Source: Takakia lepidozioides
Taxonomy: Eukaryota > Plantae > Bryophyta
NCBI GenBank assembly: GCA_030704615.1
Contig: CM060732.1
Coordinates: 2,108,001 to 2,172,000 of the forward strand
Length of the DNA: 64,000 nt
Direction: 5' to 3'
Part shown: one piece after another, positions 1 to 64,000 of the stretch
Layout of the letters: each line of letters begins with the position of its first letter
Numbering within the stretch: the stretch's first letter is position 1
The notes under the pieces: generated by a model
Databases searched by the model: none
The model's input: the letters and a program-made list of their open reading frames with translations, nothing else
What the model was told of the DNA's origin: nothing
Made by a program: the position numbers and the translations under genes

Positions 1-3000
1 ACGCTGGGTCTTCTTCTCTTTCTCCGGCCTGAGGAACATGTGGGTATCCCTAACAGTGGGATCGGAGCTCCATATCTATAGCCACTTCACCTTCTGTTCT
101 GAAGACACAACGGCGGTAGACAACTTGTGTAACTTCTCCTGGTGTGGCAGTCAGCTCTTTCTGGATGTGACTCTCAACCCCCTTTGCTGTCCTTCTCTCC
201 TCAGGGGTAGAGCTGTAGTATTCCAGTTTGCCACGCTCTCCTGCATCTGCAATGTCTTGCTGCAAGGGAATGCACGAGAGTTGCATCAATCCAAGGGCAA
301 CGGAAACAAACAGAAAAAAACATTTGGAAGCAGGAATATCAAAAGGCCAGATGATGGAAGATGTATCTCACCGCGTACATATACTCCATGACAGCCTCAC
401 GGGTCAACGAGTACCACGTTTCTGATGTCTTCGAGCTTTTCAACTTCTTGTACGTCTCTTCTGAAAGGATGGTCTTGAAGTTGGTTAAGGGCATCTGCCC
501 GATCCTTTGTATCATGTATAGTGTATGAACCAGACTCGTTTTGACATGCGATGTCTCCGTCCCTCTGCAGAATGATGTGTGAAAGTCAGAATGAAATTCA
601 AAAACCGTCAACAGAGGACTGGAACAAAAGAACCACAGAACCACAACTGGAACATGTAGAATGAGAAACCAACCTGTTCACATCATTCATTGCCGTAAGA
701 AGACCCATCATGTTCCCGTCACAATCTAACACCATCGGTCGAACAGAGTAATGCCACTCTTCCTCTTGTGAGTGCAGCCTCCCAATGACAGCCATCCATG
801 CAAGCAACAGGTGGTTGCCATCCCATACGTGAAACATCTTCCCTAAAAATGCCTGGGTCGAAGGTACCCTGGAGAGAAGAAGTTCGAAGGATTCGTTCAC
901 CTGTCTCCAAATGGGATCCCAGGAGTCCACGATTGACTCATCCACAAGGAGCTCATTGCCTCTGGAATCCCTAGTAGAAACGTAAAAGACTGCGGATCCA
1001 TCCAAATACCCATGAACAAACTCGGCCTCCAGCTTCACGATGTCCTTGATGAGGGGTGGACGAACGACGGGCATGGAAACCAACCTACACAGGGGAATCT
1101 TCAACCTCCCACCCGGGGCAAGTATACTTTGCACCACAACCTGAGAGTTTACCTTCTGACCCCCCAGCATCTCAGCGGCTTTGCTTTCATAGAACTCATC
1201 GTCCACATCAGCAATGATCTCCTTCCCCTGCCCCGAAGGGTTCTCATCCGCCACCCTTTGCATCTGCTCCTGCAAGGTTGTTCATTCAAATTGATATGAG
1301 AGATAGGCAAGAAATGATGGTGTTTTGAGCATGGCAGACAGGCCCTGTGTGGTCCAATCTCTCATCAGAAAACAAGCAGTGTGGGGGCCGAAAACAGTGT
1401 GCGTTGCCGCACACTGTTTCAGCTTCCAAATAGGGGTATTTTGAACATGACATTTGGCCCTATGTGGCACATTACCACATAAAAAAACAGGCAGAGAGGG
1501 GGCCAAGAAGCGGGCACAAACAGTGCGCGTTGCCACACACTGTTCGTGCTTCCAACTATGGGTGTATTGAGCATGCATACTGGCCCTGTTGGCCCAATTT
1601 TCACTTCAAAAAACAAGAAGAGAGGGGGCTCAAAATAGTATGCGTTGCCGCACACTGTTTGAGCTTCCAATAAAGGTTGGATTCAACCTGCCAGAGTGGC
1701 CCTAGGTGCGCGAATTTCACATCAAAAAACAAGCAAATAAGGGGCTCAAACAGTGTGCGTTGCCGCACACTGATTGAGCTTCCAATAAGGGGTGATTTGA
1801 ACATGGCATAGTGGCCCTAAGTGGCCAATTTTCAAATAAAAAAATAGGCAGTCAAGGGGGCACAAACAGTGTGCGTTGCCGCACACTGTTTGAGCTTCCA
1901 TTTCGGGGTGGATTCAACCTACCAGAGTGGCCCTAAGGGCCCAAATTTCACATGAAAAAACAAGCAGAGAGGGGGCTCAAAACAGTGTGCGTTGCCGCAC
2001 ACTGTTTGAGCTTCCAATAAGGGTTGGATTCAACCTACCAGAGTGGCCCTAGGTGAACGAATTTCACATCAGAAAACAAGCAAAAAAGGGGGCTCAAACA
2101 GTGTGCGTTGCCGCACACTGATTGAGCTTCCAATTCGGGGTGGATTCAACCTGCCAAAGGGCCCTATGTGGCCTATTTTCACATAAAAAAACAAGCACAA
2201 AAGGGGCACAAACAGTGTGCATTGACGCACACTGTTTGAGCTGCCAGCTAAGTGTGGATTGAACCTCACAGAGATGCTCTATATATGTGGCCGATTTTAC
2301 CATGAAACAAACAATGAGAAGGGGGGCTCAAACAGTGTGCGTTGACGCACACTATTTGAGCTTCGAAATAGGGGTGGATTGAACCAGACAGAGAGGCCCT
2401 GTGTGCACGATTTTCACACCAAAAAACTAGGAAAAAGGGGGGCTCAAACAGTGTGCAATGACGCACACTGTTTGAGCTGCCAAGTAAGTGTTGATTGAAC
2501 CTGACAGAGATGCCATATGTGGCCGGTTTTGACATGAAAAAAACAATGAGAAGGGGGGCTCAAACAGTGTGCGTTGCCGCACACTGTTTGAGCTTCCAAA
2601 TAGGTGTGGATTGAACGAGACAGAGAGGCCCTATGTGCACGATTTTCACACCAAAAAACTAGGAAAAAGGGGGGCTCAAACAGTGTACGTTGACGCACAC
2701 TGTTTGAATTGCCAGGTAAGTGTTGATTGAACCTGACAAAGATGCCCTATGTGGCCGATTTTGACATGAAAAAAACAATGAGAAGGGGGGCTCAAACAGT
2801 GTGCGTTGCCTCACACTGTTTGAGCTTCCAAATAGGTGTGGATTGAACGAGACAGAGAGGCCCTGTGTGCACGATTTTTACACCAAAAAACTAGGCAAAA
2901 GGGGCGCTCAAACAGTGTGCGTTGCCGCACACTGTTTGAGCTTCCAAAAAGTGGTGGATTGAACTAGACAGACAGGCCCGTTTGTGGCCGATTTTCGTAT

Positions 3001-3626
3001 CAAAAAACAAGCACAAAGTTGGGGCTCAAGCAGTGTGCGTTGCCGCACACTGCTTGAGCTTCTAAATACGGGTGGATTGAACTAGACAGAGATGCCGTAT
3101 GTAGGCAATTTTCATATCAAAAGACAAGCACAAATGGGGTCTCAAATTGTGTGCGTTGCCGCACACTGTTTGAGATTCCAGTCAGTGGTGGATTGAACGA
3201 GACAGATAGACCCAAATTGGTCGATTTTCAGATAAAAAATGAAGCACAAAGACTGGGTCTCAAACAGTGTGCGTTGCCGCACTCTGTTTGAGCTTCCAAA
3301 TAGGTGTGGACATCACTTGTACCTTTTTTTTTCCTGCTCTAGAAGACTCCCCAATCGTCGGAGACCCTTTGCGCTTCGGACTGCTCTCTACGCCTAGCAT
3401 GTTCTGGAGCATCTCCCCCATCCTCTTTTCCACTATCTGCTTCTTCGTGAGGCCAGAATCAATATCATCTTCGGCGTCCGACTCTCCCTCGGATGCAGTC
3501 TCTTCCTCACCTGTTCTCGGAAGTATGGCGGGCTGCTGTTCTTCTCCAGAATCCGGCTCTTCCATCGCCAAACTTTCCTCTTTGCCCTCTTATTCCTCCT
3601 TTTCCTCTTCGTCTACTCTTTCCATC
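1..3626 (-). pseudogene. 5' part of the ParB-like/methyltransferase accessory gene (copy A)
   Basis: Acidic exon (ORF 3260-3571) with donor AAG|GT at 3322 and acceptor TGCAG|GAG at 1270. ParB-like exon 598-1269 (MFHVWDGNHLLLAW). Later exons match 22854-23530, with a small deletion near 140. Confidence 0.7.
1385..3295. repeat. Tandem array of ~17 units of ~116-117 bp, each with the palindrome GCTCAAACAGTGTGCG-NNNN-CGCACACTGTTTGAGC
   Basis: Palindromes read at ~1391, 1521, 1633, 1751 ... 3261. Spacers are mutually homologous, with an alternating dimer pattern at ~2300-2900. Confidence 0.95.
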
Positions 3627-4133
3627 CTCATTCTATGTCTGGCTCTATTCCTGTTCCTAGTGTTTGTAAAGTATAACGACTTCCTTCTCTTCCTCCTCCG
3701 GTGGAAACAAGGGCTCCCCACGCTGCCTCTAGAGCTCTCCAGTTTGATGTTTGCAACAAGGGTTGCTTTGGCATGTATCCAAAATAAAAATTGGACATTG
3801 TTAACCGTATTTGCATGCGGGTGTCATCATTGTGTGCGAATGCAATTCATCCATTTCTGCGTCTTTGAATTATCCAAGAAAAAAAGTGGTGGCACTTCAA
3901 ATGCCGTTGCATGTACTTGTGATATATGTCAGATGTACTTCGCCGGCTGCCAATACATGGCAGCCTTCTTGCATTCTTTCAAATTCGGAATTGCCGTCAA
4001 AATCTATTGCTAGTTCAATTTCGAGCAGTACTTGCAGATTCGCAATAATTGTGATGATTCACATATGCATCCACGTATGTTGTGCTGCCTACCCTGCGGT
4101 TTGCATTTCGCCGTCACCGTCGCAATGGGGTCA

Positions 4134-4417
4134 CAGTGCTGTCTATTGGCTCAATTCTTCATGGCAAAGAATATCAGGTTATCGTGGGGAATTTCCCTAC
4201 GTGCACTTGTCCGGATTTTGTAACAATGCGTGAGGGCGCTCTCGGCATGAGAGGGAAGTGGGTCCCCTGCAAGCATCAATATTACATATACCTTGTAATT
4301 ATGTGCTGCGACGGTAAGAGAGACCAATTCATTCACCAAGCCACACTAGGCTACGGAGAAGTCATCACCCTTCTGCAGCGGGACACCTCACGTAGGGCTC
4401 CGCCAGATTCTCTTTGA
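4134..4417 (+). pseudogene. C-terminal SWIM zinc-finger remnant of the family-1 transposase
   Basis: CTCPDF...WVPCKH motif, nearly identical to rc 14581-14866 and rc 60809-61095. Confidence 0.85.
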
Positions 4418-4948
4418 ACACATACGAGCCATGCCCGCTTCCCATGCTGGTTTCGAGGTTATTGTGTGAAGACTTAGCATTTAGGACAAACGCATACATT
4501 TCGTTCACGGAACCACACATGCCATTCATTGTAAGCGTCTATCTGTGAATCGAAATGAAGTGTGTCAATCATTCTGAGCTCAAATCTGCCATATTTTCAT
4601 ATTCCTCTTTTCGTGCAGGCATTGCAGACATGGTGCATGGTGGCCCTCTTTGTTTTGTCCACGGTAATAGGCCATCTTCCTGCAATCCTCGCCTATAGGA
4701 CCTGCTTCTCCAGCAGATTTGTGCCGCTCACGCTTCCCTGAAGCGTGAGCTAAGCTCACGCTTTGCAGCTACAACGTGAGCTCAGCTCCCAGGCTCACAG
4801 GGCTGGGCTCACGCCGTAGCTACGCCGTGTAAAACTTAACGCAGGGGGAACACCCAGTAACCTAGAGACAAGAAAAAAAAGGTGGGGGGGGGTAAAAAAC
4901 TAAGGCAGTAGGCCAGATTGAGGCATCCAAAAAATACTTCCATGCCCT

Positions 4949-6190
4949 TTGAAAGAAAGTCTACCGCCAGTGGAAGATCGGTTCAATGTTTGGAGAAAGC
5001 ACCAAAATATGGACAATACTTCTCAACAGCTTGAAGCTATTCCGCTTCAAGAGCTTGGCCAAATGTTGAGCAAATTTTTCTTGATGCTATGCAAAGACAA
5101 CGGAGAGAGATATCCTACAGATAGTATCATGAATCTTTACATGAGCTTCAACAGATTACTAATACGAGCTCAACAAGCTCGGGTCAACACTACTGGGGTC
5201 CAAGAACTACCGTTTGATATCCACCATCATCCGTTTTTCCTTGGTGCAAACAAGGCAGTCCAGGTAGCGATGCAACATAGTCACGATGCTGTTGTAAATA
5301 AGGCCCGAAGAAAAGTAGATGCCCTCACTTACGAGGAAGAAAGGAGAATTCTGGATCATATGCTACATCAACCTATTCATCCTCACGGTGTCCACAAAAG
5401 ATTTGTCTATTTCCGTTTCATTGTATTTCTGATCCGTGGGAACATGGAGTTGTATAGGCTCCTTCTTAGTGATTTCACACTGGGAACTGATGATAAAGGC
5501 AAGACTTATCTCAAGTAAGTATGATGCAAATCTTAACTTTCATGAATAAAGACAATATATATTTATCACTGATTGAGGTCTTTTCCACTTCTTATTTGCA
5601 CCCTGACCTGTAGTATGTATTAACTTGGCAGGTACGATGAACGAACGAGCAAGAATTATAAAGTTTCCATGAACAGCTTCTAGGACGAGCACTTTCGACC
5701 TGCTGTTTATTCCTTTGATGCCGATGTTCTGTTGACATGGAGAGCCCTTGCTGATCACATGCCCACAAACTCCAATGGCATTGGCTGCACGTATTACCAA
5801 AGACATCACTAATAAGTCTGGCCATGTAACTTCCATTACCGGAATGATGGCCGCACAAGTGCCAGAGAGTGTGATGACGACAATAACGGGGCACAAAAAT
5901 ACAACTTGACTCTCTCTCGTTACGACAAGAGTACCATCATCAAGCACCGTGCTGCTCAAGCGATGGGCCGTGAACCTTATGATCCACAAACAGGAGAACC
6001 TCGTGACTTTCAATATCATTTTGAGAAGCAACTTCAGTCTTACCACCAAAATCAAATTGCTCGATGTGATCCTACACCTCTATCTGACATCACAAACGTT
6101 CTTGATGATGATACTTTGGAGATTCCGAGGCAATCTGCATCTCAGAGAGCTGGACCTCTTGTAGGATATCCTACTGCACAATCTCCCTGA
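4949..6190 (+). pseudogene. Crypton-like (DUF3504-type) tyrosine recombinase, degenerate, with an intron at ~5515-5630
   Basis: LSKFFLMLCKDNGERYP; FLIRGNMEL (catalytic R); ERTSKN (K); TNKSGHVT (HxxR position decayed); ITGHKN..LSRYD (H and Y). Contains stops and frameshifts. Confidence 0.75.
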
Positions 6191-7468
6191 GCTGTCTTGC
6201 AGAGTGATGGACATCCTGCTGCTAGCTCCCATATCCCTGATGCACGTCCAAATATTGTGTCTCAAACAGGTGCATGTACTGTTGCCGACTCTCAGACTCA
6301 TGCACGTCCTACAAGTGTCCTGAAGACACATGGACATCCTGATGTGGTATATTCAGATACTACTCATATATCGAAGAGGCTATTTGTAGCTCCAACTGTT
6401 CAAGTTCTTCAGAGATTCCGGTTTCCATGAACAAAGACAAACAAATATCTAATCGTCGTGAAGATGGCCAGGAGTCGCTTGACGAGTATTATAGGTGGTG
6501 GAATGATTTTGATTGGCATTATGTCGACTATGACAAGCTGTACAGGACCATGCCTTCTACTTTGCAAGGTCATATCCAAGTAAATTTTGTTGGACACTGC
6601 CTATGATAAGTACAGAAGCTGATAATGATAATGTGGGGTTTATAAATGGAGGTTCATCTTCTTTCCTGCAATTCACTGGAGGAATTACAAACCTCTTCAG
6701 ATGGACGATTCCACAACCCCTACGACCATGGTTGCCGCACGCGACTTTCTGCTTCTTGGTGACGTGATGGATAACTCTCAAATATCGGCTGTTATACAAG
6801 CTCTTGGTACCAACAAGAAATAAATGGTGGCATCAAGTTCTATCACGGATATTGTCACGGATTATTGTGCATCTGGAGCAAATATGAGAAATTTACACAA
6901 GCTAATTGCTGTGTAGTCATGAATTGAATGTCGGATTGTAAATAGGAATGTAAATAGTTGTATGGTTTTGTTACATTCATAGTGATCCATGCACTACAGT
7001 TTATATGTACATTCTTAGGGAAGAATTGTACTCAAGGAACTGCCATATCATTTCTACACATATGTATAAACTGGCATGGAATCTCATTCTTGCCTCTGAT
7101 GTTCATGTACTACACCATTTACAATGTAAATCAGAATGAAGCTTGAACAATCAGTAGATGGAGCGTGTTCAAAGATGACATTTCGTCATCTCATGATGTA
7201 TATTTACTACCTTCAAATCTACAACCCAGTCCGTCACTGTCATTGTCTGCATATCCACTGACTTCATCTATCTGCGACAAATCGTATGTATTAAACCTCT
7301 TCGAAAACCCCTGATCACAATCAGCTATGGAGTCCCTCGACGCTATCACGTCTCGATTCTCGACGTCTCAATCTCACTATGGACTAGGACAAATTAAACG
7401 TTGCCACGTTAGGTTAGGCAGACGTTGTAGTAGAGCTGGCGGTGGTGGGCTACGGCGGGTGACAGGCC

Positions 7469-8313
7469 TGTCCAGGACAAATTAAACTCTGCCACGTAGG
7501 AAAATTGCCTCCAAACCTCGGTTATGTGATTGGATTAAGGGCTGACAGCCTCTCTGAGGGATCCTCCCCATCTAGCCTAGCCTGCTCTAAGTGCTGCAAT
7601 CCCCCGCTTATAACACAAGAGCTGGTAGAGGAAGGAGGAATATCCCATGGGGGTAGAAAAAGCTCGCTTCACAGGTTCGCGGCTGGCTGGCTGCGAAGTG
7701 TTATCCGCCACGTTGCAGAGAATTATTCGAGATAAATATTTTGGAAAATGTAGGATTTCGAGAAGCTATGGCAGATGCAAAAGAACTCGAGGGATCATCT
7801 TGGGAACGACGTGGGGTTAGCGGGTCCCGTGTTATAAAACACTTAGCAGGCAGGCACACAACCTCTAACCACGTGTTAGCAGGGCATGAGTCTGAGAGTT
7901 TACAACTCAGTATTACAGTTACAGTTTCATGTGCTAAGTCAGCGTTTCTTTTAAGGGCGTTCTTCGGTTCAGTCCTTCAACCGCCTCAGTTGGGATTGGG
8001 TGAAAACATAAGCTAAACCATATCAGGAATCCAACCTCTCTCTTGTTGCTGTTGAACTTATTTGGTTTTGAGCACATTGATCACCCAGTTGATTATGTCA
8101 ACCAGGACATTCACGATTACGTTGATCGGTTTCCCAGAGCTGTACATTGTATATTCATCCTGCACGGAGCCTACGTTTACTCACAATCATGCTATTCTTC
8201 TAGCATTGCTAGCGGAAAATTCTGCCTTGTATCAGGACAGGCTATTTTTCTTGCGACTCAAAGGGGAGATTCTCCAAATCTGATCACTTTCTGAAGTCCT
8301 TGAGGCTTCAACA
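7469..8313. mobile_element. Possible solo LTR
   Basis: TGT...ACA ends flanked by GGCC on both sides (7465-7468 and 8314-8317). Non-coding. The left boundary is uncertain because a motif at 7386 is repeated at 7474. Confidence 0.3.
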
Positions 8314-8859
8314 GGCCGGATTGTAGGGATCGGTGGGAGAGTTGACATCAGAGTTCTTCAACTGGTCAAGCTCCCTCAGTCCAGCAGGTGTAACCTGCGC
8401 CACTCGTGAACGCTTCAAATTAGTCTTTAAGTGGGCCTGGCTTGTATCTCTTGACATGCCACAATTGGCTACAAATGCATGTCTCGTGCCACATATGATC
8501 AATAATAGCTCATGATCAATACTTCAACTGAGTGTAATACTACTTAACTGGCGCCGGGTCCCAGCCCTAGCACCACGCACAACATTTATAAACTGGTCAT
8601 ATCGTTTCATGTAAGCACAGCTCATAGGGTGCTGCAGGGCCAGCTGGCCCGTCCAAAAGTCAGAATTCACATATATCTACTGGAAAATTGTGCTAAGTTC
8701 ATCTGGATGACTATTAAACGTTCAGCACTGTAACAACTGCTTTGTCATCAATCAAATTGCCACCCTGGATGAATTTTGACATTGTGCATAGCTGCCGATG
8801 TTCTATGAATTCCGCGCAATTACAGATATGAACCTATGCACAGAGCTCGTACTAGAGAT

Positions 8860-11294
8860 ACGTACCATGTACACATAGGCACTGCCTCGTCCTCCATCCC
8901 CATATCTCTTGAGTCTCTGCTCGGACAACAACCTGTACAGAGGCAGCAACACACATGTCAACCTATATGTACGTACCCACACATATACCATGGATATCAC
9001 TCCTCCATTCACGTGAACTCGAACTACGTCAGGTTTATCTAGCTGATTTCATGCTGTCTGCGGCTGATGTTCTATCATCCAGCCATTAACTGAGCCTGAT
9101 GTGATCTGTAATTATCAACACTTACGTTCAGGGATGGAGAAAAACTCGCACACTGAGTATACATGAGCGAACGGTTCATTCGTACCAGAAGTTTGCCAGA
9201 CCGTACAGTCAAGGTACAGACTTTTGATTAATCCATTTAGAATGTAGATCGAATCTATTTAGATTGTAATGCATCTTACAGTCTGAGGGCCTTGCTGGTG
9301 TCAGGGTTGTTTCCCAAAGCTCCCCGAATAAGCTTCTCAGCAATACAGTTCTGTCCAACATACTGCAATATATTTTTTGCATAGCGATGCACACGGGTCT
9401 CTCTGTTTTGTGTCTTGTTGCCAACCTTTGATCGACTTGAACTCTTCAATGCAGAGTTCACCTTCTCTTTCACAAACTGAACTGGTTGGGCAAGCCTAGC
9501 GGTCATTTTGGGATGCACTTTCCTGGCAGTCCCTGGAGACTCTGCCTCAAAGAGGAAGATCTCAGAGGCAGTCGCAGGCTTTACAGTATAATGGTCATTT
9601 GTGCGGGTGCAAGGAAATGATTCGGAGGGGCTGGAATCACTCGCAAAAGGCCCTCCATCGAGATAGCTACTAGCACCAGCTCGTAACGTGACCAATACTT
9701 TGTCACTAATCAAGTAGCTTTTCTGCATGGTCTGCAACCAGTTTTTTCTTGGTGTTCGCCGTTTCTTAAGGATCTGCATCAAGACCATAATCCAGCATAT
9801 ATGACAACTTGTATTTACTGTCAAGATTGCTTGTGAAACTAGCTGTTATGCAGAAAACTCCTTGTGCTGAAAGGGATTGAACTCGAAACAGAGTTTGCAC
9901 TTTATTGTCACGACAGGACCTTCCATATTTCAGAGTGCAAGAGATACGATCGAACCTGATCACATATGTTGTCCAAATGGATTTCAACCTATACAATTTA
10001 GAAGGTCGCACGGGGGATAGTGGGCACCTTATATGTACTTTTTGATGTCATCGCCAGCATCTTTGCGGGATGCCACTGATGTGTCGATGACTGCACCTCG
10101 CAAGCGACAGCTGCCAGGTGTGAAAGTCGCTCTATCCCAGTTTCTTTGCTATATTCCGGGGTGCTGGTTGAGCTGTCGTTGTATTTGTAGTAGACTCCTG
10201 TCCCGGCAGCGTCGGTAATGCTTGAGTCTACAGTCTTGGATTTTCGACTTTCAGATGGCTCTGAACGCGCTGAATCAGGGTTGAATCCGCACTTGTTGAT
10301 TCCTGCGCGGCATCGACCATGGACCTCATTATGGAAACTTGATGATGCTTGTTTAGCTGCTATACCAAGTTTACGTCTCTGCATGCTGCAATAGGTATAT
10401 ACCCGTTTCGATAAGAATCTTTCATTTTTACACAATCAAGAGACGCGCCAGAGACATAACATGCACTCATTCGACTACCACCCGAAGAACACGTGCACAA
10501 CACGCAAATTATGAATTGACTGTTCAAGCACTGTTACACACACTGAATCCACAGCCCGTGTTTTGGTCAGAGATGCACATTTACTTACCTCACCTTGGCT
10601 CCAGAGACCATCTCTATATTTTTGAGTGATTCCACAGGCTTTCTTTCTCCGGAATTGGGATTTGTCAGTCCCATGGAAGCTTTCTTGAAAACGCGTACAA
10701 TATATAGGATCAAGTGAGGTTCGGGAGTAGATTACAAGGTACCAACCTGACACCTTCGATCTTCCTCCCCACATGCAGGAAGAACATGTACATCACCCTA
10801 GGTATTGCAGCTGTATGATATACACTTTTTGATGGAATGATGTCGTTATCTTGAGGCTCAACGAAAAAAATTAAAATCGTATCTAGAGATCAGATGCCTC
10901 AGAGCTCTAATATATACCTGCAAGATTTGCTGACATCCGATAGACAATGAGGTGCCTCGGCAGGAGGGATGGAGGTGTGGAGAGGTTGCGTGGCTTTTGA
11001 AGATGAAAAGACATCATGTGGAATAACGGGCCGAGTTTTCTGCAGCGGATTCTGGCCCTTATCAACTTCTGGTTGCAGGCCAGCACACTGCTCCACTGAA
11101 TTACTGACAGCGCCTTTGTCCCTTTCGCCAACTGCGATGGTCACACCTGCTACAGGCTGCAAGCAAGTTGAAGCCTCTGAACTCAGTGATTGAGCAAGTG
11201 CATTAAGCGGGTTGGAAGCCGCCTCCAGTGCTTCCAACGATGAAGAATCCATGATTGCAGTTGCCTGGCTGATCTCGTCATTGCACCCTGCCAT
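8860..11294 (-). CDS. Spliced host gene of unknown function with a conserved plant C-terminal HTH-like motif
   Basis: AEKLIRGALGNNPDTSKALR splices (GT at ~9280, AG at ~8933) in frame to LLLSEQRLKRYGDGGRGSAYVY. Upstream exons lie in ORFs 10899-11294 and 9998-10435 (LSHLAAVAC). Exon limits are approximate. Confidence 0.65.
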
Positions 11295-11638
11295 AATTCA
11301 AGTACTTGTACAATTTCCAAGTTTCCTACTCAAGTAATAGTACTCTCTCCCAGCGACATGACTCTTTCTACAGCAAGTGCGCAGCACCGATTTCTAGACG
11401 CCTGATCGTTTCTCTTCACACCGCATCTCCTAGAGCGAGAGACTTGTTTTCACGCTTCTTTCCTGCCCAATTTGAAATGCAAACATGGCGGGGCTCATCC
11501 AGAAAAGGCGCTGCAGTGACGGACAACGGCTCTGCATCCATCCGAAATGTAGACGAACAGATTCAGACCACATGGATGAAGCATCCAGCTCTGGCTAAAC
11601 ATGGCTCTTGAGATTACCTGAAATATGGTAACATTTTA

Positions 11639-11868
11639 TTATTATTATTATTATTATTATTTTCCAAGAGGAACTTGGGAGCGACAGCCCACAACTCAGG
11701 CCCTTGAGAGGGGGAAAGATTAACCCCCTTTCATTTATGGGCCATGGAGACCCTATAGGACGAATAACGCCAAGACATACCGTCACAGATCCCACACACG
11801 GGGCAGGGCAGTGGGTTTGAACCCCGAACCACCAGGGCGACACACTGTGCACTTACCAGCCGACGTGC
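11639..11868 (-). mobile_element. tRNA-derived SINE with a (TAA)n tail
   Basis: 13-bp TSD TGGTAACATTTTA (11626-11638 and 11869-11881). On the minus strand, a box A-like GGCTGGTAAG and a box B GGTTCAAACCC. TAA repeat tail. Confidence 0.8.
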
Positions 11869-13499
11869 TGGTAACATTTTACTCGAGAAAATAATTAGGG
11901 CTTGGCGTTGCTCCGCACTACTAGCGACGAATTCTGAGAACTAAGTTACGTTCAATTGGTACAAAAAGGGGATGGGTCATCCCCACGGCACGGGATGAGT
12001 TGTTAATTTGTCAGGGTTCTATTAAGTCTTATGAAAAGATGGACTATATTGTGTTATGATACATGATGCAATTTTGGATTGTGAATGTTCAAGTCTTATT
12101 AAAAGGTATATTAATGCCACACTAAAGCCATTGGAGGATGGTGGTGCATGTGAAAACATTAAGGCTGCAAGATAGCATGTTTTACATGAAGGTGCAGTGC
12201 ATAGCCCACATTCTTGTGCATTTGTTGGTAAGATCTATTTTGACTCACATTGAGTACATGATTCAGTGATTCACATACCTTGGAACCCGAGCCCTGGCCA
12301 AAAGGTAGTAGCTTCCCGTCAGCTTCAAAGAAGCATATATCCCCAACATATGAAGGGCATTTAGGAGTGAAGGATGGGGGAAGAAGCTCTCTTTAGGGCA
12401 AGACTGAAAGTAGGACGAGAGTGAGATGGAGAACACGGAGATCTAGTGTGAAGGTGGTGTTGGCAGTAAAGTGGAGTGAGATGTTGGTGTTATCCATGGT
12501 ATTCTGGACTGAAAGTGGAAGCATTGTAAATTAGGAGTCTTGCTTTCTTTTCAGTGATGAGTGTTGCTCAAGAATGAAGTGATGTGTAGTCTGGAAACAA
12601 GTGCATGAAGGAGCCCTTTTGTCGAGAACTGCAAGAACTTCATACGTCAAGCATCAAGTGTCATGCAGTTCAACCTGTTGGGGCAGATTGACAGTGCAGC
12701 CATGAGAACTGGGATGTAACGATCAGATCAAGAAGGTGGAACGTGCGGATACACGGATCAGATGAACCATCAAGTGTTGACTTCTTTTGCTTTGGATGAA
12801 ATACAAAAAACAACAAAAAGAGTGATTGTGAAAACGTACAGAGAAGGAAAAGAGAAATAGCTAGGGGACTGGATGTTGTTTTCCTCTTCCGCTGCATCAG
12901 CATCTATTCCTTGAGCACTAGTGAATGGGACATGTGACAGCAAGAAGTACATGGAGCCCCCTCTTTTTTATCTACATTATTTTTTCATGAAGCTATGGAC
13001 TTTTTAGGACTTACACTCTGGGCTGTCACATTCCCAATTTGTCCACAATTGGACTCACTAAATTTTACACATGGACTCCGAATATAGATTACCGTTGAGG
13101 AATAAGAGACATGGATGAATTTGTAGACAACTTCATTCATTTGTTACTGTGCTATGGACTTTTATATACCTCCAACTATACCCAAAATTTTAAAAGTCCA
13201 TGGTGTCCAAAAAATTTCATATTTGGGTAGAACTCTTTAATGACAATATAAAGTTTGACATTATCTGCAAGATCTTATAACTAGATGGACAAATGTCATA
13301 TAGAATTGGGGACCTACAAATTAGCTATTTTTTAAAATTATGGAATAATATTTTTAATAAAAAAAATCTCAAATATTTAGGATGGACCTCTTTACTAAAA
13401 GTGTTAGGCATATCATTATCTATCAATGCAAAAATATATTTGAACAAAAAACACAAATTAATTTTTTGCCCATGGACTTTCATGGAGGTTACATCTGCC

Positions 13500-14189
13500 G
13501 TTTTTTAGCCACCTGATCCTGCACTCACCCATACACGGAGTAGGTGAGTCCCCTCCCACTTGAACCTGTAGGATCCAATCTTTCTCTTTAGCAGTCACAC
13601 TGGCTGCTGTCTCTCCGATACGAAGGTAGGCCAACACTGCTGCATCTTCATGCACATCCTTAGCATTACCAAGCTCATCACTGATCTCCAGATCGTCATG
13701 CACACCATCTACATGACCAATCCTATGGGATGGACCAGCTTGAGCTCCCATTGCTAGAATGTACAAAAAGGCAGATACATGTCATCCTTGCACCATCTCC
13801 TCATCCGTCTCACAATGCCACTGAGCTCCAGTATCATCATGCTCGCTCGTGCATGGATTACGACTCAACCCATCTGCATCTCGATTAACTATACATGCTC
13901 GATGCACCACCTGGAAGTCGTACACTTGAAGCATAAGTGCCCACCATCAACCACTTCAATGGTTGGTGATCCGTGACAATGGTGAAGAGATTGTCATAGA
14001 GGTAGCATCTGAAATGTGTCATTCAATTTATATGGTGACAATTCACCAAACATGAGTTTTCCCACCTTGTTTTGTTTTTTCTGTGGCTTTCTCTCTGTTT
14101 GCTTCTCTTGAGTGCTAACCACCTCTTAGTTTTCCAGGGCTGCCAGTTCACTTGCAAAGTGATCCCAAGGCTCTTCCTCCAGTGTATAC
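13500..14189 (-). mobile_element. Ty3/gypsy pol remnant (pre-integrase region); continuation of 26960-29100 across the MULE insertion
   Basis: DVHEDAAVLAYLRIGE...KEKDWIL / YKWEGTHLLRVW-like segment. Joined to the other side through the TSD TCCTCAAGG. Confidence 0.55.
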
Positions 14190-14580
14190 TCCTCAAGGCA
14201 GCGTAGCTACGGCGTGAGCCCAGCCCCATGAGCCTGGGAGCTGAGCTCACGCTTCAAGGAAGCGTGAGCGGCACAAATCTGTTGGAGAAGCAGGTCATAT
14301 AGGCGAGGATTGCAAGAAGAGGGCCTATTACCGTGGACAAAACAAAGGGGCCACCATGCACCATGTCTGCAATGCCTGCACAAAAAGAGGAATATGAAAA
14401 TATGGCAGAATTGAGCTCAGAATGATTTACACACTTCAATTCACAGATAGACGCTTACAATGAATGACATGTGCATTTGCCCTGGTTCCGTGAACGAAAT
14501 GTATGTGTTTGTCCTAAATGCAAAGTCTTCACACGGTAACCTTGAAACCAGCATGGGAAGCGGGCATGGCTCGTATGTGT

Positions 14581-17500
14581 TCAAAGAGAATTTGGCGGAG
14601 CCCTATGTGAGGTGTCCCGCTACAGAAGGGTGATGACTTCTCCATAGCCTAGTGTGGCTTGGTGAATGAATTGGTCTCTCTTACCGTCGCAACATATATT
14701 TACAAGGTATATGTAATATTGATGCTTGCAGGGGACCCACTTCCCTCTCATGCCGAGAGTGCCCTCACGCATCGTTACAAAATCCGGACAAGTGCAAGTA
14801 GGGAAATTCCCCACGGTAACCTGATATTCTTTGCCATGAAGAACTGAGCCAATAGACAGCACTGTGTAAATCCGTCCATACCCCGGGGCAGGGACTTCGG
14901 TGATACGAGCCTCCCGAGCCTACAAAATTCTAGCCGATTCCATCTTGCATTCGTGATCTGCACCCGAAGCGACACGGCGCACTGTTTTTTCATCTCTTTT
15001 TGTTGGGTGGGAGTCGGCACCGGATGGAGGCATTGCCGCAGCTTGTGGCACATCTGTGCCGACAGTGCACAAGGGCACCACTCGGGATCGTGCAAGACAA
15101 AACTCTCCCTCCTCCAGCATGCTATCTCGGTTGTTGACAGCGACGTCCCCAAGTTTCACAGGCCAATTGCGGGGGGAGGGGGTTTCATTATCACCGAAGG
15201 ACGAACTGTTCCCTTTGACGCATCGTGCCATATCGTCTTGGGCAGAACCAGAACTTGTGGTCCTTTGACTCCCCACTATGATAAGGTCGGAACAACCCTG
15301 TGAATGTTGGAGCTGGAGTCCCCCAGGAGCCTTTGCATATTTTTGATTTGCATTTCTTGAAAGAGGGGGTCCGAATTGCCATGCAAGCAACTCTAGATCC
15401 TGGTAGGGTGCGTTCTATATGCCACTCACTATCAATGCAATCAGATTCCTACACCATGGCCACCACCTCCTCCATGGGATTCCTGCTGCTGTGCTTGCAT
15501 GTTCTGCACCTGCTCCACAGGAGGAGGACCCACCTGGGAAGGGGCCGGCACACGACTTAGTCTGCCTGGAGACACCTTTGGCACAGAGAAATTGACCCTG
15601 TCTGGGCGATGGGAATCTCCATCTGAACCTGGAAGAGTGTTCAATTTCCTTTTGCATGATCCAAATCTTTCCTCGCCTTCCAAATGAGGGAGCCTGGATT
15701 GCAAAGGGGAGCCTTCAGTGCACCTGTTCAGAGCTCTGGCCATCTTGGATGGGTCTCCGGACCTACTCGCAGCCCTTAGCATCAACAAAGTCGTCACCGG
15801 GGCCCTTGCCTCCACCCCGTCCCATCAGAAAATTGCGGTACCTGGTTTGTTTGTGAGTGCCCGCACCATGTCATCAGCAGTGGCCATACAAGTCACGACC
15901 TGCTTTGGTAGATTGCTGCATCCAGGCGTTATGAACAGTCTCCGCCAAATTACAGGATGGCATGTCGGCCAAGTCCTCCAAGGACATGTCCTGCATGAGG
16001 CATTGCATGGAAATGTGAGGAAGGAAAGGAAATGGAAAAGGTTCTGCAAGCGACAATCCAAGAACCCCAAATGAAGAGGCACGATGCAAAATTTCTGATT
16101 TTGGGATTCAAGAGGCTTACCGTCGTCATGAAAGCTCCCCACTGTCTGTATCTGAAGTGCCAGAAAACCACCAGTCCTCCAACTCCTTCAGGTGGATACC
16201 AGTAGCAGCACCAGAGGAGAACCACCAAGCCCGGATTGCTTGGTAAGTGCTCTCAGCTTCTCCCATTGAGTTGGCATTTTTTTGTACTTGAGACATAGCC
16301 TTCTGTGCTCCAACTGAAGGTCAGGGTGAATGCACTGCTTTGTATGACATGCCAGAGATTGACTCCAATGGAAGAGGCATGTGCGCTCCCTATTTTCCAT
16401 TGGGACCTTAGGATCCCCCCGAACAAACACGCGCCGCACTGCATTGAAATTTGCCTGTGCACTATCAGCCATGAAGCCCCAAAATTTGTGTTCTGTATTC
16501 CATTGCGCTGCATGATGGCCAGGAGCGAATTCCACATGAGCATCTGGGATTCAGTGTCCTCCGACTGCATATCACAAATTGCTATTGAGAGCACACGCTG
16601 GTACGCTCATACACATGGCACGCCATGGTTGTCCAACCCTTCACCCGTTTGCAGTGATCAAACATCAACCAACATTTAGCCAAATCTCCTCCAGGTTGCA
16701 TTCGGCGGACAATGCTCACACACCACTGCCTTCGCCCACTGTGGACATCTTGAACAAATACACCTTGATGAGCCTGGCCAGGGAAGATACTGTTTTGAAT
16801 GAATTCATAGCGACTTCCTCCGTTTGAAGTCCATAATGTTGTCCATGAATCCAGCAGTGCCTGTGCCGACTCTGAGTGCATTCACCTGGTTTCGAATATT
16901 GGGAGAGCTCAACACGGAAAAATGGTCCATCACTGCATCAAGCGAATCTGCATCCAGCATTATTGTGTCGAATCCTCTTCACCCAATATGTGTTTTTTCC
17001 AGGAAAGCCTTGCTAGCTGCAAGCGCTATAGCAGAAGGTGTTGCACAAGGGGCATTGTGGACTCCTGCTTCACCAGATTTCTAGCGATGTCCACGCTATC
17101 CCTGCAACTTCCTTTGGACACAGGATGCTCGTGTGCACCCATATGAATGCAGGCACGAGTCATTGTCTTGCATCGGTGTGCCACTGGTACATACAAGCGT
17201 GGCACACAGAAACACAGGACGGGGAAAGTTTGCAGAACCTGCACACAAAAGTATTGGTCTTGGGAGGGGCAAGTCCTGGGGAAAGGATTCAAGGCACACC
17301 TTCTCCCACTCACTTTCGTTTGGTTGAGTGCTGTTTCTCAGGCGAGGGCAAATATATATTCGGGCACTTGCAATGCCCAACGCAAACCGACCTTCGAAAT
17401 TTCAATCCAATGTCGTTGTGGACGTTTGACGTTTTTGTCCTGCACCAAGGGTGTCCGTCATGTTTCTTGTCCATGCCCTGCAGAAGCCCAGCCAGTCCAT

Positions 17501-18140
17501 TGGAAGTCGTGGGAGGGTTGAGCTCAAACAAGATGTCCCCATCAAACTCTGCTGGCACGTATTGAACCCGCTGCACACGAAGGGACTCCCAATCAACAAA
17601 ACGCAGCTCGCTCTTGCACCCAGGCACCCCTGCGAGGGCTTTCAATTTTGGAATGACACTCGTATCTCTTGCAATTCGGATTCATCCAAGAATGTAGTCT
17701 GCATTGGCGGAGAAATCTCAGAAACATCCTCCGAGGACGAGTCTGAAAGAGTCACGAATGTAGTGGATGTGCTCACCTCTTGTTTCACATGAACTGTGCC
17801 CTTTTGCTGCACGACCGATGCTGCAGTTCCAGGGGTAATGACTGATCCTGCTGATTGTCTTCTCTCTTTTCCAAGGACACGGTATGTGCCTGGAAGGACT
17901 CTCCACTTCCTTCCACACTCGCCAACCAATGGTTTCTCCAAATGTCCAGAATCCAAATTCCCATCCTCGTCATACACCTCTTTTTGAACAAGCAGAGAAA
18001 CCCAATTCCAGTGGGAACACTGTAACCAGCTCATCCTCATGAACAACTGCAAACCCATCGTCGTCTGCAGTGGCAGTCAGTGGAAGACTACCTGCATTGG
18101 AATGAAATCAGGCTAGTCTATCTCTGTCCCTGGACATGTT
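14581..18140 (-). pseudogene. MULE transposase (GCM-like zinc domain, DDE core, SWIM), frameshifted
   Basis: HDGHPWCRT..CVGHCKC..C..C..GAHEHP; WLMFDH; FMADSAQ; CLFHW; NLAETVH; CTCPDF..CKH. Intron at ~16121-15992. The 5' start is approximate. Confidence 0.85.
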
Positions 18141-19105
18141 TTCCTACGCTGACCGAAACTTTCGATTCACAACGGAATCCCCGAATTGATAGCCCGCAAT
18201 TCTCGAAAGGGGATCCACCACAAAAAAATTGAGGTCAACAAGGGTAGCACTAACCCAAAGGCTGCGGGCGATGCATCAAAAGGATGCAGGAATGACATGC
18301 ACTGAACTTCGGAGATAACCACGCTGAGACACCAACTAGAAAAACTGTTTTCAAATACAGGAAGCCACAAGAAGCCGTGCTGTTTTTGGATGAAAAACAA
18401 ACCCTGAACATGACATGAAACCATCCTTTATGGAAAGACGGCAACAACCCTGGAGAGCAGTAAACAGGAAGACCCCGAATGTAATGAGCCGTGCCAGAAG
18501 AGCACAGCACAAACACTGACACTCCAAGAGTCACCTCGCACGGATGTGTGCAACACAAGATCATTTCCGACACAACCCTTTATACCGAATGACCCCATGG
18601 CGACGATGACGGCAAAATGCAAAGCACAGGGCAGGCAGTACGAAACACGTGGATGCATATGTGAAGCACAACATTTATGGCGAATCTGCAAGAACTGCTC
18701 CAAATTGAACTAGCATTAGATTTCTACGGCACTTCCGAATTTGAAACCATGCAAGAAGGCCGCCATATATTGGCAGGCGGCGAAGTACGATCTGACATAT
18801 ATCTGACAGTACATGCAAAGTACATGTATGTACATGTACATATTTTCTAGCACTTTATTTCTTGAATAATACAAAGACGCCGAAATGGATGAATTCCGTT
18901 CGCACACAATAACAACACCCGCATCCAAATATGGTTGACAATGTCCAATTTTGATTTTGTTACATGCAATAGCAACCCTTGTTGCAAACGTCAAACTGGA
19001 GAGCTCTAGAGGCATCGTGGGGAGCCCTGTTTCCAGAGGAGGAGGAAGAGAAGGAAGTCATTATACTTCACGAGCTCTAGAAATAGGAATAGAGCCAGAT
19101 ATAGA

Positions 19106-22100
19106 ATGAGGATGGAAAGAGTGGCCGAAGAGGAAAAGGCGGAAGAAGAGGGCAAAGAGCAAAGTTCGGCGATGGAAGAGCAGGAATCCGGGGAAGAACA
19201 GCAACCTGCCATAGTTCCAAGAACAGATGAGGAGGACACTGCATCCGAGGGAAAGGCAGACGCCGAAGATGATGTTGACGCTGGCCTCACGAAGAACCTA
19301 ATAGTGGAAGAGAGGATGGGGGAGATGCTCCAGAACATGAGAGGCGTGCAGAGCAGTCCGAAGCGCAAAGGGTCCCCGGCGAATGGGGAGTCTTCTGGAG
19401 CAGCCAAAAAAAAGGTACAATCTTTGAAACCCACCTTTGTGCTTCATTGCTGATGTGAACCCAAGTTGAGAATCTATTTCGATATGAACATAGTCTACAC
19501 ACCGCATCTCTGCCAGGTTGCATCAACGGCAAACAAGAAGCTCAAAAAGTGTGCGTTGACGCACACTGTTGGAGCCTTCCATTTTGCTGGCTTGTTGATG
19601 TTTGAAACGGCCAAATTGGGGAACTATGGCAGGTTAAATCCACCATGAATTAAATGCTGAAACAGTGTGCGTTGACACACACTGTTTGAGCCCCGCATTT
19701 TACTTGATTGATGGTGTGAAAAATGGCCAGATAGGGCCACTATGCCCGGCTCAATTCTCCACTATTTGGCAGCTCAAACAGTGTGCGTTGGCGCACACTG
19801 TTTGAGCCCACCTTGTCATTGTTTTTTCATCTGAAAAACGGCCACAAACGGCATGTATTTGAGGATCAATCGTCACTTACATGGCAGCTCAAACAGTGTG
19901 CGTCAACGCACACTCTTTGAGCTCACATTGTCATTGCCTTTGTCATCTGAAAATCGGCCACATAGGGTATGAATTTGAGGATCAATCATCACTTACCTGG
20001 CAGCTCAAACAGTGTGCGTTGGCGCACACTGTTTGAGCTACCCTTATCATTGCCTTTTTCATTTCAAAATCGGCCACATAGGGCATGTCTCTGAGGACCG
20101 ATGAACACTTATCTGGCGCTCAAACAGTGTGCGTTGCCGCACACTGTTTGAGCACACCTTGTCTCTGTTTTTCCCCTGTGAAATTCGGCAATACATGGCA
20201 TGTCTCGGAGGTTCAATCATCACTTATCTGGCAGCTCAAACAGTGTGCGTCAACGCACACTGTTTGAGCTCACCATGTCATTGCATTTGTCATCTGAAAA
20301 TCGGCCACATAGGGTTTGTATTTGAGGTTCAATCATCTTTTACCAGGCAGCTCAAACAGTGTGCAATGCCGCACACTGTTTGAGCACACCTTGTCACTGT
20401 TTTTCCCCTGTGAAATTCGGCAATACAAGGCATGTGTCTGCGGTTCAATGAACACTTATCTGGCAGCTCAAACAGTGTGCGTCAACGCACACTGTTTGAG
20501 CTCACCATGTCATTGCATTTGTCATCTGAAAATCGGCCACATAGGGTTTATATTTGAGGTTCAATCATCACTTATCTGGCAGCTCAAACAGTGTGCGTCA
20601 ACGCACACTGTTTGAGCTCACCATATCATTGCATTTGTCATCTAAAAATCGGCCACATAGGGTTTGTATTTGAGGTTCAATCATCACTTACCTGGCAGCT
20701 CAAACAGTGTGCGTCAACGCACACTGTTTGAGCTCACCATATCATTGCATTTGTCATCTGAAAATCGGCCACATAGGGTTTGTATTTGAGGTTCAATCAT
20801 CACTTACCTGGCAGCTCAAACAGTGTGCGTCAACGCACACTCTTTGAGCTCACCATATCATTGCATTTGTCATCTGAAAATCGGCCACATAAGGTTTGTA
20901 TGTGAGGTTCAATCATCACTTACCTGGCAGCTCAACAGTGTGCGTCAATGCACACTGTTTGAGCTCACCATATCATTGCATTTGTCATCTGAAAATCGGC
21001 CACATAGGGTTTGTCTCGGAGGTTCAATGAACAGTTACCTGGGAGCTCAAACAGTGTGCGTCAATGCACACTGTTTGAGCTCACCATGTCATTGCATTTG
21101 TCATCTGAAAATCGGCCACATAGGGTTTGTCTCGGAGGTTCAATGAACAGTTACCTGGGAGCTCAAACAGTGTGCGTCAATGCACACTGTTTGAGCTCAC
21201 CATGTCATTGCATTTGTCATCTGAAAATCGGCCACATAGGGTTTGTATTTGAGGTTCAATCATCACTTACCTGGCAGCTCAAACAGTGTGCGTCAACGCA
21301 CACTGTTTGAGCTCACCATATCATTGCATTTGTCATCTGAAAATCGGCCACATAGGGTTTGTATTTGAGGTTCAATCATCACTTACCTGGCAGCTCAGAC
21401 AGTGTGCGTCAACGCACACTGTTTGAGCTCACCATATCATTTCATTTGTCATCTGAAAATCGGCCACATAGGGTTTGTCTCGGAGGTTCAATGAACAGTT
21501 ACCTGGCAGCTCAAACAGTGTGCGTCAACGCACACTGTTTGAGCTCACCATGTCATTGCATTTGTCATCTGAAAATCGGCCACATAGGGTTTGTATTTGA
21601 GGATCAATCATCACTTACCTGGCAGCTGAAACAGTGTGCGTTGCCGCACACTGTTTGAGCACACCTTGTCACTGTTTTTCCCCTGTGAAATTCGGCAATA
21701 CAAGGCATGTGTCTGCGGTTCAATGAACACTTATCTGGCAGCTCAAACAGTGTGCGTCAACGCACACTCTTTGAGCTCGCCTTGTCATTGCCTTTGTCAT
21801 TTGAAAATTGGCCACTAAGGGCTTCTCTTTGAGGTTCAATGAACACTTACCTGGTATGTCTCTAAGGTTCAATGAACACTTATGTGGCATGTCTCTGAGG
21901 TTCACTGAACACTTACCTTGCAGCCCAAACAGTGTGCGTCAACTCACACTGTTTGAGCTCACCTTTTCTTTTTTTCTATCTGAAAATCGGCCACTAAGGG
22001 CTTCTCATTGAGGTTCAATGAACACTTACCTTGCAGCTCAAACAGTGTGCGTCAACGCACACTGTTTGAGCTCACCTTTTCTTCCACACATGGCCTGTTT

Positions 22101-25100
22101 GCCATGCTCAAACACCATCGTCTCATGCCTCACTCTTATATCAATTTGAATGGACAACCCTGCAGGAGAAGATGCAAAGTGTGGCGGAGGAGATCCCTTC
22201 GGGGCTGGGGAAGGATATCATTTTTGATATTGACGATGAGTTCTATGAAAGCAAAGCCGTTGAGATGCTGGGGGGTCAGAAGGTAAACTGTCAGCTTGTG
22301 GTGCAAAGTATGCTTGCCCCGGGTGGGAGGTTGAAGATTCCCCTGTGTAGGATGGTTTCCATGCCCGTCGTTCGACCACCCCTCATCAAGGACATTCTCA
22401 AGCTAGAGGCCGAGTTTGTTCATGGGTATTTGGATGGATCCGCAGTGTTTTACGTTTGTACAAAGGATTCCACAGGCAATGAGCTCCTTGTGGATGAGTC
22501 AATCGTGGACTCCTGGGATCCTATTTGGAGACAGGTGAACGAATCCTTCGAACTTCTTCTCTCCAGGAAACCTTCCACCCAGGCATTCTCGGGGAGATGT
22601 TCACGTTTGGGATGGGAACCACCGATTGCTTGCATGGATGGCTGTTATTGGGAGGCTGCACTCACAGGAGGAAGAGTGGCATTACTCTGTTCGATCGATG
22701 GTGTTGGATTGTGAGGGGAACATGATGGGTCTTCTGATGGCAATGAATGATGTGAACATGTTGGTTTCTCATTCTACATGTTCCACTTGTAGTTCCGTGG
22801 TTCTTTGATTAAAGTCCTTGAATTTCATTCTGACTTTCAGATATCATTCTGCAGAGGAACGGAGACATCGCATGTCAAAACGAGTCTGGTTCACACACTG
22901 TATAGGATACAAAGGATCGGGCAGATGCCCTTGACCAACTTCAAGACCATCCTTTCAGCAGAGACGTACAAGAAGTGCGAAAGCTCCAAGACATCAGAAA
23001 CGTGGTACCCGTTGACACGTGAGGCTTTCATGGAGTACATGTACACGGTGAGATACATCTTCCTTCATCTGCTCTTTCCATATTCCTGCTTCCACATGTT
23101 TGTTTCTGTTTGTTTCCCTTGCCCTTGGGTTGATGCAACTCTCGTGCATTCCCTTGCAGATGCAGGGGAGCGTGGCAAACTGGAATACTACAGGTCAACC
23201 CCTGAGGAGAGAAGGACAGCAAAGGGGGTTGAGACTCACATCCAAAAAGAGATGACCGCTACATGAAGGACTATAATGAGTGCTTTTGTGAAGCAGTTGA
23301 GAATTGCCGACCCATCATTCGGATCGCAGTTTCTCTTGGAGATAAAAAACCATTATAACAAGCCAGGCAAGCCAAAGATGGCCCAGGAGAAGTTACACAG
23401 GTTGTCTACCGCCGTTGTGTCTTCAGAACAGAAGGTGAAGTGGCTACAGATATGGAACTCCGATCCCACAGTTAGGGATACCCACATGTTCCCCAGGCCG
23501 GAGAAAGAGAAGAAGACCCAGCGTGTCATTCCAGTCAGTGACAATGTGCTGGACACATGGCTTCACAAGGCCACTTACTGGAGCCAGGTGTGATGTCCTT
23601 TCCTGTGTCACTTTCTTTTCTCTTTTCCTGTCCTTCTCTTTCCATTGCCTCTCACATTCGATGTGATTTTTTTTGGGTTCATTCTTGCATTTGAATTGTT
23701 TTGCAGTTGGAAGAAAGGGCACGGTGGGTTCTGCATACTCAGCTGGCTGACTATGACATCACTATGACAGCACCAAAGGTCTCCTTCGAAGCATACATGA
23801 GGAAATGGAGAGCCACAGTGTGGCACTCTTGTTTCTTTAGAGAGTTCAGCAAGGAGGGTGGCATCAGTCGAACACATGACCTTGACCAGCAAGAAAAAGG
23901 AGAGGAAGCCTGGAAACGATGCCTTTACAGGTGCACACCCTGGGCCGTTCAGGCTACTTAGTGTGCTGTGGTTGCAATGTATTGTGACGCATACAGTTTA
24001 AGGGGTCTTCCTGCTGTGATGGAAAAGCTGAGAGACAATAATTGCATTGCATAATGAGGTTGTCTTTGTTCCTGCAGGTACATAAAGTTGTTCTCATGGA
24101 AGAGAATTGCTTGGACAAACATCCAGATTTCGTGGACCTCTGGCTTGTCCCTACTGGCAATCAGACCATGTTCACTACTGGGATCTTGCATGACTGGGGC
24201 CCAGATCATCTTTCTTCTTGTGGTTGGTATTTGGATTGCCCTCATTCTGAGACCCCAGCTCTGGAGGTGTCTTTGAGGAGAGAGAATGAGCGAATTGCAG
24301 CCACTGCCGCAGCAGCCGACCTCGACATTCATGAACGAAATTTGAGGACTCTTGCAGAGAAGGAGCCTCCCGCTCAGGATACCCCGGGTAGAGGTAGAAA
24401 GGCAAAGGGGAAAGATGTTGCTGGTGTTGTGGGGAAAGGAAGGGGTAGAGGGAAGGTGGCACAAGGGCAGGGAAGTGTTGCAGATATTGGCCCAGTGGTG
24501 CATGTCCAGCAGACTCCACCGCATGGTAGGGGATCCGTGAGAAAGAACAAGGGGGTGGTTGATCCCAAGGACCCGTACCATGCAGTGGAACATCCGACGA
24601 GGGTCATTCGCCCTACCAGGTTGGAGATGGCCAACGTCGGATTCCTTGCCATGATGGAGTCCAAGAAATCTGATTACAAGGGCGAGCCATCACCAGTGTG
24701 GGAGGGGATTGTGGAGTTCCTCGGCATGGTGCGTGTTCTCTTTTGCTTCTTCTCTGCAGTGGGCATGGATCGTTTCAATCCTCTTGAGTATTCCATTGTA
24801 ATTTGTTTGCAGGCTAAAATGACCAAATCCTGGGTGAACGGGAAGGAGAAGCAATATGCAGCCGAACTCATAATCTTGGACATCCCTGATGGGTTGGCAG
24901 TCCCGGATGTCCCTCCATCGGGTGCTTGTCCAGGTTGGAATGCTTTTGATGAGCGCTACTGGCGGTGGGTTTTCTCCTTTGCAATTTTTTCCTGTCCGAT
25001 GCAGGTGTTTTGGTGCTCATACAGTCCGCCGACGTTCACTGTCGCCGTGCACTTGCCAGCTATATGAAAGCCTCGGGCATGAGAGTCCTGAAGACATGGA

Positions 25101-26243
25101 ATTGTGTGAACAGCGAAGGGGGATCGTCCGGGAGAGATGGTAAATTTGCCTTCTTCTTCCTCTTCTTGGTGGTTCTCGGATGGAGTTGTGTAGGTCGCTC
25201 GAACTCATATGTAGGGGCCTGATTTTTTAAGCTTCTTAGTTCCTTCTGGATGTGTTGTTCGCAGACTCGTTTGTTTGAAGCTGTTTGTCTCGTCCGAGTG
25301 CATCCACCAACGACTCCGGCCGGCATTTCGGAGTTCGCCATCACTCATGGGGGCAAGTTCATAGACGACAGGACAGATCCTCCAACGGATGACATGCACC
25401 ACAACTACGTCGACAACAACGTCTGCTTGCGAAGGGGGAATGGGGTTCCTTGGAGAGGGGCGAGGGAGAGGAGCCCGGCTTTCATTCAAACGATTGTGGA
25501 GTGCTGCACCTACACAGACGCCAGAGTTCTGGATTTGTCAATGGGCACAGGTTCGTCTCTTCAACATTCGGATTTCATGAGGTTTGATTCAGCTTGCACT
25601 TTCAGTACTTCCCACCGTTCCATATGTGTCTTCAATGTCTGCTTCCTTCATTCTATTCCACTGCAGGTGCTTCGTACCACGCTTGCAAGGCCAGTGCCCG
25701 ACATCTCTTTGGGATTGAAGGGGATGCTGAGATTTACAAGAACCTCCTGATGGGTTTGGGTGGACACACTTCTCAAGTCCTTCCGAAGCCCCGTCCCGTT
25801 GATATTGATACAGAAGAGACTTCCGACAAGGAGCTGGACTCCGACTTTGCCTGTGAGTAAGTTCAACCTGTGGATGCTTGCATTGTTGTTTCAATATCGA
25901 GAATCACTCTTCTTGAGGCAAAGTTCACATGGCAGACATCCTCTTCGTTGGACTTGTGTATTGCATATTGTGTTCTGAATGGGTTTTTGTCGACATGTGC
26001 AGGAGTCCGCGTGCTTCCACTTGCCCTCCAGGGCTATCACACCTATTTGGACTTCTTTCCAGTCCTCCTCGGTCTTGCGTGCTACCTGTCTATGCGGAGG
26101 CACTCGCAACAAGCATGACCGTTCATGGCACTCGGAGTCCACCCATCGACGGCCGTGGTAGAAGACGTGGTGCTGGGGCCAGAATCTTTGTGGATGACAT
26201 AGCACAGGAGGTCAAGACTGATTCTGATGACTGTGACACTTGA
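19106..26243 (+). pseudogene. Multi-exon accessory gene: acidic N-terminus, ParB/Srx-like domain and beta-class N6/N4 DNA methyltransferase-like domain
   Basis: Predicted exons: ~19106-19414, 22166-22760, 22854-23047, 23160-23587, 23707-23951, 24078-24729, 24813-25139, 25265-25549, 25667-~25853, ~26003-26243. WDGNHRLLAW at ~22610; ELIILDIPDG at ~24865-24895; RERSPAFIQTIVECCT..RVLDLSMGT|GASYHACKASARHLFGIEGD. A few frameshifts and stops. Confidence 0.75.
19535..22075. repeat. Intronic tandem array of ~22 units of ~116 bp, each with a 36-38-bp palindrome AGCTCAAACAGTGTGCG-NNNN-CGCACACTGTTTGAGCT
   Basis: Counted from the sequence; for example 20241 to 20473 equals two periods of 116 bp. Confidence 0.95.
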
Positions 26244-26959
26244 TATGAAGTTTGCTTTTGGTTTTATTCGGGGCCAAATTTGAAATGGGATGGTTGTGTG
26301 TCCTTGTTGTCCTGTTTGCAATGTGTGCGTGGAATGCACATTAATGGGAACAAACTATTGTTGGAGATGGGGGTTGCATGGACTGCCCGGATTGTTCCTT
26401 CAATCTATTTAGTGTTCTCTGGACCTCACAGACTTGAGTGCATTGCAAAAACAAACAAACGACTTTGGTTCGTGTACAGCATTCCCGCATCATTTGGTCG
26501 TTGGTCTCCAAACCATTCCTGCTAGAAGAATGGTTGGTGAATCCATCACGGTGAAGTCCACCTCATCGAAGAGCTGTGAGGCATTCTCAAATCTAATGAG
26601 CATCCATGATGCTCCCGCACATACCTGGCATGTTCGCAAGGGTGGTGAGTAAGAAAAGATTTCGCAGGGTTCCGCTTTAGATCATGTCAGTGTGCACCTC
26701 CTCACGACGTACCCACATAAACTTGTGAGGGCTTGGTATGTTGATAACGTCTGCATGGATGCAATGGATATAATGGATGTAACATATCCACTCTGCATTC
26801 CCGGGAAATGGCTGATCAACCCGCGAAAATAGGTGACACCCGCGGAAATAGGCCCTGTATGTATGCTGACGTGGCGTGAGCCTGTGCTGGGCTCACGGTT
26901 TCTTGGGCTCACAGGCTCACGCCTCCAGGCTCATAGAATAGCACCCCCCCTCCTCAAGG

Positions 26960-29100
26960 TATCCTTCTCTTGACATTGATATCTCGATGACCAGGGGTTG
27001 GCTCCCTTGTCTTTGATATGACTCAGTTAGGGTTTTATGAAAACAATCATCATCCTAGCACTGCTCCACCTGTATGTTTGTTTCATTTTACACATCCTTC
27101 TGGGTATTGTTCAAATCTTCTTGGCTGTCAGTAGCCTGAACCTCTGTGCATTCCTCCTCTTCTTGTTGTACCAAGTCCACACAGTTCATATTGGTCACCA
27201 TTTCTCTTCTCACCTGAGTTATAATCTCAGTGATGTAGGTTGATGACTGTCCATCTGCATCCATTGGAAAGTGTCTGCCCTTTTGCTGATCAATTTCCCT
27301 CGTGCATGATCTTTCTTCCTTCAACATGCTCAGCCTGTCTTCCAGCACTTCGCAAAAGATAAGCTCCTTCTTACTTCGCTTTCTGGCTCTACTCTGTATT
27401 TTTCCTTTGATGATGACATCTGCAATCCCTTCATGAAATGTCATGTCTTGAGCTTGATCCCAGTTTGTAATCTCCCACCTTTCATCACTGATGTTCTCCT
27501 CTTTGCATGGATTGCTCTGTGCAGAGCCTTCTTGTACTGTTGTCATCTTTGCATGCAGCATCTTTTCATCATCATTGACTTGGATTACTTCAGACCCCTT
27601 CAGTGCTTTCAGGGAAAGTGCCCTTGTCAGCTCCTTCTTTGCAGCTATTTCTGGATGTACTCTGTTGTCTTGTCTTTGACTCATGGACTCACGACTTTTT
27701 ACTGGGAAGTAAACCTTCCACAGCAAATTCCCTCCGAGATGGAGCATTCTACATATTTTTTCAACATCTCTAACTACTATACATGTGGCTCTCACAGTCT
27801 TTTGTATGCCCCTCTCTATACCCCCGTCAGTCATCATGGTCTGAAAAGCATTGGTCATCTTTTCTGTTGCCCACCCTACCATCATTAGAAATAAGACCAC
27901 TACCTTACTCAGGCTATGTTCTACCCATAACTTGAACTGTCTTTTTTATTTTATTTTTACAATGGCAGTAGTTCGGATTTGCTGGTCCATCCTTGCTTTT
28001 CTTCTCTCAGCAGTAGTTACCAGATCCAAGTGTGTCCCAATTTTCCCATCTTCTTGTTCTATCTTGACTTGGTTAACACCTGGAAAAAGCTGGAACCTGA
28101 CTTTTTGCTGTGATGCCCTATCACCTGGACCTACTCCTGGGTGAATGGTCTTAGACTGTTCATGACTTGTATCACTGTCACAGTGGTGACACTTGGTTTG
28201 TTCTACACTGTCAACATGAAGACCCTTGTTTTGCATAAAACCAAAGGTATAATCTTTTGTCATATCTGTACCTTTGACTTTCCACTTTGTGACCACTTGA
28301 GAGGATCCATATTGGTATCCACCCAAAACTTTCTACCGAAGAGTTCTCTTCTGTAGTTCCCCAATGCCCAAACAAACGCCCCGTAATGTACTTCTTCCAC
28401 AAATTTCTCTTTTGCCCTTATCAAGGTCTTTGCAATGTTTGAGATTACCTCTACGCCTTCTTCTCCAGATTGTGTCAGTGTTGCAGAGACTTCTTCACCA
28501 TCTAAGTTTTACGTTAGAACCCATACATCTTCCCTTGCTACCCTAGGGTCCACATTATGAACTTGTATTTTTTCTTTTGCCATGTTGATCTCACATTGTT
28601 CTTCTCCACTAGCCTCTCCCACTGGGTAGCAACTTAAAGCATCTACATTAGCATGCTTCACTCCTGGTCTATGCACAATTTTGAAATCATAGTCTTGTAA
28701 CATCATGATCCATCTGCCTCTTCTTCCATAGGCATCACTGACTGTAGCTAACCATTCTAGAGGCTTATGATCAGTTCTTACCGTGAAGGGTGTTCCATAG
28801 AGATACTGTCGGAAGTGCAGGATGCCCCACACTAGTGCATAGCACTCGCCCTCCATGGGATGATATCTCTTTTGAACATCTGTCAATGCCTTACTTGCGT
28901 ACACTATGACATATTCTTTACAATGATCCTTCTGTGATAATATTGCCCCTACACCCTTAGTGCTCCAATCCACATCTAGTATGAATTGTTTTGTGAAATC
29001 GGGCCTTACCAGTATAGGTGCTTGCTACAACTTAAGAATCAGTGCCTCAAAGGCATTCTGAGCTTCAGCATTCCAGACAAATGTCTGCTCCTTCTTTGTC
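26960..29100 (-). mobile_element. Ty3/gypsy pol remnant (end of RT plus RNase H)
   Basis: APILVRPDFTKQFILDVDWSTKGVGAILSQ...EGECYALVWG...TDHKPL...HANVDALS. Confidence 0.9.
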
Positions 29101-31333
29101 AGTGCTCAGAGTATGAAAACATGTCCAGGAGGGAGACAGACTCGCTAGATTTCATTCCAATGTAGGTAGTCTTCCACTGACTGCCACTGCAGATGACGAT
29201 GGGTTTGCAGTTGTTCATGAAGATGAGCTGGTTACAGTGTTCCCTCTGGAGATGGGTTCTCTGCTTGTTCAAAAAGAAGTGTATGACGAGGATGGGAATT
29301 TGGATTCTGGGCACTTGCAGAAACCATTGCATGGCGAGTGTGGGAGGAAGTGAAGAGTCCTTCCAGGCACTGAGCGAGGCCTGGGTGCAAGAGCGAGCTC
29401 CGGTTTGTTGACTAGGAGTCCCTTCAGGTGCAGCGAGTTCAATATGTGCCAGCAGAGTTTGACGGGGACATTTTGTTTGAGCTCAACCCTCCCACGTCTT
29501 CAAGTGGATTTGCTGGGCTTCTGCAGGGCGTTGACAAGAAACATGACGGACATCCTTGGTGCAGGACAAAAACATCGAACATCCACAACGACATTGGGTT
29601 GAAATTTCGAAGGTCGGTTTGCGTTGGACATTGCAAGTGTCTGAATTCTTCTTGCCCTCGCCTGAGGAACAGCTCTAAACCAAACGAGAGTGAGTGGGAA
29701 GGGGTGCCCCTGAATCCTTTCACACCAGGGCTTGCCCCTCCCAAGAGCAATACTTTTGTGTGCAGGTTCTGCAAACTTGCCCTATCATGTGTTTTTGTGT
29801 GTCACACTCGAATGTACCAGGTGGCACACCGATGCAACACAATGACTCGTGCTTGCATCCGTATGGGCACACACGAGCATCCTGTGTCGAAGGGAAGTTG
29901 CAGGGATAACGTTGACATCGGTAGAAATCTTTTTAAGCAGGAATTCCATAATACCCCTTGTGCAACGCCTTCTGCTATAGCGCTTGCAGCTAGCAAGGCA
30001 TTCCTGGAAAAACACATACTGGGTGAAGGGGATGCGTCACAACCAATGCTGGATGCAGATTCGCTTGATGCAGTGATGGACCATTTCTCCATATTGAGCT
30101 CTCCCAATATTCGGAACCAAGTGAATGCACTTATAATGGGCACTGGCAGTGCTGGATTCATGGACAACATCATGGACCTAAAACGGAGGAGTCGGTATGA
30201 ATTCATTCAAAACAGTATCTTCCCTAGCCAGGGCTCGTCCAAGGTGTATTTGTTTAAGATGTCCACAGTGGGCGAAGACAGTGGTGTGAGCATCGTCCGC
30301 CGAATGCAACCTGGAGGAGATTTGGTAAAATGTTGGTTGATGTTTGATCACTGCAAACGGGTGAAAGGTTGGACAACCATGGCGTGCCATGTGTACGATC
30401 CAGTGTACCAACTTGTGCTTTCCATAGCAATTTGTGATATGCAGTCAGAGGACACTGAATCCCAAATGCTCATGTGGAATTCTCTCCTGGCCATCATGCA
30501 ACGCAATGGAATGCAAAACACCAATTTTGCGGGGTTCATGGCTGAAAGTGCACAGGCAAATTTCAATGCAGTGCGGCGTGTCTTTGGTTCGGGGGATCCT
30601 AAGGTCCCAATGGAAAATAGGGAGCGCACATGCCTCTTCCATTGGAGTCAATCTCTAGCACGTCATACAAAGCGTTGCATTCGACCTGACCTTCAGCTGG
30701 AGCATAGAAGGCTCTGCCTCAAGTGAAAAAATCCAACCTCAATGGAAGAAGCTGAGAACAGTTACCAAGCAATCCGGGCTTGGTGGTTCTCCTCTGGTAC
30801 TGCTACAGGGATCCAGCTGAAGGAGTTGGAGGACTGGTTGGTTTTCTGGCACTTCAGGTACAGACAGTGGGGAGCTTTCATGATGACGGTAAGCCTCTTC
30901 AATCCCAGAATTACAAATTTCACTTTGCGTCTTGCCTGTTCCTTTGGGGTTGTTGGATATGCACTTGCAATTCCTCTTCCATTTCCGTTCGTTCCTCACC
31001 TTTGCATGCATTGCCTCCTGCAGGACAAGTCCTTGGAGGACTTGGCCGACATGCCTTCGTGTAATTTGGCGGAGACAGTTCACAACGCCTGGATGCAGTA
31101 GTCTACCAAAGCAGGACGTGACTTATATGTTGCCACTGCAGATGACATGGTGCGGGCACTTACCCAACAAACCAGATACCGCAATTTTCTGATGGGACGG
31201 GACGGAGGCAAGGGCCCTGATACGACTTTGTTGATGCTAAGGGCTGCGAGCAGGTCCGGAGACCCATCCAAGATGGGGAGAGCTCTGAACAGGTGCACTG
31301 AAGGGTCCCCTTTGCAATCCAGGGTCCCCCAAT
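29101..31333 (+). pseudogene. Isolated family-1 MULE transposase core fragment
   Basis: The 432-aa ORF 29428-30726 has GCM-like and DDE motifs (second D reads E). Intron at ~30889-31023, then NLAETVH. No element ends are attached. Confidence 0.85.
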
Positions 31334-32160
31334 TAACCCACCAGCCAAGAATACACAGAACAGGTACATAATTACAGCCACTGATTATACTACAAAGTGG
31401 GTGGAAGCTAAAGCTTTGAGGGACAACACAACCAAGTCCACAGCAAGGTTCCTGTATGAGAACATACTTACACGATTTGGCTGTCCCATGGAATTTATCA
31501 GTGATCAGGGAAGTCACTTCATTAATGAGACCATTGAACTATTGACTAAAGAGTTCATGATTGTGCATAGGAAGAGTACAACATATTACCCACAGGGTAA
31601 TGGGCAGGCAGAGGCTACCAACAAAATACTATGTACTATCTTGGCTAAGATAGTCAATGCAAACAGAACGGATTGGGATACAAAGCTGCTGACAGCTTTG
31701 TGGTCATACAGAACTTCATATAAAGTCACCACTAAGTATACACCATTCCAATTAGTTTATGGTATGGAAGCTTTACTTCCAGTGGAATTCCTGTTACCTA
31801 CCATGAGAACGGAATGAGGAAAGATAATGGAATTGCAAGATTCAATTAAGGTCAGGAAACATGAATTATACCATGTGGAAGAAGTACGTGCTGATGCAGC
31901 TGATAACATGACCAGAATTCAGATGAAGAGAAAGGAACAGTTTGATGAAGGCAAGTTAAAGACTTTTAAGACGGGAGATTTGGTTCTCTGGTTGCAAAAG
32001 AAGGGAAAGATTAAAGCTTCTAAGCTTAAATCACCATGGAAAGGACCTTATGTCATACAGAAGATGTATGATAACAACACCGCCATGTTACAAACCATTA
32101 ACAAAGAGATGCTGGGAAGAGTCAATGCCAATAAGTTGAAGGGGTACAGTGGTATCCATG
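31334..32160 (+). pseudogene. Ty3/gypsy integrase (rve core plus GPY/F)
   Basis: ATDYTTKWVEAKAL..ISDQGSHF..YYPQGNGQAEATNK..WKGPY. Confidence 0.92.
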
Positions 32161-32284
32161 ACAAACCATTGCAGCATGATTTGCATGTTGAAACGCAGAA
32201 GCAGTCACGGGCTGCGCCAGTGATACCAACGGAATATGGAGCACTTGTCGCTAGGCCAAGCGTATATGACCAGGGCGGACAGTA

Positions 32285-32445
32285 CAAGCGCGACACAGCC
32301 TATCACAGCCCATCACGGCGCGACACAGCCTATCACAACCTACCACAGCATGTCACAGCCTATCACAGCTTACCACAGTGCGACACAGCCTATCACAGCG
32401 TACCACAGTATGACACAGCCTGTCACAGCTCGACACAGCCTACTG
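32285..32445 (+). repeat. ~20-bp minisatellite (GACACAGCCTATCACAGC-like) downstream of pol
   Basis: Tandem CACAGC units; a related tract lies at 58145-58262. Confidence 0.8.
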
Positions 32446-32576
32446 GGGTTACACAATCCATAGGATTAGTGACAGGTGGACGTGGGTTAACATCCGGAGA
32501 GTGACCGGCGGAAAAGTGGACGGAGGCACGTTTAAAAATAGACACGTGGACGCCAGGGCAAGACACACAGCCGGAC

Positions 32577-35500
32577 ATGGAGTGGAAAGCCAAGTGTCAT
32601 CAAGGAAGAAGACAAAATTGGCCGTCAAAGTACCTACCCGGCACATTAACTTATTATGGGCCCATTAATGCATACAGGGAAAGGGTAACGGAACCCTTTA
32701 AAAGTACCGAAAAGCGAAATCCATGTCACATGTGTTATCCTAGTGGACAGTCCAGAGTGGAAAATCCATGGAAGGAAATTAAATCTAAAATCCAGTCACA
32801 GCAGTTACAGCCAATCATAAGCCAGAAGCAAGATCAAGAAATTGGAGGGATTTTAAGCGCAAGAGTCGGCGTCGTTCCAAGTAACGGGCGTCTAGATGGG
32901 ACAGACCATCAATGCTATAGCTTTGAAGCTATGGAGGAACTAACAGACTATACGCTCGCGATACTACTAACGCAGTGGCACGGGGATAGAAGAACAGAGA
33001 GTATCTTTTCTCTTAATCGATGCTTGCAAGCCCCGCAGGCTTACAAGAAATTACCCATAGCATTTTGTGGCAACCATACGTTTATGTTTTGTGCCCTGCA
33101 GGCATTTCTTCAATTGTTACAGCCAAAACCTTTCTGTGGGTCTAGAATGAAGAGAGTGAGAGGAATGGAAGAAATCAGGGTGAAGAGCACCACAATCCTG
33201 CAGAAACAAACGATTGCTACTCCACAGGCGGTACAGTTACTGAAGAGTTGCGATTAGAAGGATTGCAAAGCAAAGATTGGACATTGCACCATAGGCAGTA
33301 CATGTTACAATTCTTGCAGAACTTTGAGCCTAGGACAGGAGCAACAACGGTGAAGGGAGTTGAATTAGAAGTTACTCCCCTATACCTACAGCAATTGTTT
33401 GAATTGCCATCAGGTCAGGTGCATGTGGAGGAGCACAGGGCAAGACTGCAAATAAGGGACTTATTCCAAGAAGGGAGTTTCTTTAAAACTCAGGGTTATG
33501 CTTGTACCAAGGCCGTGTACCCAGGGCTAAGGGAGGTAGGCCAGGTATTGAACGTTCTGTTTGCCATGAAACAGAACCAATAGTATTTGAGCAGATCCTT
33601 CACAGAGGAAATACTCAAAGCCCTGAGAGGAGAAGAGGTAGCATGGGCGGACATAATGTACAATGGACTGGTAGAGGAGATGAAGAGATTATAAGACACT
33701 GCCGCAAAGTCTCCTATCATAGTGTCTGGGCCAATCATTGCACAAATTATTCTAGACTCGTGCATACTTGATGCGAGAGAAAGGAAGGAGATGGGAGTGT
33801 TTGAGACAGCAACCACTGCCATAGAAGAGCAAGGTTCTTCACATGGTGAAGGGGGATTGGCAGAGCATCAACAGCCTAAGAGGCAGAGGAAAGGGATCAC
33901 ATTAGAAGCAGAACCATTGGCTACAAGACAGACAGAGGAAGAAGTTACTCATACTCTTGTGCAAGAGGGGGCATAGCACAGAGAGATGTGGGTACAAACA
34001 ACGCAACCTGTGGAGAGAGAACAAGAGGTTACTTCAGTATCACAGCCATCACAGCCAGATGATCGGCTTGTCACAGAGTTACCCAAGTTGTCTATGCAGT
34101 TCCACCGCAAATAATTGATTTGGAGAAAGAAGGGTTAGATATCCCCACTATAGAATAGGTGGTGGCAGAAATTGAGAAGGGGGACCTTCTCTATGAAAAT
34201 TCTGGCTTGGTCAGGGAAACAATGATTCCAGAGGTGCAGCGGTTGTCCAGGGGAAACCCTGTTGTGCATATAATACCCACATCTGTGACGGAGGTACCAC
34301 AGGTAGAATGTCAAGACACTGCAACACCTGTGACGGATGAAGTGGTTCAGGAAGAAAATCTGGTGGGGCAATGGCCTGAATGGTTCGTGAGGCATCACAA
34401 TGTTGAGGATCATGGAGAACAACAGCAAGCTCACCATGATGACCCTCAACAGGCCATGCTTATGCGTTCAAGCAGGACACTTAATTTGTTAGGCACTTAT
34501 GTCAAATCCCATGTTCCAACTACCCAATTGGCAGCTTTAAGGGAGGAACTCAGGAAGGAGTTTGAGGCTCGACTTGCCACTGAGTGTGCAAACAAGGTCA
34601 ATGAGGAGGTCACTTTCAAGATACATCAAGACTTAGAGAGTACAGAAGCTGCTTTGCAATTGGCCAAGGAACAATTGATTGAGGCAGGCCTCGCGCAAGA
34701 CCAGTTGCACGAAGCACATAAGCAACAGCTATACCAAATGCAGGTGAAGCATGAAACCAAGTTGCAAGAAGTGAATGCACTACATATGGAGTTGCAGACA
34801 GTGCATGACAGGATGGCCATACAATGTGCTACACTCACAACTACACTTGAGCAAACTACATTAGAAGTTAATAGCCAAGCGGAAAGATGGATAAAGGCAC
34901 AGGCAGATAATGTCGAGCAGACAAAACTCATTATTGATATGAAGAATACAATCTGTCGCAATGAGAATACTTTCAAGCAATACAGGCAGGTTGAAGCTGA
35001 CCAAGAGAGGTACATCCTGGAGTTGCAACAAACGCTAATGGTAAATAGAAATGAACTCTCTATGGCTAACAAGGCTTGGAAGGAAGCCAATAATCTGGCT
35101 GCTGCATATGCGAATTTGGTTGAACCTCATGCGAAGCGCATGGAGGCTTTACAGTAGCAGATAGATGTGTACAGGCTCACAGAGGAGCAAACTCTTAGGG
35201 GTGCCACAAGCAACTTGGTGGATAACCACCTTATGCAGGTCTGGTTAGCACAAGGGCCGGTGGAAGGCAAAGCACCACGAAAGCTCACCCAAAGCGAGAT
35301 GAATGAGCTCAGACTGCAAGTGCAGAACATTGCCACAACTACTATAGACAATGTCTATAGTAGGATAGCGGAGCTACAAGAGGATGTAGACGGCCTGCAG
35401 ACTCAGGTGGAGGACCTGACATCAAATATTGACAAGAGAGTCTTTGTACCTGAGGAGCAGCTAATGGCTTCTTATTTACAAGCCAGAACTTTGGCTTTTC

Positions 35501-36696
35501 AGTCTTCTTCGCAGGGGTTGCAGGAGATGCCAGTGGTACAAGAGCCAGTGCTACCAAGACCACAACAAGTGACTGTGCCAGTAGCTGACCCAATTGTTAC
35601 TACAGCCACAGCACAGCCGCCACAACCTGAGGTATGGGGGGATGCTGCTTTCAACCCACCTAAAACTCCTGCTGCACGGGAGTACAGTCGGGCTATGATA
35701 ATGCCCTTCAACCAAATTCCAATTGTGTTGGATTTGGCTTGGAAGGAATTTAGTCCTCCGCAGTCGTTGGCACATTACTACCAAATCATGCGCATTTGGC
35801 TGCCAGTGGCAACTAGGACTAAGGTTCTTCCGAACAATCGACCCATTGAGGATCATCACTTTGCAAGGTACTGGCATGAGGCAAGTACCATGTTGAAGGA
35901 ATTAATTGCCTTCCAAATTGTACATGGATTCATTTATACCAAGACCAAGGAGGTAGCAAGTATTGTCATGGGCTGCGGGTTATACTATGCTGCTTGTTTT
36001 CTGGCACGTTATCACATTGAGCAGCAGAAAATGCAATCGCGATTTCTGAGTTATTCCAGTGGGGATCATTGGGTCTTACCTTCAGTGCCACCTCATATGT
36101 ACCTCTATGATGCAAAGGTGATGATGCAAAAGGATTCCCAACTTCGTTCATGGTTTCATGCGGCCTGGAACAATTTGTCAACACAGAAATTTGGACCTGA
36201 CGATATTTTCTTTAAATGACATGAGGCATGGAAATACTTGCACAATTCACAAGTCATTGGCACACCACTCACCTTTACAGACAAGGAGTTCAGGGTCTTC
36301 ACCAATTTTGCCATTCAACGCTTACAACAAGTTTTGCAGTTTAAACTTCCAGACATGGTGGGACAACATTGTATGCCCCAGAGAATTCCAGTTAGAGTTC
36401 GACTGTTAAAACACCTCAGGGGGGACGAGGATTCTGATACTACTGTTTCTTCAGCGGACTCTTTTGACATGGCAGAGGACTATGCAATTCAGATGGCAGA
36501 GAAGAAGCGACGGGGGTCTCCTATGCCTGAGCGATTACCTCGATATCAGCCAAAGGAGGGACTGACATTTCCAGGTAGTGTTCAATCATCTCCGTCAACC
36601 AGTGAAATGACTCGAGCTTGCACAAGGAGTCCTTCAAGAGACTCTAACCGTCAGAAGGGTGCTTGCTCACAAAGGTTTCCAAATCCTAAACAGTAA
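32577..36696 (+). pseudogene. Large extra ORF 3' of pol (Athila env-like/Transposase_32-like N-terminus plus coiled coil)
   Basis: MLQFLQNFEPRTGATTVKGVELEVTPLYLQQLFELP motif, a long heptad-rich stretch and several stops. It ends just before the PPT. Confidence 0.6.
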
Positions 36697-36735
36697 ACCG
36701 TGAGGACACGGCTTTTTGAGAGGGGAAGGGGTAAA

Positions 36736-37769
36736 TGTTAGAGGGCTGCTCGGGACTTTGACGCTTTTACGGGATCTTTGGGGTACCTTAATTTTTACAC
36801 AGACTGAGACCAACAGGAGCCTTAGGGGTGACAGCAACAGGCTTTAGGGGGGGAGATACACAGCCCAACACAGTCCATCATAGCCCGACACAGCCATCAC
36901 AGCCCGTCACAGTCCAACACAGCCAGTCACAGCCGACACAGCCCGTCACAGCTTCGCACAAATACACAGCCCAACACAGTCCATCACAGCCGACACAGCT
37001 GACACAGTCAGACACAGCCGTCACAGCTTTGCACAGTCGACACAGCCCAACACAGCCAGTCACAGCCCGATACAGCCGCCACAGCTTCGCACAGCCCTAC
37101 ACAGCCCGACACAGCCAGTCACAGCTCGGCACAGCTGGGGAACAGTTATCATTGGCAGGGAACGACGGTGGGGGAACGACATCTGAAAAATGAACGTGTA
37201 CTACAGGGATGACGGTTAGTTAGGAAAACGGTTAGAACAGCTTGTAGGTAGAAAAAGCGAAGAGCGGGGACGTCGAGACATCACTACTTGGGGGGAGGAC
37301 TTCTGGATCACGGGGGAAAATGAAGCGGAGAGCGTATCTCTGAGTAGAAAGAGGGAGAGCACGGAGTAGAAGAAGAGACGATCTGTTGTTACTTGATGAA
37401 TGCAAGCTGTAGAATCGTAATGTAGAGTAGATGAGAGACACCATGACTTCAGTCTGATACTTGATAGATATTAATCTGATACATATTTCATACTCACACT
37501 GTGTAGAGAGACCTGAGTGAAGCTGTGGAATGAATGGATGGAACTTGAAAGATTTCTGAAGCAAACTGATACTTAATTGCAGATAGTAAGGTAACTCGCT
37601 AACATGAATGCGGGAAGGAGTACAAATAGGAAACACCCCCATGATACACTAGTTGTAGATCATGACTGATTGTTCTAAGCGGGCTGAGTGCTTAGAGATT
37701 TCCAACTCTTCTATCTTGGAGTTCCCACCTCGGATAACGAAGGGATGGGTGAGTAAAAGCCGCTCGACA
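36736..37769 (+). mobile_element. 3' LTR (~1.03 kb) with an internal CACAGC minisatellite
   Basis: PPT GAGAGGGGAAGGGG precedes TGTTAGAGGG...GCCGCTCGACA. Homology to 58986-60038 defines both ends. Confidence 0.9.
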
Positions 37770-38630
37770 AGGTCTTGCTGCGAACGTTGAGCGGCAGCAC
37801 CCTCCTCCGGTACCAGATCAACGAAATCGGTCGATCCCATTGCCTTTGCTACAGCAAAGACGCCCCTAATATCACCAGGCTGGAAATCAAGCAGGAACTG
37901 GGCTTCTGCTTGTGGAATCGGTTTTGCGGGAGACTGCTCCGCCCTCCCCCTGATTGCCTTGTGCTTCCTCATTCTTGCTGGTGAAGGTGTCTGCTGCAAT
38001 TGAATCTACTTCATTCGCCTGGGTGGGGGAGAAACGGCCTGGTCCAATTCAGAAACCAGTTGAAGGACGGGCTGCTCCTTCTTCGTCTTTGCTGGAGAAG
38101 GGCCCGACCCCTGCTGGCGATTCTCCATGACCTTCGAACGCGAGTCACTCTTTGGGGCTTTGAACTGCAAAGACTTCAAAGCCGCGTCCTTGAAACACAC
38201 AGGGCTAGGCCCGACAGGAAGACCCGTGCTCGTGGATCGGCTGGGTGTGCGTGCTGCAGCTAGCTCCACGGACTCTTCCTACGGCTCTTCGGATTCATGC
38301 GATCCCTCTAGCACGTCCACCTTTCCGGTTAGGCATGCAAACATCTTCTGCATTCAAGTCTCCTAGCATACAGTCTAAGAATTGCAGAAGAAAAATGAGG
38401 GGGGGTTTCGGTGCTCGATCAACTGCGCGAATCCCGATAGCACGGAGCTCTCATTGGTGGCTGGGTTGCCTGCGTGGCTTGCTGCTGCGAGATGACAATC
38501 TCCTCCTTTAGACGCATCTGCTTCCTCCCCTTCGGCATTGGCCTACGTCCGAAGTACAATTTTCGGAGCTTGCGACGATGTCTCTTCTCTGGTGCACGCA
38601 CTCCCTCCCTCTCAGGTTTGAGCATAAGAA
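37770..38630 (-). pseudogene. Spliced low-complexity ORF divergent from the family-2 transposase (probable accessory gene start, cut by the LTR)
   Basis: ORFs 38419-38700, 38006-38269 and 37649-37999 are roughly collinear. Its position mirrors the family-1 accessory gene. No domain recognised. Confidence 0.4.
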
Positions 38631-38974
38631 GAACAGAGACAGGGAAAAGGGGCGAAGAGTGCAGATAGAAAGGGCGCGAGAGGGGTGACTGAGTAGACAT
38701 GACAAAAGAAGATGAAACGGCGGTGATGCACCACTTGGGTTCGAAAGGCTTGGACGAAAGTGTCTCCTCGTGGACTATGCTTCATTACGAAATTTGAATC
38801 GTCAAGGGTACGCCTGCCGTCCGAAAAACAAACATCATTATGCAACGGTCAGGCCGCGCCGCCTCCTGCCACTTCAGTCAGATAGAGTGCAGACATGTGC
38901 CGCAATTCGGTTGGTCCACGTGTTCACATATCATGGCATTTCCATCCCAGCGTCTGATGAGTTAGAGTAAAAAT

Positions 38975-39548
38975 GCAAATGCGGCGCCGCATTTCCGTTA
39001 AGTACCATCCCAAAGCTACACATACCGTACTTGTTGGACGAAAATGCGGCACCGCATTTCCGTTCCACCTTCACAGACCTTAGTCGTTGAACAGAAATGC
39101 GGTGCCGCATTTCCGGTCTGGAGAGTATAAAGGTCTCACACGGATGGAAATGCGGCACCGCATTTCCGTCCCACAGCTCCATGCCTGAGATACAAAAGAG
39201 AAATGCGGCGCCGCATTTCCGTTCTGGAATGTCGGAAGGTGTGACTCGGACGGAAATGCGGTGCCGCATTTCAGTTCCGATGGTTCAGGATTTTCAGTCA
39301 GAATGGAAATGCGGTACCGCATTTCCGTTTTGGAGAGTATGAAGGTCTCAACCGGACGGAAATGCGGTGACGCATTTCCGTCCCTCAGCTCCGTGCCTCA
39401 GATACAAAACGGAAATGCGGCGCCGCATTTCCATCCCTCATCTCCATGCCTCAGATACAAAACGGAAATGCGGCGCCGTATTTTCGTTCTGGAATGTCGG
39501 AAGGTGCGACTTGGACGGAAATGCGGTACCGCATTTCCGTTCTGCAGA
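38975..39548. repeat. Family-2 palindrome array, left part (~11 units, 53-bp period, GGAAATGCGG-NN-CCGCATTTCC)
   Basis: Read directly; it continues in phase after the hAT insertion. Confidence 0.95.
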
Positions 39549-40289
39549 GTATGAAGCAGTGTTGGGCGGTTCTTGCCTTTGTGAAGGAACCTTCGGTTCC
39601 GGTTCCACAAATTTTTGAAGAGACGGTTCCGGATCCGGATCCGGTTATTTTTTATTAAGGCGGTTCCGGTCCGGTTCAGGTTCTGACTTTCTAACATGGG
39701 GGCGGTTCCGGTTACCGGTTAGTTGCTGGAAAAAAAACACCGGTTCCCGGTTAGGTTCCGGTTCTTTTTTAAAAATATATTAAATTCTTTTAATTTTTTA
39801 TTCTTTTGGAAAATTAGATGAACTGATCTGATTGGTCATACTGAGAATTTTCAACTAAAACCAGGGAATTTATTAGTAAAACAGAAGTAAATAAACTTAT
39901 ATGTTTTTTGTGATTGTCTTTTATGGTATATATAACTAGTTATATACGCATGGTCTCCATTAAAAACGGAAAACCAGAGATTTTATAAGTTGTCATACGG
40001 TGTAGCAAAGAACAACTAAAACAAACTAACTACATAAGGATCTTAATTCAAAATACAAAACAAATTAAACATGTGTAATTCTATGGTTACCTTTTATGGT
40101 GCAGCAAAAGCACAACTAAAAAAAACTACATAAATTTGTGTTTTTTGGATGATGCTTTGTCAATATAGCATACAACTAACTAAGTACACGGGATGTCACT
40201 GAAATTTTCAATAAAAATGACAAATAAACAAACTCCAATCAAAGGAATATAGTGTAATATGTTGAACAATAATTTGTCTCTAAGACAAA

Positions 40290-42328
40290 TCAGTCTACTT
40301 CAAAGAGGTTTGCCTCTGCAATCAAGTCCTCATTCTCATCTAAGAGGACTTCTTCCCTATCCAATAACTCTTTCATGGAAGTACTAAAGCAACCAACTCT
40401 AGCATCATTTGGCCAATTCTTGACTACACTCACAAGCATATCAAGGTTTTCAATATTTAACCTGCACCGTCTCAAGTTTGTTATGACACCTGCAATACTA
40501 AAAACCCTCTCAGCTTCAATCTGAGATCCAACTATGCCCAAAATTAGCCGTGCCAAAAATCCCACATACGGAAAGAGAGACTCGTGTTCTTTCCACCATT
40601 TCAAAGGAGCCACACACTCACCCTCATTTATCTTCGTCCTTCTGAATGTGATAGTTGTTCTCTCACCACTGTCAATGTCATGTCTTCATTGTGGTCATGC
40701 ACACCAAATAAGGACATCTCGTCCATTGTGGAAGTGGGCTGTGATTGGGCCGGAGTATCCGGATGTAAGACCTTGAAACACTTTACCAAAAGAGGCTATA
40801 ACACCATACTATCATATTGGGACACAATATGCAAAGCACGCTCTTTGCCCACATATTGTGATACCAATGACAACCCCTTGTAACGTGGGTCAAGCATAAG
40901 CGCGAGCATATTGTGAGCTTTGCGCGATTGAAACCCTTCCAAAAAAGAAAGAAATGGTTCCAAGACATATACCACCTCTCGAGCCATCCGCCATTCCAAC
41001 AATGTCAACTATGTTGAGAAATCCCCCATGCAATGATCCACAGTTGCAGCCCCCCCAGCACTACTTCCTCGCATGCGAATTGTTGTGGCAATGGCTGCAT
41101 TAAGAGCATCGGACAACAACCAAAATCCCCCAGATTGATTCATAATGCACTCATGAACCACAGGCCCTAGAACTGTAGAAATGGATTGGGCAATGGCCCA
41201 CACTTGTGGACTTGGTATGCGAGACTGCAGTGCCAATGAGGTTTGCCTAGAGTAACAAGTGATTATGGCTTGCCTAAACTCCAAAGTCTCTTGGAAGAGG
41301 ATCACCTTGGAAGCAAACCGTGTCTTCACCGGAGTCTTCAGTTTGCGGGGATGAATGCCGCTGTCCACACATGCCTTTGCCCATTCTTGTCTCCCTTTGC
41401 CACTTTTTTTGGTCCAAGTAATGGTTTTTTGCAACTCTGATTGGGCATTTTTTATAGAAACCGATCTCATATCTGTGCATACTTTTGCATCATTTGTTGC
41501 ATACTGGCAACACTTGGACATTGCATGCCCAAAACAGCTACCCACAAATGGAGAATCCAACCCCAAACACGCACATGAGACCACCGAATTCAAAGCATTG
41601 GTCAAAGTGGCCAAGTTACCTCCATCATCTTTGACGTAAGCAATAATGCGAGTATTGAGGCCATACTTCACAAGAAGATTGTCGACTTGATGTGCCATGG
41701 CAGCCCCAGATGTGTCAGGTGTCTCAAACATGCCAAGAGTCACATGACATTGCTCCCACTGTTAATTAATAAAGTGCGCTATGATGACAAAAGTGTCAGT
41801 TCCCCCTCTTGACATCCACAAATCAAAACTCACGGAGCAAGTAGCACAACTCTGAAGAGATGGGGACATGTAGCGCTCTTTCGTCTTCTTTGCCAAGATT
41901 GGAATGGCCTCATTCACAAATGTCCGTCGAGAAGGGAAAACAATCCGAGGATTTTGCCTCAACACCATCCTTCTTAGCCAAGGGGATTCTACCAAAGACA
42001 GTGGAACCAACTCCTTTGCAATGAATAAGACTAAATCCTCATTGAACTGCTTCTGTTGATCATCATTTTGGTTGTATGGAGTGGAGCTCCTAAGAAAAGA
42101 AGCTATGTTTCCAGGAGTGGGGCTGGGCCTCTTTTTGGCTGGCCTACGGGCCTTCTCAGGTCCTTCATTTTCCCTCTCAATCCACCTACGCAAAACAATG
42201 TCATGTTCTTGATCCACATGCTTTCGAAGGGCAGAGATACCATTGGTTTTATTATAGGTCACAATGCCCTTCTTGCTTGCAGGAGTGATTGTGCTCCCTC
42301 CAATGTAAAATCTACCATAGTGGAGCAA
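40290..42328 (-). pseudogene. hAT transposase (BED-like remnant, DDE, dimerisation domain), disrupted
   Basis: ALRKHVDQEH; SFDLWMS; YVKDDGGNL; CFGH; KTRF; PLKWWK..GSQIEAERVFS. Split over several ORFs. Confidence 0.9.
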
Positions 42329-43019
42329 GGGCTATCAGCCCCTTGGTATATCATCAAAGAAAACAGGAAAAAAAAAAAAAAAAAATGATGATCAATGATT
42401 ACCATGGACCAAGGGGCCTGGTTGCAGGTGGGCCCTCCTTACTCGTCCTCCTTACCTCTTGCACCACATGCCATAGCAGAAAAGGAGGAAGCTGATTAGC
42501 TTCATGGTGAACTAAAGCTAAAAACAGTAAAATAACCAAAAGTGGTGGATGCTTACCAACGTCACTAACTCTACTTGCTACAGCATTGATATCCACTCGA
42601 TTGCTTAGATCATTCTCTTTTGAAAAGCCCTCTTCAGTAGCTGAACAGCACTTGGAGACGACTGGATGACTAAATCACTGACAACCAAGACCAGGTTGAC
42701 TTTCAAGTGAAGACAGCCAGAATGCAGTGCCACGTGGAGTAGCCAGAAACTATGAACGAGAGAGCCCCTGAAGGAGAGGATGGAAGAGACGGGGGATGGC
42801 TGCTCACATACCTCCTCTCGCCAGTCAACATTGTTCAAGATTCCCTGACACACAGCGAAAAGAGGAACACCCTTGTACAAAACCTGCATAAGCACCTTAT
42901 TCAGCTCCACCTGCAGCTATCATACCATCCCACAATAGAACTTCTTGGAAATGAACAGTGCGGAGACCCCTCTAATTTGGTGCAAATCAATTCTGCCAAT
43001 ACAATAACCCACAGAATGG

Positions 43020-43880
43020 TGAACAAAAGAAAAGGGGGTTACCTCACTCGCTGCAAAACCTGGGTAAATTTCAACCCCAAGTTTCTCTGCTTTCCCTCCT
43101 AGCCACCGCACCAGCTCACTCAAGCTATTCAAAGCATAGCACATGGTTATGGAAGGCTTCAACAAGCATTGCCAAATAGCTGGCTCTCACATAGAATAAT
43201 ACCCCTTGCCTTTGTCTCTGTGGTTAAGCACAAGTGTTTGTTCCAATCGAGGGTTTAGGATTTACCTAGCTTCCTGGGATTTGGTGGCCCACTGAATCAT
43301 GGTGGAAGACTTTAGTATGCTAGTTTCCTGCATGCAACTGTCTCTTCCCCGTCTCTCTGTACACTTCAATACCTGTTCTACATAGGAAAGTAGCAGCATA
43401 ATTTCCACAAAGTTGAATATGTGGAGAAAACAAAAATATTGCACTCAAGCCGGAGTAGGAGAGTAGAATCTGACATAATAACAAAGTTACTATTGTTGTT
43501 GAAGGGAGATGGGAGTGGCAGTGCACGTTTCTCAAATAACATCCAAAACTTGTCTTCCACAACTGGCACACGCAGTGGAGCCTGTGTCAAAAGATCCAAT
43601 TGATATCCTTCAACCAATCCTCATCAGCGATAATATGCTATTATCAAATTATCATGAACGGATGTGTCTCAATTGATTAGCACTCATCAGCAATCACTCC
43701 ATTTCCAGCTGAATAACATCATGAACGGAAGACAGTCACTCCCCAAGCCATCTACCTCTCTTGCATCATCCAGTTTTCATAAGTATGGACTGAGGACATA
43801 CGCCTTGATCCTTCTAATCTGGAAGGAGCTCACTGAGTGCCCGTGGTTCAAACACATTTCCCGAAAGTATGTGTGCACCT
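43020..43880 (-). pseudogene. ETFQO: Captured, intron-containing fragment of electron-transfer flavoprotein:ubiquinone oxidoreductase
   Basis: Exons GAHILSGNVFEPRALSELLP / APLRVPVVEDKFWML..LPSPFNN.SNFVI / SLSELVRWLGGKAEKLGVEIYPGFAASE with GT-AG boundaries. Confidence 0.85.
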
Positions 43881-44758
43881 GCCACATATACAGGAATAGT
43901 CAGGCGCCGAGGTTCTGTATAAATCTCTGTTGCACGATGAACAACATTGATCATGGCAATAGACATTGAGGCAAGGAAGCAACCTACTGTCATTACGCCC
44001 CAACCAACTTGCTATCCATTATGTGCTGCAAAAGTACAAATTGGTCATCCAAAGCTAGCCTGGCTGTCATCCAGATTGTACAACTAAGCACCGTACAAGA
44101 GAGGGGCAGAGAACTGACCTCTTTCTGGGTTAATTCTTCTCGGTTGGTCTGAATTCATCTAGATTATGTAGCTAGCACAGAAGCAAATAGTCTCAGTCGA
44201 TGGTCGTGGGACTGCCAGGGTCTAATTGCATGTTTGATATTCAGCTATACGAGAATGATGTTCGAGTGGTACCAAGAGAGCAAGTTTTGATTTCCGCTAT
44301 GGAAAGTGCTGATGATGGCGCTGCAATTGAGGTAGAAGTATGGTGTACGCGTTGACCTTCCCTTGGAGAGATTTTAGCCCCACAATTTTCAAAGTGGCAA
44401 ATTTGTTGACCAACTACAGCGCGAGGTGCAAACCTGCAGAATCTATCTCACTGTACAACCGATTTGATCTTCGGGGAGCAGCAACAGTTGTTGGTCTATT
44501 TCTTCACTGCTCCAATATATTGTCCAGGTGACTCGATGTGGGCCATTCTGCACTTGCGCTGTCTGAGTCAATACACTTGTCTTGCTGCTCGCTCTAGATA
44601 AGCAAATTACTCCTAGGGCCCTCGTTCTGAACAGCACATGGGTAAGCGCATTGATCTTTCGTGTTATGATGCAGGTGCCCAAGAGCAATTGGACACTACA
44701 GCCTTGAAGGCTTACACCTTACTGTCAGAGCTTCAGTAACAACAAGTTTACTGGATCC

Positions 44759-47228
44759 ATGAGTACTCTGCAAATCACTCCACTCACGAGGGCCATCGGC
44801 GCCGTGGTCGAAGGCATTTCTCTGGCGGAACCGTTGCAGGATGCAGAGCAGGCAGCCATCAACGACGCCTTACTTCAATATCAGGTGCTCTTCTTCTGCA
44901 ACCAGCCGATCACTCCACACCAACAGCACGCCTTCGCCAAGCATTTCGGTGATTTGCACATACATCCAATCTACCCAAACTTAGGCCCCGAGTTAGAGGA
45001 AATCATGGTACTGGATTCTGACGGTGATCACCCCCCAGACAATGATAAGTGGCACACCGACGTCACTTTCATTGAGACACCGCCCTTGGGCACAATCCTG
45101 AGCGGCAAGCTCATACCTCCCGTGGGTGGTGATACCCTGTTTCCCTCGTTCTTGAAGTGCAGATGGATGAACTTAAAGAGCAATTTCAGTGATCCCCGGC
45201 AATTCCCATTTCACCTGTGACACTTTGCACATTCAACTCCAGTCCTGGGTTCTGTTCAAACTTGCAGACAGAGCCTCCTCTTAGGTGCTGTTGTCGACCC
45301 TATCCCGATCTCTGCAGCCATACCATCTTTGCAACTGTTTCAGATCTGAGCATACTGATGTGAGAATTTCTTGCCCTGATAAGCACCAGAATTCCACTAA
45401 TTAAGAGGTTGACATTGTGGTCTAGGCCATCCAGGAGACTACATAGGAGGTGAGAAAGACAGGTTCTCTGTGCAAGAAACAACACATGTTTGCCACACAT
45501 CACTACAAGCTTAAACGCTACCAGTTATAAGGATGGGGACGAGCATGCATCATCCCTTTCACCTGCTCATTTTCTTTCTAGCTCTCACGTATACACAATC
45601 ATGTGCAGGTAAAGAGCTCATACAATAGACAAAGAAGGCCAACTTAAGATTTACAGATGCCAGCTGCTTCTTTGTAGAACCCCCAAATAGAAGCCAAGGC
45701 TGCTGAAAGACTGATTGACAGAGATGTAAAAGCTTCCTGAGGCGAGATATATTTGAAAGAAAGAGAAATGAAATGATACTTTCTATTGAAATCCCAAAGA
45801 ACTGAAGGGACTAGAGAAAGAATGAAACAAGAAAGGGAGTGGGGCCCTCAACAAGCAGCTGAAAAACAACTGATAATCAAGGGATTGTCTAAGAGTCAAG
45901 GACTTTTGTAGATATGCTGCCAAGCATTTCTGATCCTCGTAATGGAAGACCTCTATGAAATATTGGCTATCTTGGAATACACAATAGATCACAGAAGAGA
46001 AAGAGAAGAAAACATATATCTAGAAAGGAGAGGGCACAGGAAAATCTAGAGCTCGGAACAAGGAGGCACATTTCCTGTCACACCCAAGTTGTTCCAATCG
46101 GACAGAGGGAGACTTCACTATATCTGAGCCACTATGTGCAGTTCATGTTTGGCTTCAGGCACTTGATCAAACGGTAAAAATTTGAGAAGGTATTTGCAAA
46201 GTGTATTACTTCTTGGCTGCATACAAATATATTACAGAACTACCTGGAAATACAAAGCTCGCCGAAGATGCTACAATCGTAGGGACACGAGGGGAATTGG
46301 CTGTATCGAACTTCAGGGCGCTTCAGGGCGCTTGATCAACGTAGGAATTCAAAAATGTAATTGCAATGTCTTTCACTTCTGCATATAACTATACTGAGTA
46401 ACAAAATAAGCTGGAAGGAGAGGGCATTCTAAAACTCCAAAGCACTCGTCTCACCCAAGATATTACAATCATAGGGGCAAAGGCGGAAATTGCTATCTCT
46501 GAGCCACATTGGTAGTTCATGTTTGGCTTCAGGGCGCGCGATCAGCGTCACAATTCAAGAAGGCAGTTGCCATGAGTTTGACAACATAACTCTAATGAGT
46601 TATACATCGAGCTGTTCCCAGCTCGTTCCCCAGCGCATCCGCGCAATGGTAAAAGAGAAGAAGACAAACAGAAGAGAGAACGAGAGGCAGACCAGTAAAG
46701 GAGAGGCACAAAGGGAGCCCATGAAGACGGCATAAAGAAGCAGACAGATGAGAAGACAACGGACTTCCACAAAACTGTGCTTGACAGAGTGTTGCAGCAC
46801 TACAAAGCGAACAAGAGATCACCTGCCTGCGATGCAATCGGCATTGCAGCCTTCGAGGCGCTCTCAAAGCCATTGCAACAATTTCTTCTTGGGCTAAAAG
46901 CAAAGCATAGCTTCGTCAAGTCATTCTCGCAGCCCCGGTACCACTACGAAGGTCAAGGGGACCCCAAGGCGCTGTGGGAGGAAGCTGTGAAAGAGCACCC
47001 GCCAGTGGTGCACCCTCTCATCCGCACTCATCCTGACAGTGGGCGCAAGGCTCTCTTCCTGAGCCAAGGATTCCTGACCCGCATTGTGGATCTGCAAAAG
47101 GACGAGAGCGATGCATTGCTGGGATTTCTGTTTGTGCATGCTACAAAGACCAAATTCACAGTGAGATGGAGATGGCAAGCCAATGATGTGGCCTTCTGGG
47201 ACAACCGCATATTGCAGCACTTCTGCAC
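44759..47228 (+). pseudogene. tauD: Bacterial-type taurine dioxygenase, split by a ~1.7-kb insert (~45143-46832) and 3'-truncated by the hAT end
   Basis: FGDLHIHPIYP..WHTDVTF..GGDTLF | IGIAAFEALS..HPLIRTHPDSGRKALF..RWRWQANDVAFWDNR. The distal His-containing C-terminus is missing. Confidence 0.9.
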
Positions 47229-47324
47229 AGGCGGGTCCGGTTCCGGTCCGGTTCCACATAACCGGAACCGGAACCGGCGGATACCCGGGGCCCAGGCGGG
47301 TAACCGCCCAACACTGGTATGAAG

Positions 47325-48360
47325 GTCTCAACCGGACGGAAATGCGGTGCCGCATTTCCGTCCCTCAGCTCCATGCCTCCGATACAAAAGGGAAATGCGG
47401 CGCCGCATTTCCGTTCTGGAATGTCGGAAGGTGCGACTCGGACGGAAATGCGGTGCCGCATTTCAGTTCTGATGGTTCACGATTTTCAGTCAGAACGGAA
47501 ATGCGGTACCGCATTTTCGTTCTAGAGAGTATGAAGGTCTCAACCGGACGGAAATGCGGTGACGCATTTCCGTCCCTCAGCTCCATGCCTCAGATACAAA
47601 ACGGAAATGCGGCACCACATTTCTGTTCTGGAATGTCGGAAGGTGCGACTCGGACGGAAATGCGGTGCCGCATTTCAGTTCCGATGGTTGAGGATTTTCA
47701 GTCAGAACGGAAATGCGGTACCGCATTTCCGTTCTTGAGATTACGAAGGTCTCAACCGGACGGAAATGCGGTGCCGCATTTCCGTCCCTCAGCTCCATGC
47801 CTCAGATACAAAACGGAAATGCGGCGCCACATTTCTGTTCTGGAATGTCGGAAGGTGCGACTCAGACGGAAATGCAGTGCCGCATTTCAGTTCCGATGGT
47901 TCACGATTTTCAGTCAGAACGGAAATGCGGTACCACATTTCCGTTCTAGAGAGTATGAAGATCTCAACCGGACGAAAATGCGGTACCGCATTTCCGTCCC
48001 TCAGCTCCATGCCTCAGATACAAAACTGAAATGCGGCGCCGCATTTCCGTTCTGGAATGTCGGAAGGTGCGACTCGGACGGAAATGTTGTGCCGCATTTG
48101 AGTTCCAGTGGTTCATGATTTTCAATCAGAACGGAAAAGCGGTACCGCATTTTTCGTTCCACTGCCACATACCGTACTTGTTGGATGGAAATGCGGCACC
48201 GCATTTCCGTTCTGGAGAGTATAAAGGTTCCCCCCGGACGGAAACTCGGTGCTGCATTTCCGTCACACTGGTGCATGACTAAGATGCAAAACGGAAATGC
48301 GGCGCCGTATTTCCGTCGAACAACAATCAAAAGTATCACTCCGGACGGAAATGCGGAACC
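47325..48360. repeat. Family-2 palindrome array, right part (~20 units; 4 x 53 = 212-bp higher-order repeat)
   Basis: The 212-bp periodicity is also visible in the recurring ORFs at 47365, 47577 and 47789. Confidence 0.95.
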
Positions 48361-48699
48361 TCAATGGGTTGCATTGTTCCGAAACAACACAATTGCGGCC
48401 TGTCTTAATGAGCACATTTTGGTTGTCTAACCATTTTAACTAACAGTCCTGGCACTTGTGAGTGCGAACGTTCATGTCTGCACGGAGAATACTGCTAGAT
48501 CCACCCTTAGGAGAAATTGTGAGGAGATGTTATTTCGTCGCCGAATCGGCCATCATTGTCATACTTATTGGATATGGAATCACACCTCCCACCATCATGC
48601 ATGTAGCTTGAATCATTACTTTCCACTTCAATGTGCGACTTCCAATCGTCGATGGACTCCGCAGATCCACTTACGTGGTGCCTGTGAGCCTTGGTCTGT

Positions 48700-51600
48700 C
48701 GCTATACTGAACCTCGCACTTGCCAACTTCGTGCGGTCTTCGTTGGCTCCGAATTCCTACGCTATAGTTTGCTGTCCTCCGCAACTTGGGAGAGCCTGGA
48801 TCCCAAATGAGGGAGGACTTTGCAGAGTGACTGAAACTTACCTTTGCTCCAAATTCAAGCTCAAACCGGGCACAGTTCATTTGGAAGAAGAAAGGAAGGA
48901 TGTTCCTGGACAGGTTGACGAGACCATTGTCGTGCTAGGTAACGACGGAGGTTGCGGAATCGAATGGCACGTACCCCCATCAGGCACCATCCTGTACCAA
49001 GCTATGGGAATGCCCATTCCCTTTCCGAATCAGTCGCTGCCCACACCATCCAAAAAGGAGTCGGGAAACCGACAGGCGGCCACTGCCAACAGAGAGGTAT
49101 GCAACGATAATCATTCCCGACCTGGACCGTCAAGACCCTCCATAGCTTCTTGTGTGGACGTATTCGACATTCCCGACGAGGAAGATGACTGCATTGAGGT
49201 CCCCATGTCCTCCACACGGTCGTTCAAATCCGACATGGTCGTCTCTGCAGGTGCTACGCATGTATCCTCGAGCATAACTCCAACCCGGTCCATTGTGCAG
49301 CTCCTACGGCAACATCACCTCGATGGTTCTCGCTCCGAGCTGGCTGCTCTCGACTATGCCAAATTTCCAGTCAGGAAGGTAACGTATCTGCCTCCCGAAG
49401 TCGATGGCAATGTCATCTTTGAATTTCCACCTGTTACTTCATCAAACAAAGCCTCAGGGATGTTAACAGACATGGATCAAAAGCATGACGGACACCCCTG
49501 GTGTGTTACGAAGACCAGTAGCACGAAAATTGCTGATGGTGTTCGTGTACGATACGTCCTCTGTGCGGGGAAGCTGAGGTGCCTCAATCCCGCTTGCTTC
49601 CATTTTCTCTCCAAAGGAGGGCGAAGAAACGAGACGGATTGGACTGGCACAACCCATCATCCATTCATTGTCTCCAGCCAAGCTCCTGCGGGTACTTTCA
49701 AGTGCGCACATTGCAAAGAACCACCGACGTGCATGTCCATGTGGAGAGCCAAGCAATATTATGTAATCCATTTGCTCCCGGACTTGACTAGAGCTTGCAT
49801 ACACGTTGGGGTCCACTGCCACCCCTTGGCGAGAGGCAACATGCGTGAGGCTGTGCAGGAAGCACATGACATCATAAAAGAGGAGGTGAAATTGAACCCC
49901 GGAGCCAGACCAAAGCAGATTTAGCTGAAGGCAGCCCACAAGATTGCTCTTGGCAAAATCATGTCTGAAGATGGTTCAGACCGAGTGCCCTTGAAAGATG
50001 CTTGACCTGTTGGAGTCCGTCTCGCACGTTTGTAGTCCGAATGCGCATAATCACATCGTATCTTGCAAGCAGGAGTTTGGCCAGGGGTCGGACATGCACT
50101 CAATCCTGGAGGTGAAACAAATGACTGGATATGACTACATCCAAGGTAGCAGGTTTCCAGGGCAAGGCAGCGAATCCGATCGTTGTTACATTTTTAAAAT
50201 GTCGACGTGTGGGCCTGGGAGTGGAGTCGACTTGGTCACTCGCATGACAACTGGAAACTTGTCGAATGCTTGGGTGATGTTTGATCACATCAAGCGAATT
50301 ACAAACCATCAATGGGTGACTATGGGTGCGCATGTTTATGACTATCACTCCAAGAGGCTCATGACGATTGCAATTTGTGAGATGAAAGGGGAGGACACAC
50401 AGTCGGAGATGCATTTGTGGGAGGGCATAAACGAGCAGATGGCAAGGGCGGGATTGGCAGAGCCCAATTTCAGGGGATTCATGGCAGACAACGCTCAGGC
50501 CAACTGGGCAGCGGTGCGGCGTGTGTACGGTGAGGACCCCAATGTTCCAATGGAGGGGAAGGAGAGATCCTGTGGATTCCATTGGATGCAGAGTCTATCT
50601 CACTATACTACCAAATTTGTTGCTAGCTCATTCCAGGCTGAACACCGTGTCCTTTGTACGGCGTGGAAGGATGCACCCACATTTGATGACGCGGAGGTTA
50701 AGTTTTCTATCATCGAGACTGGTGGAACACGTCAAGTGCAGTGAAGACAACCAATCTGGGAGCCTTGCACAGCTGGTTGGGGTGGTGGCATTTCCGGTAT
50801 CGACAGTTCGGACAGTACATGCGGGAGGTATGATGCTGTCATTTTCGTGCAATTGTCTTTCTATTACGGACCTTTCCATTGGTCCCTCACCATTGTTTGT
50901 GTCCTTGTAGGAGCGGTGCTTGGATTCCGACACGGACATGCCGAACACGAATATGGCAGAATCAGTCCACTCCTCCTGGCGAGCGTCTTCTGCCGCACAT
51001 CTGGTGGATGTAGTGACGGCCACAACGGAGGACATCGACAAAGCAATCATGTAGCAAGCCACGTACTACAAGTTCCTGAGCGGGAAACAATGGGGCTTTG
51101 GGCCGGACAGGGAGGAATTGTTGGTACGAACAGCTTTGAGGTCGAAGAATCCACTGAAATGGGCGACAACATTGCGAGAGAAGATCAAAGGGACGCCTCT
51201 ACACCGCAGAGATGAACACCTAGAGGGGGACGTCCATACTTGCCCTATGAGGCGGAGGATTGAAGAGGAACCCGGGTGCGAAGAGGATTCCTGGAGATCC
51301 GACAGGAACATTCGGACAGCACCTCGAGGTCCCGTCATGTTGCCGCACAATGTGTCTTCCAGCAGTGGAAGCCCAAGAAATTCCAGATCGCCATCGCCTT
51401 CAAGCAGGGATTTCGTGCGAGAAATTCCCACCGCTCGCTTGCCCCACCGCTCCGCCCGCTGTTATGCAGTATGACCAACCCATTGTGGAGACGACTGTGT
51501 CTGCGTCACAGTGGAGAATTGCTCACACAAAGCCGTCGTTTCGAGGCAGGTGTTCCGCAATTCGAGTGGATACATGGCAACATTGTTTAGAGATGATAAG

Positions 51601-52341
51601 GAGGAATCCAGATGGGGCTGTCCCTGCTCCTACTTTTACAGGAAGATTTGTCCATGCAAAGTTTGCGGAGGCGACAACCACCCAGTTCTGGTTCTGCAGG
51701 CACGACATTATGACTTGCGTGTATGGAAAGCCCAAGTACAACATACAAACATGCCAGAGGCTCCCCCGGTGTGGCCGGTGGAACTAGGCTGCGATCTGAG
51801 TCAGGTTGAGGCCGACGCCCTTACCGCCGCTGGATTTCAGATGGTGCAGCGCATTGACGTCCCCAGACAACCATTTCCGCTTCCACAGCCTCCACCACCG
51901 ACCCCTGTGAGAGCAAGAACAATGGGACCCGACAGCTCTAAGCATCCTACACACCGTTGGGGGAGACCGAAGAAGCGGCGACCTCCCTCAAAAGTGAACG
52001 AGACAAGGATGGGGAATGCACTTCGGATGAACTGTACAATCCAGAGCTCGACAGAAGTGCCCCCACCAGGCTTCGGGCGTGTATATCAGATGGCCACGGC
52101 AGGCTCAGCTGTTCGCAATGAGGTGTACACCATCACCATTTCAGAATTACCCACCTGCAATTGCACCGACTTCCAGATCATGGCGAACAAGTGGGCATCA
52201 TACTGCCCTTGCAAGCATCTGTACTACGTGTACCTAAAGAGACTCCGGTGTAATTCCACAACTCATCACTTCATACATGCACCAGGGTTGAGCCCCCAAG
52301 AGGTGCACACTCTTCTGAATATGGATCCAGGGGACCAGTGA
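48700..52341 (+). pseudogene. Family-2 MULE transposase (GCM-like, DDE, SWIM), diverged paralog of family 1
   Basis: KHDGHPWCVT..CAGKLRC..GVHCHP; WVMFDH; FMADNAQAN; CGFHW; NMAESVH; CNCTDF..CKH. The intron at ~50828-50910 is at the same position as in family 1. The start is approximate. Confidence 0.85.
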
Positions 52342-53074
52342 GCTTGGCTTGCGGTCCCCACAAAATGGTACGCCCATCCTTTTCGGATAGTAGAACTGTA
52401 CTGCTGCAAGTACCTCTGACTCTGGCCACAGAAAGGTCCGACTTATGTCTTGCCTACCAGTAACCTGTTTTGCTTGAACTAAGATAATACTATGTCATTC
52501 ACTTGTGTTTCCACGTGCATGTATTTTTGTGTGTTGGAGGGTTCTTGTTTTTCTGCTCTCCCAAACTTTGCTTTCCTCATTCGACCTCCGGCAAAGAAAT
52601 GCGGCGCCGCATTTCCAAGTAACGTCGTAGGTACTGGTAGATGCGGCCTTTGCCAACACTAAACCGCCCATAAATTTCGCACGTGCGAACCCTAATACGG
52701 CATCGCATTTCCCAATTGAGTCGCAAACCTTTCCCACCGAATACCCGAAGATGACAAAATTGTGAATGCAGACTCTATTGGTTCAATCGCGGCAAAAGGG
52801 TCAGCTTCATTTCAATGTTAAGGCATGTAAAACAGCGGAATACTCTATACAGGCCAGTATGCGACGTCCTTTTGCCGTGGTATACTGGATTTCTCGTTGC
52901 ACGGTCATTCATTTCCATGAGCGGATCTAAAAAACCATGAGCGGACTTGTTACTGACGACATATCTTTGCCGCATTACAGGATCTGGAACTTCCAGAATC
53001 GGCAAGGTCAAATTAAAAAAAACTATTATTTTAATACTTATTTAATCTGCCGCATTTCCAAATTTGGAGGAGTC

Positions 53075-53165
53075 TGCTCATGAAATCCGCGTGTCTTAGA
53101 CTTTGGCTCACCGCTCATGCGGCTCATGCGGCTCATGGTTTCTGCTCATGAAATAGTAAACCTCG
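53075..53165. other. Probable family-2 element end (GCTCA-rich, GCTCATGAAATAGTAAACC)
   Basis: Resembles the family-1 right end GCTCATAGAATAGCACCCC. The TSD cannot be verified. Confidence 0.45.
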
Positions 53166-53849
53166 TAACCGTGAGCCGTGAACCACAATATCACACGGCC
53201 ACGTTAGCATCGGCTTTAACCAATAGAAGGAGTAGTGGACCGTTTACCACTATGGCTCACGACCACTGCAACGAGCCACTTTTTAGCAAACCTTTTAGGT
53301 TGCGTAGGCAGTTAGGCAAACGGTCATTAACGACCGCGGACTGTAACGGCTCTTTTGAGCATAGTATAAAAAAGCTGTACGCAACTTAGAGGGTGTGCAG
53401 TATGAGTATCAGTGATCAGTGTGTACTTCTGTGATGATGTGACGAGCTCTGAAGTAAAGCCATGCTATTCGAAGTATCTCTGTGTAGAGTGAATGTGAGA
53501 TGGAGAGAATATGCATTATGAGATAACGTGAGATGGTGAGAATGTGTATCATCTCAGAATAGTTCTTGTTTTCTCTTGACTACCATCTGCTTATATGAAC
53601 TAAGAGGCTTCAGTCTTTTTGACTAAGATCTTTTATGCGAAAGAGACTATAGATTGGGCTTAATCAGTATGATTAAGCAGCCTGCAGGGATATGGCTTCA
53701 TACTACGTTCATGGTTCAGCTATCCTTAAAACGATTACTTCGTAATCGTTTCTGAAAGCATACCATCGGACAACCTCTGTTGCATGTCTTAGGAAATGGG
53801 TAGTAGTGTTAATAGCCTGTTTTGTCTAAGTCATAAACCAGCGGTTAAC

Positions 53850-56800
53850 ATAAGTTTGCGCAAAAATTAAGGGTACCCCACAGAACCCGTAAAACTGTCT
53901 AAGTCCCCAAACAACCCTCTAACATTTACCCCTCCCCCTCTCAAAAAGCCGTGTCCTCACAGGTTACCGTTTAGAATCAGCAAACCTTTGTGAACGAGCA
54001 CCCTTCTGTCGGTGGAAGTCCTTTGGATGGCTCTGTGTGCGAGCCCGAGCTTTGTCGCTGGTTGGCGGAGATAAGTGTCGACTAGCTGGAAGTGTCGGCC
54101 CTGCTTTAGTCTGAGAAAGAGGTAAATACTGTGGTATAGGAGATCCCCGTCGTCTTTTCTCCTCCATTGCTAAGTCGTACTCCGTAGCCATGTCAAAGCT
54201 GCCCTCCACAGAACCAGTAGTATCAGAATCGTCTTCCCCCCTGTGGCCTTTCGGTGGTCTGATCTTCTTGGGTGTCTCAGGAATCCTGCATGGCATACAG
54301 TGTTGGCCCACTTGCATCAATTGCTTGCAAGCAAAATGAGTGTACTCCATGAATTCCTTGTCCGTATAGGTGAGAGGTGTGACTTTGGAACAGTGTAAGA
54401 ATTTCTAGGCTTCATGTCCCTTATTAAAAATATCATCAGGGCCCAATTTTTCTTTGGTCAAGTTGGTCCAAGCCAAATTAAACCATAAACAAAGTTGGGA
54501 ATCCTTCTCTCACATGACTTTCGCATCATACAGATACATATGGGGTGGAACTGAAGGTAAGACCCAACGATCCCCAGTGGAATGGCTCAGAAATCTTGAC
54601 TGCATCTTCTGCTGTTCAATGTGATAACGTGTAATGAAACAAGCAGCATAGTATAATCCATAGCCCATGACCAAACTAGATACCTCCTTGGTCTTGGTGT
54701 AGATGTACCCATGAACAACCTAGAAGGCAATTAATTCCTTCATCATGGTGCCCGCCTCAGACCAGTACCTTGGAAAATGATGATCCTCAATGGGTCGATT
54801 GTTCGGAAGAACCTTAGTCCGAGTTGCCACTGGCAACCAAATGCGCATGATCTAGTAATAATGTGCCAAAGACTGTGGAGGACTGAATTCCTTCCAAGCC
54901 AAAACCATCACAATGGGAATTTGGTTGAAGGGCATTATCATAGCCCGATTGTACTCAAGTGTAGCAGGAGTCCTAGGTGGGTTAAAAGCATCATCCCCCC
55001 AAACCTCAGACTGTGGCATGGCCATGGTATCAACAGTGTCAGCCACCTACACAGCCACCTGCTGTGGGGGCTGTGATATTGCCGCCACTGTCCCTCCTAT
55101 TGTTGGCAACTCCTGCACCTCCTGTGATGAAGACTGAAAAATCAGAGTTCTGGCATGCAAATAAGTAGCCACCAGCTGCTCCTCAGGAACAAAGACTCTT
55201 TTGTCAATATTGGAACTTAAGTCATCCACTTGAGTCTGCAGCCATTCCACATCATCCTGTAACTCCGCTATTCTACTATAGACATTGTCTATAGTAGTTG
55301 TGGCAATGTTCTGCACCTGCAATTTGAGATAATTCATTTTCCCCTGGGTGAGCTTTCTTGGTGTCTTCCCTTCCACCGGCCCTTGTGTTAACCATACTTG
55401 CATAAGATGATTATCCACCAAGTTCTGTGTAGCACCCCTGAGAGCCTGCTCCTCCTTGAGTCTATACATATCTATTTGCTTTTGCAAAGCCTGCATGCGC
55501 TTCACATGAGGTTCAACCAGGGCTGCATAGGTAGCAGTCAGATTATTGGCTTCCTTCCAAGCCTTGTTAGCCACAAAGAGTTCATTCTTTTGGCCCGTTA
55601 GTGTTTGCTGCAACTCCAGGATGTACCTTTCCTTTTCAGCCTCAATCCGACTGTATTGTTGGAAGGTATCCTCATTGCGATGGATAGTAGCCTTCAATTC
55701 AGCAATGAGTTTCCCTTGCTCCACTGTCTCAGCCTCCACCATCATATACCTCTCTGCTTGTTTGTTAACTTCTAATGCAGTTTGCTCAGAGCAGTTGTTA
55801 ATGTGGCACATTGGATAGTCATTTTCTGATGAACTACCTCCAACTCTGTGAGAAGCACCTTCACTTCCTGCAATTTGCTCTCATGCTTCACCTGCAACTC
55901 GTATAACTGTTGCTTATGTACTTCATGCAACTTCCCCTGCTCCAGACCTGCTTCAATCAGATTCCCCTTTGTGAGCTGTAGGGCAGCCTTCGTATCCTCC
56001 AACTCTTTCTGCAACCTGAGGTTGGCCTCCACATCCACCTTATTTGCACACTCAGTGGCAATTCTTGCCTCAAATTCTTGCTTGAGCTCCTCCCTCAAAG
56101 CTGCCAATTGTGTGGATGGAACGTGGGATTTCACATAAGTGCCCAACAAATTGAGTGTCCTGCTTATGGAACTCATAAGCATGGCCTGCTGTGGGTCTTC
56201 ATGGGAAACTTGTTGATGGTCCCCCTGATTCTCCACAGTGTGATGTTTCACCAACCATTCAGGCCATGTTCCCACAAGATCTTCTTCCTCAACGACCTCA
56301 TTCTCCACAGGTGTTGTAGTGCCCTTACATTCTACCCCTAGAACCTCCTTCACAGGTTCGGGCATGACATGCACAAGAGGGATTTCCTTGGTCAAACTAT
56401 GCATCTTTAGTACTACTGGTTCTCCAACCATGCCAGAGTTCTCATAGAAAAGGTCACCCTTCTCAATGTCTGCCACTACCTGCTCTGTAGTGGGAATGTC
56501 CAACCCTTCTCCTTCCACAACATTAGGCTCTGGTGTGACAGCATGCACAATGTGAGTTACCCCTGGGGCAACCGAGTCAATTGGCTGTGGTGGCTGTGGC
56601 ACCGAAGTGACTTCTTTCTCACTCTCCAAAGGCCGTGCTTCCAGCAATAACAACTCCCTGTGCTGCTGCTCCTCATCCTGCACAAGCGCTATGGAAACAT
56701 CATCTTGTGGTTTCCTTGTAGCTAGTGGATCTGCCACTATGGTTGTATCCCGCTTCTGCCCCTCCAATCTTCCTTCACCATGTGAAGAGCATTGCTCCTC

Positions 56801-58058
56801 AATTGCAGTGGTTGCTGTCTCAAACACTCCCATCTCCTTGCAGTCACGCGCATCAAGCAAACAAGAGTCAAGAATAATTTGAGCAATTATTGGGCCAGAC
56901 ACAATGATCGGAGACTTAGCAGCAGTGCCTTGTAACCGCTTTATCTCTTCCACCAGACCATTGTACATCAACTCTGCCCAAACTACATCCTCTCCCCTCA
57001 AGGCTTTCAGTATCTCCTCCGTGAATGATCTGCTAAGGTACTGTTGGTTCTGCTTCATGGCAAATAGAACGTTCAGTATTTGGCCAACTTCCCTTAACCC
57101 TGGGTACTCGGCCTTGGTGCAAGTGTATCCTTGAGTCTCAAAGAAACTCGCTTCTTGGAACAAATTCCCTATTTGCAATCTTGCCCTGTGTTCATCCACA
57201 TTCACATGCCCAGATGGCAATTCAAACAGTTGTTGCAAGTACTGGGGAGTAATTTCTATATCTACTCCCCTCACATGTGTAACTCCTGTCCGGGGCTCAA
57301 AGTTCTGAATGAATTGAATCATGTACTTCCGATGATGCAAGGACCATTCCTTGCGTAGCAGCCCTTCCAATCGCAACTCCTTCAGCAGCTGCACTGCCTG
57401 TGTGGTGTAGCAATTGTTTGCTTCTGCAGAATCGTGGTGCTCTTCACCCTGATAGCCTCCATTCCCCTAATTCTCTTCATCCCAGACAAATAAGAAGGCC
57501 TTGTTTGAAATAGCTGTAGGAAAGCTTGCAGGGCATAGAGCATAAAGGTATGGTTGGCATAGAAAGGAACGGGTAAGTGCGTGTAAGCCTGTGGGGCTTG
57601 CAGATAGTGGGTGAGAGAGAATGTCCTTTCAACCTGTCCGTCCTTGCGCCACTGCGTGAGAAGTAGAGCTAGCGTATAGTCTGTAATATCCGCCATAGCT
57701 ACAAAGCTATAGCTTTGATTGCCCCTCCCGTCGAGACACTGGTTATTCGGAGCCACCCCGTCTCTTCCGCTCATAACTCTTCTAATTTCTTGTTCTTGTT
57801 TCTTGGAGGGAACCACCTGGATGAAATTCTCGTATCTGTTTGGCTATTGCCTCCTCGGGTAACTTCTGAATTTTACCCCCGTCTGCTCACATTTCCACCT
57901 GGAATGCCCACTAGGACAACACATGTGGCAAAGGTTCGCCTTTGCTGTACACGTAAAAGGTTCCGTTACCTTTTTCCTGGATGCATCAATGGGCCCACAA
58001 TTAATTTCGGCTGCTGTACCGGGTAGGTACTTCGACGGCCCAGTTTGTCTTTTTGCAT
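53850..58058 (-). mobile_element. Second gypsy 3' region: extra ORF, PPT and truncated LTR start at 53924
   Basis: ORFs 55772-57394, 55047-55811 and 53964-54350 are homologous to 32577-36696. The rc reads TGTTAGAGGG after a purine tract. Confidence 0.85.
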
Positions 58059-58985
58059 GATAACACCACCGGTAATACCAACGGAGCATGAGGCACTTAT
58101 CGTAAAGCCGAATGTGTATGGCCTGAGCGTAGAACACGGGTGTTCACACAGTCATCACAGGCCACCACAGTATGACACAGCTTATCACAGCCCATCACAG
58201 CATCACACAGCCTATCACAGCTTGTCACAGTTTGACACAGCCTGTCATAGCCCAACACAGCCCATGCGGGTTGCACAGTCCATAGGATCAGTGACAGGTG
58301 GACGCGGGTTAACGTCAAAAAAGTGGCCGGTAAGTGTAAGGTTAGCTTGGGAGTCAAACTCGGAGAAAAAGCCACGCGGACAGAGGGCGACGGAAGAGTG
58401 TTCGAATTCGAACACGTGGCCTAAGGGGCAAAGCACTCCGCTTTGCTTGTACTGCAAGATAGCCCTCCACAAATCAGGCATAAAGCTCAAGGTAGGGGTT
58501 TCCATTCAGATCATTTAAGGTACCCGTCATTGCATTCAGGGTTGGTGGGAAGCAAGCAAGCATACTCATTCAAGTGATGAACGCAACTATGTGTCGTACA
58601 GACGGACACTGTATGCCACAGAGGATTCCTGAGAAGCCACATAAGGTCAGGGCACCGAAAGGCCACCGGGGGGGACATGATTATGATATTACTGTTCTAT
58701 GGAGGAACCTTTTGACATGGCTGAAGATTATGCAATACAAATGGCAGAGAAGAAACGACGGGGATCTCCTATGCCTGAGAAGTTACCTCCTTATCAGCCA
58801 AAGGAAGGGTAGTCATTTCCATTTGGTGGACAGTCATGATCTCCACCAACTAACAACATGGCTCGGGCTCGCACACAGAGCCCTCCAAGGGACTCTCACC
58901 GGTAGAAGGGTGCTCGTTCACAAAGGTTTGCTGATCCTAAACAGTAAACCGTGAGGACACGGCTTTTTGAGAGGGAGAGGGATAA

Positions 58986-60038
58986 TGTTAGAGGGCTGTC
59001 TGGGACTTAGACAGTTTTACGGGTTCTGTGGGGTACCCTTAATTTTGCGCAGACTTACGGATGGTATGGTCAGACCAACAGAGGCCTTAGGGGTGACAGA
59101 CACAGGCCTTAGGGGTGGTAGGCAGGCTCACACAGTCAGTCACAGGCTTACACAGGCTTACACAGCCTGACACAGCTTGTCACAGTCTTACACAGTTAGA
59201 CATAGCTTGACACAGCCTGTCACAGCCTACCACAGGCTGACACAGCTTGTCACAGCCTGACATAGTCTTATATAGCTTGACACAGCTTTACACAGCCTTA
59301 CACAACCTATCACAGCCTTTCACAGTCTATCACACCTCGACACAGCCCGACACAGCCCGACACAGCCAGTCATAGTCCGACACAGCTTGGCACAACCCGT
59401 CACAGCGTTCACAGAGAACGGTTATCATTGGCAGGGAACGACTATGTGGGAACGACATCTGTAGAGGGAACGTGCATTCTGTCTTGGATGACGGTTAGTT
59501 AGTTAGGTGGTTAGAATAGGCAGAGTAGCAACATGGAGGGGGGCACTTGTGGGGGCACTTGTGGGTCATCACGGAAGGAGATCAGGCGGAGAGCACAATC
59601 TTGAGCGCAAGGATGGAGAGCACGGTGAAGTAGGAGAGACAATCTATTGATGCTTGATACATGCAAGCTGTAGAGATGCACTGTAGAACAGATTAGAGAC
59701 ACCATGGCTTCGGCCTGATACTTGATAGATATTAATCTGATACATATTTCATACTCACACTGTGTAGAGAGACCTGAGTGAAGCTGTGGAATGGATGCTT
59801 GGGTAGATGGAACCTGGTAGATTGCTGAAGCAATCTGTTACTTAATTATAGACAGTAAGGTAACTTGCTAACATGAATGCGAGAAGGAATACAAATAGGA
59901 GGCACCCCCATGATACACTAACTGTAGGTCATGACTGATTGTTATGAGCGGGTTGAGTGCTTAGAGATTTCCAACTCTTCTATCTTGGAGTTCCTACCTC
60001 GGATAGCGAAGGGATGGGTGTGTAAAAGCCGCTCGACA
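58986..60038 (+). mobile_element. 3' LTR of the same gypsy family, preceded by a PPT and the extra-ORF tail (58600-58950)
   Basis: GAGGGAGAGGG then TGTTAGAGGG...GCCGCTCGACA; CACAGC minisatellite. Confidence 0.9.
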
Positions 60039-60459
60039 ATGAGCTGGAGGACTGGACGAAGATAACCAACCAGCAAAGGAGGGAAACTCATCTGGTGTAC
60101 CTGAATGCCATTGGGACTGATGACATAAGGGCAGGGGAGAGTATGCATAGCCTGGAAGAACAACAAAAGGCATATGAAGCAAACTCAGACTCTCGCCTGA
60201 GCTTACACCAGAACAAAAGCAACAATTGATAGAGGTTTGCCACAAGAACCAGTACAGTTTTGCCCTCAACAAATCAGATCTGGGGCATTGTGCTGATGTT
60301 GAGCATGAGATCAATACCCAAGGGTTTCCTGCCACCAGAACACCCGCAAACAGGCTGTTAGAATTTGAGGAGAACCTTGTACAAGAACAAATTGAAGCAC
60401 TTATTCAACAAGGGAAGATGCGAATCAGCAGGTCAGAGTATGCATGCCCTATTGCACTA
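60039..60459 (+). pseudogene. Ty3/gypsy reverse transcriptase N-terminal fragment
   Basis: DLGHCADVEHEINT..QIEALIQQGKMRISRSEYACPI, cut by the MULE end. Confidence 0.8.
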
Positions 60460-61663
60460 CAGCGTAGCTACGGCGTGAGCCCAGCCCCGTGAGCCTGGGA
60501 GCTGAGCTCATGTTGTAGCTGTAAAGCGTGAGCGACACCAATGTGCTAGAGAAGCAGGCCCTATAGGCAAGGATTGCATGAAGAGAGCCTATTACCGTGG
60601 ACAAACGAGGACAAAACAAAGGGGCCACCATGCACCATGTCTGCAATGTCTGCACAAAAAGAGGAATATGAACATAATGCAAATTTGAGCTCAGAAATGA
60701 TCGTCACACTTTATTTCAATTCAGAGAAAGACGCCTACAATGTGCAATTGCCCTGGTTCCGCGATAAGCTGGAAACCAGCATGGGAAGTGGGCATGGCTC
60801 GTTTCTGTTCACAAAGAATGTGGCGGAGCCCTACGGCAGGTGTCCCGTTGTAGAAGAGTGATGACTTCTCCATAGCCTAGTGTGGCTTGGTGAATGAATT
60901 GGTCTCTCTTACCATCGCAACACATAATTATAAAGTATATGTAATATTGATGCTTGCAGGGGACCCACTTCCCTCTCATGCCGAGAGCGCCCTCACGTAT
61001 CACTACAAAATCCGGACAAGTGCACGCAGGGAAATTCCCCACGGTAACCTGATATTCTTTTCCATGAAGGACTGAGCCAGCAGACAACACTGTGTAAATC
61101 CGTCCATACCCCCGGACCGGGACTTTGGTGATACGAGTCACCCGAGCCTGCAAAATTCTAGCTGATTCCATCTTGCAGTCGTGATCTGCACCCGAAGCGA
61201 CACGGCGCACTGTTTTTCCATCTCTTTTTGTTGGGTGCGAGTCGGCAACGGGTGGAGGCATTGCCGGAGCATGTGGCACATCTGTGCCCCGAGTGCATGA
61301 GGGCACCACCAGGGACCGTGCAAGACGGAACCCTCCCTCCTCCAGCATGCTTATCTCGGTTGATGACAGCGACGTCCCAAGTTTCACAGGCCAAATTGCG
61401 GGCGGAGGGGGCTTCATTATCACCGAAGGACAAACTGTTCCCTTCACGCATCGTGCCATATCGTCTGGGCAAAACCAGAACTTGTGGTCCTTTGACTCCC
61501 CACTATGATAAGGTCGGAACAACCCTGTGAATGTTGGAGCTGGAGTCCCCCTGGAGCCTTTGCATATTTTTTATTTGCATTTCTTGAAAGAGGGGGGTCC
61601 GAATCGCCATGCAAGCCACTCTAGATCCTGGTGGGGTGCGTTCTATATGCCACTCACTGTCAA
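60460..61663 (-). mobile_element. Family-1 copy C: terminus plus SWIM-containing transposase C-terminus, truncated
   Basis: Starts CAGCGTAGCTACGGCGTGAGCC. ORF 60809-61522. Homology to 14199-15435 stops at TGTCGCG (probable new LTR). Confidence 0.85.
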
Positions 61664-63688
61664 TGTCGCGCACCTCACTTCGGTAAGCTCCCCTTCAAGT
61701 CATAGTTACTCGCTTGAAGCGCGCGCCTAACTCCCTACTCGGAGCTTCGGCTGCTCACCGGGGCATAACGGTCCCCCTTTACTCCTCCACTAGACCCTCT
61801 CCCAATTTGGGCCTAGTGGAAATTCCCTTTGGTCGATGGCAGTCCGGAATAGTTCCCCACACCTTGGTCGCTTTCCGGCTCGCACGCTTACTCACTAGTT
61901 TTTGGACACCAACGGGCTTGCACCGTTCTCGGGGTTACTACTCCCTATATATACTTCTGTGACTGTCCGCGGGGGTTTCACAAACAACACCACCATTTTA
62001 TGGCGAACCACCACGAAAACCCTCGATTCCCGGTGATGAATCGCGGTGAGTCATGGCCCACCTACCACGGTCCCCTTGGACCCTGATGAGTCCCAAGACT
62101 CCCCATGACTCCCACCACAAGGTCTCCGCCCCCATGGTGAGTCCTATGCCACCCCCACTAAGTCCCACTAAGCTACCACCACCCCTTGTGGAGCCACCCC
62201 CACCGCAACCCGGTGTGCAGGGCTCCACCTAGTGAGTGCCTCCGCCTCCTCGAGTGCTTTGGGCACTCGAGGTTGCTTCAGCCGTACCTATTGCTGCCAC
62301 CGCCCCCACCACAGGGACAGCCCCTCTGCGACCCGACCCCCTGCCCTCAAGGCAAAGGGCCGCGATACACACCCCTACCAACAGGGAGTCGATGTCCTCA
62401 TCGACTTGACCATTTTGTAGAAACGAACATCCAAGTTGTGGCGTCCCACATCAAGGAGTTTGTTTCCGCACCATGGCGTCCCATGGCTAAGAACCAAACC
62501 CTCACTTGACTCTTCTCTCCACTAGCTAGTTCGGCCGACTTCCTCCAAGTCCCGGCCAAGGGTGGAGCCTCTCAAGCTCCTCCCAGTGCACTCTTCTAGA
62601 CCCACTTCAGGGCCAAGGATCGATGCTAACTGTCTTTCTTAACTATCGTCCCAAGTAGGTGGTCGCATTCCTTTGATCCTCCTCTTCATCTTCTTCTGCC
62701 TTTGTATTTGGTATCGTGCACCGCTCGCATATGATACTGCAGAGCTGCTTACTTCATACTTCAGGTGCTATCCTGCTTTGCTTCAATGCTAACAAGTCGA
62801 TCTTACATGTATATGCAGACAATCTGGTGGACGGACTGCCCTCTACTACCTGTGATCAACCTCTACTTCTAATCTTCCCGGCATCTTAGTGGAATCGCTC
62901 AAGCTTCATTCTACGTGGATACAACTTGCATGCTGGATCCTATGCTCAATGATCCTTATCACCCCTTATGATGCTAGCTAAACATGACCATTCCCTCAAC
63001 GTTAGTTGCTACATTCCTACTTCAAATCTCACATGATTCACATGCCCCATACTTTATCACAGTGAACGCAATCTTTACTTCAGAGCCAAAAACTAGAACA
63101 AAAAGAGAGAGATCACCATCCAGTCTCCACTACTCTTATACTTGGGCTGATCCCTAACTCCACCTTATCCCGCTGTCTCCTTCACGTGATTATTTAATAG
63201 CAAGTCAACAATATTTAAGATCCTACAGCTTTTGGACATCAAGTATGGCGGCCACCGGGTCTTATCCCCCTTTGTGCCACAGGCCCATCTACTTCTAAAG
63301 ATATTCGATTCCCACGTGTTTTGTTTCTCAACCACTCTTTTAGCTGCATGCCACTTGCTAATATTTAATATGGCCACCTGTTCCTAAATTACTGCTGCAT
63401 CTCCTTTATATCCGCGATTTCATCCCATCAATGATAACTTGATCTCACATTTCATCCCTCTGCCAACCCGTCGTTTATCTGGTACTCAATCCATGTTTGA
63501 ATGAAAAATTTGTGATTTCATCCGCTTCTCCTTAACGAAAAATCGCGACTTCATTGCATCCTTGAGCCCCACAAACCCTACGTGCTTTGTCTGTTTCTTG
63601 CATGCCTTCCGTGTTTTGCTCATCACCTCCCTTCGACCTACAGGTGTAAGTCCTCCGATTTTAAGCTGTCTGGCCCTCCGGACAACGC

Positions 63689-64000
63689 TCACTCCACCTG
63701 CAGCAACTTTAAATCACGTCGTGATCTGCTCCATTGTTTCCCTCCACCGTCCTGCAATACACAAACTCGATCTGCCTCACTCCTTGTTCCTTCTTGGTGT
63801 TTGTCAACATAGACTTGAAATTTGTATGGTCCCTCCCAAGACGATTCCAAATTTCGCTTCTTCCCTGGTCGGATCATCATCACGAGCTCACCAGGCTGCA
63901 ATTCTGTAAGTCCCTTCCCATGCTTGTATGCTTTCTGTTGTGCTCCCTGTGCAACAGTCACACTGTCCCTTAATGCACCTTCTAGCTCATGTATTATTTG
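63689..64000 (-). pseudogene. Ty3/gypsy integrase C-terminus (GPY/F)
   Basis: LQPGELVMMIRPGKKRNLESSWEGPYKF. Confidence 0.75.

What the first reader, a model, noticed from the sequence alone, without database searches (positions are those of the whole stretch)
24813..25760. Bacterial-type amino-methyltransferase domain with spliceosomal introns and an altered catalytic motif (DIPD)
The motif order is beta class: IV (ELIILDIPDG, where DPPY is expected) precedes X/I (RERSPAFI..RVLDLSMGTG ASYHAC..RHLFGIE). Motif I is split by a GT-AG intron (25550-25666), so it is hidden in the ORF track. DIPD may be a mutation in this copy (TAT>GAT), or a family-wide change giving an inactive SAM-binding/DNA-reading domain or a new specificity. 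Eukaryotic 4mC enzymes of this fold are known from bdelloid rotifers and Marchantia; any relationship is untested.
Basis: partly seen in the sequence, partly recalled or inferred. Interest (0 to 1): 0.8.

Follow-up and report, generated by a model that had tools for sequence, protein, structure and literature searches.

The report
Plant transposon's ParB–pseudo-methylase cargo gene
This is the tail of a second gene carried by a broken, repeated 12.8-kb Mutator-like transposon of what is likely a seed-free land plant: it joins a predicted bacterial ParB-type domain to a DNA-methylase-type domain whose catalytic motif is eroded across the family, and the protein likely binds palindromes in its own first intron to protect the transposon, like cargo genes already proposed in algae.

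Summary
It is the C-terminus of a 10-exon ParB/Srx-fold plus methyltransferase gene. The gene lies head-to-head with a Mutator-like transposase in a 12,751-bp element with a 10-bp target-site duplication. A 116-bp palindrome array fills the gene's first intron. DIPD is not a mutation of this copy: no variant of 2% or more at those codons in four runs. Of 22 Riccia and Adiantum relatives, none has DPPY and 21 lack the aromatic residue. DIP/DLP is an ordinary phage motif start; the real change is loss of the base-stacking tyrosine. This copy is a pseudogene. The best reading is a likely non-catalytic, self-binding transposon helper analogous to VANC; an active methylase of altered chemistry is the main rival. 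ParB-methylase transposon cargo is already described in brown and red algae. The land-plant Mutator version with an eroded motif IV was not found in my six literature searches. New variant of a known kind.

The parts
14199..26949 (.). Mutator-like DNA transposon (element B), 12,751 bp, no terminal inverted repeats, inserted in an LTR retroelement
   Evidence: 10-bp duplication at both ends, found only twice in the window; flanks read through as one frame; left end shared by three copies
14189..14198 (+). Left target-site duplication (10 bp)
26950..26959 (+). Right target-site duplication (10 bp)
14199..14290 (.). Left terminal region with clustered GCTCA(C/T)G repeats
26870..26949 (.). Right terminal region with clustered GCTCA(C/T)G repeats
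14623..18400 (-). Broken transposase gene (5' end approximate): Cys/His-rich N-part, D (16671), D (16472), CxxH (16379), E (15951), SWIM finger (14796-14730)
   Evidence: translation and motif positions; SWIM Pfam E=0.02, no MULE Pfam hit; dN/dS 0.18 against the copy at 29416-30723
19106..19414 (+). Inferred first exon (acidic/basic low-complexity N-terminus) of the ParB-methylase gene
   Evidence: open frame, phase-0 donor and acceptor conserved in both window copies; no RNA test
19476..22081 (.). 116-bp tandem array, each unit with a ~28-bp palindrome (arms around a TGCG-N4-CGCA core), inside intron 19415-22165
   Evidence: 20 core hits against shuffle mean 0.18, max 2; none elsewhere in the element
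22166..22759 (+). ParB/Srx-fold exon with WDGNHR motif; frameshifted in this copy at 22594-22599
   Evidence: model of copy A, pLDDT 89; ParB/Noc/KorB/Srx top hits; lesions
22854..24728 (+). Middle exons (22854-23047, 23160-23587, 23707-23930, 24078-24728), no named domain
   Evidence: conserved in order in metagenome loci
24813..25139 (+). Methylase exon with motif IV (DIPDG, 24879-24893); frameshift at 24977 and probably near 25113 in this copy
25265..25550 (+). Methylase exon with motif X and first half of motif I
25551..25666 (+). GT-AG intron splitting motif I (116 nt)
   Evidence: same position in relatives
25667..25856 (+). Exon with end of motif I, motif II (FGIE) and acidic tail
26003..26240 (+). 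Inferred last exon
   Evidence: GT-AG sites only; weakest part of the model
1..4828 (-). Second copy (A): left end, SWIM remnant, internal deletion of most of the transposase, array (1385-3310), intact ParB exon (1263-676); runs off the window

Best explanation
The stretch is the methylase-type C-terminal domain of a ParB-fold fusion gene that a Mutator-like transposon carries head-to-head with its transposase, and the protein is likely a non-catalytic helper that would bind the palindrome array in its own first intron to keep the element from being silenced. Shown: the element, its target-site duplication, the exon order, the array position, the family-wide loss of the motif-IV aromatic, and that this copy is broken. 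Predicted: ParB/Srx nucleotide-binding fold (confident model) and beta-class methylase fold (poor model, supported by profiles). Inferred: without the aromatic that stacks on the flipped base, methyl transfer to DNA would be lost or very weak while SAM/SAH or DNA contact is kept; the protein would load at the palindromes, perhaps spread as ParB clamps do, and exclude or undo host 5mC, as VANC does for VANDAL.
For: Element and 10-bp duplication. The same transposase lies upstream on the opposite strand in 3 of 10 distinct metagenome places with at least 5.5 kb upstream, and never downstream among 80 loci. 537 relatives of the ParB exon at 50% clustering; the ten long ones are Riccia and Adiantum proteins. 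Motif IV: no variant of 2% or more in 4 runs; 21 of 22 named proteins lack an aromatic at position 4; loci add DIPE, DYPE, NVPG, DVPS, EVPS, YVPS. Motif I has also lost its first Gly in L016 and L019. The domain is still kept: 36-38% identity to L016/L019 against 41-42% for the ParB exon. ParB exons show dN/dS 0.12-0.58 between the two window copies. Array is intronic, as VANC target repeats are (PMC5735166 section 9). The role of the aromatic is from PMC4738411 Box 1.
Against: No binding, activity or methylome data. The exact palindrome core is not shared with distant relatives (0 hits in 28 of 30 loci, 1 in 2); only 4 of 10 loci had their own repeated palindrome above a weak shuffle control (3-4 against 2, 8 shuffles). 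7 of 10 long places show no transposase within the flank held. Asp and Pro3 of motif IV and, in Riccia, a DFxGGWG motif I are conserved, and a bacterial/eukaryotic clade with SLPD exists, so activity is not excluded. One Adiantum protein keeps an aromatic (DVPF). dN/dS was not measured for the methylase exons.
Confidence: 0.45

Rival explanations
1. The domain is an active DNA amino-methyltransferase with an unusual motif IV. It would write 6mA or 4mC on the element's own palindromes or nearby cytosines and so block host 5mC or recruit readers.
For: D and P3 of motif IV, the downstream W[ND], and a G-x-G motif I are kept in the window, Riccia and Adiantum. PF01555 matches in Riccia members (E 9e-6; 28 of 30 Atlas hits). 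SLPD motif in Iyer's clade 2 (activity there is only predicted). Algal cargo genes are proposed to act so.
Against: Position 4 takes S, T, D, E, G, I, F, which looks like no constraint on a catalytic residue; motif I is degenerate in L016 and L019.
Confidence: 0.22
2. The array is bound by the transposase's own N-terminal zinc domain, and the ParB-methylase protein helps transposition (end pairing, target or timing) rather than anti-silencing.
For: A sister element in the window has an array with the same TGCG-N4-CGCA core just upstream of a related transposase. MULE transposases have WRKY-GCM1 DNA-binding domains (PMC1702500, listing only); the GCM site ATGCGGG is recalled, not from a call. 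AtMu1 transposase activates its own copies (listing).
Against: The array lies inside the ParB gene's intron, not at the ends; the ends carry a different repeat. The sister element's far side is cut by a retroelement, so it may have had its own cargo gene. Red algal arrays sit next to the ParB gene across transposon types.
Confidence: 0.2
3. The methylase domain is a decaying passenger with no present role; only the ParB half, or nothing, is selected.
For: This copy and most loci are broken; motifs I and IV both vary.
Against: The domain and its intron position persist across liverwort, fern and metagenome loci with identity near that of the ParB exon; a spliced contig of a short paralog joins ParB and motif X-I exons in two runs.
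Confidence: 0.08

Closest known systems
Ectocarpus Sola1-1_Ec32 accessory gene (PMC12477816; passages and supplement term search seen)
   Same: ParB-like plus N4C/N6A methyltransferase domain, about 1,100 aa, on the strand opposite to the transposase of a giant DNA transposon; proposed to bind and modify its own element.
   Different: Brown alga and Sola-1 transposase against a land plant and a Mutator-like transposase. The passages give no motif IV state; homology to this family could not be tested (sequence not obtained).
Bostrychia Plavaka accessory genes PAG2 and PAG3 (bioRxiv 10.1101/2025.02.11.637652; passages)
   Same: ParB-like protein next to tandem arrays of inverted repeats, proposed self-binding; a PF01555 methylase on the same elements; homologs on Chondrus Mutator elements.
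   Different: There ParB is fused to a 2OG oxygenase and the methylase to a SET domain, on two genes; here ParB and methylase are one gene and motif IV is eroded.
VANDAL/VANC of Arabidopsis (PMC5735166; abstract and section 9)
   Same: Transposon with an extra gene and fast-evolving tandem repeats in its introns; shown anti-silencing.
   Different: VANC has DUF1985/DUF287; no such Pfam hit here. Anti-silencing is untested here.
Phage beta-class N6/N4 methylases with DIPY/DLPY (PF01555, phrog_3008)
   Same: Motif order IV then X-I, D-[IL]-P start, downstream W[DN]; best tblastn hits of a Riccia member; phrog_3008 in 18 of 23 members.
   Different: Tyr lost; introns; fused to ParB through ~600 aa of unnamed sequence. 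Donor clade unresolved: profile scores did not separate DIPY from DPPY groups.
Marchantia DN4MT1 and bdelloid N4CMT (passages; listing)
   Same: Beta-class bacterial-type methylase fold in a eukaryote.
   Different: DN4MT1 has TSPPY and shown 4mC activity; SPPY and chromodomain of N4CMT are recalled. This family has Asp first, no aromatic, and a ParB fusion on a transposon. No tree was built.

Membership tests
Beta-class N6/N4 DNA methyltransferase (PF01555) | Permuted order, motif IV before X-I-II | tested here: met
Beta-class N6/N4 DNA methyltransferase (PF01555) | Profile or fold match | tested here: met
   Spliced window 21.2 bits against shuffles 2.8; Riccia members E 9e-6, just under the curated cut-off; Atlas 28 of 30; Foldseek top CcrM, M1.HpyAVI, E 6e-7, on a pLDDT 43 model; VIA Z 7.0 over 156-167 residues to MboIIA/BceJIV, tied with unrelated small folds
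Beta-class N6/N4 DNA methyltransferase (PF01555) | Catalytic [DNSH]-P/I/L-P-[YFW] motif | tested here: not met
   DIPD fixed in the family; 21 of 22 named relatives lack the aromatic
Beta-class N6/N4 DNA methyltransferase (PF01555) | SAM-binding motif I (FxGxG) | tested here: inconclusive
   DLSMGTG here, DFAGGWG in Riccia, first Gly lost in L016 and L019
Beta-class N6/N4 DNA methyltransferase (PF01555) | Methyl transfer to adenine N6 or cytosine N4 | not testable with these tools
   needs an assay
ParB/Sulfiredoxin superfamily | Fold | tested here: met
   pLDDT 89; Foldseek prob 0.98 but E 0.07 to ParB 6sdk; VIA Z 7.1, rmsd 2.7-3.0, 89-95 aligned to PadC/KorB; all 8 hits at Z>=5 are ParB/Srx-type; no Pfam hit
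ParB/Sulfiredoxin superfamily | GxxR nucleotide-binding motif (consensus recalled) | tested here: met
   G149, N150, H151, A155 invariant and R152 nearly so in 12 sequences
ParB CTPase clamps | parS-binding HTH and CTP-dependent sliding | not tested
   middle exons were not folded; CTP use needs an assay
Mutator-like elements (MULE) | 9-11 bp target-site duplication (range recalled) | tested here: met
   10 bp
Mutator-like elements (MULE) | DDE core with CxxH after the second Asp, C-terminal SWIM (signature recalled) | tested here: inconclusive
   motifs present by inspection; SWIM E 0.02; no MULE Pfam or PDB hit
Mutator-like elements (MULE) | Long terminal inverted repeats (absent in non-TIR MULEs) | tested here: not met
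   ends do not match as inverted repeats; only short shared repeats
VANC anti-silencing proteins | DUF1985/DUF287 domains | tested here: not met
   no such Pfam hit
VANC anti-silencing proteins | Tandem target repeats in the element's introns | tested here: met
   array in first intron; target status unproven
Algal ParB-methylase transposon accessory proteins | ParB plus methylase fusion, opposite strand to transposase | tested here: met
Algal ParB-methylase transposon accessory proteins | Sequence homology to the Ectocarpus protein | not testable with these tools
   sequence not found in the supplement term search
Eukaryotic 4mC enzymes DN4MT1/N4CMT | SPPY motif IV | tested here: not met

The most novel reading that the evidence does not exclude
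Seed-free plant transposons run a eukaryotic ParB-parS-like system: the protein loads at the intronic palindromes, slides as a nucleotide-gated clamp along its own element, and its rewired methylase domain either flips and shields cytosines or writes an amino-methyl mark without the canonical aromatic, giving sequence-specific immunity from host 5mC silencing.
Probability: 0.2. Interest if true: 0.85.

Novelty: new variant of a known kind. Interest (0 to 1): 0.52.

Why it matters
VANC is described as the only transposon protein shown to bind and modify its own element (passage). ParB-methylase cargo has been proposed as a second such class from algal sequences alone. This family extends it to liverworts, ferns and metagenome loci, gives a clean candidate binding site (a near-perfect 28-bp palindrome, about 20 copies, in the gene's own intron) and intact-looking proteins in Riccia, and predicts that the methylase half works without catalysis. 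That makes the self-binding idea directly testable and could yield a new sequence-specific epigenome tool.

Tried and rejected
Single window exons gave no methylase hit in Pfam, the protein collection, phage tblastn or PDB sequences. Profile searches of PDB with the family alignments were blank. 'DIPD is a TAT>GAT change in this copy' was rejected. 'Donor is the phage DIPY clade' was tried and is unresolved: scores of the plant profiles on 31 clusters did not separate DIPY (best 27.9) from DPPY (26.3), though the motif-IV profile leaned to DLPY (median 5.4 against 1.3). No tree was built, so kinship to DN4MT1/N4CMT is judged from motif and architecture only. 'One palindrome core is shared across species' was rejected. 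No RNA holder of this element was listed; this says nothing on expression. The Atlas likeness of the ParB exon to fungal DUF3723 (score 0.95, recognition below the usual level) was not followed up; no paper held both DUF3723 and ParB. The methylase model is low confidence. No whole genome is held, so copy number and other insertion sites were not counted. Supplements of the two bioRxiv papers could not be seen and may bear on homology to PAG2/PAG3. Iyer 2011 (reference 50 of PMC12477816) was not read.
Full report
Observation. DIPDG is encoded at 24879-24893, motif X and the first half of motif I in exon 25265-25550, and the rest of motif I and motif II from 25667. The intron is 25551-25666, 116 nt, GT-AG, phase 1. 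Removing it raises the score on an HMM of 5 phage beta-class methylases from 2.6 to 21.2 bits; none of 500 shuffles came near (221 reported, best 2.8). The same intron position appears in distant relatives. Single exons alone hit nothing relevant.

The gene. The domain ends a gene of ten predicted exons on the + strand, 19106 to about 26240. The exon at 22166-22759 has an intact twin in a second copy at 1263-676. Its model is confident (pLDDT 89) and matches only ParB, Noc, KorB, PadC, sulfiredoxin, SerK and SbnI at the top, although E-values and Z-scores are moderate (E 0.07, Z 7.1). The GNHR motif is invariant or nearly so. The window copy is dead: compared with other copies it has indels at 22594-22599, 24087 and 24977, a stop at 23264 and probably a deletion near 25113. 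ParB exons show dN/dS of 0.58, 0.12 and 0.24 between the two window copies.

The element. Upstream on the opposite strand lies a broken transposase with D, D, CxxH, E and a SWIM finger (SWIM E 0.02 and no MULE Pfam hit; the signature is recalled). The unit 14199-26949 is bounded by a 10-bp duplication that occurs only twice in the window, and the joined flanks read as one retroelement frame across the site. The ends are not inverted repeats but both carry GCTCA(C/T)G clusters. The left end recurs at 4825 and 60460. Copy A has lost most of the transposase and kept the array and ParB gene. In one DNA run 7,844 contig pieces lie on the 4.2-kb gene: a high-copy family, not counted. A 116-bp array with a ~28-bp palindrome fills the first intron (20 core hits against a shuffle mean of 0.18).

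Relatives. The ParB exon finds 537 cluster representatives. The ten long ones looked up are from Riccia sorocarpa (5) and Adiantum (5); 26 more methylase-domain proteins are all Riccia. The host is therefore likely a seed-free land plant. Of 80 metagenome loci, ten distinct places hold at least 5.5 kb upstream; three (L025, L049, L062) have the same transposase 4-9 kb upstream on the opposite strand, seven show none within the flank held, and none has it downstream. L049 has its own 136-bp array. The window's exact core is not shared, and evidence for family-specific palindromes elsewhere is weak (4 of 10 above 8 shuffles).

Is DIPD special? It is not a lesion of this copy: over 447, 113, 14 and 6 contig pieces in four runs (at most three samples), no difference of 2% or more was listed at its codons, while neighbouring positions did vary. 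Among 22 named proteins with the motif, the counts are DLPS 9, DLPT 3, DMPT 3, DMPS 2, DLSS 2, DMSS 1, DFPI 1, DVPF 1. Loci add DIPE, DYPE, NVPG, DVPS, EVPS and YVPS, several from broken copies. Ile or Leu at position 2 is ordinary: 105 of 127 phage methylases scored (11 of 31 clusters) have DIPY or DLPY, as do HindIII-like enzymes (PMC12294265, one passage). The real change is loss of the aromatic that holds the flipped base (PMC4738411 Box 1). Motif I keeps G-x-G here and in Riccia but not in L016 or L019. The Riccia domain matches PF01555 just under the cut-off, phage methylase families, 28 of 30 Atlas hits, and beta-class structures on a poor model. A clade with SLPD is in the supplement of PMC4738411, so a non-aromatic motif does not prove inactivity.

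RNA. No RNA run holds this element (uninformative). Two runs guessed to be RNA each have a 2.0-2.3 kb contig of a diverged, shorter paralog that skips intron 22759-22853 exactly, joins ParB exons to the motif X-I exon with 196 letters between, and has a length deficit of 117 across the 116-nt intron. This supports joining of ParB and methylase exons for a paralog only; whether it holds motif IV is unknown.

Mechanism. Shown: cargo gene, array position, family-wide erosion. Inferred: a non-catalytic helper that binds the intronic palindromes and counters silencing, as VANC does (PMC5735166, abstract and section 9); 0.45. Rivals: active methylase of altered chemistry 0.22; array bound by the transposase with the fusion aiding transposition 0.20; decaying passenger 0.08.

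Prior art. Earlier notes of this scan report the same architecture in other genomes and pointed to two papers, which I read in passages. Ectocarpus Sola1-1_Ec32 carries a 1,104-aa ParB plus N4C/N6A methylase gene opposite its transposase, proposed to modify its own element (PMC12477816). Bostrychia Plavaka elements carry a ParB-oxygenase gene beside inverted-repeat arrays and a methylase-SET gene. So the kind is known, as a hypothesis. I found no paper on a land-plant Mutator version or on the eroded motif in searches; subscription journals are mostly not covered. Marchantia DN4MT1 has TSPPY and is not shown to be related beyond the fold.

Verdict. Real feature; new variant of a known kind; interest 0.52.

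Noticed in passing
window 39557-47316: hAT-type element with short terminal inverted repeats and an 8-bp duplication; carries transposase frames (41012-42331, minus) and two TauD dioxygenase frames (44708-45217, 46699-47319; Pfam E 5e-25 and 1e-29). It splits one palindrome array in two.
   Followed up: partly
window 38936-39556, 47317-48316 and 48440-53260: Sister Mutator-like element with a 53/106-bp array sharing the TGCG-N4-CGCA core, upstream of a related transposase; its far side is cut by a retroelement near 37770, no ParB hit in the window.
   Followed up: partly
window 4922-6079: Broken frame with a weak QRICH1 hit (E 0.002); may be a Crypton/DUF3504-type recombinase remnant (link recalled).
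   Followed up: no
window 29106-31334 and 60460-61665: Further fragments of the element B family: transposase core on the + strand (436-aa open frame) and a left end with SWIM.
   Followed up: partly
runs X8, X9 and X1; loci L068-L072, L075; protein P0075: A short form in which the ParB exons lie close to the motif X-I exon, at single-contig depth in X1 and spliced in X8/X9; possible separate subfamily or domesticated copy.
   Followed up: partly
window 676-1263 (P0001): Atlas features resemble fungal DUF3723 clusters and a cnidarian cluster (0.94-0.95); DUF3723 may be a ParB/Srx-fold family on other eukaryotic mobile elements.
   Followed up: partly
window 9279-9845: Frame with a three-helix HTH_74 hit (E 1e-10), probably a host gene exon.
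   Followed up: no
window 32594-37770 and 53853-60039: Two copies, in opposite orientation, of a retroelement-like region with long unnamed coiled-coil frames and 10-bp tandem repeats.
   Followed up: no
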